This document shows, in pieces, positions 1 to 54,482 of a stretch of DNA of 54,482 nt (the first letter of the stretch is position 1; each line of letters opens with the position of its first letter). The DNA is taken from the IMG/VR virus record IMGVR_UViG_3300025066_000035, positions 1 to 54,482 of that record; one strand, 5' to 3'. Origin of the DNA: a virus. Taxonomy: Duplodnaviria; Caudoviricetes. The translations under genes were made by a program, and so were the position numbers. The notes below the pieces were generated by a model, which was not told the origin of the DNA, did not search any database, and was given only the letters and a program-made list of their open reading frames with translations.

Positions 1-213
1 AAGAGGCTCTTCTTCAATGCTTTCAACTCTATCTTCTAGGGAGGCCAAGGTGGTTTTGGCGTCAGCAAGTTCCGTGCTCAAGATCGTCAGTAGTTGGTGT
101 ACCTGAGCCATCGTCACGTAATGCTCCGACGCTACGAACGCATCGTTCAAACTTTGCTCAAGCTTAGTTAGACGCGCTAGAAGTCTGTTGTATTGTTCTG
201 TGCTTACAGCCAT
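1..213 (-). CDS. Hypothetical coiled-coil protein, partial (runs off the window edge)
   Basis: Not in the ORF track. ATG at 213-211, 2 nt after the stop of the upstream gene. Open to position 1: MAVSTEQYNRLLARLTKLEQSLNDAFVASEHYVTMAQVHQLLTILSTELADAKTTLASLEDRVESIEEEPL, with heptad-like Leu spacing. Confidence 0.75.
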   Translation of the reverse strand, partial: MAVSTEQYNRLLARLTKLEQSLNDAFVASEHYVTMAQVHQLLTILSTELADAKTTLASLEDRVESIEEEPL

Positions 214-215
214 GA

Positions 216-971
216 TTACTCCCGGACTTTGCTCAGTATATCATTCTGCTTCTGCAGTCGGCTATTCCAAACTTCTTGAACCACAGGGCGTCGGCGCTCT
301 ACGAGGAGCGCCAGGTCCTCGTACTCACTAGTTGTTCTCATCTTCAATCTCTCTTCCCTCAGCTTAACAAACTTGGTGTTAATGTAGTTCACTTTGTTGG
401 GTCTTAGACCCAACGCATCCAATGAGGCCCAGAGGGCCTCTGGCTGGCTCGTGACATCATCGAAGTCTACTACCTGGTGTGCAACTGAAGAGAGCTCCAG
501 GTGGGCCCAGAGGAGTCCGTCGGCTAGTTCCTGCTTCATCGTCTCTACCAATGTCTTATCAGCTGAACTGATTGCTTTATAGCTAGGAGGGACGAAGTCA
601 AAGAGGAGTTCGCGCGGCAGCAAACCAAGCTCCCACTTGAAGGCTTGTCTGTGAATACGCAAGTACAGCAAGTCTTCGACAGGGCGTCGCATAAACAGCA
701 AGTGAAAGTCATTCACCAGGTGCTTCATGACACCTGGTGCTAGGACATCTTTAGCCAAGTGCCCGAGGGAGTACTGACGGAAGTGGCTGACAACTGCCTC
801 AACATCCTGGTGGCCATAAAGAGTTTCTAGCGCATCAGGCAGCAGACTAAAAATCTCACCATGACGAGCAACTCGATTAGCTGTCTTGTACCAAGGTAAA
901 GACCTGCGTACGATCTTGTACAGTGGTGTACTGAAGCTCTTAGGCAGGCTGGTGACCATCACGGACTTCAC
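216..971 (-). CDS. Divergent sulfotransferase-like (PAPS-binding P-loop) protein
   Basis: N-terminal VMVTSLPKSFSTPL resembles the 5'-PSB loop (PKSGT/ST), and FMRRPVED resembles the 3'-PB RxPxD strand. GTGA overlap with the upstream gene. Confidence 0.55.
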   Translation of the reverse strand: MKSVMVTSLPKSFSTPLYKIVRRSLPWYKTANRVARHGEIFSLLPDALETLYGHQDVEAVVSHFRQYSLGHLAKDVLAPGVMKHLVNDFHLLFMRRPVEDLLYLRIHRQAFKWELGLLPRELLFDFVPPSYKAISSADKTLVETMKQELADGLLWAHLELSSVAHQVVDFDDVTSQPEALWASLDALGLRPNKVNYINTKFVKLREERLKMRTTSEYEDLALLVERRRPVVQEVWNSRLQKQNDILSKVRE

Positions 972-2035
972 ATGTGTTTCCTGAGAAGGTTAACGTACTT
1001 CCGCTCAGCTCTTCGCACCACTGCAGGGTCAGCAGGCTCAAGCGACATTGTCGCCTCACACCAGGCTTCAAACTCTGCGCCATGCAAAGCCAGCACGTCA
1101 GGAAACCTACTGTAGCCAATCTGAGGAAACTGTTGGACTGCAGTTCCCCTCGAATCAATCCCAATCATCTGTACCTTAGTGTTGCCAATACCATAAGAAG
1201 GAAGCGCCCCATGAAGACGGCAACTAACTACCAGCTCACACTGAGCATACAGCTGCAGCACTGAGTGACTGTCATTGCTGAAGTACAGATCTTCCTTTGG
1301 AATCTCACCTGATAGCAGCAAGTACTCCTTGAGACCATGACATACCACAACCACGTTCTTCCCCATCCTCTTGTATACCAAGTACAGACGTTTCATCAGG
1401 TTCCGAGGAGCATGAGCTCTCCCAGCATCATCAACAGCACCAGCGGCTTCATGAGAGATATGGTGCGCGCTGGGCGCTACCAACGCTACCAGGTCGTCAC
1501 TCTTCTTTTTGATACCTCTCTTCTTCGTAGCCCACGTAGCAGTGCAAGGCATGAGCTGATGCTCCATGTGCATGCTGTTTAGTAGCGCAGAAGCATGAGG
1601 GTCTCTGACAGTAGTCAGTACACTGTGATTGTCTCGGATCTTAAGGATCCGTCGAGTCTTGTGCGACCCCATACAGTACTCAGCAAACCTCTCAGGGGTG
1701 ATAGTAGGACTAGGATGCCCACTGCCGCCCGCTAGGGCGTAGGCCTGCAGACCCCACTTGGCTACATAGCTGGTCCAGACATTCTCATCATACCAGAAAC
1801 TCCAATCATCCAAATTATTGTATTGAGGTGTACCGGCGATGACCAGCTTGCCTGATTCTCGGATGAGGCGTTCAAACTTCTTGAAGTCCTTGCCGTTGTT
1901 GAATTTGTCCAACAGCAGCCAGTCAACACGCTCTCCAGCCGCCTTTTCCCACAGGTACTGCAGGCCGATAGCAATATACGAATCGCCAATATTGCCACTA
2001 TTAAAATCACGTCGGGTAAGAGTAGGAACTAGCAT
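968..2035 (-). CDS. Polysaccharide pyruvyl transferase family protein
   Basis: Family motifs GNIGD near the N-terminus, TVRDPHA, and SCRLHGAL. 355 aa. Confidence 0.8.
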   Translation of the reverse strand: MLVPTLTRRDFNSGNIGDSYIAIGLQYLWEKAAGERVDWLLLDKFNNGKDFKKFERLIRESGKLVIAGTPQYNNLDDWSFWYDENVWTSYVAKWGLQAYALAGGSGHPSPTITPERFAEYCMGSHKTRRILKIRDNHSVLTTVRDPHASALLNSMHMEHQLMPCTATWATKKRGIKKKSDDLVALVAPSAHHISHEAAGAVDDAGRAHAPRNLMKRLYLVYKRMGKNVVVVCHGLKEYLLLSGEIPKEDLYFSNDSHSVLQLYAQCELVVSCRLHGALPSYGIGNTKVQMIGIDSRGTAVQQFPQIGYSRFPDVLALHGAEFEAWCEATMSLEPADPAVVRRAERKYVNLLRKHM

Positions 2036-2565
2036 TACTTGTACGCCTCCACGGTGAGAGTACTGTCGTCAGACAACAGGTCCACATGACCGAACCCTGC
2101 CTCAAGCAAAAGCGACCGCAGCACATGCGCATCGTATGCAGCCAAGTGTACGTCACCATTGGCTGTGCTACTAAAGAGCTTGAAGTTAGCCCACATCGTA
2201 TGACTGTAGAAGTTCTGTACCTTCAGATGCTTTCGCTCATCTTTGTGCAAGTTCTTAGAGTCAGCCTGCCACTCGCTACCGTTCTTCAGATACGCTTCGC
2301 AAATCCACCGGAGGTTTGGGCATTCAATATGAAGCTTGCCGCCAGGCTTGAGTACACGGTGCCACTCTTTGAGCGTGGCCTTGATGGTACGCCAGCTAGC
2401 ATGTTCAATGCTATGGACACTAAGCAACTCATCAAAAGTATTCGCCTTCACAGGAATCTTGTCAAACGAGCAGCAGTACTGCAGGTCTGGGCATGCTGGA
2501 TCAATGTCCAGGTGTTCGTATCCAGGTCGTGGCCTGTTGCCAGACCCAAGCTCTAGCTTTCTCAT
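2035..2565 (-). CDS. Class I SAM-dependent methyltransferase
   Basis: Motif I LELGSG, then HLDID, HSIEH and EWHRVLKPGG, as in the small methyltransferases of glycan loci. Confidence 0.9.
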   Translation of the reverse strand: MRKLELGSGNRPRPGYEHLDIDPACPDLQYCCSFDKIPVKANTFDELLSVHSIEHASWRTIKATLKEWHRVLKPGGKLHIECPNLRWICEAYLKNGSEWQADSKNLHKDERKHLKVQNFYSHTMWANFKLFSSTANGDVHLAAYDAHVLRSLLLEAGFGHVDLLSDDSTLTVEAYK

Positions 2566-3146
2566 GTAGGTTCTCCGAACTCGTAGCCGTACCGGCTAAT
2601 GTCCTCACTGTATGTCGACCCAATCAACTCAACTGTATCTGCGTTGTAGTAAGCAGAGTAGTGCTGATGTTTAGTGGCATTCAGGTGAGGTAGCTTAACG
2701 CCTGCCACTCCTAGGTGCTGGCAAACTATGTCAAAATCTCTATGAAGGTGCTCAAACCGCCCAACAAAATCAGCTCCGTCAGCCCAGCTGGTAGCTGGAG
2801 CCATAAAGTCAACAGCATTGTGTGGCTGGCGCCAGGGAATTTGCTTGAAACCATCTCTCAACCCCATGACCAGCTTTTCAAAAGGTAGGTCTTGGGGAAT
2901 CAGCTTCAATCGCACCACGTGATGATAGTAGCTAACCCATCGATCCCATGGGTTACGCACAAAAGCAAAACTCCAAAGGTCAGACTTGACTTCATCTGGA
3001 AAAGCATGCTGGTAATTGATTCTGTATCCACGCTTGTTGTGAAGCAGCTCCCCACCGGGTCGCCCTCCATACAGTGCGACCTCAATGCTAGACCCAGCGG
3101 TCTTGGGTACATGGTAGAAGAAGGCTTTCAAGTTCTTGAACACCAT
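2562..3146 (-). CDS. Sulfotransferase family 2 (carbohydrate sulfotransferase-like) protein
   Basis: FYHVPKTAGSSI (5'-PSB), FAFVRNPWDRWVSYY (3'-PB), DFVGRFEHL, LPHLN. Confidence 0.9.
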   Translation of the reverse strand: MVFKNLKAFFYHVPKTAGSSIEVALYGGRPGGELLHNKRGYRINYQHAFPDEVKSDLWSFAFVRNPWDRWVSYYHHVVRLKLIPQDLPFEKLVMGLRDGFKQIPWRQPHNAVDFMAPATSWADGADFVGRFEHLHRDFDIVCQHLGVAGVKLPHLNATKHQHYSAYYNADTVELIGSTYSEDISRYGYEFGEPT

Positions 3147-4156
3147 TACTCCCCCAGTTTCTTCTTGAGCTTTCTGTACACAAGCGCAACATCAAGCTCC
3201 TTCATGCACTTTGTATTGATCGGGCAAGCTTTGTACCAGCAGCCCAGGCAACTAAGACCAGACAGCGTGATGGCCTCATGCGATGAATAGTAATTGATGC
3301 GAGACAATGGGGGAACGGATCCAAACAGCACCAGCGATTTTGTATTGACAGCACCAGCGATATGCATCGGTCCGCTGTCAGGACCGATGAACAAATCCGC
3401 TTCAGAAATCAAAGCTGCCATCTGCCGCACATCAGTAGCTGATACATTAAGCACATTAGCATGAGCGGCCCAGGAGCTGTACTTCTTGTTGAAGTCCAAG
3501 ACTGCGAACTGCACTGGCAGATCTTTCGAAAGCGTGATGAGTTCGATGTACTTTTCAATAGGCCAGCAGCGCTTGTCTTCCATGGAGGCGGTATGAAGTA
3601 CCACAATGGTTTTGCCTGCAGAACGATAGGGGGCGTACCTCGCAGCTGCCCAACGCTGTTCAGACTCTTCGACTTGGTACCAGCTTCGTCGATCGCTGAT
3701 GCGACGAAGACCCATAGCTCTTCCGAACAGATCAACACGATTGATTGCAGGGAGCTCTGCGCGCTCAAACCTCAGACACACGGCGCTAACATCTACTGTG
3801 GCGTCGTAGGAACCATGCTCCACATAGCGAGCATCAACTAGCTCATCAACGAATGGGCAGTTTTTCATCAGCTCGTAGTAGATGTTCGTTCCAGTTGAAT
3901 GCATGTCCAGAGCGTATGTGAGGTGTAGCCGTGGGAAATCTTTCTTCAATTGACGAAGTGCGGGCGTAACCATAAGGACGTCCCCAATTCCTCCAACCTT
4001 TCTGATCACGCACACGCGAGCTTGTCCAGCTTTAGAGACAATCGTCTCGTAAAACGAACCAGGGCTTCTCCTGTGTGTCGCTACAGGAGAGCCCCGGAGG
4101 GCCTTCTGAGGCGATTTCTTTTGAAGCAAGGCCTGTCTAGTGACCTGGCGACGCAT
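3146..4156 (-). CDS. Glycosyltransferase family 9 (heptosyltransferase-like, GT-B fold)
   Basis: GGIGDVLMVTPALRQLKKDFP, KRCWPIEKY, FIGPDSGPMHIAGA and VLFG motifs, plus a C-terminal CxxCx4Cx5C cluster. Confidence 0.92.
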   Translation of the reverse strand: MRRQVTRQALLQKKSPQKALRGSPVATHRRSPGSFYETIVSKAGQARVCVIRKVGGIGDVLMVTPALRQLKKDFPRLHLTYALDMHSTGTNIYYELMKNCPFVDELVDARYVEHGSYDATVDVSAVCLRFERAELPAINRVDLFGRAMGLRRISDRRSWYQVEESEQRWAAARYAPYRSAGKTIVVLHTASMEDKRCWPIEKYIELITLSKDLPVQFAVLDFNKKYSSWAAHANVLNVSATDVRQMAALISEADLFIGPDSGPMHIAGAVNTKSLVLFGSVPPLSRINYYSSHEAITLSGLSCLGCWYKACPINTKCMKELDVALVYRKLKKKLGE

Positions 4157-6033
4157 TACCGATACCAGATCACGTGCAAGGCTACCAGCCCAACATCATC
4201 ATCCCAGTCATCTGAGGCATGCCCCACGTTTCTCTCTAGCTTGAGATTCAGGATTCCTAGACCGGGCGCACCCAGGTTCTCAACTGGCCACTCGAACACG
4301 ATAAGGTTGTCAACGTTTGCTCCACTTAGGCCCGTATTGGTCACTGTGACTGCCAGTTGCCATCCAGGATCAATCAAGGCCTTGTCTGGGATAGTGTTCT
4401 TGGAGACATTGTCTGACATTTGAATATCAAACACAACGCCTGTGCCGCCAGGATATCCACCACCGTTTGGCTTAAGCAAGAAGTGACCGATGATCTTGAC
4501 GCGAGAAGGCTTGTTGCCTGCTTCATCCACAGGGATAGGTACAGATGTGTACGCTGTCTCTGTTGTGCCAGAATCATAGTCCAAGGTCTCCACAACAAAG
4601 TCTGTCATCTCCTCGGTAACCAGTGTTGGCTTATTCCCAGCGAAAGTGTGCCAGTCTGCTGGACGGACAACCGTGTGCCCTACCTCTAGTTCCTTGACGA
4701 TGCCATCTCGGGTAATCTGTGCATTGGACTTGCCAGGGTTAGAACTACGATAGTGCAGCTCGGTATCGGCCGAAGTTGCATCGGGCCGAGTATTGACTCG
4801 GCCTTCGCCACCAACAGCACCAGGGTCAGCTCCAGACACCTTAAGCCCCATCCACATACCAGCTTCAAGATCCAAGCCAGTATCTCGAAGGACTCCGACA
4901 AGAGCATTTCCTGTGTCTCTCCACTCAAGCAAAGTTGCCAGAGGGCTGCTGCCATCATCCTTGATTACGACGCGACCTTGTGAAGCCAGTAGCTGCAATG
5001 CTCCAGCCACGCCAGCGCCTCCAGCATCGTATGCATCTTGCAGCGTGCCGCTGACGCCAGCAAAGGCGTCATCAATACCCTTCAGATGGGCAGTAAGATG
5101 GGCAGCAACATTCGCGATGGGCACCGTAGTTCTGGTGTAGTTGGTTGGAACGTAATCGATGTCCAGGTGGTCGCCATCTAGCTCATCGGCTCCGGCACTC
5201 TCATGTCGTGCAGCGTGTGCTCCGAGCTGGGTGTCTAGCTCAGCAATGGCACGCTCCAAACTCCAGCCATTGGTGATGAACGCATTGGGGGACCAAGCGC
5301 TATAGCCAGGGGTCTCAGGGCCGCTGGTCGCCATACCGATGAACTGTCTGATGTAACTGAGGTCAGTCGGCAAGCCAGTAATGGTGCTTTGGGGCAGCGT
5401 GGTGTCAATAGTCACCTGGCTGAGAAGTACAGTCAGCGACAAGGCGGGATAGGTACTGGTATACGAATTGCCAGTACCAGGAAAACCAGCGAAGAACGAA
5501 CCAATTGATTCAATCGCCTGGCTCAAACTGTAGGTCAGGTCAGGCTCACCATCACCATCAAGGGTGTAGTTCAGACCCATAGTGTCCTTAGCTAGCTGAA
5601 GAAGGTCCAGGCCGTTGACCGCAATTAGTCCTCGCAGTTCAGTGTCATCATACTCATCAGAATCCAATGCAGCCTGCAACTCGTTTTCTAGTCGAGCGAT
5701 CTCAGCAAGGAGAACATCAATCGTCTCCTTAATGGTACGAGCTCTAGCTAGGTCTGAGCTGTAGTAAGCATCAGCATCAGCTTCTGTGGCAGTGACATGA
5801 GTGAAGATGGTGTTGCCTGCCAAGCCCAGATCCAAGGCATTGGCTCCGTCTTCGCTGCTAAGTGTCCTGACTAGTTCGCGGTACACCACGTTTAGCTGAT
5901 AGACGATTGAGGCCAAGTCCTTTCGAACATTGGCACTGAATGATGCGCGCTCGGCCTCGGTGCGCATGCGTCCGGTGTTTGTACCGGAGCGCTGCACCAG
6001 GCTCTGAAGTTCATCGTTAAGCTTGTTAGCCAT
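4156..6033 (-). CDS. Putative tail fibre / virion fibre protein
   Basis: N-terminal helical/coiled-coil region, fibre-type HAARHESAGADEL and TLQDAYDAG motifs, beta-rich C-terminal domain; located after the baseplate genes. Confidence 0.6.
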   Translation of the reverse strand: MANKLNDELQSLVQRSGTNTGRMRTEAERASFSANVRKDLASIVYQLNVVYRELVRTLSSEDGANALDLGLAGNTIFTHVTATEADADAYYSSDLARARTIKETIDVLLAEIARLENELQAALDSDEYDDTELRGLIAVNGLDLLQLAKDTMGLNYTLDGDGEPDLTYSLSQAIESIGSFFAGFPGTGNSYTSTYPALSLTVLLSQVTIDTTLPQSTITGLPTDLSYIRQFIGMATSGPETPGYSAWSPNAFITNGWSLERAIAELDTQLGAHAARHESAGADELDGDHLDIDYVPTNYTRTTVPIANVAAHLTAHLKGIDDAFAGVSGTLQDAYDAGGAGVAGALQLLASQGRVVIKDDGSSPLATLLEWRDTGNALVGVLRDTGLDLEAGMWMGLKVSGADPGAVGGEGRVNTRPDATSADTELHYRSSNPGKSNAQITRDGIVKELEVGHTVVRPADWHTFAGNKPTLVTEEMTDFVVETLDYDSGTTETAYTSVPIPVDEAGNKPSRVKIIGHFLLKPNGGGYPGGTGVVFDIQMSDNVSKNTIPDKALIDPGWQLAVTVTNTGLSGANVDNLIVFEWPVENLGAPGLGILNLKLERNVGHASDDWDDDVGLVALHVIWYR

Positions 6034-8039
6034 TAAATCACTCTCACATTAAAGGAATCGATCCGAGGGGTTTTACCGGTATCTGAAGTCCCCAGGAGAG
6101 CCTTCACGTACAACTTGTTTGTTGTTGCAGACTGCACGGCCCAGTCTGCACTGAAAATTTCTTGCTGCCAAGAGGCGTCAGTCTTGTCAACCTTCACCTT
6201 AATGTACCAGTTTCCATCCACATCTTCAATAGTGAACATTCTGAAGAACTGGGGGTCTCCCTTTTCAGCAAAGGCAAACTCTTCTGGAGAGCGATATACC
6301 ATCAGGTCTCCAAAGATTTCACTGGCGCCTTGGTAGACGCGATCGCCAACAAAGCTATCAGAGTACGGAAACCCTTCTGCCAAGTACTTGTGATTGTAAG
6401 GGTAAAGAGGATCGGCCGCTTCGAGCGCTTCAACAGAAGCAAGACTAGTATCCAGCTCGATCCAGTTGGCATCGGAGGTAGCAAGCGTGCTATATCCTTG
6501 AGGGATATAAACCTGCCCACTAACGAGAGAACCATTGACGTAAGCGCTAGAGTCACCCAAGTCCAAGAAGCGCCCATCCGGACTCTCCACGTACATGGTT
6601 GTGCTGTACTGCTGGGTCATCTCATCGAAGGACCATCCAGGCACAGCGCCCAGCAACGTCGCAGGGGCACCGCCGACTACAACATTTCTCTTCACAGACA
6701 CGCTCTGTAGTGGGACGAGATCCACGTAAGAACTGTCGATATACGTGTTGATTACTCCGTCAGTCTGAAAGTCCAAGTCTTTCATTGTACTGACATTGTC
6801 CAACACTACCCCGGTTGCAAGAGACTCATCGATGAAAGCGCTAGCTTGTGTAGCGCTTCCATCGGAGAACGATACGTAATTTCCGGCGTCACCATCATGA
6901 GAGACACCCGACCAGTTTACGCCATCCTGAGAAAGGTAGAAAGAAACTGAAGTGTCCTCTGGTTCGCAAGTACAAGCACTAAGGGTAGCCTTAGTGAAGT
7001 ACACAGAATTACCCTGGTCATCCTTTACCTCATAGGGTCCGCAGACGAGGGAGCTGCGTTGGCTAGACTTATACGAATCCGCATAAATCTTGAGGGAGTC
7101 TAGTGAAAATACATACATGTAGCGATTGCGACTACTGGTGTTTGAGTCAGCTGCATCCTTGCTGAAGGTGAACTGAATCTTCTTGACCTTGTCTAGGCCA
7201 AGCTGGAATGCCATTTCTGCTGTGGCAACGCGCTCAACAGCAAGAGAAGTGAAGGCTTGACCGTCAAGGCTATAGAAACAGCTGACAGTCATCTTCTTGT
7301 TTACGCTGATGGGGAGCCCACTAAGACGAATGTCTCCGACATACGTCTCTTCTGGAAGTTCCAAGGAAAGCACAAGAGTAACTCTACCTTGCTGGTCCTG
7401 AGTGTACACGACATACTCCCAGAGCGAACCATCATCGTCCTTCAAGCTGGCGACAGGACTACTAGCAGACTTGCCCACAATGTTTGCCTGGCCGGCAACA
7501 GTAGTGGAAATCTTGAGGTGGTCAAGATCCAAGGCGGTATACCCTTGTCGACCAAGAGTGACATAACTACTCTCAACCTGCGCGTCAGAGAGAACCTGGT
7601 TGACAGCCTCTTGGGTGTCGAAGGTTTCCTCTACGCCTGTAACGAACGCATCAGCAGTGCCATTGAGCAGAAGTAGGTTGTCCAAGCGAGACTCAGTCTG
7701 ATTCAGCAAGCGTCCAATGCGCTTGCTGGTAGCGTAGAAGCCACGATGCGAGTCTTCAAGAAGCAACAGGAGTTCATCCAGTCGGGTGCTAAGCGTTGTC
7801 AGGTCATCGTAAACAGCAGTTCGGTTGGTGTTCTCGATCTCAACGCTTGAGACGTCCTTGTACTTGGGTCGCTTTAGGTCGAAGCCTACGATACCAACTT
7901 CATCAACAGTTGGGTACGCGGCTTCTTCAGCAGCGATTAGGTTTCTTAGCTCAGCATCAGAAGGGGAGCGCTGATGATCCTTCACGAATCGTTGCACGGC
8001 CCTTCTGCGCAAAGTGTTCTTGTACGGAGTGCTTGGCAT
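6033..8039 (-). CDS. Virion structural protein (peripheral baseplate/fibre; paralogue 3)
   Basis: Coiled-coil N-terminus, discoidin-like beta-sandwich region (LKDDDGSLWEY), ends TPRIDSFNVRVI; translationally coupled to its neighbours. Confidence 0.6.
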   Translation of the reverse strand: MPSTPYKNTLRRRAVQRFVKDHQRSPSDAELRNLIAAEEAAYPTVDEVGIVGFDLKRPKYKDVSSVEIENTNRTAVYDDLTTLSTRLDELLLLLEDSHRGFYATSKRIGRLLNQTESRLDNLLLLNGTADAFVTGVEETFDTQEAVNQVLSDAQVESSYVTLGRQGYTALDLDHLKISTTVAGQANIVGKSASSPVASLKDDDGSLWEYVVYTQDQQGRVTLVLSLELPEETYVGDIRLSGLPISVNKKMTVSCFYSLDGQAFTSLAVERVATAEMAFQLGLDKVKKIQFTFSKDAADSNTSSRNRYMYVFSLDSLKIYADSYKSSQRSSLVCGPYEVKDDQGNSVYFTKATLSACTCEPEDTSVSFYLSQDGVNWSGVSHDGDAGNYVSFSDGSATQASAFIDESLATGVVLDNVSTMKDLDFQTDGVINTYIDSSYVDLVPLQSVSVKRNVVVGGAPATLLGAVPGWSFDEMTQQYSTTMYVESPDGRFLDLGDSSAYVNGSLVSGQVYIPQGYSTLATSDANWIELDTSLASVEALEAADPLYPYNHKYLAEGFPYSDSFVGDRVYQGASEIFGDLMVYRSPEEFAFAEKGDPQFFRMFTIEDVDGNWYIKVKVDKTDASWQQEIFSADWAVQSATTNKLYVKALLGTSDTGKTPRIDSFNVRVI

Positions 8040-11026
8040 CAGGTGAACCTAAACGCTAGTAGCGAGATGATAGGTGTGAAGTAATCTCGAAGAGACTTCA
8101 GAGACTCTTCTTGAGTCTTCTCTGCCCAAATGAGCTTTACCAAACTGTTGATCTGCTTTAGGCCTTCGGTTCTAATGGACATACTGTTTGTACCCTTGTC
8201 GTAAGAGTAGCGATCAATTTCCTGGGCCACGTTGTATGCAACTCTATGCGCACTAGCCTTGTACTTTACGGTAGCTCCAGCCTGCAGGTCAGCTCCGCCA
8301 TATAGTACGCCAGCCTTGTAGTCCACAGAGTACTTGTTAGCTGGCTCAAACTCTGGGTCTTGATAGTAATAGTGAATGGTGGTGTCGGCAGCAAGTGTTC
8401 CCCCAAGGGACACGTAGACTGTAACAACACCATCTCCACCGACGAAGTACTTTCCGGTGGAGTTGACAGCGGAAACACTACCCACGAGGGTGGCAAATGT
8501 TGTTGAATCACCGAACAGCACTTCGAAGCCCTCGTACCACAGGGCGCCTGCAGCAAGAGCGAAGCTAACAGTATCATTGAGACCGTCAGCCGTGGTGGCC
8601 ACGGTCTTCTCTGAGTTCATTGGGATCAAGCCGAGAAACTCAGACTTACCATCAACGAAGTCAACTTCTTGGGCGTCAACGTTAACGTATGTTCTGTCAA
8701 ACATGTCAGAGCTGACTCGAAGGCTTCCTTTGACAACGTAATCATGACTCAACGTCATAGCATCAGAAGCTGCACTGACCTTGGGTGTGCGGGCACCGAA
8801 GGACCCCGTCAGAACGTTCACGCGCTTCTTCAGCGAGCTTCCAACAGTATCCTCCTCCTCCACTGCCTGGAAGTCCTCAGGGGCGACCCTGACGCCCCAG
8901 GGGCGCACAGTGCCTTCGGCAAAGACCACGTCGAAAGAGTCTGTGCTTAGGGCCTGGCCGGTAGAGTGATCGAACGTAGCTCGGACGATCTCATCATCCA
9001 ACTCACTATTGAGCCACAAGACACCGTTCTCAGCATCTAGCATGTAGCTGTTAGGAGTAGACGCCAGTGTTGCACGAGTACTTACTGCCACATGCACGGT
9101 ACCCTTGTTGCTTGTCAGCACAAACCCATCTGTGTCCAGGTTGCTGACACCAAGGTGAATGATGCGCTTGTCTCGTGGGAGTAGTTTTGTGTGCCGGGCG
9201 GCTCGACGAGGCAGGTATGTTACCTGGATGTTGTCTTCATCTGGATCGAATAGCAATTCCATCTGATGGTAGTATCCGTCAGCGCGCTGTTCAAACAACA
9301 TTCGCTCTTCGTCAAAGACTACCTCAACCTTACTTCCGTCAGCTAGATCTTCGCTGAGTTCAATTTCTTGGAAGTCGTCAGAAAAACTCCACTGTTCTGC
9401 AGTCAGTGAGCCATTGTCTTCCACATACTCATATGTATAACCGTTGACGTAGACAGTCATCGACTCAGGATCAAGCCCGCCAGCAACAGGACTGAAGGGG
9501 AGTTCGAATCGAGTGGTCTGACCTGAGCCACGCCCAAGGTAGATGCGCTTAAAGCGATTGCCTCGTCGAGCAATACGAGGCTGAATTGCGAACACCTCGC
9601 TACGCGCTGGGCGCTCCGGGAGAGTAAGGTGAGAAGGACTCTTGTGCGTACTGACTGCTTTCATCAAAGTCTTCGTCTTCTTGATTGGGTTCGAATCAGG
9701 AAGGAAGCTGGTCGCATTGTCCAGGGAGTCGTCATCGCGGAGCATGCGCAAACGCCAGATCATGCTGGCTTGAGTACCGTCCATCAACACGGACTCTCCG
9801 ATAGAGTCATCAACGTTTTCTGCTGAGATCCAGGTTTCGCCACCGTCGAAGGAGACTTCAATCAAGGCGTCAAAAAGCTCAGGCTTTGGCGGCCAGATAT
9901 CGACTACTGGAATCGTAAGATAAAGTCCGGATGGCAAATCTCGCTCAACGCTGTTGATACCACCTACGCTATCGAACTTGAGTTGGTTGACAGCAAGCTT
10001 ACTGATGCCAAGGGCATAGCGCTTGCGCTCTGCCACACCACCATTGTTCGTTGCCACCTGCACAGAGTGGGGGTGTGCTTGAACAAGCTTGATGGTGATG
10101 GTCTTAGCCAAGGTGGGGAGAAATGTGAGACTCCACTCTGTATCGTTGCCAGCGGACCGCACCAGCATGCGGTCCTTGTCTAGAGGACCGGCAAGGGTCT
10201 TGGCTGAAACCTGATTCTGACCTGCAGTGCTCAGCAAGATGTCAGAGACAACATAGGTGTAAGTCTGACCGATGTTCAGTGGAGCGATAGTGATATTGTT
10301 TACCACCTGCGCTTTGGTTAGCTCAACAACGAGACTCAACTCAAGCGGACCGCTATCGAGACGCTCGTACTCAAACCAATTGTTTGGGTCTCCGTTGATA
10401 GCGTAGTCAGGGCTAATGTTGTTGACAGTAACTGCTTCATCTGAATTGCCCGGCTGCCCATTTGAACCTGAGCCAATAACAATGGACTTCAAAGGAAGTC
10501 CTTGCTGGTCGCGAACAGGTAGAGTGAGTACGCCTTGAGCAGTGTCAACAAAGCAGTTGGCGTCAGCAGTGTGCTTGTTGTCTACCCAGTCAAGATTGAG
10601 GAAATGGTCTGCGAGAACAAACTTGGCATCTTCGCCGTTCCAGAGGGCGAGAGCTGCACGCTTCTGGCGAATCCTCTTGAGCCGACCGAGCAAGTCTGCT
10701 AGTGCGTACTGCTGGCTGTTGAAGTGCTTGACAAACAAGTCAGCAAGCTTACGAAGCTTGGCTAGGTTCACTTGTAGCAGGTAGCTGAAGGTAGCATAAT
10801 CGCCCTGGAAGTTTTCGTACTCAGGGTAATCGCCCGCCCTCAATTGCTCTAGCTTAAAGTCCAAATCCAAGAGCTGCTCAAAGAGCTGCACTGCTTGAGC
10901 CTCGATGAGAACTTTCTCAGACTGAGTAGGCGCAGCTCGGCGCCTGCCAATGAAGTCTCGCAGCAAGCGCGATAGCGCATCTACTTGAGCGAGGTAACTT
11001 TGATCAATGGCGGAATTAACTGACAT
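8039..11026 (-). CDS. Virion structural protein (peripheral baseplate/fibre; paralogue 2)
   Basis: 995 aa. Coiled-coil N-terminus, GVLTLP, AINGDPNNWFEYE discoidin-like segment, ends TPIISLLAFRFT. Confidence 0.6.
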   Translation of the reverse strand: MSVNSAIDQSYLAQVDALSRLLRDFIGRRRAAPTQSEKVLIEAQAVQLFEQLLDLDFKLEQLRAGDYPEYENFQGDYATFSYLLQVNLAKLRKLADLFVKHFNSQQYALADLLGRLKRIRQKRAALALWNGEDAKFVLADHFLNLDWVDNKHTADANCFVDTAQGVLTLPVRDQQGLPLKSIVIGSGSNGQPGNSDEAVTVNNISPDYAINGDPNNWFEYERLDSGPLELSLVVELTKAQVVNNITIAPLNIGQTYTYVVSDILLSTAGQNQVSAKTLAGPLDKDRMLVRSAGNDTEWSLTFLPTLAKTITIKLVQAHPHSVQVATNNGGVAERKRYALGISKLAVNQLKFDSVGGINSVERDLPSGLYLTIPVVDIWPPKPELFDALIEVSFDGGETWISAENVDDSIGESVLMDGTQASMIWRLRMLRDDDSLDNATSFLPDSNPIKKTKTLMKAVSTHKSPSHLTLPERPARSEVFAIQPRIARRGNRFKRIYLGRGSGQTTRFELPFSPVAGGLDPESMTVYVNGYTYEYVEDNGSLTAEQWSFSDDFQEIELSEDLADGSKVEVVFDEERMLFEQRADGYYHQMELLFDPDEDNIQVTYLPRRAARHTKLLPRDKRIIHLGVSNLDTDGFVLTSNKGTVHVAVSTRATLASTPNSYMLDAENGVLWLNSELDDEIVRATFDHSTGQALSTDSFDVVFAEGTVRPWGVRVAPEDFQAVEEEDTVGSSLKKRVNVLTGSFGARTPKVSAASDAMTLSHDYVVKGSLRVSSDMFDRTYVNVDAQEVDFVDGKSEFLGLIPMNSEKTVATTADGLNDTVSFALAAGALWYEGFEVLFGDSTTFATLVGSVSAVNSTGKYFVGGDGVVTVYVSLGGTLAADTTIHYYYQDPEFEPANKYSVDYKAGVLYGGADLQAGATVKYKASAHRVAYNVAQEIDRYSYDKGTNSMSIRTEGLKQINSLVKLIWAEKTQEESLKSLRDYFTPIISLLAFRFT

Positions 11027-13133
11027 GCTCTCTCACTCGCAGAAAGTACGATAGAAGGACTGGCGTCAAATAGGGGTTGACGTTGTCGGCGCGACTGACG
11101 ATCACAGAAGACAGTGTACCAGAAGTTCCCTTAAACCGCTTGTCGAAGACGACCCTGCCGTTCTTCAGAGAGACCCCGGGGCGACTACTTAGCTGCTGGT
11201 TCCTTAGTGGACGATAGTCAATCCAGTACAGATCTGTGTGCCTGGGGTTTGTGAACCGGATCTTGAAAGTGCCAGCCTTGGCCTTGGCCTTGGCTGCAAC
11301 CCACTGCTTGTCTCTCGGCCAAGTACTAAGCCAAGTACTTCCTCGGTTGAAAGAGATTTCGTAGTCTGTCCCAATCGTAAGCGCCTGTGACTCGCGATAG
11401 ACTGACAGAGGAGCGGCTTGGGCGTCAGCCAAAAACGCGTATGGAGTGATCTTGGGGTAGGTCAGGGTTCCTGAAAGTGGCGGCGTAATATCGTCAGGTG
11501 CCAACAGCAACCAGTTCTCACTGAGCACGTACCAGCTCGTGGAACTGAAATTGAAATCTTGAGCACCAGCACCAGGACCAGCAACGATGTTGATGAGATC
11601 CTCCTGCTTCAAGCCTGTGAATTCACCCAGCTCATGAGGGTTGTCGAATTCCACGACAGCCCATCCAGCAACGTAGTAAGCTTGCTTGATTGTCTTCTGC
11701 TCTACGTTCCACATGATGTCAGGGAAAAGCTTGACTCGGCTTTCTCCACTGAAGATTGGCAAAAACTCTCGCTGAGCAGTTCTGGTATCAGGCAAGGGAA
11801 TCAGATCTCTGAAGGCCCTAGAGCCTTCAGCCCATTGGAGATCGACACCCAAGTATCTTTCTAGCAGGACCTCTCCTTCGTTCAGGAAGAAGAGTGTGCC
11901 GTAAGTACGGTTTTCGTTTGAGATCTGAATGGTCTCGACAATGTCGGTGTGCGATACGCCGATAGGACTGCTGACTTCTAGTGGCTGACTTCTGAAGACA
12001 CCCAGGTTCTCGTAAACCCTCAGGCTTGCAGAAACAGACTCCATAGAGAAGTCATAGACTCTCCCCTGGATATGCTCGCTGACCTCTGTGAGCTGCTGGC
12101 TGAAACCAGCTCCACGCAAAAGCTTGTTGACTTCGCGCACTCGCAAGTCACCAGACTCATACTTCGTTCGAGTAACAGGAGCATACTGGCGAAGGCGAAC
12201 CTTCAGGTACTTGGTTCGAACTGGTTCAAAAAGAACAGTCAACTGAACTTCAGAAGGTAGCTCCAGCTCAGTCAACTGGACTTCTTCTCCAGCCTCATTC
12301 AGGTAAGAGATGTCGTCCACATAGACCGTGCTGTGACCGAGGGGCCTGAGAGTCAGTTCATTAACGAGCTGCACCGAAGCAAAGGTAAGCAAGAATGTGC
12401 AGTAAGAAGGCGTGTGGTTGTACTTCCTGGAGGTGCCGTCATGATCTGTTCTGACGATAACGTGCCTAAATGTACGATCAGTTCGCAGGAGATTCGTTGC
12501 GGGTGAAGTCACGATAGGAGATCGAGTATCTCCTACGTCAGTTTCCTCTCCGACAAGTACGGCATCAACAATCGGGATAGGGACTCGCTGACGCAAAGGC
12601 AGGGTTAGTCCTGTGCCGGCAATCATCTCTGACATATTCGCAGCAGTAAATGGCAGACCAGTCTTGTAGTCGGTCAGCCATTCGGGCTGATCGTAGGCAA
12701 GAGGTGCATCTTCCGGACGAACAAATGAGTTGAAGTGAACCCTACTGTAACGTCCATTGATCTTGATCTCTTCTTCAGTTACGTATGCATCTAGAGCTTG
12801 CGCTTCACGCTGAAGGTCATCGAGCACAGCGAAGTTCTTGCTTGCTGACTGTTGGATTTCATTTTCTAGGGCACCACCCTGACTAGCCATGATTCCCATT
12901 GTCATCTTGGAATTCTTAACAAACTCCGTCCACTGTGCAGCATCCATAAAGGAGCCAGGGAATACAGGCGGTAGCCCTCCGGGCGCACCAGCAGTCTGAG
13001 ACAAGATGATCTTGGTCTTGTTATCAATGTCAGTCTGGGATGCCTCATGATGAGGGATGTCAGCGGCACGCCTTTCAGCGGCACGCCGCACATACTGAGC
13101 AGACTTGAATCCATCCTTTTGCTCAATGGGCAT
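11016..13133 (-). CDS. Virion structural protein (peripheral baseplate/fibre; paralogue 1)
   Basis: 705 aa. Helical N-terminus, GLTLP, FEPVRTKYLKVRL (discoidin-like), ends TPVLLSYFLRVR. Confidence 0.6.
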   Translation of the reverse strand: MPIEQKDGFKSAQYVRRAAERRAADIPHHEASQTDIDNKTKIILSQTAGAPGGLPPVFPGSFMDAAQWTEFVKNSKMTMGIMASQGGALENEIQQSASKNFAVLDDLQREAQALDAYVTEEEIKINGRYSRVHFNSFVRPEDAPLAYDQPEWLTDYKTGLPFTAANMSEMIAGTGLTLPLRQRVPIPIVDAVLVGEETDVGDTRSPIVTSPATNLLRTDRTFRHVIVRTDHDGTSRKYNHTPSYCTFLLTFASVQLVNELTLRPLGHSTVYVDDISYLNEAGEEVQLTELELPSEVQLTVLFEPVRTKYLKVRLRQYAPVTRTKYESGDLRVREVNKLLRGAGFSQQLTEVSEHIQGRVYDFSMESVSASLRVYENLGVFRSQPLEVSSPIGVSHTDIVETIQISNENRTYGTLFFLNEGEVLLERYLGVDLQWAEGSRAFRDLIPLPDTRTAQREFLPIFSGESRVKLFPDIMWNVEQKTIKQAYYVAGWAVVEFDNPHELGEFTGLKQEDLINIVAGPGAGAQDFNFSSTSWYVLSENWLLLAPDDITPPLSGTLTYPKITPYAFLADAQAAPLSVYRESQALTIGTDYEISFNRGSTWLSTWPRDKQWVAAKAKAKAGTFKIRFTNPRHTDLYWIDYRPLRNQQLSSRPGVSLKNGRVVFDKRFKGTSGTLSSVIVSRADNVNPYLTPVLLSYFLRVREHVS

Positions 13134-13136
13134 TGC

Positions 13137-13589
13137 TTACTCCAGCTTCAAGTCGATGAAGAATCTCCTGGCGCTCACGGCGGGAGGTGTTTCGAACTCG
13201 ATTGTGAATGACACACTGTCTCCTGAAGCCAGGTCAACAAATGGGATCTTAGAGTTGTAAGAAGCCCCTTGGTCCCGAGTGACATAGTCGTTAAAGGTGC
13301 CATCATTCTGTGTTACAGTAAGCTTCAGGCCCCCTTGAGACTCAAGCCCTAGCTTTGTCTTTTGCCCCCAGGTCATCAGATCCTGATAGTCTGTCTCTGG
13401 AGGAAAGTCTGCTGGGTTATCCACGTCTCCAACGTTTGTTGCTGGCACGATATACAGGCCCAAACCAGTGAGATCATCATCACCGTAGTTGGTGACTTGG
13501 ATCTGAATGGGGGAGCCATTGATGATCTCTGGATCGTAAACAGTTTTGCCGGTAGTCACCGACACGAACGTCAAGTCTGAAACACTCAT
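13137..13589 (-). CDS. Small beta-rich virion structural protein
   Basis: 150 aa, acidic and beta-strand-rich (Ig-like appearance); ATGA overlap with the upstream gene. Confidence 0.5.
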   Translation of the reverse strand: MSVSDLTFVSVTTGKTVYDPEIINGSPIQIQVTNYGDDDLTGLGLYIVPATNVGDVDNPADFPPETDYQDLMTWGQKTKLGLESQGGLKLTVTQNDGTFNDYVTRDQGASYNSKIPFVDLASGDSVSFTIEFETPPAVSARRFFIDLKLE

Positions 13590-15709
13590 AGAGCCACCTT
13601 CACCGCCACTTGATGCGTGCGGGGATACAGCACAACTGTACTGTTAATTGTTTCTTCAACCCGTACTGTGTAGTACACAACATCGTGTGCATCTACTGCA
13701 GTATCAGTATAGCTCATGGTCGCTGGAGAAGCTCCTCCAGCAACCGAATAGATCTCTTCCCATTCACCAACAGGATTGGTTCTGCGATAGATTCGGTAAG
13801 TGAGATCAGGGCCTTCCCAAGTCCAGGTAAGCTGAACGTCAGGAAGAAGTACGCTTTGAACAGTAAGTTCTGGTGCGGGGTAAACCCAGTCGATTACTGG
13901 GTAGCAAGTGCCGTCAAGGTGCCGAGTCAGCAGCTCCTCAGCCATTGCCTTGGGCAGCTTGCCGCCGTAATCATCACGCATAGACAAGGGTGCTTCAAGC
14001 AACATCACCTTGTGCTTGGGAACCTCTTGCCCATCGGGGCCATAACCTGCTGCACTCTGGAGGATGCGAGGATTCGCTCGAAGAGCATCAGCTTGACGAG
14101 TATCACGAAGACGTCCGCCTTCGGCGCGGACGTCATAAACCTTCATGTCCTGGACGTCATCGAGGTCTAGAACAACAACTTCTGCCAGGATGCCATAGCC
14201 AAAGTCATTCTGAAAACCAGCAGTGTATCTGGTAAGGAACGTGTCAGTCACAATGTCCGAAATGTACTTGAGCCCAATGACAGAAGAAGTGTTGACCGAG
14301 CCGTCTAGCTCAAACAACTGCAGGTTCGGGTAAGCAAAACCAAGGTCTTGGCTACACTCGCGGATGACGCCATCCTGGTCAACAATAAGGTGATGAATCG
14401 CACGGTCATCTGGATCAACGTCCGGCACCATGTAGAAGACAACCATCTTGTCTCCAACGTCACCGTTCATCAGTGGGTTCATATCCTGCCGAGTGTACTC
14501 GTAGTCGTCTGCCTCGTAATAGTACTGTGCAGCAATCTGATAGCTGGCGTGTAGCTTTGTGTTCAGCGAAATGAAGCCGCCAGCATTATCGTAACTTCTA
14601 ATCTGATCTGTCTCGTAGAAGACGTCAGTGTTGCTAAAGCGCTGACCTTCAAGAGTGGTGTCAGTAGTGAGAACTCTGATGAGATTGTTTTCGAAGTCGC
14701 TGATGAAGATGTGGATATGCAGTCCAAGTTCTGTATCGATAGCGATGTTCTTTCTAGTTGCAGCTAGCACTCGATCGTTCACCCATAGCAGCCTGCCGTA
14801 GGGGCTGTAAATGTAGGGCTTGGAAGGGCTGTAGTTCTGCTGGTCAAACTCTGGAACGTAGTAGCGACGCACTCGACCGTTAACCAGCGCGCTGAAGTCA
14901 CCGGCACTGAAACGCATGTGCCAGGGATCTTCTGGATCCCTGCCAGCAGGCAGACGGGGCTGAATCAACGAGCTTTCGACAGGGCGCCAGTACCAGGTAT
15001 CACCCTGATTCATGTAGAAGGTGTATCCGCTTGCGTTTCGCTCGCTGCTGTAACTCGGGTACGCAGTTGTCAGCTTGCCAGTATCTAGATCGATGTCTTC
15101 CCAACTAGCCTCTTTGGCTGAAGGGATAGGATTGAGGAGTTGATGAACAGTGCTGCCATCGTCTTGGGTACAAGTTACGTAGAACAGACTGTACGCACCA
15201 GTCTCGGGATCGAAGAAGTTCTGAAAGTTCGTGTAGATGTTGCTGTCATCCAAAGAGACTTCGTACCCACCGTCAACCTTTTGCACATTACCGCGTCGGA
15301 CTACTTCGAGATGACATTCAGCCACACCTTCAGGCAACGCGTGACGATAGAACAGCGGGCGAATCTCACCATGAGTATCTACACCAGTCTTATTGGTCAC
15401 CAAGATACTTTTGTACTCAGCAGCAAGAGAAGTGCTGGTGCTTACTACCCACTCCTTTCTGACCTCAGCATTTTTGTCTGAGTTGACAGGAATTCCGTAA
15501 GTGCGATTTGCGATTTGCAGATGAGTCCAACTATCAAGCTCACGGTTCTCCATATAGTCGAGGGCAACAGCAACTGGCTTGATGTCATCAAGATAGCGAA
15601 ACCTTTCGACCCGCTGGTGAACGTGATTCACCAGCTCTAGTGAAATCGAACGAGCTTCGCCGTAAGTTTGGTTAAGCGATGCAATCAGTTCGAGAGTCAT
15701 TTGACTCAT
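13586..15709 (-). CDS. Virion structural protein with C-terminal fibronectin type III-like domain
   Basis: The C-terminus VQLTWTW...TYRIYRR...SYTDTAV...VVYYTVRV matches the FN3 pattern; baseplate-region context. Confidence 0.65.
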   Translation of the reverse strand: MSQMTLELIASLNQTYGEARSISLELVNHVHQRVERFRYLDDIKPVAVALDYMENRELDSWTHLQIANRTYGIPVNSDKNAEVRKEWVVSTSTSLAAEYKSILVTNKTGVDTHGEIRPLFYRHALPEGVAECHLEVVRRGNVQKVDGGYEVSLDDSNIYTNFQNFFDPETGAYSLFYVTCTQDDGSTVHQLLNPIPSAKEASWEDIDLDTGKLTTAYPSYSSERNASGYTFYMNQGDTWYWRPVESSLIQPRLPAGRDPEDPWHMRFSAGDFSALVNGRVRRYYVPEFDQQNYSPSKPYIYSPYGRLLWVNDRVLAATRKNIAIDTELGLHIHIFISDFENNLIRVLTTDTTLEGQRFSNTDVFYETDQIRSYDNAGGFISLNTKLHASYQIAAQYYYEADDYEYTRQDMNPLMNGDVGDKMVVFYMVPDVDPDDRAIHHLIVDQDGVIRECSQDLGFAYPNLQLFELDGSVNTSSVIGLKYISDIVTDTFLTRYTAGFQNDFGYGILAEVVVLDLDDVQDMKVYDVRAEGGRLRDTRQADALRANPRILQSAAGYGPDGQEVPKHKVMLLEAPLSMRDDYGGKLPKAMAEELLTRHLDGTCYPVIDWVYPAPELTVQSVLLPDVQLTWTWEGPDLTYRIYRRTNPVGEWEEIYSVAGGASPATMSYTDTAVDAHDVVYYTVRVEETINSTVVLYPRTHQVAVKVAL

Positions 15710-15717
15710 AGCTCACC

Positions 15718-18150
15718 TCACTTCTTGCCGATGGCGCACTGAACCTTCTTTAGGCCTGCATGATCTGAGCTTCCCCAGGCAGTTCCTACAGCTTGCCTGT
15801 ACTGTGCGAAAGTGATTTCGTCAGCAGGTACGGCAATCAGTGTATTGGGTTCTGCTGGATTAGGAATCAGCAGGTCACCATCAGCAACAACACCATAGCA
15901 CATTACCGGGATCTGCCCGATGAAGGAGAGCACTTCGCACTCAGCTACTGGACCCAAGCCGGGCTGCTCGTTTCCTACAACAATGGCTCGATTGGTGATG
16001 ACCATGGGAGTGCCAGGACCCTGGGCATAGAAGAGACCTTCGCGTACATACACCACAAGGCCTTCAGGAAGGCCGAGGCGCGTAGTCTTTCTCTCGATCT
16101 TTTCGAAGTACGGCGCCCACTCGGCAACATCGCCGGCGCGCAACCACTCGCCGTAGTCAGCTCCACCAGACACGTACTTGACGTGACCGGCAGCCTGGGC
16201 TGTAACAGCACCGGCGCCACCAACTTCATCACAGTAGTCGTAGTTGCTGCTGTGCCTGCTGAAGAAGACCGGGTCGCTGCTGAGGTCAGTACCTCGAATA
16301 GATCCATAGATCTGAGGAGAGGCATTGTTTCCTCGAAACTGCATGTAGTAGAAAGCGTTACCGGGAATTGAAGCCCAGTACAGCTCCATGATGCCCTTGG
16401 CGCCAGGATTGACCTCTTGGAAAAGGGTTGCAGGATTAGAGGTGTAACCAGGTACGCTGTCGGTCTCGATCCAATACTGACGACTGGTGCTGTCATTGAC
16501 GCCGACGCCTGCGGCTGTGCTGCTGTCACTATACTTGTAGCTGTAGCCTAGCCCACCAACCTGGAACCAGCCGTCGTCTCCGCCATTTCCGTTGTTAGCT
16601 ACGCGGAAAGTTGCGTGTGTATCACTTGCTCCACCAGTACTGTCCTCTAGGAACCAGGTGCAATCGCGAGCATATGTCCAGAGAGCCTGATCGTTGAACT
16701 GAAAGAAACCAGAGGTGGTTGCAATCAAATTGATCTGGGCTCCAGAAGCAAGAGTAACGCCGCCAGTAGTCAGCGCATTCTCAACCCTGAAATCTCCACC
16801 AGAGGTAAGGTACATCCAGGCGTTGTCTGGGTGGCCGAAAGCCACCTTGTACGTGGTAGTGGCGGGCACCGCACCAGACGCACTAACGTAAGTGCCGGGA
16901 GTAGTAACTCCCTCGCCAACAAGAAGGTGGCCACGCATGGCGTTCTTGTCGTTCCAGTCACCTTCACCACTAGCGTAGCCATACCTGTGCAGGTACTGAG
17001 GAGCAAAGTTTCCCTTTACGTTCGACTTGGTGAAGGAACCCTTACTGCCCCAGGGGCCTGCGGTGAAGCCACCAATACCGTCAAGGTCTACAAGCGGTTC
17101 ACCAAAACTACGATCGTGAGTGTGCCCCATCTTCCTGCGAAGGTCGTCAATGGAGCCGGTGATATCGGTACCGACAGTAACTAGGACAAACTGATCGCCC
17201 CTGTCAACTTCAGTAGTAATATCAACAGCACCGACAAGAACGCTGGTTTCGCCATTGTAGAGGTATTCGGCACCAGAGTAGACCTCGCCAGTAGTCCAGT
17301 TCTTGAGCAGAAGAAACCCAGCGGGGATAACCTCGCCTACAGAGTAGGCTTCGGTGATAACCAGCGGGAGCTTGAGCTGCTGACCGTAGTTCGCATCTGA
17401 TGAACTGAGAACACTTGTGTCCATGTCATCATTAAATTGCGCATGGGAGATTGTTGGACACGTGACTGGGCGCCTGCCGTTCGCATCAAGCGCTCCTACT
17501 GCACAGCCACTACCGCCAGACATCTGGTTGGGGTCGGGAATCACGTTGAAACGCGCTCCCAGGTAGTTGGGACCACCTCTCCACTCATCGGGATCAATGG
17601 TGTAGGTTACTTCACCGGGATCAGTACTGTCAGTTGTCTTGACGCACCAGACTCTACCAGCAGAATCAACATGGTAATCGCCTTCAGCATCAAGCCCTGT
17701 AGGGCTTGAGACCGAATCGTAAAACGCTTCAGCAGCTCCATTCTTTGTAAAAGAAATACTAGCTGTGCTGCTGGGCGGGTACTTGAGTGCGAACTCATTC
17801 ACGTCGGAAGGAACATCTTCCGTGACAGTTCTGGCGCCACCAACAGCTTCTGGATTCAAGTTTGATGCTGGGCCGATCAGTCTAGCAATGTTGGCAATAT
17901 CCAGAGACCTGGTCAACGCCCCGGACACTGGAGTGTCTTCAGCAACGCGACCGTAAGCTGCAGCTAGCCTAGCTGTAGTGCTAGTGCTGTATGGATAGCT
18001 TTGGTCGTGAATGTCGCCGACCGCTCTCTCTAGTTGTTCGGCAGCCCTGCGCAGCTGGGCAGTGATAGACGATAGCTTCTCTGAGGTTGGTGTCTCACCA
18101 GCAGTAAAGCTGGTGAGTACAGAGATGCCTTGTTGTAGCTTGTCAGCCAT
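15718..18150 (-). CDS. Tail fibre/spike with C-terminal Peptidase_G2-like intramolecular chaperone (autocleavage) domain
   Basis: SGGADYGEWL motif at about 16141-16170, followed by a roughly 150-aa domain (FIGQIPV, GDLLIP, VGTAW). Helical N-terminal anchor and an HTH (His-x-His) motif. Confidence 0.72.
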   Translation of the reverse strand: MADKLQQGISVLTSFTAGETPTSEKLSSITAQLRRAAEQLERAVGDIHDQSYPYSTSTTARLAAAYGRVAEDTPVSGALTRSLDIANIARLIGPASNLNPEAVGGARTVTEDVPSDVNEFALKYPPSSTASISFTKNGAAEAFYDSVSSPTGLDAEGDYHVDSAGRVWCVKTTDSTDPGEVTYTIDPDEWRGGPNYLGARFNVIPDPNQMSGGSGCAVGALDANGRRPVTCPTISHAQFNDDMDTSVLSSSDANYGQQLKLPLVITEAYSVGEVIPAGFLLLKNWTTGEVYSGAEYLYNGETSVLVGAVDITTEVDRGDQFVLVTVGTDITGSIDDLRRKMGHTHDRSFGEPLVDLDGIGGFTAGPWGSKGSFTKSNVKGNFAPQYLHRYGYASGEGDWNDKNAMRGHLLVGEGVTTPGTYVSASGAVPATTTYKVAFGHPDNAWMYLTSGGDFRVENALTTGGVTLASGAQINLIATTSGFFQFNDQALWTYARDCTWFLEDSTGGASDTHATFRVANNGNGGDDGWFQVGGLGYSYKYSDSSTAAGVGVNDSTSRQYWIETDSVPGYTSNPATLFQEVNPGAKGIMELYWASIPGNAFYYMQFRGNNASPQIYGSIRGTDLSSDPVFFSRHSSNYDYCDEVGGAGAVTAQAAGHVKYVSGGADYGEWLRAGDVAEWAPYFEKIERKTTRLGLPEGLVVYVREGLFYAQGPGTPMVITNRAIVVGNEQPGLGPVAECEVLSFIGQIPVMCYGVVADGDLLIPNPAEPNTLIAVPADEITFAQYRQAVGTAWGSSDHAGLKKVQCAIGKK

Positions 18151-20612
18151 TAGATGACTCCTGTGAGACTAAACTGATTGATCCCAGTAGCTGCTGGGTT
18201 AATCGTGATGAAGTTGGCGCCACCTAGTCCAGCACCAATATTAAACTCTTCCGTGATGAAAGTCCACCCGTATGGGATGGGGAGAGTTCCAGAACTATCT
18301 ACCCCAACGAGAGTGTTAGGGAGCTGTAGTCGCAAGCGAACGTCGTTGGATACGATGAGGCTTCCAGTAAAGGGGTCTCGACCATAAGCTCCGAACCTTG
18401 ACTCTGCAGGAGCTACGACAATGTAGGCTCCTAGATTGTTTGTGGCATCCAGCGCATCGGGAAGGGGGAGATTCCTGTCCTTGAACACAAGCACATCACC
18501 AGTGATTTCATCAGGGTGCAAGGGGAACCATGCGCCCTCCAGCTTTGTCACAGGGTGCTGGACGTCGTCGCGCCACTCATAGAGAATGACACGCGCACCA
18601 CGCTTCAGCGCTGGGTCCCATTCCACTGCGCCCTCCTGGAACAACCATACTGAATTGCTTGCTCCAACCCAACCGGCGTTGACCGCAGTATCAAGATAGA
18701 ACCTGGTGTAGGGCTCATCGTTGCCGTCCGTTAGGCGTACCGCCTGACGGATACCAAAGTTACGAACGATGCCGGAATTATCCAGCAGCCGAAGGATGCC
18801 GTTGTTATAATCTTCAACGGTCTTGACCCAGACATCAATGTACCCAAGCCCGTAGGGCTCGGCAGCCGCACCACTAGAGAATGCGGTAGCTGTAGTGCCT
18901 GTGGACCCAAGTGTCGGATCGTGCTTCAGTACCTGGAACACCCACACTTCACCCGGGACGACAGCGGTATCAAAGTTCACAGTCATGTGAGTGTCGCTGC
19001 CAACGTGCTCGATCTTCACAACATCCATGTCCAGACTCTCTTGAGTGTATGGAGCGCTGAAGAAGCAATTGGTCTTGCCTAGCGAATTGCTGTTGGCAGA
19101 ATAACGATCCAAGGTTCCGTTAAGGAATCCAGGCCCGTCCTTGATGTAAGTAGTAAGCTGGATATCCTCTACGGGATTTCCAGCGCTATCGTAAGCGGTG
19201 GCCGTGAGCTTGCTCGTATCTGTACCGAAGAACACTGGGCCGTAGAGATTGCCTCCGATCACTTCGCTGTCAGTAGACAATACAACCTCAGCCAAGTTTG
19301 TGTCTTGGCTGACAATCTGAACGATGTTGTTTGCTTTCACATTGACCAGTGCGCGAACATCTAGCCAAGTGCTGTAGTTCGCTGATCTAAGTGCGTAGTC
19401 AGAGACCTCGTAGTCGACACGAGGAACAGCCTCGTACTTGCAGTACCAAACATCAGTGGAGGAGGCGCCGTGCTGAACATCTTCTAGGATGCTGCTGATC
19501 GCGTGCTCTGCTACGGTGGTGCCGTTATATCCTCGAACGCAGTCAATGAAAGCTTTTCTGGTCTTTGCCAAGTAGTAGATTTGTTCTGTTCCGACCTGAA
19601 TGATGCCTTGGTCTGGATAGAAGTCCAGGTCGCTGGACATAACTACAGATACTTCAGTATCTGAGATAGACAGGGCCTCATCAAGCACCAGGCCTGGAGC
19701 CTTGTAGCCACCAGTCTGGATTACACCTAGATCGTAATTGACAGAGAAGTGCTTGTCAGTCGCAGTACTGAAATTCAGATTGACCTTCTCAGTCCACTCG
19801 GTGACTACACCGAGGGAACTGATTGAAACCAAGCGGACGGACCCGGCATTGAAGGGGAAGTACTTGCTGAAGAGCGCCCGCCCATTGGCAAGACCTGCAC
19901 CCTTGTTCTCCCAGCTGTCTGCAATAACAGTCGGATCGAGAGAGTCAACTCCTCTCCTGATGGCAAAGAGCTGATTGAAGACAAGAGCGTCTCCATCGAT
20001 TGCCATCTCGCTTTTGCGAGTCTCAACAAGAGACCAGTCAACGTCAGGTAGTTCGCCAGGAGAGACGCGTTCTTGACTGTCAATGACGCCAGTGAATTCA
20101 GTTACCATCTGAATGTCACGAACGGTCATGATCTCGTAAGTCGCAGTCCTGGAGAAAATCCTGGCACTGATGCTGTCGTGTACAGCATCAGCCCTCAATG
20201 TCACTGACGTTCTGAGATCGCCTGCTACGTAGTTTGCTACGGCAGAAAAAGAGTGATCAGAGTAGAGGCTGCGAGAGTCCCAGTAGACACTAAAGGATCC
20301 AGTAGTGAATCGCGGAGTCCAGGTGAGGCAGTCGCCCACCGGTACGTTTACGATGTCTTCGTATGTAATACCGTCCAGCACTCCACTTTGCCAGTCCTCT
20401 AGCTGTGTGCCATCCAGTAGCCCCACATCATGGCCACCAGCATAAGTTAGGTATCTGGTAGTACCTAGTGCTGCGCCAGGAAGTCGGCGACGATCCCATC
20501 GCCATCCAGCAATATCTGTCTCAACAGAATGGACACCTGTCAGCGGAACGTACTTGTCAGTAGGCTCTACGTAGTTCGTTACTTCAAGAACGATACTCTT
20601 GTATTCCATCAT
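18150..20612 (-). CDS. Baseplate wedge / structural protein with Big_1-like Ig domain
   Basis: LTATAYDSAGNPVEDIQL...NSLGK resembles invasin-type Ig domains; IQVGTEQIYY...VRGYNGT is a motif common in phage structural proteins. Confidence 0.55.
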   Translation of the reverse strand: MMEYKSIVLEVTNYVEPTDKYVPLTGVHSVETDIAGWRWDRRRLPGAALGTTRYLTYAGGHDVGLLDGTQLEDWQSGVLDGITYEDIVNVPVGDCLTWTPRFTTGSFSVYWDSRSLYSDHSFSAVANYVAGDLRTSVTLRADAVHDSISARIFSRTATYEIMTVRDIQMVTEFTGVIDSQERVSPGELPDVDWSLVETRKSEMAIDGDALVFNQLFAIRRGVDSLDPTVIADSWENKGAGLANGRALFSKYFPFNAGSVRLVSISSLGVVTEWTEKVNLNFSTATDKHFSVNYDLGVIQTGGYKAPGLVLDEALSISDTEVSVVMSSDLDFYPDQGIIQVGTEQIYYLAKTRKAFIDCVRGYNGTTVAEHAISSILEDVQHGASSTDVWYCKYEAVPRVDYEVSDYALRSANYSTWLDVRALVNVKANNIVQIVSQDTNLAEVVLSTDSEVIGGNLYGPVFFGTDTSKLTATAYDSAGNPVEDIQLTTYIKDGPGFLNGTLDRYSANSNSLGKTNCFFSAPYTQESLDMDVVKIEHVGSDTHMTVNFDTAVVPGEVWVFQVLKHDPTLGSTGTTATAFSSGAAAEPYGLGYIDVWVKTVEDYNNGILRLLDNSGIVRNFGIRQAVRLTDGNDEPYTRFYLDTAVNAGWVGASNSVWLFQEGAVEWDPALKRGARVILYEWRDDVQHPVTKLEGAWFPLHPDEITGDVLVFKDRNLPLPDALDATNNLGAYIVVAPAESRFGAYGRDPFTGSLIVSNDVRLRLQLPNTLVGVDSSGTLPIPYGWTFITEEFNIGAGLGGANFITINPAATGINQFSLTGVI

Positions 20613-21490
20613 TCACCCCAGCCTAGTGGGTGCACGGCCAGAACCTGGTTGTATACCCTTGCGCCCTCAGGGGACAGCGAAGATCTTTCCAGCTCACCAG
20701 TGTCGTCTGAAATTTGCTCATCCATGTGCCTGAACTTCAAGTCAGCATCATCCAATGGCACAACGCTAACGGATTGCCAGTGCATGCGGTATGGCAGCTC
20801 AGCGTACGAGTAGCTACAAGTGCCTTGAGCAGTGCTGTAGGTAAAGACCTGGCCAGCAACATAATCTACGAAGAAGTCGCCTTCTGCTGCGACGAGAGAT
20901 ACGTCGTCAACTTCGCTGGCGAACACGCTTCGGTCAGAGAACATGATCTCAACTAGGTTCTGATGGGGGAGACGATTCTGATAGCTGCCGAGTAGCTGGA
21001 ACTGCATGCGGTATCTTTCTGTATTGTCGAAGCGCAAGTTTCTGCTACGAAGATACTGGTCGTAGTCGTCGAGCGCTGTGGCAGTAAAGTACGCGCTGGC
21101 AGCAAAGGCTGCAAGAACGTCCTGCAGCCACCACCCATTATCACGATCTTCGAAGAAGACTTCTACGTCAGACAATTCATTGTCATAGTCGTAGTATGCG
21201 CGCAGATATGTGCTGGTGACTTCGACTGCTGGGCGGGGCGCTAGCGGGACATCATCAGCATCCAAGACCAACTCAATATCAAAGACTGGAAGATCCAAGG
21301 CACCGATCTTTCGACCAACGCCTCTGATGTAACTAGACTGACTGGGGTCTGCAGGGTCGCGTGCTTCGTGCAGCAGTCGCTGACGATACTTATGCAGAGG
21401 CTCCTCGGGAAGCCTCTGCAGTCCAAGACGCAAGCCTGCTTCATCAAGCCCCACAGGAAGGGCAGTCTTGTCGGGAGTATAAGTGCCCAT
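20609..21490 (-). CDS. Baseplate wedge protein
   Basis: GLDEAGLRLGLQRLPEEPLHKYRQRL matches the LD..G...G..R...E....YR.RL wedge motif; follows the baseplate J-like gene. Confidence 0.65.
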   Translation of the reverse strand: MGTYTPDKTALPVGLDEAGLRLGLQRLPEEPLHKYRQRLLHEARDPADPSQSSYIRGVGRKIGALDLPVFDIELVLDADDVPLAPRPAVEVTSTYLRAYYDYDNELSDVEVFFEDRDNGWWLQDVLAAFAASAYFTATALDDYDQYLRSRNLRFDNTERYRMQFQLLGSYQNRLPHQNLVEIMFSDRSVFASEVDDVSLVAAEGDFFVDYVAGQVFTYSTAQGTCSYSYAELPYRMHWQSVSVVPLDDADLKFRHMDEQISDDTGELERSSLSPEGARVYNQVLAVHPLGWGE

Positions 21491-23085
21491 CAGTAGGTAA
21501 CCTCGACGGAATCGTAATTCGATCGCATTAGAATGCGATCAGTGCGGGTGTCGGCGGTCCACCCGTCTACGAACTCCTCAAAGTATTTTACCTCACTACC
21601 CTGGGTTACGCCAAGATAACCTTCCTTGCTGAACCCTACGGCAGTAGGAGAGACCACGCCGGTGGCCAATGAGACATCTGCAGTCATGCTGCTAGCTTGT
21701 ACGGCAGTAACGTAAACAGTGGTGTCGACGTTGCTCACGGTGGTGAGCGTGTACTCCCACTGGCCGAGCTGATCGTACTCTGTGGAGAACCTGATGTCAG
21801 ACCAACTGCCTTCTGGCAAACGGGCAGATGGGTTAGGCGCAGCAATGTACGCTTGAGCCAAAGCCCAGGTTGTCTTATCTGACTGAAGGTACTCAACAAC
21901 TCCTGCAGGGTCGCGGCGCTTCACTTCAATCTTTGTGATGTTTTGGCGCAATCGAGCGAAGTGGGTGTACAGGTATTCTGTATCTCCAAATTTTGCTCGA
22001 TGACGAAGAGGAACCAGCTCAATGTACGTGCTATCAGTCTCAATATCAGTGGAATTAAACACCGAGAATGAAGAGAGCTCATGGTCGTAAACGTGCACAT
22101 TGCCCTGACTATCCAAGACATACATCTTGGACGTCTGGTGATTGATCGCCAAATCAACTGCTGTATACGGGTTACCTGAAGAGTTCAAAAGAACTACTTC
22201 TGCCAGGGTCTCAACGTTGCTCGCAAGCTCAATCCCCGCTCTGCGGTATTGCTCACCAAGCTTGAGCCGTGGTGACGCGTACTCTACGTAAGAATACGTA
22301 GGGCCTCCAACTACCTGGGTAGATAGAGAAAGCCTGAGCTGGCCCTCGAAATCGTCAAAGATTGCTACTCTGTATGGATCTGGTTCAAAGCTTTGTGCGT
22401 TCGAGAACCATTCAATCAATACATCGCCATCGAAGCCTTCAACGACAACTTCAGTGACGGTCTTGTAGATGTTGCGGGTACAGTACACTCCTTCGTCTAG
22501 GATGCGAACATACTCGCGGATAGTGATGTCATTCTCGTCTGTGCCTACAATCTGAATTACATGCCTGCCGCTGTACTCTCTGTCGCTGACGCTTGTGCGC
22601 TTAGCGAAGAAGGTGGTGTTGGTAATGTCAATGTATAGGCGTTCGGGCCTTGAGAGGGCCCCGTACGTATAGGGTGCCGCACTCGACCAGACAGTGAATG
22701 AAGAATAGGTTTGAGAGTCTACCTCCGCAATACGTGCAGGAGCGGCATTTAGTAGCGTGATCAGGTCTTCGTGCTGAGTCAGCGTATAGTCAACAGCATC
22801 CAACGTTCCCACAACTGTGGGGTAAATGTAGCTGAACGCACCTGTCGTGGTATCGGTCTTCTGAAAGATGTCGTCTTCGTCCAGATACAAGCTCCACAGG
22901 TACCCAATGCCAAGGTAGGGCTTGAGCAAGTGAGGATCATCAGACAGCTTGCGTGCAGTAATGCTTTGCTCCGCAGTCACTTCTGCGAAAGTGTCCAGGA
23001 GTCGATGACCTAGTGAGCTTGGGTCTCTCCGAATCTTAGTCCAGAGAGGAAAGGCATTTGCTAGTCGTTGTGTACGGAAAGACAT
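21490..23085 (-). CDS. Baseplate wedge / structural protein
   Basis: 531 aa directly downstream of the baseplate J-like gene; helical N-terminus (RLANAFPLW) then beta-rich. Confidence 0.55.
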   Translation of the reverse strand: MSFRTQRLANAFPLWTKIRRDPSSLGHRLLDTFAEVTAEQSITARKLSDDPHLLKPYLGIGYLWSLYLDEDDIFQKTDTTTGAFSYIYPTVVGTLDAVDYTLTQHEDLITLLNAAPARIAEVDSQTYSSFTVWSSAAPYTYGALSRPERLYIDITNTTFFAKRTSVSDREYSGRHVIQIVGTDENDITIREYVRILDEGVYCTRNIYKTVTEVVVEGFDGDVLIEWFSNAQSFEPDPYRVAIFDDFEGQLRLSLSTQVVGGPTYSYVEYASPRLKLGEQYRRAGIELASNVETLAEVVLLNSSGNPYTAVDLAINHQTSKMYVLDSQGNVHVYDHELSSFSVFNSTDIETDSTYIELVPLRHRAKFGDTEYLYTHFARLRQNITKIEVKRRDPAGVVEYLQSDKTTWALAQAYIAAPNPSARLPEGSWSDIRFSTEYDQLGQWEYTLTTVSNVDTTVYVTAVQASSMTADVSLATGVVSPTAVGFSKEGYLGVTQGSEVKYFEEFVDGWTADTRTDRILMRSNYDSVEVTY

Positions 23086-23091
23086 ACGAAC

Positions 23092-24315
23092 TCAGAGGTA
23101 GGTTACAGTAAGAGCGCCAAGGTCAGCAAACTCGTCTTGGTCCATGCTGTAGGAACCGTTTTCTAGCAGGTCTCGCTCTGTAGCGACACCACCAGACGGA
23201 CCTCGACGGATGTAGACTGTCTTGAAAATATCAGAAGGCTTACCAAGGGATGTCAGACGCACCGATCCTTGAGTGTAAGTCTGCACTTCCTTTGCAGCTT
23301 GTAGGAGCGCAATGGAGGAGTTGATCCCCGCGCTTCTAAAGTGATTCCTCAGTGCTCTCTTCATTGTCGCTTCCACTTGTCGCTTCTCTGCGCTTGAGAG
23401 CGCTCGAAGCGCCTTCACTTCCATTTCCAAATCAAAGTAAACTGCTGTCGCAGCTGTTGTTGAAATCTCCATCCCTGGCCCAGACAGATCGTTCATACGA
23501 GCTTGTACCGCCCTCACTAGGGCAGGATTGCTTTGGTTCTCTGCACCAAGGATCACTACACCCACGGTTCCAATGCCAAAGAGACCACTAAAGATTCTAG
23601 TGTCTAGTACACCCGGAACCCGCAAGGCAGTCAGATGTAGCTTGGTGAAGTTACTGGTGGCTAGCGTGTCATAGTACCGGCTGAGTCTGAACCGGTAGTT
23701 CCTGTCGTTCTCTTGTGCCCTGCCATTCAGCAAACTGTAGAAGTTCACTACCTTCAGTCCTGTTCCGGCGACGTAGTTAGTGAAGTTGTGGTTCCTCATG
23801 ACCGAGGAACCAACGTTCCCAATGGGGCCACTAGCTTCGCAGCGAGCCCCAAGGAACTGGAGGGTACCGGCAGCCGATAGAGTAACGGCCTGGGTGGTGA
23901 GGTAGCTGACTTCTGCTCCCAATTCGTTTTGGTCGGCATCTGAGTAGATGCGAGTGCCTGCTGGGATCACAATATCTGCTGCACCGTTGAGGTCACCGAA
24001 TGTTCCAGAGCTAACGTAGAAGGCGAAGTTCTGGTCGGTCCTGTGGCCCTCAGCAAATGTTTCAGCTAGCCTGGGAACGCCCATGTCCTGACCAATGAGA
24101 TCAAGCTGGTCTCCTCGGGCGTTAGAGATCTGGTTAGCATAGAACGCAGTAATGGCCTCATTGCGCGCACCAACAACCTGGTCCAGGAAGACCTGGATCA
24201 GTGCGTCAGACTTGGAGTCGGCATCAAAGTCTGTGATGCCAGTACGATTGGTGAATTGGCCGCGGAAGTCGCGGGCAATCAACAGTGGATTCTTTCTCTC
24301 AGGAGTGACAGGCAT
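23092..24315 (-). CDS. Baseplate J-like (T4 gp6 / P2 gpJ) wedge protein
   Basis: ARGDQLDLIG...GVPR, IPAGT, GPIGNV, GRAQENDRNYRFRL, ALRVPGV and GIGTV are Baseplate_J hallmarks. Confidence 0.9.
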   Translation of the reverse strand: MPVTPERKNPLLIARDFRGQFTNRTGITDFDADSKSDALIQVFLDQVVGARNEAITAFYANQISNARGDQLDLIGQDMGVPRLAETFAEGHRTDQNFAFYVSSGTFGDLNGAADIVIPAGTRIYSDADQNELGAEVSYLTTQAVTLSAAGTLQFLGARCEASGPIGNVGSSVMRNHNFTNYVAGTGLKVVNFYSLLNGRAQENDRNYRFRLSRYYDTLATSNFTKLHLTALRVPGVLDTRIFSGLFGIGTVGVVILGAENQSNPALVRAVQARMNDLSGPGMEISTTAATAVYFDLEMEVKALRALSSAEKRQVEATMKRALRNHFRSAGINSSIALLQAAKEVQTYTQGSVRLTSLGKPSDIFKTVYIRRGPSGGVATERDLLENGSYSMDQDEFADLGALTVTYL

Positions 24316-24743
24316 TAGTTCCTCGGGCTGACCTTGTTGTCAGCCAGGTCATAGCTGTTGATGAGAGTGATGGTCTCTCTCTGCCCAAGCGGGGCAATGT
24401 GAACGAGGGTGGCAATTGAGGTGCGAGAAATAGGGAAGACATCTACCCGAACTTCCTGCGGGCTCAGCAAGCTCCCTCTCATTAGCTCATTTGAAATAGC
24501 GTTCTGAAGGTCACGCCCTACCTCAGGAGTGTTCGGCAGACCAGCATACTTCTTCAGTCCAGCACCAGTCTGAGGACTGCCCTGCCAATCTCCCTTGGAG
24601 CTTTGCAGTCGAGCTTGAACCCTTTGGATTGCGCCACGATAGTTTTCGTCGCGAGTGTCTTTGAGGTCCAACTCGACTTCGTCTAGGACGAAGTCTCCAG
24701 AAGAACTCCACTTCAGGTCGTGCATGTCGCGTAGTCTGCTCAT
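24315..24743 (-). CDS. Baseplate gp25/GPW-like sheath initiator
   Basis: DLKW...GDFVL...DL and RLQSSKGDWQGSPQTGAGL; 142 aa immediately upstream of the J-like gene. Confidence 0.8.
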   Translation of the reverse strand: MSRLRDMHDLKWSSSGDFVLDEVELDLKDTRDENYRGAIQRVQARLQSSKGDWQGSPQTGAGLKKYAGLPNTPEVGRDLQNAISNELMRGSLLSPQEVRVDVFPISRTSIATLVHIAPLGQRETITLINSYDLADNKVSPRN

Positions 24744-24752
24744 TAGTTCTCC

Positions 24753-25121
24753 TTAAATCAAGCCCACAAGAAGTGCGGCGGTAGAAACGATAGTAGGTAG
24801 CTGCTCAACAAAGGGCGGAATGATTAGCTGCATCGGCATTGCAGTGTACGTGGTACTGGGAATCATGGTCAGAGGCCAGGGAAGATCCTGAATCATTCCA
24901 GCGTACTTCATGCTACTGCTCATTCCCTGGATGCTGATGACAGATGGAGTGCCACCAGACATGCTGATCTTGTCTTCATGGACACTGATGAATGACTTCT
25001 GACCGACACTGGCTCTAACTTCCCCAGGGTTCCCCAGGATAGAAATAGCACTTTCAATCTTATCTTCTCCACCAACCCAGTAGCTCATGCGCCAGGTCTT
25101 TTGTGGTCTTTGATCTGCCAT
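24753..25121 (-). CDS. Putative baseplate spike component
   Basis: Short beta-strand repeats (SFISVHEDKISMSG) and a hydrophobic C-terminus; lies between the hub and gp25-like genes. Confidence 0.4.
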   Translation of the reverse strand: MADQRPQKTWRMSYWVGGEDKIESAISILGNPGEVRASVGQKSFISVHEDKISMSGGTPSVISIQGMSSSMKYAGMIQDLPWPLTMIPSTTYTAMPMQLIIPPFVEQLPTIVSTAALLVGLI

Positions 25122-25555
25122 TAAAAAATCCCTGAGATATCGAGCGTAGAAGTCTCGGATGAGAATCCACGAAGCTTTCTTGTTGGCTGCCCGCTGACGA
25201 CTAGGCGACCGTCTTCAGGGCGCAGGCCGTTATACAAGATCATACCTCGAAGTCCTTCAAGAAGCACGCTGTTGCCGAATGTAGATAGCAACTGGGCTTC
25301 TGATTCCCTGAAGCCCACTACGAGCTCTTTCCCGGATCGAATGATTCGAACCTTAGCGAACAACGTGCCAGGCTCTCTTCTGATGTAAGGTACCAAGTCG
25401 CCAGGCACACCATCAGACTTCAGTACGTCAGCGTCATAAACCTTTAGGATCAGTACTGCAGCTTGGTTGCGACCGGCAATGTCCGGTCGCTTCTTGTGCT
25501 GGGTTGCTCGTCTCCGAGCTTCCTGTAGGGCGTTTTGCGGAATGGTAGAAGGCAT
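25121..25555 (-). CDS. Putative baseplate spike N-terminal (OB-fold-like) component
   Basis: Beta-rich 144-aa ORF directly after the hub, in the gpV/gp5 position. Assigned mainly by synteny. Confidence 0.35.
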   Translation of the reverse strand: MPSTIPQNALQEARRRATQHKKRPDIAGRNQAAVLILKVYDADVLKSDGVPGDLVPYIRREPGTLFAKVRIIRSGKELVVGFRESEAQLLSTFGNSVLLEGLRGMILYNGLRPEDGRLVVSGQPTRKLRGFSSETSTLDISGIF

Positions 25556-28500
25556 TATCCTTCCTCCCCTGTTAGCTGAGCGTATGCGATCTTAGACTCA
25601 TCGGCGAAGTTGCCGCGTGGGTCGAGGCCCCCAGCGTTCAACCTCCTCCAACTATGAGTGCCGTACAGTCTCCAGATATCAGTCAGGTCGCGAGTACCAC
25701 TGATGTGATCATCTGCCCAACGACCTAGGTCGCCCTTGAAGTTGTTCCAGATCATTGAGGGGTCAGACAGGTTTAGGCCGGAGACAATTGGATGACCATT
25801 CTTCATTAGTGGAATCATCATGATTGAGTCGCCTCTCAAGCAACTCAAGAACAAGACTGGTCCACCAAGTAGCCACTGCAGTGAAGGTGTTGCTGTTCCG
25901 GCCATGCCCATTAGGGCAGCACCGGAACCGAAGACAGCAAGACCAGTAGCTGATGCACCAGCCACTCTTGTGAAGGCAGAGACCTCAGCTCCAAGCTGGG
26001 GGACCGCCTTGAGAACAAAGGGCGCAGCCTTGAACGCCACACCAGCCGCAGCCAGTGAGGCTCCAGCGACTAGCCAGCGACTAGCGTCATTAAACTTCCC
26101 TCGCAAACCTAGCGCCTTCTTGACCTCTCCACCAAGAGCATCAATGTCCGCAGCATCACTGGTCCCGTCCTCTAGAGCAAAGGCATCGAATGGACTGATG
26201 GCATCAACGCGCTCCTGGAGGTGCTCGGCATATTCTGTAGAGCCACCCGCTCCCTTACCAAGCAACCAGTCAACAGCGTGAGCGATGCTACCGGCTTCAC
26301 TAAGGCGCAGGCCCTGGTAAGAGTCTTCGACATCCTTGGTCGCCAGAGACATCATCTTCATGGCCTCAAGTACAGGCCAGCTACTAATCTCATTCGCAAG
26401 CACAACGGCTCCGGGCTTGATCTCTGTGATGAAGCCAGTCTCGTGACTGAAGCTGTGCACTACCTGCTCGACCTCGACTGGTCCAACCATATCGTTGTAG
26501 GAGTCAGACAGGATGCAAATATCCCAGGGCCTAATGCGCGCGTTGCCTAGGGAAATAAGTTCGCCACGATACATGTCCCTCATGGTGTGCAGTAGCGCAC
26601 CGACTCCATAGCGCATTGCCATGCCGTAACCACGGACATTGTATGACGGCTCAAGAGGGAGGACCCTAAGCTTGTGATCAGGAATGAAGGCATGGGCCTT
26701 GAATAGCTCAGAGCCGGCTGGACCGTCAGCGTAATCGTCGCCAAAGTAAGTGACGTCGACTGCATTGTACACTGCGTTCTCACTGCTAATAAGCCCGTTC
26801 CAAACTAGGTCATGGTCAGAAGACAGGCTGTGGTAGCGGCGGAAAGGCTCGAACCTCAAGTTAAGGGCACTCATGTACTCGAGGATAGCATGGGTGCTAA
26901 GCAGGGTGTTAACAGCTGCCTTGTAGAAGCGACTGTCTTCCACAGGCACGTCGCTAGCGAGCACAACAGGGTCGGCACCAAGAAGTGCGCCAGATTGGTA
27001 GCCGCCAGTAGAGTCAGCCACATTGTCTGAAGTCAGCACAGTGCCCTGTCCGGCTGCGACTTCTCGAATGAAGAAGTCGGCACCATTCTCACTGCTAACG
27101 CGATACCCTTCCTCGACAGCTGCGTTGCGAGCAGACAGGATTAGAGAGTCGTTGATTTCTTCAACAGTGTATCCTCCACCATACTCGTCGCCATACAGCA
27201 TACGGAATTCATCGATAGTAATATCTGGATCATCTCCGTCAGAACTCAGAAGTCTATGCAGGTCATTGGCTCGGGAGATAAATGTATTGTCTGCTGGACG
27301 CGCCCAGTACCGCTGACTAGGAACACCGAAGAACATTGTGTATCGGAACTTGTTGCCATACGGACGAGTACCATAGATCCAGCCAGGATGACGCAGGGAC
27401 ATCTCATGGAAGATGTCCCAGATCGTCTGACCAGTTACGGCAAACTCACACAAGTTAGGATCAACGCGCTTATCCAGCGCATCGTAGCCTCCAGCCCAAC
27501 GTGCAGCGCTGTAGCCCATCTCGTCGCTGTAGGTGAATGCACTTACCCCCGTGCGGACAGTCCACAGACCCAATTGCTTCAACTGTTCCTTGAATCCATT
27601 ATCAAAAGTTTCCATGTAGTCTTTTGGATGTGGGGGGTACAGGTTGTCATCCTGAGGGCTCAGGAACAAGCTGACTTCCTTGCTTCGAAAGTATGCCTTC
27701 ACTCTGTCGATTTTCGGCTGGATCCACGGCTCGGTAAACGCAATGAACAGGTCGACGCCAAGGGCGGCACCTGAGACACCAGCAATACCAATCGGAACAG
27801 TAGTGATAAATCCTCGGAAGACGTTCTTCACTGGCTGCATTCCGATACCCATTACGAAGTCGGTAGTGAGCCCCACAGTAGCTGAAGGGTTTGTCATCCA
27901 CATGCCCTTGAAGCCCAGGTTCAGAACTTCTGTATCAGCCTTGGCCATGATCTCGGCTGCTTTTCCAGGGGCCTTCCCCTTGGCGCTGCGAGCGGCAGTC
28001 GCGTAGATGGCCCTAGCTTGGTGCACATACAAGTCTCCGACTTGCTTCTTTGCGCCAAGGCGCTGTAGAAATTTGTAGATCACGTTTCTTTGGCCAGCGT
28101 TCTTTGCCATGACAGCACTGATGTCGCCAGTAGCAATGACACCTTCTCCAGCATTGAACACGACACCAGGCGCTCGCCGTTCAGCAGTCCGCACTAGCTG
28201 CCTAAGCCAGGCGCCTTGACCGATACCAGAGCCAGTGAGACCCAAGGCAGCAAGCACGTCATCAGCCCACTTTGCTCGGCCAAGGGTGTTGCCTAGGCTA
28301 CGGAACAGCTTACCTGCGCCTGGCGCTCGGCTAATCACAGCTCCACCTGCGATGATCACGGCTGCTGTGATCACAGGGTGGTCGAGCATCCACTTGAGAG
28401 AAGCGTTAGCAACCTTGAACCGACCAAGAAACGCGTCACGAGAATAGTCGTTGAAGTCCAAGCGAGCGTCACTCCCCTCTCCAAGCTGGTACAATTGACC

Positions 28501-31500
28501 GAATTCCCATCGTCCAAAATGCATAAGCTCAGGCTCAAGCATCATGGCACCTAGCAGGTGGTGGGTCGTAGGATAGGTGGGCGCGTCTTCTGTGTGAGAC
28601 GCGCCCTTGATGGCTTGCATCAACTCGGTGCCAAAGGATTGAACCATGATCTCAGCACGGTCACCGCTAGCATTCCATTGGATGTCAGCAATCCTGCCGT
28701 TGATGAGAACCTGTAGCTCGTCAGGGTCGTTGCTGTAGCCAACTCGCAACTGCACATTCAAGCCAGGACGCAAAACTACAGCGCCGAACGGCTGGTCTAG
28801 CACAGTTCCCTGAGTTGTTGTGTCGCCTCCGGTCTTGCTTTCTTCTCCAGGAATCTTTGTCTTGGCAAACTCAGCGGAGTAGTAGTCCAAGTCAACGACG
28901 GCATCCCTTTTGGTGCCGTCGAGTGAGCCCCCAACATTGAGCAACGTAATCACAGCGTGATCAGCTGGGCTCTTCCTGCTCTGAACTACGTTGAAGCTAG
29001 TAACGCCGTTGTAGCTGAAGAAGTCATCGAAGTTCAACAGGCGGCTCTCAAACTCGTCTTCTTCTACGAAGAAGAGTTTGAAGGTAGGGTAGGCCCTGCG
29101 CATAGTTCTCTTCTGACTAGTGATGTCTCTTGCACTAGCCTTGGCAAGCTGCTTAATGCTTGCAACATTAAACCTGTGAGACGGATCAACATCGCGTTCA
29201 ATCACGCTTCCTGTCGTAGCCTCTAGAAGGTCGTCGGGGAAATCCTGCAGCTCTGTGTAGCCAGCTCGGGAGCCGAACATCTGCTTGACGCTTGACGCAG
29301 TGGTCGCCAGCTCGTCGTACTTTTCAGTAGGCATTCGACGGGGGTATTGAACTCCACCGCCAACGCCATTGTAGTTCTCGGTGAGACTCATCCTAAAGTC
29401 TAGAATCTGGGTGTTGCCCAGTTCGTCTACCTGGGCGTGAGTGAGCGTAGGCCCCGGGGTTACAGCCTCGGCGATTTCATCAACCGCAGCTCCAGCTGGA
29501 CCGACGGCCGCCTGTGCTACTTCGGTTGCAATACTGCTGTTGGCTTCGTCCTCCGCCTTGTCAGCTTCGTCATGCATCTTGCCAAAGAATGAGGTAATGC
29601 TGTCGCTACTATCAGGATGCGGTGCATATGGATATGCTGTCGGGCCACGATCGTTCTGGCCTCCACCGTCAGTACCTTCGGCCTGGTATTGCTGTCGAAG
29701 TACAATCTTGTCAGATAGTCCCGGCTCTAGTACAAACTCATCCTTGTCGGCTTCGTAAGTTTCTCCCTGCTCCAGGTGCTTCATCGAAAGGTAGCAGTTG
29801 TCGACAATGGAATTCATTGCTTCATACATGGCTTCCAGCGTGGCGGAAGCGTGTGCGTCACCGTCCTCGTAGATGTTCCACATGTAGAAGTCTGGAGATG
29901 TAGAGGCCATACTGCCATAGTAGGGGTGGTGCGGCAAGTCTAGGTCTGGATAGGCAGGGGCGCCTTGAATGCGTGCTTGCCTGTTGATACTTGCTAGCCC
30001 CTCAAGGCCGAAGGCCCTGAGTAGCTTAGGGTCCCTTCGAAGATCCTGTGCGTAGCTGGCAAAGACGCCCTTGAAGTACTGAAGCTTGCTGCTCTCTCCA
30101 TCAGCATTGACTCGCCAAATGAAGGGAGAGTCAAAGCTATAAATGCCTTCTGCAGTGTTGGTTAGCCAGTGCCCGAGAGTGCCAACAGCCGGCTTCCAGG
30201 CAGGTACCTCGATTCTACCCTTCTCATCTACCTCTGGGTTTAGGTGCCCGCCTTCAAGAATATAGGAGTCATCAGTTGTGCGATTGCGTGGTGGAGGGTT
30301 TACGATGAACCAGGGGGTTGCGGCTGGGCTGGAACTGGGAATCCAATAGCCGCAAGAAGCGGTAACAGTCTTCAGCTGGTCCACCAGGTTTCCGAACACA
30401 GGGCTGCCATCGAACCCTAGCAGGGTGGAAGTCAGGTCACCAAACATGCTTTCGGTAACGTAGCTCTTGAATCGCTCTTGTGCGGCGAGCGCCTTGAGGG
30501 GAAGAAAGAACAGATAGCTCTTGGCTACTTGCTCGAACGTTAGATCGTATTGGGCTTCAACGAAGTTAGCAAAGTGCCCCGCGATCTGATCTGGATCTTC
30601 GCCCAGCACCTGCCTCATACCGACATGCTCACCAAACCCAAGCAGGGCTGTGGCTGTGGTCCAGGCGACATCCCATGTCTTCAGTAGCCCGTAGCCAATT
30701 CCTTCTGCAGCGACCAGGCCCTTGTGTTCATTAGTAAGAAAGATTCTAGCCTTTTCGTCTCCGTCAAGACCATCAGACCAGTAGAGCCAGTTGATGTTAT
30801 TCTGCATTTGCCAAGTCGCCTGACCTGGCTCCATATCTCCCCAGTTCAGTTGCCAGTCAATCTTTGCAGCTTCAGCAGCTACTGACAGCCAGTGCTGAAA
30901 GTACTTGAATAGTGAAGGCTTTACAGGCAAACAGTAAAGCTCCTGGCGAGCAGTCTCTTCGGAAACTCCTCCAGGCTCAACACGCCCTCCGCTCTGCACT
31001 TGCAACTGGTCTTCAGCGAGCATCATCTCTGCAGACACAATCGTCTCATGAATCAGAGCCCAGTAGTCCAAGATCTTAGGGAGAGGGATCTCTGCCGCCA
31101 GTTGGTTTGACTGGGTTTGGTTTAGTAGCTCACTCACGTCGTAGTGATAATTGGTGATAGCCCTTGTTGCCTGTCGGGCTCCAAGTCCCAACGGGCCAAT
31201 GAGTCCTCCACGCGTCGCTTCCCATTCTTTAGTCCTGGTGTTCTCGATCTTCACTGGCTGAGTCAGAAGTGCCGCGGGGATACCAATGATACTGGTTCCT
31301 GGCATAGTCACAACGTTTTGCTGAAGCGAACTAAGCAAACTTACTAGCTCGGGGTCAGGGTCACCGAACACAACAAACTCTTCGTCGCCTGCGCTATAGA
31401 GCGCAGCGCCGTCAACGCTGTCTAGTTGGTCTGCTCCCAGAAGATACTGAAGCTCGTACTTACCGTAATCGCTTCCACCTGGGACTGAGGTCTGCGCTCC

Positions 31501-34500
31501 AGCAAGTTGTGCGATTAGAATCTGAGTGAGCACATCTTTGTACTCGTCAGCGAAGTCCCAGTTGTACAGCTTCGTGAGAATCTGGCAGAAGGCATCTTCC
31601 AGATCCCCAGCCACAGGTGCTGTGGAACTGATGAACTCCCCTGTATACGGATTGGTCTCCTGGAACTCCAGCGAGTGGCAAGCCAAGCCAGGTTGGCCCT
31701 TAATGGTCTGAGAGGTTCCACGAGTATTGATTAGCCGACGAAGCAACATTGTGTCGTCAACAACCTTCTTAGGCCCCTCTAGCGGGTGATCTACAACGCC
31801 TTCGCCCTCCTTCCACAGGACGTCATTCTCTCGGTAGCTTCCTAGCAGACGAGTAATGAAAGAATCACCAGCAACAGCCCAGCTGTCAACAACTGGTCTG
31901 AAGTTGCGAGCGTTGGAGTGCAGCATGCCGCGCATTGCCATAAGCAGTTGCGCTTCCTTGGGAAGTCCTGCGAGATACTCCGCTCCAGTACCTTGATTGT
32001 CTAGAGAGCAGAATTCAAAGCTGTAGAAGGGCTCAATTGAGCCGAGGTGCTGTTGAGTTGGGAACTCGTGACCGAGAATCGGAATGTTGGCGACGACATG
32101 GCGCAGCCCGCCAGCAACTGCACTGAGCACCACGGGGCTATTGCGAAGCATGCCTTGGTTCAGCTCACCGTTCAGACGGTCAGCGTTGAGATGAAATTGC
32201 TTCCACCAGATATTGGTAACTGATGCTTCTCTATCGTAGTACATCCAGCCGTCATCCCACAGGGTCGTGAGAGTCTCCATTAGGCCGCTGGCGACTTCTT
32301 CGCCAAGCTCGGCTGTCAGAGCACGACTCACATCTTCGTCGTCTGCTCGCAGCAGGGTGGGATCGATTTCAATCTTTGGTGAGCCTGAGACAGCTAGTTT
32401 GTAGCTGCTGATTGGATCGACAGGAACTAAGCCCGAGTGAGAGTTATCGTAGATCCTCGGGATCTCATCTTCTGGATACTCGGGGTCTCGGTTGCCAGCC
32501 ATGTCCAACGGCTCCCAGTATTCGAAGTGCAAGTGAGCCCCGCGCAACCAAATGCTAGTTGGCTCCTCCTCTCCTGCGGCAAGATACTGCTGGTCTACTG
32601 GGATGATCTGAGTCTCTGTCCTGACTTCACCGTCCTTGAGGACGTCCATTGCTTGCTTCAGGAAGTCTTCCTTGAAGGGGCCAGTCTTGCCAGTGTAGCC
32701 AATAAGCTGTCCTGCATCGACTTGGTCTCCGTGGTCTACGAGCACTTCTGACAAGTGGACATAGCTACTCCACTCACCCTTGCCATGGTCAATGGTGATA
32801 CCCTGACCGCCTGACTTGGGCATCACCACGTAGTAAGCTCCTTGAATGCCTACGCTGGGCACAGCCATGCCTACGGGCCAGTGCTCTGCATCAAGCCCGA
32901 CAACACGACCACCAGCTTTGAACTGAACTCCAGGAACATGAGTCCTAAGAGACAGCTCAAAGTCGTTCATGTCGACCATGGCTTTTTCTTCAGGCGAAGT
33001 GCTAGATACCGTAGCTCCTGCCCAAACATCACCATCAAGCTGCAAGAGCTTAAACACGCCATCACGAGAACTGTTGTGAGCGTTAGCACGAGTCACTTTA
33101 CCAGCACTAACAGCGAACACAGGGTAGCCGACGCCAACAGGGAAGTCGGTACCATAGTGGGGCTTGTGATTGTGAGGGCTGCTGTAGAGCTTCTTGGCTA
33201 CAAGGGGGCCTCGGTACGAGACGTGTCCTGTTTGACCTTCGGCTACTCGGGGGAGAGGTAGCTTGTCTACATCGTAGGGTACGGCACTGTCCTTTGGTCC
33301 GATTGGGGCATACCTGCCGTCTGGATAGGTCCAGCCCCGGCGCACGAGCGACCGACCGAACACGCGCTTACCACGCAGCTCAACCATGTCATGGAAGTCG
33401 TAGTGCTCCATCCAAGCTTCTGCAAACTGGCTGCTGATACCGAGGTCATTCCTAGCGTTCTCGATAGAGTCAGCGTGAGCGCTTTGAATAGCTTCGGCGT
33501 ACTCTACTGGCATTCGCAGCTCGTTGTAAGCTGCGAAACTAAAGATCACGCCACCGTGATAGGAGTTCATCTCCTGGACCCACTTAGCTGCTGCTGCACG
33601 ATAAGTACGATAGAGACCAGAGTCTCTTGGGGGCCCTTGATGCAATCCGTAGGTGCGTCGTACCTGGCCCTCAAGGATAGCGCTGAACATCGAGGAGGAT
33701 AGTGGAGTAGGCTTGCCGCCTGGAGTCCTCAAGTCCTGCTCAACATCGATGCCAAAGTTACGCTTCAGCGCATCACGCTGAAGGTAGTTGATGTATCTGG
33801 TGTAGATTAGAGATTGGTCAGGTCGGGGGACAGTTAGGGCTGGCTGCATCCTGCCAGGCATAGGCTGGAGGTCAAAGATTTCTCCTCGATGTAGCTCCTG
33901 CATCTCCTCGATAGTTAGAGTCTTTCGGTCGTTATACTTGTTCTGAACGACATCCCAGGTTCGAACTCCGTTATCAACAGCATTAGAAAGTCCCGGCAAG
34001 ATAGTGTGCCGCGGAACCTTGCGGTCGCCATCCCAGTCCCAGCCAATAGTCAGCTCCATTGGCTCTACTTCCTCAAAGGGACCTTCAGCGCGGACTGGCA
34101 CAGTATGCCAGTCCCGACGATACAACCAGTTGTGAACGTATGGAGCGTAGTTGAACCAGGTGAGATCCAGCTGCATGATCCAGGTGTCTGAGCTGCCCTG
34201 CATGGGTGCAACAGACAAGCCCGTCATGGTGAAAGCCATGTTCTGAGTAATAGGCCAGTGCGGCGAGATAGTTTCGCGGAGGAACCTGTTCTCGATGTAA
34301 CAGAATGGGCTGTGTCTAAACTCGACAATGAGTCGATGCATATCCAAGACCTGGCCGCCGGTAAATGCAATCACAACACTAACAGCAATCTGGCCTTGGC
34401 CAGAGGGGATCTTAGTACTGGCGTTGCTTCTCAGCGTTCTCCACTGATGGATCAGATCTTCTTTTTGGATGGTGATGTCTGTGGGAGGAACTACCAGGTC

Positions 34501-34611
34501 GATGTCGTTAATGCGGAAAGTGTGCTGGCGCTTCGTTGAGCGGGGGACCTCAATTAGGTCACCTGCCTCAACTTTGATTCTGTCTTCTAGACTGCGTGAA
34601 CTGTCAAACAT
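25555..34611 (-). CDS. Giant baseplate hub protein (gp27/gpD-like) with M23 peptidase domain
   Basis: 3018 aa. M23 zinc motifs HYGTD (33145-33159), YVHL and HLHFE (32521-32535). Hub-like segments LRPGLNVQLRVGYS...LINGRIADI and GELISLGNARIRPWD...VEQVVHSFS..GFITEI. Confidence 0.8.
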   Translation of the reverse strand: MFDSSRSLEDRIKVEAGDLIEVPRSTKRQHTFRINDIDLVVPPTDITIQKEDLIHQWRTLRSNASTKIPSGQGQIAVSVVIAFTGGQVLDMHRLIVEFRHSPFCYIENRFLRETISPHWPITQNMAFTMTGLSVAPMQGSSDTWIMQLDLTWFNYAPYVHNWLYRRDWHTVPVRAEGPFEEVEPMELTIGWDWDGDRKVPRHTILPGLSNAVDNGVRTWDVVQNKYNDRKTLTIEEMQELHRGEIFDLQPMPGRMQPALTVPRPDQSLIYTRYINYLQRDALKRNFGIDVEQDLRTPGGKPTPLSSSMFSAILEGQVRRTYGLHQGPPRDSGLYRTYRAAAAKWVQEMNSYHGGVIFSFAAYNELRMPVEYAEAIQSAHADSIENARNDLGISSQFAEAWMEHYDFHDMVELRGKRVFGRSLVRRGWTYPDGRYAPIGPKDSAVPYDVDKLPLPRVAEGQTGHVSYRGPLVAKKLYSSPHNHKPHYGTDFPVGVGYPVFAVSAGKVTRANAHNSSRDGVFKLLQLDGDVWAGATVSSTSPEEKAMVDMNDFELSLRTHVPGVQFKAGGRVVGLDAEHWPVGMAVPSVGIQGAYYVVMPKSGGQGITIDHGKGEWSSYVHLSEVLVDHGDQVDAGQLIGYTGKTGPFKEDFLKQAMDVLKDGEVRTETQIIPVDQQYLAAGEEEPTSIWLRGAHLHFEYWEPLDMAGNRDPEYPEDEIPRIYDNSHSGLVPVDPISSYKLAVSGSPKIEIDPTLLRADDEDVSRALTAELGEEVASGLMETLTTLWDDGWMYYDREASVTNIWWKQFHLNADRLNGELNQGMLRNSPVVLSAVAGGLRHVVANIPILGHEFPTQQHLGSIEPFYSFEFCSLDNQGTGAEYLAGLPKEAQLLMAMRGMLHSNARNFRPVVDSWAVAGDSFITRLLGSYRENDVLWKEGEGVVDHPLEGPKKVVDDTMLLRRLINTRGTSQTIKGQPGLACHSLEFQETNPYTGEFISSTAPVAGDLEDAFCQILTKLYNWDFADEYKDVLTQILIAQLAGAQTSVPGGSDYGKYELQYLLGADQLDSVDGAALYSAGDEEFVVFGDPDPELVSLLSSLQQNVVTMPGTSIIGIPAALLTQPVKIENTRTKEWEATRGGLIGPLGLGARQATRAITNYHYDVSELLNQTQSNQLAAEIPLPKILDYWALIHETIVSAEMMLAEDQLQVQSGGRVEPGGVSEETARQELYCLPVKPSLFKYFQHWLSVAAEAAKIDWQLNWGDMEPGQATWQMQNNINWLYWSDGLDGDEKARIFLTNEHKGLVAAEGIGYGLLKTWDVAWTTATALLGFGEHVGMRQVLGEDPDQIAGHFANFVEAQYDLTFEQVAKSYLFFLPLKALAAQERFKSYVTESMFGDLTSTLLGFDGSPVFGNLVDQLKTVTASCGYWIPSSSPAATPWFIVNPPPRNRTTDDSYILEGGHLNPEVDEKGRIEVPAWKPAVGTLGHWLTNTAEGIYSFDSPFIWRVNADGESSKLQYFKGVFASYAQDLRRDPKLLRAFGLEGLASINRQARIQGAPAYPDLDLPHHPYYGSMASTSPDFYMWNIYEDGDAHASATLEAMYEAMNSIVDNCYLSMKHLEQGETYEADKDEFVLEPGLSDKIVLRQQYQAEGTDGGGQNDRGPTAYPYAPHPDSSDSITSFFGKMHDEADKAEDEANSSIATEVAQAAVGPAGAAVDEIAEAVTPGPTLTHAQVDELGNTQILDFRMSLTENYNGVGGGVQYPRRMPTEKYDELATTASSVKQMFGSRAGYTELQDFPDDLLEATTGSVIERDVDPSHRFNVASIKQLAKASARDITSQKRTMRRAYPTFKLFFVEEDEFESRLLNFDDFFSYNGVTSFNVVQSRKSPADHAVITLLNVGGSLDGTKRDAVVDLDYYSAEFAKTKIPGEESKTGGDTTTQGTVLDQPFGAVVLRPGLNVQLRVGYSNDPDELQVLINGRIADIQWNASGDRAEIMVQSFGTELMQAIKGASHTEDAPTYPTTHHLLGAMMLEPELMHFGRWEFGQLYQLGEGSDARLDFNDYSRDAFLGRFKVANASLKWMLDHPVITAAVIIAGGAVISRAPGAGKLFRSLGNTLGRAKWADDVLAALGLTGSGIGQGAWLRQLVRTAERRAPGVVFNAGEGVIATGDISAVMAKNAGQRNVIYKFLQRLGAKKQVGDLYVHQARAIYATAARSAKGKAPGKAAEIMAKADTEVLNLGFKGMWMTNPSATVGLTTDFVMGIGMQPVKNVFRGFITTVPIGIAGVSGAALGVDLFIAFTEPWIQPKIDRVKAYFRSKEVSLFLSPQDDNLYPPHPKDYMETFDNGFKEQLKQLGLWTVRTGVSAFTYSDEMGYSAARWAGGYDALDKRVDPNLCEFAVTGQTIWDIFHEMSLRHPGWIYGTRPYGNKFRYTMFFGVPSQRYWARPADNTFISRANDLHRLLSSDGDDPDITIDEFRMLYGDEYGGGYTVEEINDSLILSARNAAVEEGYRVSSENGADFFIREVAAGQGTVLTSDNVADSTGGYQSGALLGADPVVLASDVPVEDSRFYKAAVNTLLSTHAILEYMSALNLRFEPFRRYHSLSSDHDLVWNGLISSENAVYNAVDVTYFGDDYADGPAGSELFKAHAFIPDHKLRVLPLEPSYNVRGYGMAMRYGVGALLHTMRDMYRGELISLGNARIRPWDICILSDSYNDMVGPVEVEQVVHSFSHETGFITEIKPGAVVLANEISSWPVLEAMKMMSLATKDVEDSYQGLRLSEAGSIAHAVDWLLGKGAGGSTEYAEHLQERVDAISPFDAFALEDGTSDAADIDALGGEVKKALGLRGKFNDASRWLVAGASLAAAGVAFKAAPFVLKAVPQLGAEVSAFTRVAGASATGLAVFGSGAALMGMAGTATPSLQWLLGGPVLFLSCLRGDSIMMIPLMKNGHPIVSGLNLSDPSMIWNNFKGDLGRWADDHISGTRDLTDIWRLYGTHSWRRLNAGGLDPRGNFADESKIAYAQLTGEEG

Positions 34612-37600
34612 CAGTATTCTCCAAGGAGACGATCAACATAATTCTGGGTAATGGGGCGTCGGCTGTCATTGATGCGAATAGAACCAGCAGCGTTTCCACC
34701 GGTGAATTGACCGATCATGTTGCTTGCTTCCGCTAGCCCAGCATAGTGCTGAACGTTACCCCTAATGGAGTAGGCACCAGGCCTCTGCATGTAGGTGGTC
34801 CCTCTGTTGATTGGCGAATTCATCATAGCATAGCCCTGTTCTTGCTGCATGCTTTCTGGCGTCACCTGTGGATCATTGCCCTGGAACAGGTTTCCGCGAG
34901 CGATAGCATCAGCAACTGCTGGGTCAGTTGCTTCGCCAGGAACGCTGATTGGTGTAGCTGCGTACCCAGGGGAACCCATTGCTCCCAACGCCAGCATGCT
35001 AAGGCCAGCGCCCACAGCTAGTGGAAGCGTCATGCGTCGATCGATCTTGGACAGCGCTGACTTCATAGTCTCAAACGCGTTTGAAATTCTTGCAGGCTGG
35101 GCGCTGCCTGCAGCTTCACGCAGGGCAGCGTACTCCATGCTATTCCCAGCAAGCGAGTGCACAAAGTAAGCTTGGGGGTTGTCTAGAGCAGAGCGAGTAT
35201 GCTGGCCGTGGGTAAAGTCAAGAGTGCCGCCGGCATCCTTGTACTTAACAGCTGCGTCAAACAAATCGTCTACGAAAGAATCTACATTCCAACTCAAGTT
35301 GCCTGTGGCAGTAGCTCTATCCAAGAAGCTCTTCATGTTCTTTGAAGCAGCGTCCTGACCCGTAGTGGTGATCCTGCCAATGTCGATGGCGCCAGACTGT
35401 CCTCGCACAACCTTCTCTTTTAGGAGCGCACGAAAGTTCTCACGAGTGATTTCCGTAGGGTTCTTGACGAGGTTCTCTACACCAGCGCCCACCTGACCGG
35501 CCACGTCAGCATGACGCTCAATGTGCTTTGCTTTCAGTAGCACATGCTCTTCTAGCGCGCCGAGGAAGGACCTGTTCATACGCTGCCTCATTAAGTTCTC
35601 CGGCAGTTCGCCGCCGCCAAACTCCATGAAGGCTTCATGAGCACCACGAAGACGAGTATCCATAGCGCCAGTCGACATAGCAATATTGACTTCCTTCTTG
35701 ATGTTCTCTCTTTGAATAGCCATGGCATACGAAGCAGGATCCTTGGCGCTAATCCCCAGGATATCAGTTCCGTACTTAGTCATACCTCCCTTGATCATGC
35801 CTCCAAATTGATCCATGGCAGTGCGGTAGCGCAGCTCCTGTCCCATCTGCTGAGGGGTCATGTTCTGTAGCAGCTTGCGAACTCTCTGTGAATCACCCTT
35901 GGACAGAGTTACAGAGATAGCGGTATCGCCGTCAGCATCCATGAACGCCTGTGGGGCTAGACCGATATCCATAAGTCCAGCGGCTGTTTGAGCGTTCGCT
36001 CGGAGAACGGTCAGGGTTCCACCACCCTGGCCACCAGTGAACTTCTCTAGATTCCGCACTAGCACATTAAAGAATCGACGTTGCTTTGCCTTGCCTAGTT
36101 GCGCCACTTCCTCGAAAGACTTTAGTGTGCGCAGATCGTTATCAAGCTGGTCTCCAGCAGCAGCCATAAACTGACCAAAGAATTCATCCTTGCCGCCAAG
36201 ACGACCAACTTCCTTTACGTGCCTAAACATCTGAGTGACGAATACGTTTCCAGAACTCATCACAGGATGGCGGCCGCTCATACGGATAAGTCCCGAGGCC
36301 CTTGTGAGAGCCTCGGCCCTAGGCCCTGTCCTTTCCATTCCAGTAAAGAACTTCCTGGCCTGATGCGCCTTGTGGGCGAAGCCCCCACCCTGATTGTACA
36401 GTTCGCTCAGGAACATGGTGGTATCGCCCATTACCGGTGTCGCCCTTGTGCCAGTAAACAGCTTACTCATAGCTTCGCGAGCAGGGTCGGTGTAACCCAG
36501 GGCGGTATTGAGGTTGATCGCAGACACTCTGGGGCTAGAGCTTCCAGCAAGCTTTCCGCTAGAGAGACCAGTAATGGTTCTGGACATCAGGTCGATACCC
36601 TCTCTTTGCCAAGCCTTCAAGGACTTGCGTAGCTCATCGCCGGAGCCAGGGGTTTTGTTACCCGATAGCCTGGAAAACAACCCGTCTACTAGCCGCCCGT
36701 ATTGTCCGGAGATGTCCAGGGTTCCGCCACCAGCTTGCTTGATCATTGTGCCTGGAGCCGCATCGAAAGCAGCCTTGCCGCTTAGAGGCAAGGTGTCGTG
36801 GCCAAAGGTCTGCTGTACAGCTCGTCTCATATGAGGCGGAGCGTCAGAGAAGTCTAGGACGACACCCTTCTCTTGTTGCTTGAGGTACTCGCTCAAAGTG
36901 CCACCCTGCAAGGCGTCTGGCATCTGCTTCCAGCTCAGTCGCTGGGCTCCTCTCTCGGTGAAGGCATCAATGATGTTTCTCTGGCCCGTCATGCCTCGAC
37001 CCATATCCATCATCTCCTTCGCCATGGCGAAGTGCCTACCGAAACCAACCTTATTCATGTACATGTTTGAGACAACGTTGCTAGCGCCTTCGGCGCTCAT
37101 TCCCATTCCACGCAGACGCTCGAAAGAGGTCTTTGCAAAACGAGACTCGGTACCAACGCGTGCTGTACCCCAGTCACCAATAGACTCTCCAAACTGGAAT
37201 GTATCAACAAAACCGACGAGGCCTCTTCTCATTGCGCTGATAGCGTTTTTCTTGTCGCCAGCGCTCATTGTACTGGTGTTGATCATCGCTTCCAGCTGGT
37301 TGGTAGATAGCTGACCAGAGCGCAGCCCGGTGGTCTTGTTAACTCCGCCAGCTCCATAATAGACGCCAGCGAGAGCCATTCCGATCGCTCCTCCGCTAAC
37401 TCCTCGACTACGCAACTGACCAAACATAGCCTCAGCTACAAGACCGTGATGCCCTGCGGCGAATCGTCCACCGCCGCTAATGCGATCAACTGCGGTTTTG
37501 AGCGCCTTGTTGCTAACTCCATGCTGCCTAGCGCTACTGTAGAGCTGATGGGTGAAGATACCGGTACCCTTCTTGAACATATCAGACGACGTGTGAACGG

Positions 37601-39659
37601 CATCGTAGCGGATGCCTCTGATATTTGCGCCCGCAAGATCTTGCTCGGCCTGCAACAGCCTAGGGTCCTGCACGTACATCAAGTCGATAGCATGCTTACC
37701 ACGAGCTTCTACGTTGCCCTTGAAGGTCAAGCCGAACTGCTTGGCAAAGCCAATTCGACGCCTCATCTGTTCCGAGTAGTAAAGCATTTGCTTTCCAGCA
37801 GATGTACCTCGACCAGTATAGCGGATGGTGGTATCAATCATGTGGGGGTCTCTGCCAATGGACTTAGGCACATTTCCCGCTTGGCCAAAGTAACGACCTT
37901 CGTGGATTTGTGCAGCGGTGTAGGTCCGCGTTCCACCAGCCTGCATAACCTCATTCATAGTCTGACTGGCAGCGTATCCATGAGCACGCGGGTCCAGCAC
38001 TGACAAGACCCTAGACTTTAGTTGGGTCTGGCCGTGAGCACTAAAGGCTAGTCCTTGCCCCTGGACCTCTCGCCACAGAGCACCGCCCTTGTGATGCGCT
38101 GAAGCGTACTTGAAGTCTACAATCATGTACTTGTTGGATCCACCAGTAACTGTGGATCCCCACGCCATATTCTCTGCAACTCGACCAGCAGTACTTCCGA
38201 TACCTACGTGCCCAGCGCCAAGTGTTCTGAAGTCATCCAGCCCCATGGTGGCGCGACCTAGCACTTGGCTTTCGCGAGCCGTAATGGGCAGAGTGTTTCT
38301 GTTGATGGCGTCAGTACCATAGGCGTTCTGCAGCGCCTGGAATCCGCTTCCAGCGCTGAAGCCGATGATGCTTCGCCTATCAGCATTGAAGCCAGAGTGA
38401 AGTCTTTTACCACCAGCAGCGCCAGCATCCAGCACGTCATCAGACATCATAGCCAGGTTCGAGATCAGATCTAGCGAAGCATCGGTAGCGAGTCTTCCGA
38501 AGCTGTGTCCGTAAAGCACATTGCTTTGAAGCCGGGCTTGCTCAAGAACATGTCCGCCAAGAGCTGTGTCAGTGAATGCGGCGCGGTCTACGACCATCAT
38601 GGCCTCGCGCATCTCATCCTTGAAGCCCTTCATACCAGCACCGCTCTCGAGGTTCTTTCGCAAGATGTCGATGACGTGGTCTGGCATCTCACGAATAGCT
38701 CGCTGACCCTTCAGGGACTCATAAGTCATATTGCCAGCACCTACATCCATGCTGTGCCTATGAATATCTGTCATGTTTCCAGCTCGTGCTGGAGAAGCGT
38801 ATAGGGTGTTGAAGGATTCGCCTGAACGAAAAAGGAACCCGCGCTGCTCACCGCGGCCACCACCAAGCTGGATAGGTACGCTCGCTTGGTAAGCGCCGCC
38901 CGAAGACATAAGTTGCGCCACATACATATCGCGGCCACCACCCGGAGACTTGGCACTGTGTAGCGTGGCAGACATTCCTTCTGGAAGAGAGCTTTGCAAG
39001 GAATCAAAGCGCTTTCGCAAGGTGCCCTGGAGGGCACCTACGTCAACAGCACTAAAAGCTTGGCCAGACTTGATGTCTCCAAAGTTAGGAACTTGTAGCT
39101 GGCTAGCAACGCTTCTGGAGTAATCAAGGTTTTTGTTCCACTCCATCATCAGTTCATCGCTATTGGTTTCCAGCATGGTGCTGATCACACTGGTGGCTAG
39201 CTCTTTCAGAGTCTTCGGGTTGCTGTTAGACATCAGTTCAGACAGTGAACTCTTTAGTGAGTTCACTGCTTCAGCCCCTAGGCTTGCTGACGGACTCTCT
39301 AGCGTGACACTCATGGTGTGGATCAGTGCGTTGTGTTGCTTAAGTTGTGAGATCATCTGGGCCAGCTCAGGGTTCTTTGCGAGACCCTCGCTAAGTACTG
39401 TTCGCATACCCTCTACTGCTCGGGCTGCAGCTTCGTTTCGGGCGCGCTGATGGCTGCGAGCAGCGCCGCCGATGGCCTGACCAAGCTGTCTGTTGGGCGT
39501 CATTCTGTGCAGTGGGTTAGCAATAGTCTCATTAGACTTTAGTGACGTAAAGCCGTAGTATGCTCCAGCAGCAAGTGGAGCTAGCCCTGCCACGTTCTTG
39601 AGCAGTGACACACCACTGCGAATGCTAGTGCTACCTTCTTGGTCGTACTTAGAAGCCAC
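34611..39659 (-). CDS. Tape-measure-locus protein containing a putative single-chain two-barrel RNA polymerase (candidate virion RNAP)
   Basis: 1682 aa, GTG start. Ordered motifs KQFGLTFKG, GKLAGSSSPR, GRHP, DADGD and EEHVLLKAKH. Hydrophobic helices near both ends; C-terminus similar to that of the adjacent tape measure. The ORF is certain, the RNAP call is an inference. Confidence 0.6.
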   Translation of the reverse strand: MASKYDQEGSTSIRSGVSLLKNVAGLAPLAAGAYYGFTSLKSNETIANPLHRMTPNRQLGQAIGGAARSHQRARNEAAARAVEGMRTVLSEGLAKNPELAQMISQLKQHNALIHTMSVTLESPSASLGAEAVNSLKSSLSELMSNSNPKTLKELATSVISTMLETNSDELMMEWNKNLDYSRSVASQLQVPNFGDIKSGQAFSAVDVGALQGTLRKRFDSLQSSLPEGMSATLHSAKSPGGGRDMYVAQLMSSGGAYQASVPIQLGGGRGEQRGFLFRSGESFNTLYASPARAGNMTDIHRHSMDVGAGNMTYESLKGQRAIREMPDHVIDILRKNLESGAGMKGFKDEMREAMMVVDRAAFTDTALGGHVLEQARLQSNVLYGHSFGRLATDASLDLISNLAMMSDDVLDAGAAGGKRLHSGFNADRRSIIGFSAGSGFQALQNAYGTDAINRNTLPITARESQVLGRATMGLDDFRTLGAGHVGIGSTAGRVAENMAWGSTVTGGSNKYMIVDFKYASAHHKGGALWREVQGQGLAFSAHGQTQLKSRVLSVLDPRAHGYAASQTMNEVMQAGGTRTYTAAQIHEGRYFGQAGNVPKSIGRDPHMIDTTIRYTGRGTSAGKQMLYYSEQMRRRIGFAKQFGLTFKGNVEARGKHAIDLMYVQDPRLLQAEQDLAGANIRGIRYDAVHTSSDMFKKGTGIFTHQLYSSARQHGVSNKALKTAVDRISGGGRFAAGHHGLVAEAMFGQLRSRGVSGGAIGMALAGVYYGAGGVNKTTGLRSGQLSTNQLEAMINTSTMSAGDKKNAISAMRRGLVGFVDTFQFGESIGDWGTARVGTESRFAKTSFERLRGMGMSAEGASNVVSNMYMNKVGFGRHFAMAKEMMDMGRGMTGQRNIIDAFTERGAQRLSWKQMPDALQGGTLSEYLKQQEKGVVLDFSDAPPHMRRAVQQTFGHDTLPLSGKAAFDAAPGTMIKQAGGGTLDISGQYGRLVDGLFSRLSGNKTPGSGDELRKSLKAWQREGIDLMSRTITGLSSGKLAGSSSPRVSAINLNTALGYTDPAREAMSKLFTGTRATPVMGDTTMFLSELYNQGGGFAHKAHQARKFFTGMERTGPRAEALTRASGLIRMSGRHPVMSSGNVFVTQMFRHVKEVGRLGGKDEFFGQFMAAAGDQLDNDLRTLKSFEEVAQLGKAKQRRFFNVLVRNLEKFTGGQGGGTLTVLRANAQTAAGLMDIGLAPQAFMDADGDTAISVTLSKGDSQRVRKLLQNMTPQQMGQELRYRTAMDQFGGMIKGGMTKYGTDILGISAKDPASYAMAIQRENIKKEVNIAMSTGAMDTRLRGAHEAFMEFGGGELPENLMRQRMNRSFLGALEEHVLLKAKHIERHADVAGQVGAGVENLVKNPTEITRENFRALLKEKVVRGQSGAIDIGRITTTGQDAASKNMKSFLDRATATGNLSWNVDSFVDDLFDAAVKYKDAGGTLDFTHGQHTRSALDNPQAYFVHSLAGNSMEYAALREAAGSAQPARISNAFETMKSALSKIDRRMTLPLAVGAGLSMLALGAMGSPGYAATPISVPGEATDPAVADAIARGNLFQGNDPQVTPESMQQEQGYAMMNSPINRGTTYMQRPGAYSIRGNVQHYAGLAEASNMIGQFTGGNAAGSIRINDSRRPITQNYVDRLLGEY

Positions 39660-42600
39660 CGATGTACCTCTCTACTGCGCTGGAAATGTCGTGTTGGCGA
39701 TTGTCGTCATAACCGATCTGTACAGAACTCATTGTACCTGCTGAGGGAGCAATCTGCCAGGAGCCTCGGTTGCCAGGAATGCCAGTCATTCCACGAAGCG
39801 ACAAGTTCAGCGCCATGTTGCCGCCACCCATAAAGTCAGAACTTCCCTCAAGGAAAGGTTGCTGCATACTTTTCTTCAACTGGCTTTCCCACATACCGTA
39901 GTCATGTAGCTCAGCGCCCGTGCGATCTAGGTAGCGAACCTGAATATCGTCAATATCTACATCTTCGTGCCAGCCAATCCAGTCCGGGTTGGGTTGCGGT
40001 CGACCTTCCATGTACCCACGCGCACTAGCATACTGGGCAGCCATGTACTTGTCATCGATAGCCGCTGGGGCACCTGCCCACACGCCAGGGTCGCCAGAAT
40101 CCATTCGAGACCACAAGGCCTTGTACAAGTGCCGCTGATCTGAGGGGACCATCTCCAAGATGCGATGGCGCTCCTTTCCAGAAGCATGAGCGAAGGCGTT
40201 GAAGAACTTACGCTCAGGTCCAGGCAAAGTCCAGTACAAGCCCAGGGGGCTGCCTTGGGGGTTAACACCCTGACGAGTATTAGATGCAGCAAAGCGGTAG
40301 CGTTGAGCTGCCGCGTTGTCGCCTGCTGCACGTGCGCCATCAGCAAGAGACATGTACTTAATGAATTCTAGCTTGTCGAAGTACTCGTTGGTCGCGTCTG
40401 CTTCCTTACGCCACATTGGCGAACCGTCCCAACCCATCATGTGTGCTGCAGAGTAGGCACTCGGGCGCAGCCAGTCGCGCCATGGCTTATCCCAGAAAGC
40501 CATAGGCGTACCGTAGAGACGCTCATACTCGTATTGCTCAATAGGATCTCTGTTGCCCATAAGCTTTTGCACAGGGCGGAAACCCATGGGGACCAAATAC
40601 TCTGCTGGGGCAGCAACGTTTCTGAGCTGACGCTGAGAGAAAGCCCAGGCGCCCCGAGTAGCGCCACTACCGGGCATGCGAACAGCACGCTCATGCAAGC
40701 GATCATCACGGAAGCCGCTAACTACACGACGATGGCGTGCGTCAATCTGCTCCATGTACTCGACTTCTCTCTGAGAGAACGCGCCATCTGCGCGCTTCTT
40801 GTACACTTGCTGCTTAAGCATGTTGTACTCGGGAGACATTGGAGCGACATCAGACATGATGGCATAGCGATGGATGAGCGGATAAGCTTCGGAATCCATT
40901 CCCCGAAGTTCGGGGTGTAGCGCCGCATAGCCAGCGCCTGGGAGTCGAGCCTCTCCCCACTCTACGTTGCGGTATGGATCTCCCCAGTGGAACTTGTCAG
41001 GCAGCCAGCTCGGCATATTGTTTGCCAGCGGATTGACGCGTTCAATCTCGCTTCTGTATCTGGGCAGAATACGTCGAACGAATTCGTTAGTGAATAGCGC
41101 GCCACCCATCTGGCCTTCCCAGAAGCGAACGCGCGCACTGCTCATCAAGGATGCGTCAGCAAGCGTGGGGTTGTCACTACCCCACACATCCTCGCCCGTA
41201 ATAGACTGTTGGATTACATTCTTAGCCCAACCAGTCATACCTTCCAGCTCTCTGAACTGGTAAGAGAGATATGATGCCTGAGACCCAAGACCATAAGGGT
41301 CTTGGGGAATGCCATGGTGAGCGCCGAGCGCCATTGCTGGTTCGCGACGACTTCCCTGGTACACCGAAGCGTACTCCAGACCTCCCTCTGCACCCGGGCG
41401 GATCCATTCACCAGCGTGCATTACTCGTGCAGGCTTGATCAACTTCCCCACAGTGCTGGCGAGCACGCCACCAATGATAGGTACATCAGCAAATGCTGCG
41501 CTACTCATTGGGTAAGGACGGTTCCAGTACTGGCTTTCTTCTAGCTGGTAGGTGAAGTTCTTTCTGAAGAACTTCCCGATGGGAGAGATGGAGTCTTCAT
41601 CAGGTCCCCAGATCCCTGCCTCACGCGAACGGTTCATCATCAAGTGGTACTGATGTGGACGATAGTACTCATCGTCACCACCAGCAAATGGAGTACCACC
41701 AGCTTCCCACCACCTACTCTTCTTGACAGCAATATGCTTCTTGCCAGAGTAGATGTCGCGGAGGTCATCTGAAGTCTCCTTGGACCCCAGGAACCCACCA
41801 GTCAACAACCCATGGGCTGCAAATGCTGCGGCACCAATAGAGCCCCAGCGACCCCAGCGACCCACTCCCGTAGGCAGATTGATGTGGCCCTTCGAACTTC
41901 TTACTGCACCAAAGCCCATGTCTTGGATGCGCTCACGCATAGCCTTGTCGACCCCAAGGTCGGCGCCGAAGAAGCTGTAGTAGGCTTGAGAGGCAGCACC
42001 ACGAACTTCACGCTGGATACTGTCTACAAGATTGTTTCCAGCGTACTTATTGGAGATCTGCTGCAAACGACGCTCAAGTGCGTTGTTTAGTGGGTTGGCC
42101 TTCGCAAACTTCTCGATGTCTCTTTCTGCCTGATACCACTGAGTATTCATCTGACGGAAGAACCCAATGCTGTCTCCACGTCCAGAGAACTGCGAATGCA
42201 GATCTCGCATCATGCGAGTGCGCTGAGCAATGCTTGAGTGAGGCATGGCCCCGCCAGTGCTAAGCCCAGACATGCGCTCCCAGAACCGACGACGTACACC
42301 CTGTGTCGCCTGCCCCACTTGGTTGACAGCGCCAGGATCCATAAGCAGCCCAAGCCGCCCAGGACCAGCGCCCTGAAGGAGCTGTTGGGCAACAGTACCT
42401 CGGGCACTTGGCAGCTGGACGGAAGCTGCACCAAGAGCTGACACAGCAAATAGCGCGCCAGTTTCCCAGTCGGAAGCTCCAGGAGCGAACCCCTCAAGGG
42501 TTCTGCGAAGGTAGTTGAATGGGTTCAGTACGTTGGCTCGGGCAATGTCCATGTTCACAGCAGTGGTAGACATGCCGGCCCAGACCCCCTGATCGAAGCC

Positions 42601-43803
42601 AGGAAGTACCATCTGCCCAAAGAAGCTGGCGACACCAGCCATAGCAGCAGTTCGAGGACTGCTGCCTAGTTTGCCGAGACCGTAAGCGAGGCCACCACTA
42701 ACCAGTCCGCTTGCTAGCATTTCTCCAGGCCAGCTGAAGTTTCTGCGCATCCAGTCTGTTTGCTGGACACCCATGTAGATACCACCCGCTGCTGCTGCTC
42801 GACCACCAAAGCGCGCAAGCATAGCACTAGCAGGGCCGGAACGAACGCCAGGCTGTACTCCAAGAATCTTCTGAAAGGCTTTGCCTCCCTTGTCTCCCAG
42901 AAACTGCTCAGACACTCCAGAGATCAGTCGATTGAATCGATCCATCTCGAACGCAGCGATACCTCTTACGAAGTTAGTTCTGCGACCTAGGTCAGCAACG
43001 CTCTCGATTGCACCGCTCATGGAAGGCATGAACATGAATGGTGCCTGCTGGCTCTTCATGCGCTTGCCAACAGGATCCCAAACGTCTCGGACAAGCAGGT
43101 CTTTGTGCGAGAACTCCCTGCCGTCGCCGCCCAGTACCTTGCTGCCCATATTCGCAGCGTCAAGCATTCCTGTAGCAATACGATTCATGCCCCGCTCTTG
43201 AGTGAGCGGGTTCACGATCTCATGGCCAATAGCTACAAGAGATGCATCTCGGGTAAGCAGCTTCTTGGTTCCACCGGTCCACTGACCAGTCTTGGAATCA
43301 AGGCTGCCTCCAAAAACAGAGTAGAGTTCACCGCTAGTGCGGGTTCCTTTCTGCTGCCACAAGACAGCATCTGCTGCGTTCTCTGTGGCCTTCATGCCGC
43401 GGCTAATGCCTGCAGCCCGTAGTTCAGCCTCTGTCTTGCCTGTAGTGTACTTTAGCCACTCGTAGGTACTTTCTGTCTTTAGGAAGTCCTTTCCCCAGAC
43501 AGTGACACCCTCAACGCCTTCAGAGCCAGTCTTGTAAGCAAGTGAGGTAAAGGGGCTGGCTAGTTCCGGCACTCGGAAGGTATTGAACAGCTGGAACGGC
43601 GAAAGGTTTCCAGCTGTTCTGGAGATAGCTGCGATGTGGTCGATGGGGCGCACGCCCCCAGCAAGGTTCCTTGTAGCTCCATAGAGCCCAATGCCACCAA
43701 GGCCAGCGGCAACGCCCAAAGACATTGCCTGGCTAGATGCTGAGTGATAGGGTGTCGCCTCTTGGTCATTCCAAGTTACGCCACCAAAAGACCTGCCTGG
43801 CAC
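39649..43803 (-). CDS. Tail tape measure protein
   Basis: 1384 aa, Gly/Ala-rich and helical with several hydrophobic segments; directly downstream of the tail chaperones. Confidence 0.7.
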   Translation of the reverse strand: MPGRSFGGVTWNDQEATPYHSASSQAMSLGVAAGLGGIGLYGATRNLAGGVRPIDHIAAISRTAGNLSPFQLFNTFRVPELASPFTSLAYKTGSEGVEGVTVWGKDFLKTESTYEWLKYTTGKTEAELRAAGISRGMKATENAADAVLWQQKGTRTSGELYSVFGGSLDSKTGQWTGGTKKLLTRDASLVAIGHEIVNPLTQERGMNRIATGMLDAANMGSKVLGGDGREFSHKDLLVRDVWDPVGKRMKSQQAPFMFMPSMSGAIESVADLGRRTNFVRGIAAFEMDRFNRLISGVSEQFLGDKGGKAFQKILGVQPGVRSGPASAMLARFGGRAAAAGGIYMGVQQTDWMRRNFSWPGEMLASGLVSGGLAYGLGKLGSSPRTAAMAGVASFFGQMVLPGFDQGVWAGMSTTAVNMDIARANVLNPFNYLRRTLEGFAPGASDWETGALFAVSALGAASVQLPSARGTVAQQLLQGAGPGRLGLLMDPGAVNQVGQATQGVRRRFWERMSGLSTGGAMPHSSIAQRTRMMRDLHSQFSGRGDSIGFFRQMNTQWYQAERDIEKFAKANPLNNALERRLQQISNKYAGNNLVDSIQREVRGAASQAYYSFFGADLGVDKAMRERIQDMGFGAVRSSKGHINLPTGVGRWGRWGSIGAAAFAAHGLLTGGFLGSKETSDDLRDIYSGKKHIAVKKSRWWEAGGTPFAGGDDEYYRPHQYHLMMNRSREAGIWGPDEDSISPIGKFFRKNFTYQLEESQYWNRPYPMSSAAFADVPIIGGVLASTVGKLIKPARVMHAGEWIRPGAEGGLEYASVYQGSRREPAMALGAHHGIPQDPYGLGSQASYLSYQFRELEGMTGWAKNVIQQSITGEDVWGSDNPTLADASLMSSARVRFWEGQMGGALFTNEFVRRILPRYRSEIERVNPLANNMPSWLPDKFHWGDPYRNVEWGEARLPGAGYAALHPELRGMDSEAYPLIHRYAIMSDVAPMSPEYNMLKQQVYKKRADGAFSQREVEYMEQIDARHRRVVSGFRDDRLHERAVRMPGSGATRGAWAFSQRQLRNVAAPAEYLVPMGFRPVQKLMGNRDPIEQYEYERLYGTPMAFWDKPWRDWLRPSAYSAAHMMGWDGSPMWRKEADATNEYFDKLEFIKYMSLADGARAAGDNAAAQRYRFAASNTRQGVNPQGSPLGLYWTLPGPERKFFNAFAHASGKERHRILEMVPSDQRHLYKALWSRMDSGDPGVWAGAPAAIDDKYMAAQYASARGYMEGRPQPNPDWIGWHEDVDIDDIQVRYLDRTGAELHDYGMWESQLKKSMQQPFLEGSSDFMGGGNMALNLSLRGMTGIPGNRGSWQIAPSAGTMSSVQIGYDDNRQHDISSAVERYIGGF

Positions 43804-44528
43804 TATCGTCTCCTACGTCGACCGCTCTTCCTGTGCTCGATCTCTGTCTCCATCTTATCAAGACGTCTTGCCTGGGCGGTAGTAATCTTCTTCTGCTTGG
43901 CAGCTCGCCTATCTAGTTCGGATGGATGCATGTCCAGAGCGTGTCGCTTTTCTCCAACCTCTTTCTGATTAAACTCACGGTTCTCTGCAGCGAAGTCTAC
44001 AGGCCCCTTCTTTGCTGTCTTCGCGGCTTGTTCTGGAGTCATGATCTTGCTGGTGTCGATAGGCTGGTATTCGGACCTATTCATCAACACTGCCTCGGCT
44101 GTAACGAAAGTTCTCAAGAGCTTGGCCCTTGTCCAGGTTTCGAAGACCTCGGGAGTGTAGGAGCTGAATGCCATCAGGACAATGCGCTTCATGACTTCAG
44201 TTACAGAAGTGTCAGCGTAGGCTGCTCTTGCAGCCTCGATCTCTGCACGCTCCTCGCCTACCGAGTCGCCACTGAGATACATGATAAGCTCACCAATACT
44301 CAGGAACGTACCAGCAGGCAGATTGCCATTGATCGCGCGAGCATCACCGACATAACAACGATCGAACACTTCATTGTGAAGCTGCAGAATACCCATGAGG
44401 CCCTGGTCTCTCAGAGAAGAGAAGACCCGGTACTCCTTGAGTGTCAGCAGCCGCCACGTAAACGAAATGCCATCAGGTAGAGTCGTTACGAACAAGCCGT
44501 CGCTCTCGACCAGAAGATCGATATTCAC
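43803..44528 (-). CDS. Tail assembly chaperone (paralogue 2)
   Basis: FTWRLLTLKEY...AGTFLSIGELIMYLSG. GTG start with upstream GGAGG; lies between the tube genes and the tape measure. Confidence 0.65.
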   Translation of the reverse strand: MNIDLLVESDGLFVTTLPDGISFTWRLLTLKEYRVFSSLRDQGLMGILQLHNEVFDRCYVGDARAINGNLPAGTFLSIGELIMYLSGDSVGEERAEIEAARAAYADTSVTEVMKRIVLMAFSSYTPEVFETWTRAKLLRTFVTAEAVLMNRSEYQPIDTSKIMTPEQAAKTAKKGPVDFAAENREFNQKEVGEKRHALDMHPSELDRRAAKQKKITTAQARRLDKMETEIEHRKSGRRRRR

Positions 44529-44540
44529 GACTCCTCCAGA

Positions 44541-45347
44541 TCAGAGCTGTGCAGTCAGAACCATTGCCTGCTGTGGTGTCAGGTGGTAACTGTGCAGCAT
44601 GACAGAATTGTACAGGGTGGGGATTACACCAGCGCGACTGTTGTACCAGAACTTAACGGTAAGCTTCGGCCACAGGATGCAGGACTTTAGGACTTGCTCA
44701 GTCATGTACTCATCAGGGTCCTTTGCCATTCCTTCAATCTGAGACTGCTTGATAGTCGCTGCCTGGATACTCTGGAAGTGCTGACGACGCAAGTAGGTAA
44801 AGACGTAAACGTCACCTTCTCCTAGCGCCATAACTTGTACGCCACCAGGCCCATACTCTTGCTTCCATTTAGCAATCTGGGCCTCTGATGGAGCGCCCTC
44901 GGACTTATGGAGAAGCTCTAGGACTTGTTCCTCAATAGACATTTCTACCTGCTCTTCTACCTGCTCTGGAGCTTCTGTTGCTGCTGCCTGAGCTTCTGCT
45001 GCTCGGCGAGCTTGCTGCTCGGCGAGCTTGCGATCAAGCTCTGCGTTGATTGCATCTAGGTCTTTGGCCACTGGTGGCTCCTGGGGATAAATAGTGTCGT
45101 CTTCACCCGGAAGAGCAACCAATGGGCGCATCTTGGGGTACGGTTCTGTACGAGTTGGACCAGGGAGGGTCGGGGCTCCTTCTGCCAGCTCAACGCCCTT
45201 GGCTTCTGCCTGCTCAACGATCTCTTCGTTGAGTGCATCAACATTCGAAAGAATGTCATCTGCTGATGGCGCCACGGACTTTAGTGTCTGCAACTGTCGG
45301 GGGTTGAGACTTGGAATCTTATCGCTTCTTACTCTTCTACCTGCCAC
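44541..45347 (-). CDS. Tail assembly chaperone (paralogue 1)
   Basis: Disordered acidic N-terminus, then IAKWKQEYG...YVFTYLRR...CILWP...AGVIPTL, in the chaperone position. Confidence 0.65.
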   Translation of the reverse strand: MAGRRVRSDKIPSLNPRQLQTLKSVAPSADDILSNVDALNEEIVEQAEAKGVELAEGAPTLPGPTRTEPYPKMRPLVALPGEDDTIYPQEPPVAKDLDAINAELDRKLAEQQARRAAEAQAAATEAPEQVEEQVEMSIEEQVLELLHKSEGAPSEAQIAKWKQEYGPGGVQVMALGEGDVYVFTYLRRQHFQSIQAATIKQSQIEGMAKDPDEYMTEQVLKSCILWPKLTVKFWYNSRAGVIPTLYNSVMLHSYHLTPQQAMVLTAQL

Positions 45348-45357
45348 TTAAGGCTCC

Positions 45358-46044
45358 TTAATTCGATTGTAGGATGGTGGTCACAGTGACTTCGTCGTCA
45401 ACGGCAACAACTGTACCTTCCTTATATGGGTTTCTTGTTGAGAACACGTCGCGGGCAAAGAACGGGTAAGCCTCGACGATTACTTCCTCATCAATCTTAA
45501 TCACCGAAGACCTGCCCGTAAAATGAACATCTCGTAGGAGAAGGCCTGTTTTACCGGATGGCTTCATGGCGCTCTGGGCGCCAAAGGCGGCGGTGATATC
45601 AATACCGCCTTGAAAGTCGTGAGGGTTCCTAGTTAGATTCAAATACCGATTAGGGTCACTAAGGTCTGCTGAGGCCCAGTACTGAGCCTTCATGTTTTCG
45701 ATGAAGGCAACTGCTTCATCGTAATCTCCTGCGAGAGCAGTGAGATCTGCCTCGTCGCCTCCAGACACGATGGGAGAAGTTTGCTGCCTGGGCGCGGTCT
45801 GACCGAGACCGCGTTGGACTGCTTTGAACAAATAGTCTTGGTGGACGTAGTTGATCAGCAAGGTCCCACGAACAATAACTTGCCCTGCCGCTACAGCATC
45901 GTAGTGCCTGCTGCTGTAACCGTAGATAGGCATCTTGCTGTCGTCAACTTGGTACTGAAGTCCTGCAGCTTCTATCAGAGGCATTCCCTCTGCGTACAGG
46001 ACAACGTTGGCGCCGCAAAAATACTCAAAGCCATACATACTCAT
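45358..46044 (-). CDS. Tail tube-fold protein (tube initiator-like paralogue)
   Basis: YFCGANV, KMPIYGY, GQVIVRGTLLIN and IVEAYPFFARD parallel the tube protein motifs. Confidence 0.7.
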   Translation of the reverse strand: MSMYGFEYFCGANVVLYAEGMPLIEAAGLQYQVDDSKMPIYGYSSRHYDAVAAGQVIVRGTLLINYVHQDYLFKAVQRGLGQTAPRQQTSPIVSGGDEADLTALAGDYDEAVAFIENMKAQYWASADLSDPNRYLNLTRNPHDFQGGIDITAAFGAQSAMKPSGKTGLLLRDVHFTGRSSVIKIDEEVIVEAYPFFARDVFSTRNPYKEGTVVAVDDEVTVTTILQSN

Positions 46045-46919
46045 AGCTCGTCCTCTCCACTCAAGTTTACGAATGCTTGCTGCAGGCGCTGTTCGTCTAT
46101 ATCGCCAGGCTCAATTCCTACAGCGCTGGCAAGACTCTCTTCGAGAGTAGTAAGCGGTGAGGCTTCGCTGACAACACCAACACTACCGTAAAACAGATCT
46201 CGCATTAGTGCATCATGTTCTTGCAGGTCTACCGTATCAGTGCTCGGAGGGATGATTGCGTCGTCAATACTGAAGTAAGACAGAGGCTTGTAGTCATGGG
46301 CGATGAAGGAGAAGGTGATCTCTGTAACGATGTCTTGAACAGAAGTCACGTGTCCCTCATCAAGAAACTCCATGCCGACAATCATTGCTCCAGCACCTTC
46401 AGCATGTTCGCTGATACTACTGAGTGATGGGTCGCTATTGTAGTCTCTAAATGGTGCGCCTGCCTCGGAGACAAACTGAAGGGCAACGTTGAATGGAGGC
46501 AGCAGTGTAGCTAGCCGGTTGTTGTAGGAATAGTTGTTGAACAGCGTTCCTACACCAGTCCTGTGGCGGTCAAGAGACCAGCCCGGAGTTGGCTCTCTGT
46601 AGCCACCCCGGACGAAAGCTTCATCGTATTGCTCGTGCAATGCTCTTAGCGGGTGGTCGTTGATAACCGTCATAATCAGAGACCCAGCGATAGTTCTGAC
46701 TCCACGAGAGAGACCTCTGATCCCCCTGTGACCCAGAGCGCGTGCCTGACCTTTTGCCTCGTGCACTGAAACACTAAGGGTGTGAACAGACTCAAGCTGA
46801 CGAATAAGGTGTGGGGTTTGTTGAAACCAAACCAGTACCTTGGCGTCTGCTCCAGAGAAGGAATACTTATACTGTCGGCCGGTCGCAGTATTGACCGGCT
46901 GCTTTTTGAAGATGCCCAT
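46041..46919 (-). CDS. Tail tube-fold protein (tube initiator-like paralogue)
   Basis: SFSGAD, RGVRTIAGSLI, LPPFN, EITFSFIA. Start moved from GTG 46925 to ATG 46919 because GAGGAG lies 5 nt upstream of the ATG. Confidence 0.72.
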   Translation of the reverse strand: MGIFKKQPVNTATGRQYKYSFSGADAKVLVWFQQTPHLIRQLESVHTLSVSVHEAKGQARALGHRGIRGLSRGVRTIAGSLIMTVINDHPLRALHEQYDEAFVRGGYREPTPGWSLDRHRTGVGTLFNNYSYNNRLATLLPPFNVALQFVSEAGAPFRDYNSDPSLSSISEHAEGAGAMIVGMEFLDEGHVTSVQDIVTEITFSFIAHDYKPLSYFSIDDAIIPPSTDTVDLQEHDALMRDLFYGSVGVVSEASPLTTLEESLASAVGIEPGDIDEQRLQQAFVNLSGEDEL

Positions 46920-46938
46920 GCGCACTCCTCAGAATGAA

Positions 46939-46970
46939 ATGACCAGGCCTCCCCGAAGAGACCTGGCCAT
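46939..46970 (-). terminator. Stem-loop after the tail tube gene (probable intrinsic terminator/attenuator)
   Basis: Minus strand ATGGCCAGGTCTC-TTCGGG-GAGGCCTGGTCAT, a 13-bp stem with two G-U pairs, followed by TTCATTCT. Confidence 0.65.
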
Positions 46971-47007
46971 AGTGTAGCAGGTAGAAGCCTGTTCGCGCTA
47001 TCTACAA

Positions 47008-47649
47008 TTACGCGGAGGTGAACGCACTGGTTAGGAAACCGTCCGAACTCACATCCCAGCTACCAAGCTTCTGCCAAGGCAGAATGGTGCGACAGACATA
47101 AGTCATTTGGTTCTCGATGACCATGTCATCGATTGAGAATCCAGAGCCTTCGTTAAGGATCTCTACACCGTAGATACGCATGGACGCAGCCTGACCATAC
47201 TCGTTCGCAGCGACGATAACGACGTCGAACGGTGGCAGCTGGTCTACATACCAAGCCTGTGAAGCTTGGTATGCATCAGACACGTTGGTGGGATCGAAAC
47301 TGAAAGACGGGTCGAGTGACGACAGATCGTTGTCTGTGGCGTCATTCAAGTCCGAGATGTTCGGATAGATCTCATCCTTATCAGCGATAAAGGTCATATC
47401 GCTGAAGGGCTCTCCGAAGAGAACGTGCTGGTCTAGCATCAGGGTGATGATGGTTCCGGCGATACCACGCTTGCCACGAGAGAACGAAAGAGGATCTACG
47501 CTTCCCATCACATAGATGGGTGCCTTCTCGCGCTGAACTGCGTAAGAAATAGCCTGTAGTTGTCCAATCGATTCGCCTCCGATGACTGCACGGATATCCA
47601 CACCGGAAAAGCTAGTGTAGGTACGACTAAGTTCTAGTGATGTTGACAT
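47008..47649 (-). CDS. Major tail tube protein
   Basis: 213 aa immediately after the sheath. SFSGVDI, EKAPIYVMG, RGKRGIAGT, DQLPPFD, IENQMTYVCR; followed by a hairpin, as expected for a high-copy protein. Confidence 0.82.
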   Translation of the reverse strand: MSTSLELSRTYTSFSGVDIRAVIGGESIGQLQAISYAVQREKAPIYVMGSVDPLSFSRGKRGIAGTIITLMLDQHVLFGEPFSDMTFIADKDEIYPNISDLNDATDNDLSSLDPSFSFDPTNVSDAYQASQAWYVDQLPPFDVVIVAANEYGQAASMRIYGVEILNEGSGFSIDDMVIENQMTYVCRTILPWQKLGSWDVSSDGFLTSAFTSA

Positions 47650-47670
47650 TGATTACTCCCTTTGCTCGAC

Positions 47671-50028
47671 TCAGAGCTCGGACTCGTCCGCGGCAAGGCT
47701 TGTTTCAACAGTGATGGACTCAATGCTGAATGGTGGGATCATGCGGAGCTTGATCTTGAGGCGTCCCATGATCTTGTCCTCACGACTGTATTCGATCCTG
47801 GCCTTTGCACCAAGGTGCATGCCACTACCCTGCTCGGACACGATGAACGCGTCGATTGCAGACTGGAGCGAAGCTAGGCGCTGAGCGCTGAAGTCCTTAC
47901 CGATGTAAGGTCTAGCCAGGTTTCGGATGCCGGCTAGCATACGATTCACGGAGCGAATTGTAGATAGGCGGGTGTAGTCAGAATCTGGATGAGCTGCTGT
48001 CTTAGCAGTGGTCAGAATCAGAGTACCGGAAGTGTCATCACGGCGAATGCCGATGATGCGCTGGCCAGCTAGATCATTGATCTGGGTACTGTGAACTCTT
48101 GTTGGAGACTGAGTCTTCTTCAAGATTCCGTTGATACCGATTGGCTCTTCGTTCTCGGGCATAACCGCCACCTTACCGAAGAAGGTGCCTGGGATCGCAC
48201 CGCGGTAGCTGGTGCCACCATCGTATGCGTTTGTCAGGATAGGCCAGTCGTAAGTCACGAAGACGTGCTTGCCTAGGTCAACAGCCTTACCGCCGGAGTC
48301 AGTGGCCTCGTCAGAGTCCTTGATTCCGTATGGCCAATCCGTACCATTAGGAAGACTTGCTCCCTTAGTCAGAATCAAACCACCGTAAGCGTAACCGTCA
48401 GAGCTGTTGCCACCATCGACTTCTGAGCTACGGTAACCTTCACTGGTCTTTGAGAAACCAGCGATCAGCTTGTGTCCCAGGACACCGCTTCCGTTGTCAG
48501 ATGGGCTGTCGATGTAAATGTCGGTGCCGTCATCAGTCAGGGTTGGTGCAACACCAATCCAGTCTGCGATCTTGGAGCGACTGTATCCCTCTGTCGGAGC
48601 CTTGAAGCTGAGAGCGCCAACCATGGTGCTCCAGTTTGTAGAGGCAACGTAGCAGAAAGTTGCGAGCTGGTGAGCGAAGTTGACTTCGCGTAGCTCGGCA
48701 TCTGCACCAGCAGTCCAAAGAGTGCTGACAGCAGTTGGGATGGTCTCGCCAGTTAGGTCCTGGTGGGTCAGAATTGCACCACCGGTACCGCCAGCCAAGT
48801 TGGTCTTGGCAAGTGCCAGAGCAACAGTAGCAGAAGCACTGGAGCTTTCACCCAGCAAGCTGCTAACGAGCACGCCACTACGAAGAGTCTTGGCGGCGAA
48901 GTCAGTTCCTAGCTGAGTCTCGACGTCACTGAGAGTGTCGGAAGTACCGTCAACTTCAATCCAGATATCGATACCGTGATCGGTCTCTGTGATCTCGACG
49001 TCTACTCCACCTGAACCAGTAGTGACGATTTCAACAGTTACGCCGTTGCCGCCCTTGCCGTTCTTGGAGGCGGTGATGACTAGGTCAGTCTGAATGGCGA
49101 GTGTTGCAGCTGCATCCACACCGTCGAAGTAATCCTCAACGTCGCTGATGTAGGTGAAGACTCTACCCTTGTAGCGGTATTCCCATGCGAAACCTAGTGC
49201 GTCTTCGGCAGAAGCAGCCTCAGGAACACCCTTCCAGAAGTAACCGTAGTTCTCTGGATCGGTGCTACCAGTACCGGCTGCGTCGAAGTTGGTGTCGTCA
49301 GTAACATTGATGTCATCCACATATACGTCTGTGGGAACAATCATGTCAGCGTCACGGTAATCGAGAAGATGGTAGGTTGCGTTAAGTGCAGCATAGCGCT
49401 CAGCACGGCTGACGGTGATGCCGTCAGTACCTTCGGTTGCTACAACTGAAGATGCTGTAGCAGTGCCATCGGCAGTGAAGTCGCCAGTAGCGACTGTGTC
49501 TAGTGCGTCAGCAGAGGGGATGTCGTCCTTGTCAAAGAGAGAGAACAGGTCAATGCCTGAGTCCTCAACAGTAACGATGCCTTCGTCGAGAACAAGAGTC
49601 TCGTCGGAATCGTATACCCACTCTTCGTCTGTAAGGTCGTAAACCATGTATCGGTTGCTGGAGCCATCGTTCTCAATGAAGAGCGCGTAGCGTCCAAGAA
49701 TGTCGTCGTCGCGATAGCTCGGAGTGACAGTCAGAGTGTTGGAATCGGAGTCGGTGAAGACCCAGTTTCCTTCCTGACCACCGCTTCTGATGATCGCAAG
49801 GTTGTCAGCGCCCTGAGCAACACACTCATGGACAGCACGAAGTACTTCAGTACCAGATCCGAACTCCTTCTCAGCGACAGCAATGTTAGAAACATTGTAG
49901 ATCTCGTTAGTTAGTCCAGATGAAGCTGGGCCAACGATAAGGATCTTGGGCTGAGAGGAAGCGCTTGGAATCTTAAATGCGCCGTCTAGGTATGTTGCCT
50001 TGACACCTGGAATGTTCTCGTAAGGCAT
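47671..50028 (-). CDS. Contractile tail sheath protein
   Basis: N-terminal IPGV and AEKEFGSG; C-terminal RLSTIRSVN...IRNLARPYIGK...IPPFSIESITV, as in sheath C-terminal domains. 785 aa. Confidence 0.9.
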   Translation of the reverse strand: MPYENIPGVKATYLDGAFKIPSASSQPKILIVGPASSGLTNEIYNVSNIAVAEKEFGSGTEVLRAVHECVAQGADNLAIIRSGGQEGNWVFTDSDSNTLTVTPSYRDDDILGRYALFIENDGSSNRYMVYDLTDEEWVYDSDETLVLDEGIVTVEDSGIDLFSLFDKDDIPSADALDTVATGDFTADGTATASSVVATEGTDGITVSRAERYAALNATYHLLDYRDADMIVPTDVYVDDINVTDDTNFDAAGTGSTDPENYGYFWKGVPEAASAEDALGFAWEYRYKGRVFTYISDVEDYFDGVDAAATLAIQTDLVITASKNGKGGNGVTVEIVTTGSGGVDVEITETDHGIDIWIEVDGTSDTLSDVETQLGTDFAAKTLRSGVLVSSLLGESSSASATVALALAKTNLAGGTGGAILTHQDLTGETIPTAVSTLWTAGADAELREVNFAHQLATFCYVASTNWSTMVGALSFKAPTEGYSRSKIADWIGVAPTLTDDGTDIYIDSPSDNGSGVLGHKLIAGFSKTSEGYRSSEVDGGNSSDGYAYGGLILTKGASLPNGTDWPYGIKDSDEATDSGGKAVDLGKHVFVTYDWPILTNAYDGGTSYRGAIPGTFFGKVAVMPENEEPIGINGILKKTQSPTRVHSTQINDLAGQRIIGIRRDDTSGTLILTTAKTAAHPDSDYTRLSTIRSVNRMLAGIRNLARPYIGKDFSAQRLASLQSAIDAFIVSEQGSGMHLGAKARIEYSREDKIMGRLKIKLRMIPPFSIESITVETSLAADESEL

Positions 50029-50043
50029 TTGGGGGACCTCCTA

Positions 50044-50835
50044 TTAGAAACCCTTAGTAAGCTCGTCGGAAGGTAGGCTTCCGATTTCAAAAGTGATGTG
50101 CTTGATTACAGGATCTGCTACAACTCGGAAGTCATAGAGCCTGACAAAAAACTGGAGCGGTCGGACGTAAAGCCCTTGACCACCTGTCGTAGTATACCAG
50201 TCGTTGATGCGCTTCTTAAAGTAGAAGCGATCTGCGCCCTGTACTTTCACGGCCCACGCATGAGAAGTGAAGAGATTCTCTAGCCATAGCGCACGCCGAT
50301 TAGCTAGCCGAGCACTCTTCGACCAGCATTGGAATTCAATGATGTGATCAAGTGGTCGGGCCTGAACCTCGACCCACTTGTTTGGGTATTTGGGAGAGCG
50401 AAGCTTGTAGTAGTACCGGAAACCCATTTGGGGTCTTCCGGTAGCTGACGTGTTCATCTTCGCAGGTTCCCTGCTGGTTAGTTTCCACGCGATAACTTCG
50501 TCGCCGAACCGAGAGAAGTCCTCCGCAGGATATTCTTCTACAAGCGTTACCTTCTCGTCGTCAACAATTCCGGCTCGGTCTTGCGCGTCATCTAGTAGTT
50601 CGCCTGCAACTTCAATGAAGCGAGGAAGAGTCATGGTCTGGCAATTACTGAGGAAGCGGGTAGGATCAAAGCTGAAGGGGCTTGTGATCTTGGTAGGCTT
50701 CTCATAGTCAGGATCGGAATTGACTGTGCTTCCCTTATAGCTATCCATGACCTCAACGGTCATGAAGCCATCGTCGTCCAATAGTTCTTGATTGACCTGC
50801 TCAATGATCTGACTTGTTGTGCTGTTGAGACTCAT
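50044..50835 (-). CDS. Tail terminator / tail completion protein
   Basis: DHIIEFQCWSKSARLANRRALWLE...RPLQFFVR pattern; immediately upstream of the sheath. Confidence 0.6.
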   Translation of the reverse strand: MSLNSTTSQIIEQVNQELLDDDGFMTVEVMDSYKGSTVNSDPDYEKPTKITSPFSFDPTRFLSNCQTMTLPRFIEVAGELLDDAQDRAGIVDDEKVTLVEEYPAEDFSRFGDEVIAWKLTSREPAKMNTSATGRPQMGFRYYYKLRSPKYPNKWVEVQARPLDHIIEFQCWSKSARLANRRALWLENLFTSHAWAVKVQGADRFYFKKRINDWYTTTGGQGLYVRPLQFFVRLYDFRVVADPVIKHITFEIGSLPSDELTKGF

Positions 50836-51431
50836 TGTGGGTTATCCGATCTGAGTGCGTCCTTCTCTCTACAGAAAGCGGCGATGAATTCTAGTCGGCC
50901 ATTATCCGCGCGGCGCTTTTGCAAAGTCTGGGGCTTGTAGATTGCTTCTCGAACATACGGTAGTTCAACGTCACCATCGTTATCAAGTTTTAGCTCGATG
51001 ACCTTGTCTCCGTACAGGATTGTAGTGTCGTAACGGAAGAAGAAGATTTTGTAATCTACTCGCACTTGGCCCGGAGCCATAGTGACATAACGGCGCACCA
51101 TGCCATTGTCAGCTCCAGCGTACATGCTGAAACCCCAAGCGTAGTTCTCATCCCACAGGTAGCCTTCTCCAAGACAGTAGCTGCAGTCGGGGTCTGGCTC
51201 GCGAGTAGTCTGTCCCGATTGGCATTCACACTCTGTAGGGTAGCCGTCGCTATCTCGGCGCATGTTTCTGATAAGCAGCATTTTTCCGTGCTTCGGACCA
51301 TTAGGGGTGCCGAATAGAATTTCATCCATCTCCGCACGCAAGTCTAGCTCAGCTCCATCAGTAGATGGAGCTGGAGACGCAGGTCTGCGACCTGGCTTCG
51401 AGCCAAACATTCCGGGACGACGGATGCCCAT
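50832..51431 (-). CDS. Head closure / neck protein with Cys4 zinc-binding motif
   Basis: CEC...CSYCLGEGY, then GDKVIE; neck-gene position. Confidence 0.6.
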   Translation of the reverse strand: MGIRRPGMFGSKPGRRPASPAPSTDGAELDLRAEMDEILFGTPNGPKHGKMLLIRNMRRDSDGYPTECECQSGQTTREPDPDCSYCLGEGYLWDENYAWGFSMYAGADNGMVRRYVTMAPGQVRVDYKIFFFRYDTTILYGDKVIELKLDNDGDVELPYVREAIYKPQTLQKRRADNGRLEFIAAFCREKDALRSDNPQ

Positions 51432-52474
51432 TACCTACCTCCTCTGCGTCGGTCATCAAAGCCGAACCTACCTCTACGCCTGCCTGCCTGTCGAACCTTT
51501 CTGTTAGAGCTAGGCTGTGGGTATCGAGTAGTTTCCGGACTGTCCCACAGGCGGCCTGTGAGGCGCCTGTCGGGATCAAGCCAACCCTTTACAGCCATTG
51601 TTGGAGAGAGCCCCTGTCCTGGAACAATGTTTCCTCCGGCGTTGACAACTCTCCACCATGCTTGCCTCTGCTCGCGAACCCAATCGTAGATTTCGTCAGG
51701 GATAGTTGTTACCGGTGCGCCGTCTGTAATACTGAGGTCACCCAGCGCCTTCTTCTTTCCCGCGGAGTATCCGGCTTCCTTGCCTTGGCCGGGAATCATC
51801 AAGCATCGCCATACGGCATCGAAGACGACGAACTTTGTGCGAGCTAGTTCAATGTTGCCGTATCCGGCAGGTGAATCGCCCTGGATGAAGTTAGCTTCCT
51901 TACTAGCTAGATGAGCCATCAGGGCCAGTGTGTCGTCTGGAATGTAGTCAATCCACCGACCCATTTCCAACCTGATGAGGTCAGGCGAAGCGTACAGGGG
52001 AGAATACGTAGTCGTGTAGTACAGGTCTGTGGCAGGCAGATACTCGTCGCCATCATCATTCGTAATGGTAGCAGCCAGCTCAATGATTACCATTGTATTG
52101 GGGCCAAGGTTCTGGCTTCTAGAAGTAAACCCAGTAGTAACCGTGAATCCAAAGTACTGATAGTCGTCAGTACTGTTGATTGTTCCGACCCAAAGGTCGT
52201 GCCAGCTTCCTGCATCGGCTCCAGAGGGAACAGTGTAGCTATAGGTGTAGTACCCTGTGCTGAGTCGCGTAGCGGCCAAAGGGCCCGCTAGCGCAGTTGT
52301 GTACACTTGGGCTTCAGCCTCTGCGAGGATTGTAGCAGTGTCAACATCTTCGTCGTAGATGTAGATGTTGGGAACAGCGTCTAGGTCGGTTAGGCAGCCA
52401 TCCGCATCAGTAAAAACCGCTCGCAGAATTAGCTCGTTTCCAGCTAGTGCAGCACCTCTATTTGAAACAGCCAT
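51431..52474 (-). CDS. Head-tail adaptor / neck protein with N-terminal Ig-like domain
   Basis: Beta-rich N-terminus (STGYYTYSYTVP...GSWHDLW), then PLYAS...KKALGDLSIT adaptor-like region; Arg-rich C-terminus. Confidence 0.6.
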   Translation of the reverse strand: MAVSNRGAALAGNELILRAVFTDADGCLTDLDAVPNIYIYDEDVDTATILAEAEAQVYTTALAGPLAATRLSTGYYTYSYTVPSGADAGSWHDLWVGTINSTDDYQYFGFTVTTGFTSRSQNLGPNTMVIIELAATITNDDGDEYLPATDLYYTTTYSPLYASPDLIRLEMGRWIDYIPDDTLALMAHLASKEANFIQGDSPAGYGNIELARTKFVVFDAVWRCLMIPGQGKEAGYSAGKKKALGDLSITDGAPVTTIPDEIYDWVREQRQAWWRVVNAGGNIVPGQGLSPTMAVKGWLDPDRRLTGRLWDSPETTRYPQPSSNRKVRQAGRRRGRFGFDDRRRGGR

Positions 52475-52482
52475 GGTCTACC

Positions 52483-53610
52483 TCAGTATCGAATGGTTAG
52501 TGTGTCGCCTGAAAGGGACAGGCTCTTTTCTAGCTCATACGGAGCCCAGGTTGTACCATAGTGCCCCTCAACAGGCGCAGCCCACAGCTTCACAGAGTCG
52601 TCTGTAATGGTTCCTGAAGCGACGTCGTCTGTGAAGACGACAGTGATGACTCTCTTGTCAGGGTCAATGTTGTAGCTTGCGTTCAGCGGGTCCATGTAGT
52701 CGACGTCGAATGGACTTGCATTCGTCGGCAGTACAGTCGCTGGAGCTGAGCTGGTCGCTGGAGTGCTCGGACTACTAGGAGCGTCTGTGTAGCTTCCGTC
52801 GTTCGTAGTGAATGACACAGAAGAACTGGTAGCCATGCGAGTCAGGGTCTCAACATTAGCAGTCCAGAGATCATCGACGACGAAGCTGCTACCAGTAAAT
52901 CGAATCTGGACACCCTTGCCCATGTTTCTGTAGCGTCTGTTAGTGATACGGTCGATAGTGGCACCGACTTCACCGTCACTGTCCCACCACCACTTGTACT
53001 CGGCGGTACCGATGTTACCTGCTGTGGTGATCTTTACGTTGAGTGTGTCATCACCCACGCCGTCGTCAATGTAGGGTCCGTAGAGGACGAGGTCGCCTGA
53101 CCCGGTATTTCCCGGGTCAGCTTCTGTATCGAAAACAGTCTTGGAAGCAGCACCGGTATCAGTACTGTCAGTGTCACCGTTGATGTACAGCGTGTACTCT
53201 GTGTCCGCAGCTAGAGTCGCTGCGAAATCAGGGTCAATAGTGATCTTGACCAAAGCCCCATAGCTGTTGGAGGCCTCGTCAGCTTCACTGGTGATCGTTA
53301 CAGGGCTACTGACTTCTGCATAGGTGACAGTGTCAGTGGTGTCCCAGTAGACGATTTCGAACTTCAAGGGCACATAGCCCTTGAATCCGGGGGACGACAG
53401 GAAGTACGGGTTGTTGCCCGTGTCCTGATCGATCCACATTGCAGAGTCTGGACCAGATGTCTGATCAGACTCTGAAGCAAACAGAACGATGGAGTCCTTA
53501 ACAGACTTCACATCAACACCGATATCGAACCACACCTTCAGGGTTTCACCAACCGGAATGCCGGTGTCACCATCAGCTGGATAAACTCTCTGAATTGTAG
53601 GCGCGGCCAT
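52483..53610 (-). CDS. Ig-like (Big_5/SbsA-type) domain virion protein
   Basis: PTIQRVYPADGDTGIPVGETLKVWFD at the N-terminus and a second repeat PLNASYNIDPDKRVITVVFTDDV, separated by a Ser/Thr/Pro linker. Confidence 0.72.
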   Translation of the reverse strand: MAAPTIQRVYPADGDTGIPVGETLKVWFDIGVDVKSVKDSIVLFASESDQTSGPDSAMWIDQDTGNNPYFLSSPGFKGYVPLKFEIVYWDTTDTVTYAEVSSPVTITSEADEASNSYGALVKITIDPDFAATLAADTEYTLYINGDTDSTDTGAASKTVFDTEADPGNTGSGDLVLYGPYIDDGVGDDTLNVKITTAGNIGTAEYKWWWDSDGEVGATIDRITNRRYRNMGKGVQIRFTGSSFVVDDLWTANVETLTRMATSSSVSFTTNDGSYTDAPSSPSTPATSSAPATVLPTNASPFDVDYMDPLNASYNIDPDKRVITVVFTDDVASGTITDDSVKLWAAPVEGHYGTTWAPYELEKSLSLSGDTLTIRY

Positions 53611-53614
53611 TCTA

Positions 53615-53896
53615 TCAGTCTCCCTTGATCTGCTTTAGGGTTTCAGTATCTACACCCAGGTCTAGCTGAATGCCAGTCTGGCCAACAGCAATAGTTCGCT
53701 CGGTATCCAGTTCGATTGTAGTTGTGGAATCTACAGCTTCTTGGACGATTACGGTATCTCCAAGCATGGTCTCTACTGCAAAGTCTGGATTGAACTTTTG
53801 CATGGAGACATCGCGCACCATGTCTTTCTTCTCAGCGCGCTTAAGGGCCTGGCCTACCAGATCCCAATCTTCTACTTCCTTCTTGAACCAAGACAT
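53615..53896 (-). CDS. Hypothetical protein
   Basis: 93-aa ORF with a strong AAAGGAG ribosome binding site upstream of the ATG. Confidence 0.7.
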   Translation of the reverse strand: MSWFKKEVEDWDLVGQALKRAEKKDMVRDVSMQKFNPDFAVETMLGDTVIVQEAVDSTTTIELDTERTIAVGQTGIQLDLGVDTETLKQIKGD

Positions 53897-53936
53897 AGTT
53901 TCTCCTTTGTCTATTCTACACGACTATAAGCACGAA

Positions 53937-53962
53937 GGGGAGTCCCCCGTAGAGGACTCCCC
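53937..53962 (-). terminator. Stem-loop after the major capsid gene (probable terminator or mRNA-stabilising hairpin)
   Basis: Minus strand GGGGAGTCCTC-TACG-GGGGACTCCCC, an 11-bp stem with a C(UACG)G tetraloop, followed by a weak U tract TTCGTGCTT. Confidence 0.72.
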
Positions 53963-53991
53963 AGGAAAGGTGCTCAAGCCCTATTCAGGAC

Positions 53992-54482
53992 TTAGAGGAC
54001 GGAAGCATCAGCAGCAATCTCGCTATCGACATCCATAGTCTGAGCGGTAACAGTACCATCCCAGTAGTTGCGTGCGAGCTTGACGTTCTTCATGACACCG
54101 ACACCCTGGCCCTCGTGTGCAACGGCGAAACCGTAACGCTCACGAAGCTTGACCTTGACGACGTCGACATTCTCGTCGCGCCACTCGACCTGAGTAAGAT
54201 CCTCATCAACGAGGTGGAAGCCAACGTTGCCGGAGCTGAGCAGGTAGATGTCGCCGAGCTGAGAGCTGGCGTCGAAAGGAACAAGGGGGCTAACCATGAC
54301 ACGGAAGGGCCATGGGAAGTATGCAGGGGGTAGGTTGCCTACAGCAGTCATGCCGTGCTCGCGACCAGCGATACCGGTTGCAGTTTCACCTGCAGCGTTA
54401 CCAGAAGCGTTGAGCTTGTTACCGAGGGATGGACCCTGGGCACCCATTGAACCGTTGGACCATGGGTCCAGTGGTCCAGCCT
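53992..54482 (-). CDS. Major capsid protein, C-terminal part (partial)
   Basis: The frame stays open to the window edge. VMVSPLVPF...EWRDENVDVVKVKLRERYGFAV is an HK97-fold capsid C-terminal pattern; followed by a hairpin and neck genes. Confidence 0.8.
   Translation of the reverse strand, partial: AGPLDPWSNGSMGAQGPSLGNKLNASGNAAGETATGIAGREHGMTAVGNLPPAYFPWPFRVMVSPLVPFDASSQLGDIYLLSSGNVGFHLVDEDLTQVEWRDENVDVVKVKLRERYGFAVAHEGQGVGVMKNVKLARNYWDGTVTAQTMDVDSEIAADASVL

Follow-up and report, generated by a model that had tools for sequence, protein, structure and literature searches.

The window analysed here, a stretch of 54,482 nt of DNA from a tailed virus, is a 41% fragment that lacks the region carrying a second polymerase in its relatives. 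Its gene order runs from the tail sheath through tube paralogues and three giant genes to the baseplate genes (Table 1). The middle giant encodes P0001, whose reading frame begins at a GTG codon and stays open for 1682 residues, with residue i beginning at nucleotide 39659-3(i-1). As originally predicted, the gene occupies the tape-measure slot, between the tube/chaperone genes and the hub gene, and does so as an ORF of its own within a contractile-tail module; this placement is kept in all five loci compared (the window, L002, L003, L004 and G006). No tape-measure domain was detected in P0001, with 0 Pfam or PHROG families matching, and the 1384-aa protein encoded upstream belongs to no known family. 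Both of these giants are devoid of cysteine (0/1682 and 0/1384 residues, against 70/16197 in the other 31 ORFs), as are 88/89 full-length members of the P0001 family.

Table 1. Features of P0001 and its tail locus, in window coordinates.
Feature	Coordinates	Strand	Basis
P0001 ORF, 1682 aa, cysteine-free; candidate ejected two-barrel RNA polymerase	34611..39659	(-)	translation, homologues
N-terminal Gly/Ala-rich apolar stretch, residues about 15-37	39549..39617	(-)	translation, kept in 7 homologues
N-domain motif LPITARESQV (R462 90/91, Q465 91/91)	38262..38291	(-)	conservation
K640-x6-K647-G (K640-QFGLTF-K647-G), candidate second-barrel basic pair	37716..37742	(-)	91/91 each
SSDMFKKGTGIFTHQ with K697 (91/92), alternative 'KG + hydrophobic strand' candidate	37545..37589	(-)	conservation
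R840, near-invariant arginine (92/93)	37140..37142	(-)	conservation
LSSGKLAGSSSPR, residues 1032-1044 (G1035 93/96, K1036 88/96, G1039 92/96)	36528..36566	(-)	conservation
R-x-P segment, residues 1118-1150; matches gp96 733-751	36210..36308	(-)	profile alignment
R1130-H-P	36264..36272	(-)	translation, conservation
Family-specific insertion, about 75 aa, between R-x-P and DxDGD	35985..36209	(-)	alignment
DxDGD segment, residues 1226-1275; matches gp96 DFDGD loop and next strand	35835..35984	(-)	
D1241-A-D-G-D1245	35925..35939	(-)	translation, conservation
LGALEEHVLLKAKH with E1371, K1376, K1378; bridge helix or trigger loop candidate	35523..35564	(-)	conservation
Hydrophobic segment MTLPLAVGAGLSMLALGAMGS, residues 1543-1563	34971..35033	(-)	hydropathy
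C-terminal tail motif ...INDSRRPITQNYVDRLLGEY (D1665, R1667 131/131; G1680 115/115; Y1682 77/77)	34614..34679	(-)	
Upstream neighbour, 1384 aa, cysteine-free, ends ...DDNRQHDISSAVERYIGGF	39649..43803	(-)	translation
Downstream neighbour, 3018 aa: M23 peptidase and baseplate-hub part	25555..34611	(-)	homology to 0305phi8-36 gp147
RLLGSY, residues 921-926 of the 3018-aa ORF; internal copy of the C-terminal tail motif	31834..31851	(-)	
Tail sheath gene (contractile-tail context)	47671..50028	(-)	

This organisation resembles that of phage 0305phi8-36, which likewise has a sheath, tube paralogues, chaperone-like genes, two giants and a hub (NC_009760; available text of PMC2147016), and the window is syntenic with its genes for gp145, gp146 and gp147. 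Within that phage gp145 is a virion protein and gp146 a hypothetical tape measure; the record lists both, but not gp147, as detected in virions by mass spectrometry (NC_009760). No part of P0001 is better conserved than its C-terminal tail, whose motif also ends the 1384-aa protein (DDNRQHDISSAVERYIGGF) and is found in the giants that fill the tape-measure slot of 0305phi8-36; the last 68 residues of P0001 align weakly to the C-terminal end of gp146 (P 0.023). Neither gp145 nor gp146 contains a DxDxD or gives an HMM match to the P0001 family; hence 0305phi8-36 has no candidate for a polymerase in its tail slot.

The P0001 family comprises at least 131 cluster representatives (E<=0.001) and seven closer homologues, and the conservation counts below come from an HMM alignment of 137 family proteins. 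Pfam assigned no family to P0001, nor to any of 27 diverse members (27/27), PHROGs and NCBIfam hold no family for it, and over its whole length it matched nothing in the PDB, whether by sequence or by profile. A tblastn search of 50,697 phage records returned no match and no cultured member among them, and two close peptide patterns found no prophage copy in 185,579 species genomes. No longer, fused relatives were found, which is weak evidence. Language-model features leaned weakly towards tape-measure proteins, with scores of 0.85-0.91 that serve as leads only.

Two-barrel (DPBB) polymerases carry a DxDxD aspartate triad (available text of PMC10770324 and PMC7824862). Among them is gp96 of Thermus phage P23-45 (and of P74-26, G20c and TSP4), described in the available text of PMC10770324 as a virion RNA polymerase fused to the tape measure, with the polymerase at residues 327-1124. 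The original prediction that P0001 is such an enzyme was built on five motifs, all of which sit in its translation at the residues and coordinates first assigned to them. The aspartates D1241, D1243 and D1245 are each present in 107/107 proteins and G1244 in 96/107, and every one of the 89 members of at least 1300 aa carries one DxDxD at the equivalent place. It is this invariance that makes the motif count as evidence, since a single occurrence of D.DGD is not rare, three ORFs of the 192-kb relative having one. The DADGD form was correctly read, and recurs in 11/107 proteins, but the commonest form in the family is the canonical DFDGD (34/107). Equally firm are the lysine pair K640 and K647, which is invariant, and the R-x-P motif (R1130 102/103, P1132 103/103). 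Within LSSGKLAGSSSPR, G1035 and K1036 are conserved, but the remainder of the proposed 'SSSPR' is variable (P1043 24/96), and the segment has no similarity to known polymerases. The last motif, LEEHVLLKAKH (residues 1369-1379; 35523-35555), retains E1371 (118/118), K1376 (114/118) and K1378 (115/118), but H1379 varies, and its assignment as the trigger-loop histidine has to be abandoned, as histidine occurs there in only 10/118 proteins and lysine in 99/118. Nothing like the LGALEEHVLLKAKH segment was seen in known polymerases; it gave a weak local match (P 0.043) to the family of P0139, the second polymerase of the relatives.

Other near-invariant residues had escaped the original prediction, namely R462, Q465, K697, R840 and R1146 (101/104), and nearly all the invariant residues of P0001 are charged (K, K, K, R, R, D, D, D, E, K, K). 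K640, K647, K697 and R840 lie upstream of the aspartate triad, in the right order for the basic residues of a second barrel, and the overall succession of basic residues, R-x-P, DxDGD and E/K/K fits single-chain two-barrel polymerases (available text of PMC10770324). The K640-x6-K647-G motif was placed on K548-G549 of gp96, and SSDMFKKGTGIFTHQ is a candidate for the 'KG + hydrophobic strand' motif that occurs in gp96, gp64 and SPbeta YonO, neither correspondence being significant. The N-terminal Gly/Ala-rich stretch falls below the hydropathy cut-off. The spacing from R-x-P to DxDGD is 111 aa, as atypical as had been claimed and unlike that of any known member; in every single-chain enzyme compared, R-x-P lies 35-44 aa before DxDxD. 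Between the two motifs lies an insertion of about 75 aa, specific to the family, with a conserved D1158, a conserved F1197 and a Gly-rich GGQGGG.

When the insertion (1151-1225) was removed by hand, the remaining core of P0001 (columns 1118-1150 and 1226-1275) aligned to gp96 residues 729-809 with an hhalign probability of 72.1% (P 3.4e-5, score 36.4), using a gp96-family profile of four sequences. Scores as high were reached by 0/100 column shuffles (mean 12.7) and by 0/100 shuffles that kept the DxDGD (mean 23.2, sd 2.6, max 34.0), and six unrelated large proteins used as controls scored 12-16.6. With default settings and the insertion kept, hhalign matched the DxDGD neighbourhood to the gp96 family at a probability of 4.5% (P 0.009). 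The R-x-P segment matched gp96 733-751, where the motif reads R-N-P, even without the DxDGD (P 0.0055; 0/40 shuffles). Against E. coli beta-prime, R-x-P fell on R425-A-P and DxDGD on D460-FDGD (score 23.8, P 0.006); none of 40 full shuffles scored as high, but 4/40 DxDGD-keeping controls reached the real score, and a proteobacterial beta-prime profile of 80 loci gave only P 0.007, with the aspartate loops aligned. Similarity to gp64, gp66 of Cellulophaga phage phi14:2 and YonO beyond the DxDGD block did not exceed that of DxDGD-keeping controls, the comparison of the core with gp99 of 0305phi8-36 gave P 0.067, a value without a shuffle control, and PF05183, the Pfam family of RdRP, QDE-1 and YonO, did not match P0001.

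Elsewhere in P0001, the regions proposed as the second barrel and as the initial half of the catalytic barrel, the middle region and the region after the catalytic barrel gave no significant match to gp96, gp64, gp66, YonO, beta or beta-prime. The beta-side barrel, the 'GK...R' motif, a bridge helix and a trigger loop reached significance against no known polymerase. The whole P0001-family profile likewise found nothing in gp96 residues 1-1200 or in the P0139 family. An alignment of P0001 615-710 with gp96 157-230 (P 0.021) lies outside the gp96 polymerase domain and was taken as chance, and the very high, uncalibrated scores and odd alignments obtained with relaxed gap penalties were disregarded.

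P0001 is probably a very diverged single-chain two-barrel RNA polymerase, ejected from the tail of a contractile-tailed phage; from its sequence we infer both its location in the virion and its polymerase activity. The virion polymerase first proposed is thereby partly supported, through the aspartate triad, the R-x-P, the gp96 match, the order of the motifs, the locus and the second polymerase of the complete relatives, but without H1379 as the trigger-loop histidine. The likeness to gp96 takes several forms. Firstly, both proteins are encoded in the tail module. Secondly, R-[NH]-P-V-M-x-x-G followed by D-x-D-G-D-T can be aligned in order between them. Thirdly, a metallopeptidase and hydrophobic segments lie within the same gene block. 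Fourthly, P23-45 and the relatives of P0001 both encode a second, non-virion two-barrel polymerase elsewhere in the genome. However, P23-45 is a siphovirus, whereas the phage encoding P0001 has a contractile tail; gp96 combines polymerase, peptidase and tape on one chain of 5002 aa, whereas the window has three ORFs, with the M23 domain on the one next to P0001; the catalytic barrel of P0001 has its 75-aa insertion; and similarity is detectable over about 80 residues, with none outside.

The segment of gp96 that is matched belongs to the catalytic barrel, not to the tape part, which argues against P0001 being a protein of the tape-measure or ejection kind that lacks polymerase activity. On that unlikely account, the DxDGD and the Lys/Arg residues would form some other metal- or ligand-binding site, for instance that of a hydrolase, that of a nucleotidyltransferase with a different fold, or a Ca/Mg site with a structural role, and the gp96 match would stem from common descent of tail-lumen proteins or from convergence. 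It would suit the position of P0001 in the slot of the hypothetical tape measure gp146, the alignment of their C-terminal ends, the presence of PhageMin_Tail clusters among the language-model neighbours, and the statistical support for just one of the expected polymerase elements. Against it, the commonest form of the motif is the canonical one, and the invariant residues are almost all charged and active-site-like, unlike those of tape measures, which diverge fast save at their end (available text of PMC2147016).

Were P0001 a tail-ejected polymerase, its aspartate triad would bind the catalytic Mg ions, a second barrel would supply the upstream basic residues, and the conserved C-terminal tail would hold the protein in the phage tail, beside the 1384-aa protein with the same motif. 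On contraction of the tail, P0001 would be threaded through the tube and the periplasm in a largely unfolded state, which is the proposed explanation for its lack of cysteine. Once refolded inside the cell, it would transcribe the first genes of the phage, including, in the complete relatives, that of the second, gp99-like polymerase. The window shows no direct sign of packaging, as would be expected were P0001 an intracellular polymerase whose gene is merely located in the tail operon; such a role is very improbable, as the position between tube/chaperone and hub is kept in 5/5 loci, the family lacks cysteine whereas the intracellular P0139 has several, and the C-terminal tail is common to the neighbouring giant and to virion proteins of 0305phi8-36.

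Known virion RNA polymerases come from N4-like, phiKZ-like and crAss-like phages; one group of siphoviruses, that of P23-45, also has one, which lies within the tape measure. The enzyme of coliphage N4 has a T7-like fold rather than two barrels, gp66 is located in the phage head, and YonO is not known to be a virion protein. Both gp66, which comes from a podovirus-like crAss phage, unlike the contractile-tailed phage of P0001, and YonO are single chains with R-x-P about 40 aa before DxDxD, and neither shows similarity to P0001 beyond the aspartate block. The crAss-like gp66 is part of the virion and is ejected along with the DNA (record note; available text of 10.1101/2020.03.07.982082), while the N4 polymerase, encapsidated in the virion according to published abstracts, is alike in concept as a giant polymerase ejected to transcribe early genes. 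Searches of the available papers, including text of PMC7824862, found no description of such an enzyme, a cell-type polymerase delivered by the tail, in a contractile-tailed phage. The arrangement around P0001 would be a variant of the P23-45 type, and new. If P0001 is indeed an ejected polymerase, tail delivery of a cell-type polymerase would be widespread, extending over at least 131 clusters from uncultured phages with contractile tails and genomes of about 180-190 kb; it would provide a second, independent case of a 1700-residue enzyme crossing a tail tube and refolding, and the tree of two-barrel polymerases would gain a very diverged branch. The common C-terminal tail, together with the lack of cysteine, could serve to recognise tail-lumen cargo in other phages.

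The complete relatives of the window, of 183 and 192 kb, carry P0139 together with a P0001 homologue (2/2), as does one 57%-complete fragment (G001, G002 and G006). The P0139 family matched its relative gp99 of 0305phi8-36, an RdRP-family polymerase, with an hhalign probability of 87.6% (P 3.5e-6), and gp99 itself matches PF05183 (E 1.1e-20); the several cysteines of P0139 include four invariant Cys/His positions. Neither PF00623 (beta-prime) nor PF04542 (sigma70 region 2) was found in G001 or G006. PF00940 gave no match in G001, G002 or G003, a negative that is uninformative because its controls gave none either. Genes for Pol III alpha and a DnaG-type primase are already present in the relatives, and the closest match of P0001 is a DNA-dependent virion transcriptase. 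Hence it is improbable that P0001 has a two-barrel fold but a task other than early transcription, be it genome pulling by transcription, priming, or RNA-dependent or DNA polymerisation of the QDE-1-like or PolD-like kind, although the superfamily does include RNA-dependent RNA polymerases and archaeal PolD (available text of PMC10770324 and PMC7824862).

A broader reading, put forward tentatively and with more doubt than confidence, is that large contractile-tailed phages of this lineage load the tail lumen with a set of cysteine-free cargoes, all addressed by one motif at the C-terminal end, D-x-R...[DE]-R-h-h-G-x-Y/F. Its members would be a tape-like protein, a cell-wall peptidase of the M23 type, by now joined to the hub, and a two-barrel RNA polymerase, which would start transcription independent of the host polymerase that the second, gp99-like polymerase would continue. 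If true, P0001 would be the first transcriptase of a myovirus to be delivered through the tail, a modular counterpart to gp96, which in P23-45 is one giant chain. As separate observations, the early-gene motif of the relatives is missing from the window, where a single match, with a mismatch, compares with 1.2 expected, and hairpin-TTTTATGG cassettes in the early region of the relatives are candidate promoters.

Judged by its gene content, the window, a 54,482-base piece of an uncultured virus with an estimated completeness of 41%, is the tail module of a contractile-tailed phage. Every long ORF is on the minus strand, and in the 5' to 3' order of transcription, virion protein genes are followed by the tail sheath gene, four small paralogues, a 241-aa ORF, three giants of 1384, 1682 and 3018 aa, and then baseplate-wedge-like genes with fibre-sized ORFs. 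Three of the paralogues match phrog_9206, a family labelled 'major head protein', the members of which are named tail tube and tube paralogue in the record notes of Bacillus phage 0305phi8-36; the label looks misleading. The original prediction had put its candidate RNA polymerase, the 1682-aa product P0001, in a tape-measure locus, and this position holds, the gene occupying the slot of the 'hypothetical tape measure' gp146 in 0305phi8-36, with the 1384-aa ORF in that of the virion protein gp145. The 3018-aa ORF is, in its later part, related to gp147, the baseplate hub/endolysin of the same phage. Two ORFs adjoining the fibre-sized ones may serve sugar modification on the virion or host surface; the corresponding place in a relative holds two heptosyltransferase-like genes.

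Features of the window and of related genomes (G001, G006) and their loci
Feature	Position	Strand	Remarks
Tail sheath	47671-50028	-	phrog_16991, E 9e-37
Four tandem small paralogues, 3' of sheath gene	45358-47649 and 44541-45347	-	three match phrog_9206
1384-aa giant	39649-43803	-	no known family
P0001, 1682 aa	34611-39659	-	candidate two-barrel RNA polymerase
3018-aa ORF	25555-34611	-	M23 peptidase domain (Pfam E 9e-15; lysostaphin, ShyA in PDB)
Internal RLLGSY	31834-31851	-	residues 921-926 of the 3018-aa ORF; copy of C-terminal tail motif, directly after the M23 peptidase part
Baseplate-wedge-like genes	after the three giants	-	phrog_6, phrog_120
Methyltransferase-like and sulfotransferase-like ORFs	2035-3146		adjoin fibre-sized ORFs
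P0139, 1090 aa	G001 11957-15229		R500-F-P and D546-D-D-G-D550, 46 residues apart
Small early genes of G001	L088 8880-11815		upstream of P0139 gene
Small early genes of G006	L102 79-1821		
Tandem repeat of G006	L102 2260-2613		about 400 nt upstream of P0139-like gene
EF-Tu homologue of G001	L089 11366-12568		full-length

Standard searches returned no match for P0001 in Pfam (nor for any of 27 diverse family members, E<=1), PHROGs, NCBIfam, the PDB by sequence or family profile, or 50,697 phage records by tblastn, and its family profile did not match residues 1-1200 of gp96, the tape-measure-fused virion RNA polymerase of Thermus phage P23-45. All the motifs from which a two-barrel polymerase had been predicted are present in the translation, their residues and coordinates correctly assigned. 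P0001 has seven close homologues (39-72% identity), and 131 cluster representatives, mostly of 1650-1830 aa, in a library clustered at 50% identity. When 137 family proteins were aligned to an HMM built from 46 diverse members, the near-invariant positions were few and nearly all charged: R462, Q465, K640 (91/91), K647 (91/91), K697 (91/92), R840 (92/93), R1130 (102/103), P1132 (103/103), R1146 (101/104), D1241, D1243 and D1245 (107/107 each), E1371 (118/118), K1376 (114/118), K1378 (115/118), and a C-terminal set of D1665, R1667 (131/131), G1680 and Y1682. The motif observation is real, and the motifs are strongly conserved. Expected invariance was borne out for the three aspartates, K640, K647 and R1130, but not for H1379, the supposed trigger-loop histidine, which is K in 99/118 members. 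A single DxDxD occupies the corresponding position in all 89 members of at least 1300 aa. Its most frequent form is DFDGD (34/107); DADGD, the form in the window, occurs in 11/107 and is hence one variant among many.

Comparison was made with public records of P23-45 gp96 and gp64, SPbeta YonO, phi14:2 gp66, E. coli beta and beta-prime, three further gp96 relatives (including TSP4, 35% identity) and 0305phi8-36 gp99. The distance from R-x-P to DxDxD is 35-44 residues in all proven enzymes compared, whereas it is 111 in P0001. After residues 1151-1225 were removed from the family alignment by hand, guided by motif positions, the 83 remaining columns aligned with gp96 729-809, placing RHPVMSSGNV on RNPVMGHGGA and DADGDTAISV on DFDGDTLVVL, with an hhalign probability of 72.1% (P 3.4e-5, score 36.4) against a four-sequence gp96 profile. 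Column shuffles reached at most 18.5 (n=100), shuffles with the DxDGD block fixed 34.0 (n=100, mean 23.2, sd 2.6), and six unrelated large proteins scored 12-16.6 against the core. On its own, the R-x-P segment (33 columns, no Asp) found gp96 733-751 among 901 profile positions (P 0.0055, 0/40 shuffles), hence two separate segments match their counterparts in the right order. Both also align on E. coli beta-prime (score 23.8, P 0.006), a score equalled by 4/40 controls with the Asp block fixed; with default settings and 1151-1225 kept, the Asp neighbourhood alone aligned with the gp96 family (P 0.009). No significant match to any known enzyme compared was found for the regions of K640/K647 and K697, the GK motif at 1035, the intervening 300 residues, or the region of E1371/K1376/K1378. 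An alignment that is not significant pairs K647-G648 with gp96 K548-G549, and to the eye KKGTGIFTHQ (696-705) resembles the KG-plus-strand motif shared by gp96, gp64 and YonO. A tail-lumen protein with a different chemistry is a rather improbable reading of P0001.

Several features are those of a tail-lumen, ejected protein. Firstly, cysteine is absent from the 3066 residues of P0001 and its 1384-aa neighbour, against 0.43% in the other 31 window ORFs; 88/89 full-length family members are cysteine-free, as are the orthologues of both giants in G006 and in the relatives' loci L002, L003 and L004. Passage through tube and periplasm would explain this absence. Secondly, the two giants have C-terminal tails of one kind (...INDSRRPITQNYVDRLLGEY and ...YDDNRQHDISSAVERYIGGF), kept in four relatives, which would act as a docking signal. 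A similar tail lies at the very end of gp145 and near the end of gp146; the P0001 family C-terminus aligns with gp146 2457-2528 (P 0.023), and the last 60 residues of gp146 are reported to be the only part of it conserved with its nearest relative (PMC2147016). The internal RLLGSY copy, kept in relatives as RLLGTF or RLLGTY, suggests that a third tail-lumen protein, once separate, has become fused to the hub, and may mark a fusion point or processing site. P0001 evolves faster than its neighbours (bit score against G006 of 262, versus 1090 and 1491). The 1384-aa giant shows an apolar, Gly-rich stretch in alignments (about residues 328-410) and one segment (768-789) above the hydropathy cut-off; it may be an ejection protein that inserts into membranes, or else the actual tape measure.

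With sequence similarity worth one barrel, and this context, P0001 is probably an ejected two-barrel RNA polymerase, and the polymerase interpretation of the original prediction is the best available. The small probability left over by these readings goes to a polymerase that is unpackaged or serves a different purpose. As P0001 differs from gp96 in its separate chain, contractile tail and large insertion, it is, strictly speaking, outside the gp96 type, and is a variant of that kind.

The early region is absent from the window. G001, a relative that shares the three giants (contig of 192.5 kb, rated complete), encodes a second polymerase candidate, P0139, for which Pfam, PHROGs and the PDB gave no match and in whose 21 homologues the R-F-P/DDDGD residues are invariant. 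Its catalytic region matches 0305phi8-36 gp99 (hhalign probability 86-88%, P 3.5e-6 to 5.4e-6), which matches Pfam RdRP (PF05183, E 1.1e-20) and has long been interpreted as an RNA polymerase of the phage (PMC2147016, PMC7824862). Each of the two complete relatives, G001 and G006 (183.5 kb, with terminal repeats), carries a P0139-like gene alongside a P0001-like one, as does a fragment of 57% completeness; four smaller fragments, 22-33% complete, have the P0139-like gene without the other. G001 and G006 yielded neither a beta-prime domain (PF00623) nor sigma70 region 2, and a Pfam scan of 142 G001 ORFs found replication genes and no transcription factor. T7-type PF00940 was sought in G001, G002 and G003 alone and found in none, which says little because the model matched none of its own controls. 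Hence, with P0139 beside P0001 and these transcription components not found, the lineage looks like P23-45 in having a tail-linked two-barrel enzyme together with an intracellular one.

Small early genes of G001 and G006 are each preceded by a cassette of a GC-rich hairpin, variable in sequence, then CTCTTTTATGG(C/T)A, followed in four cassettes by ATGTCCTGGAGGACATTATG, a second small hairpin across the ribosome site and start codon. The core TTCTTTTATGG recurs in G006, a distant relative; the motif is absent from the window. The cassette may combine a terminator with a promoter for a phage polymerase. The G006 repeat comprises at least 16 tandem copies of a 15-nt unit (GGGGCTGACCTCC-like). 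Besides the EF-Tu homologue, G001 encodes, at other loci, a Ro60/TROVE-vWA protein, an RNA ligase, a poly(A)-polymerase-head protein, two ClpP homologues and RIIA, and its Pol III alpha is split by a LAGLIDADG gene.
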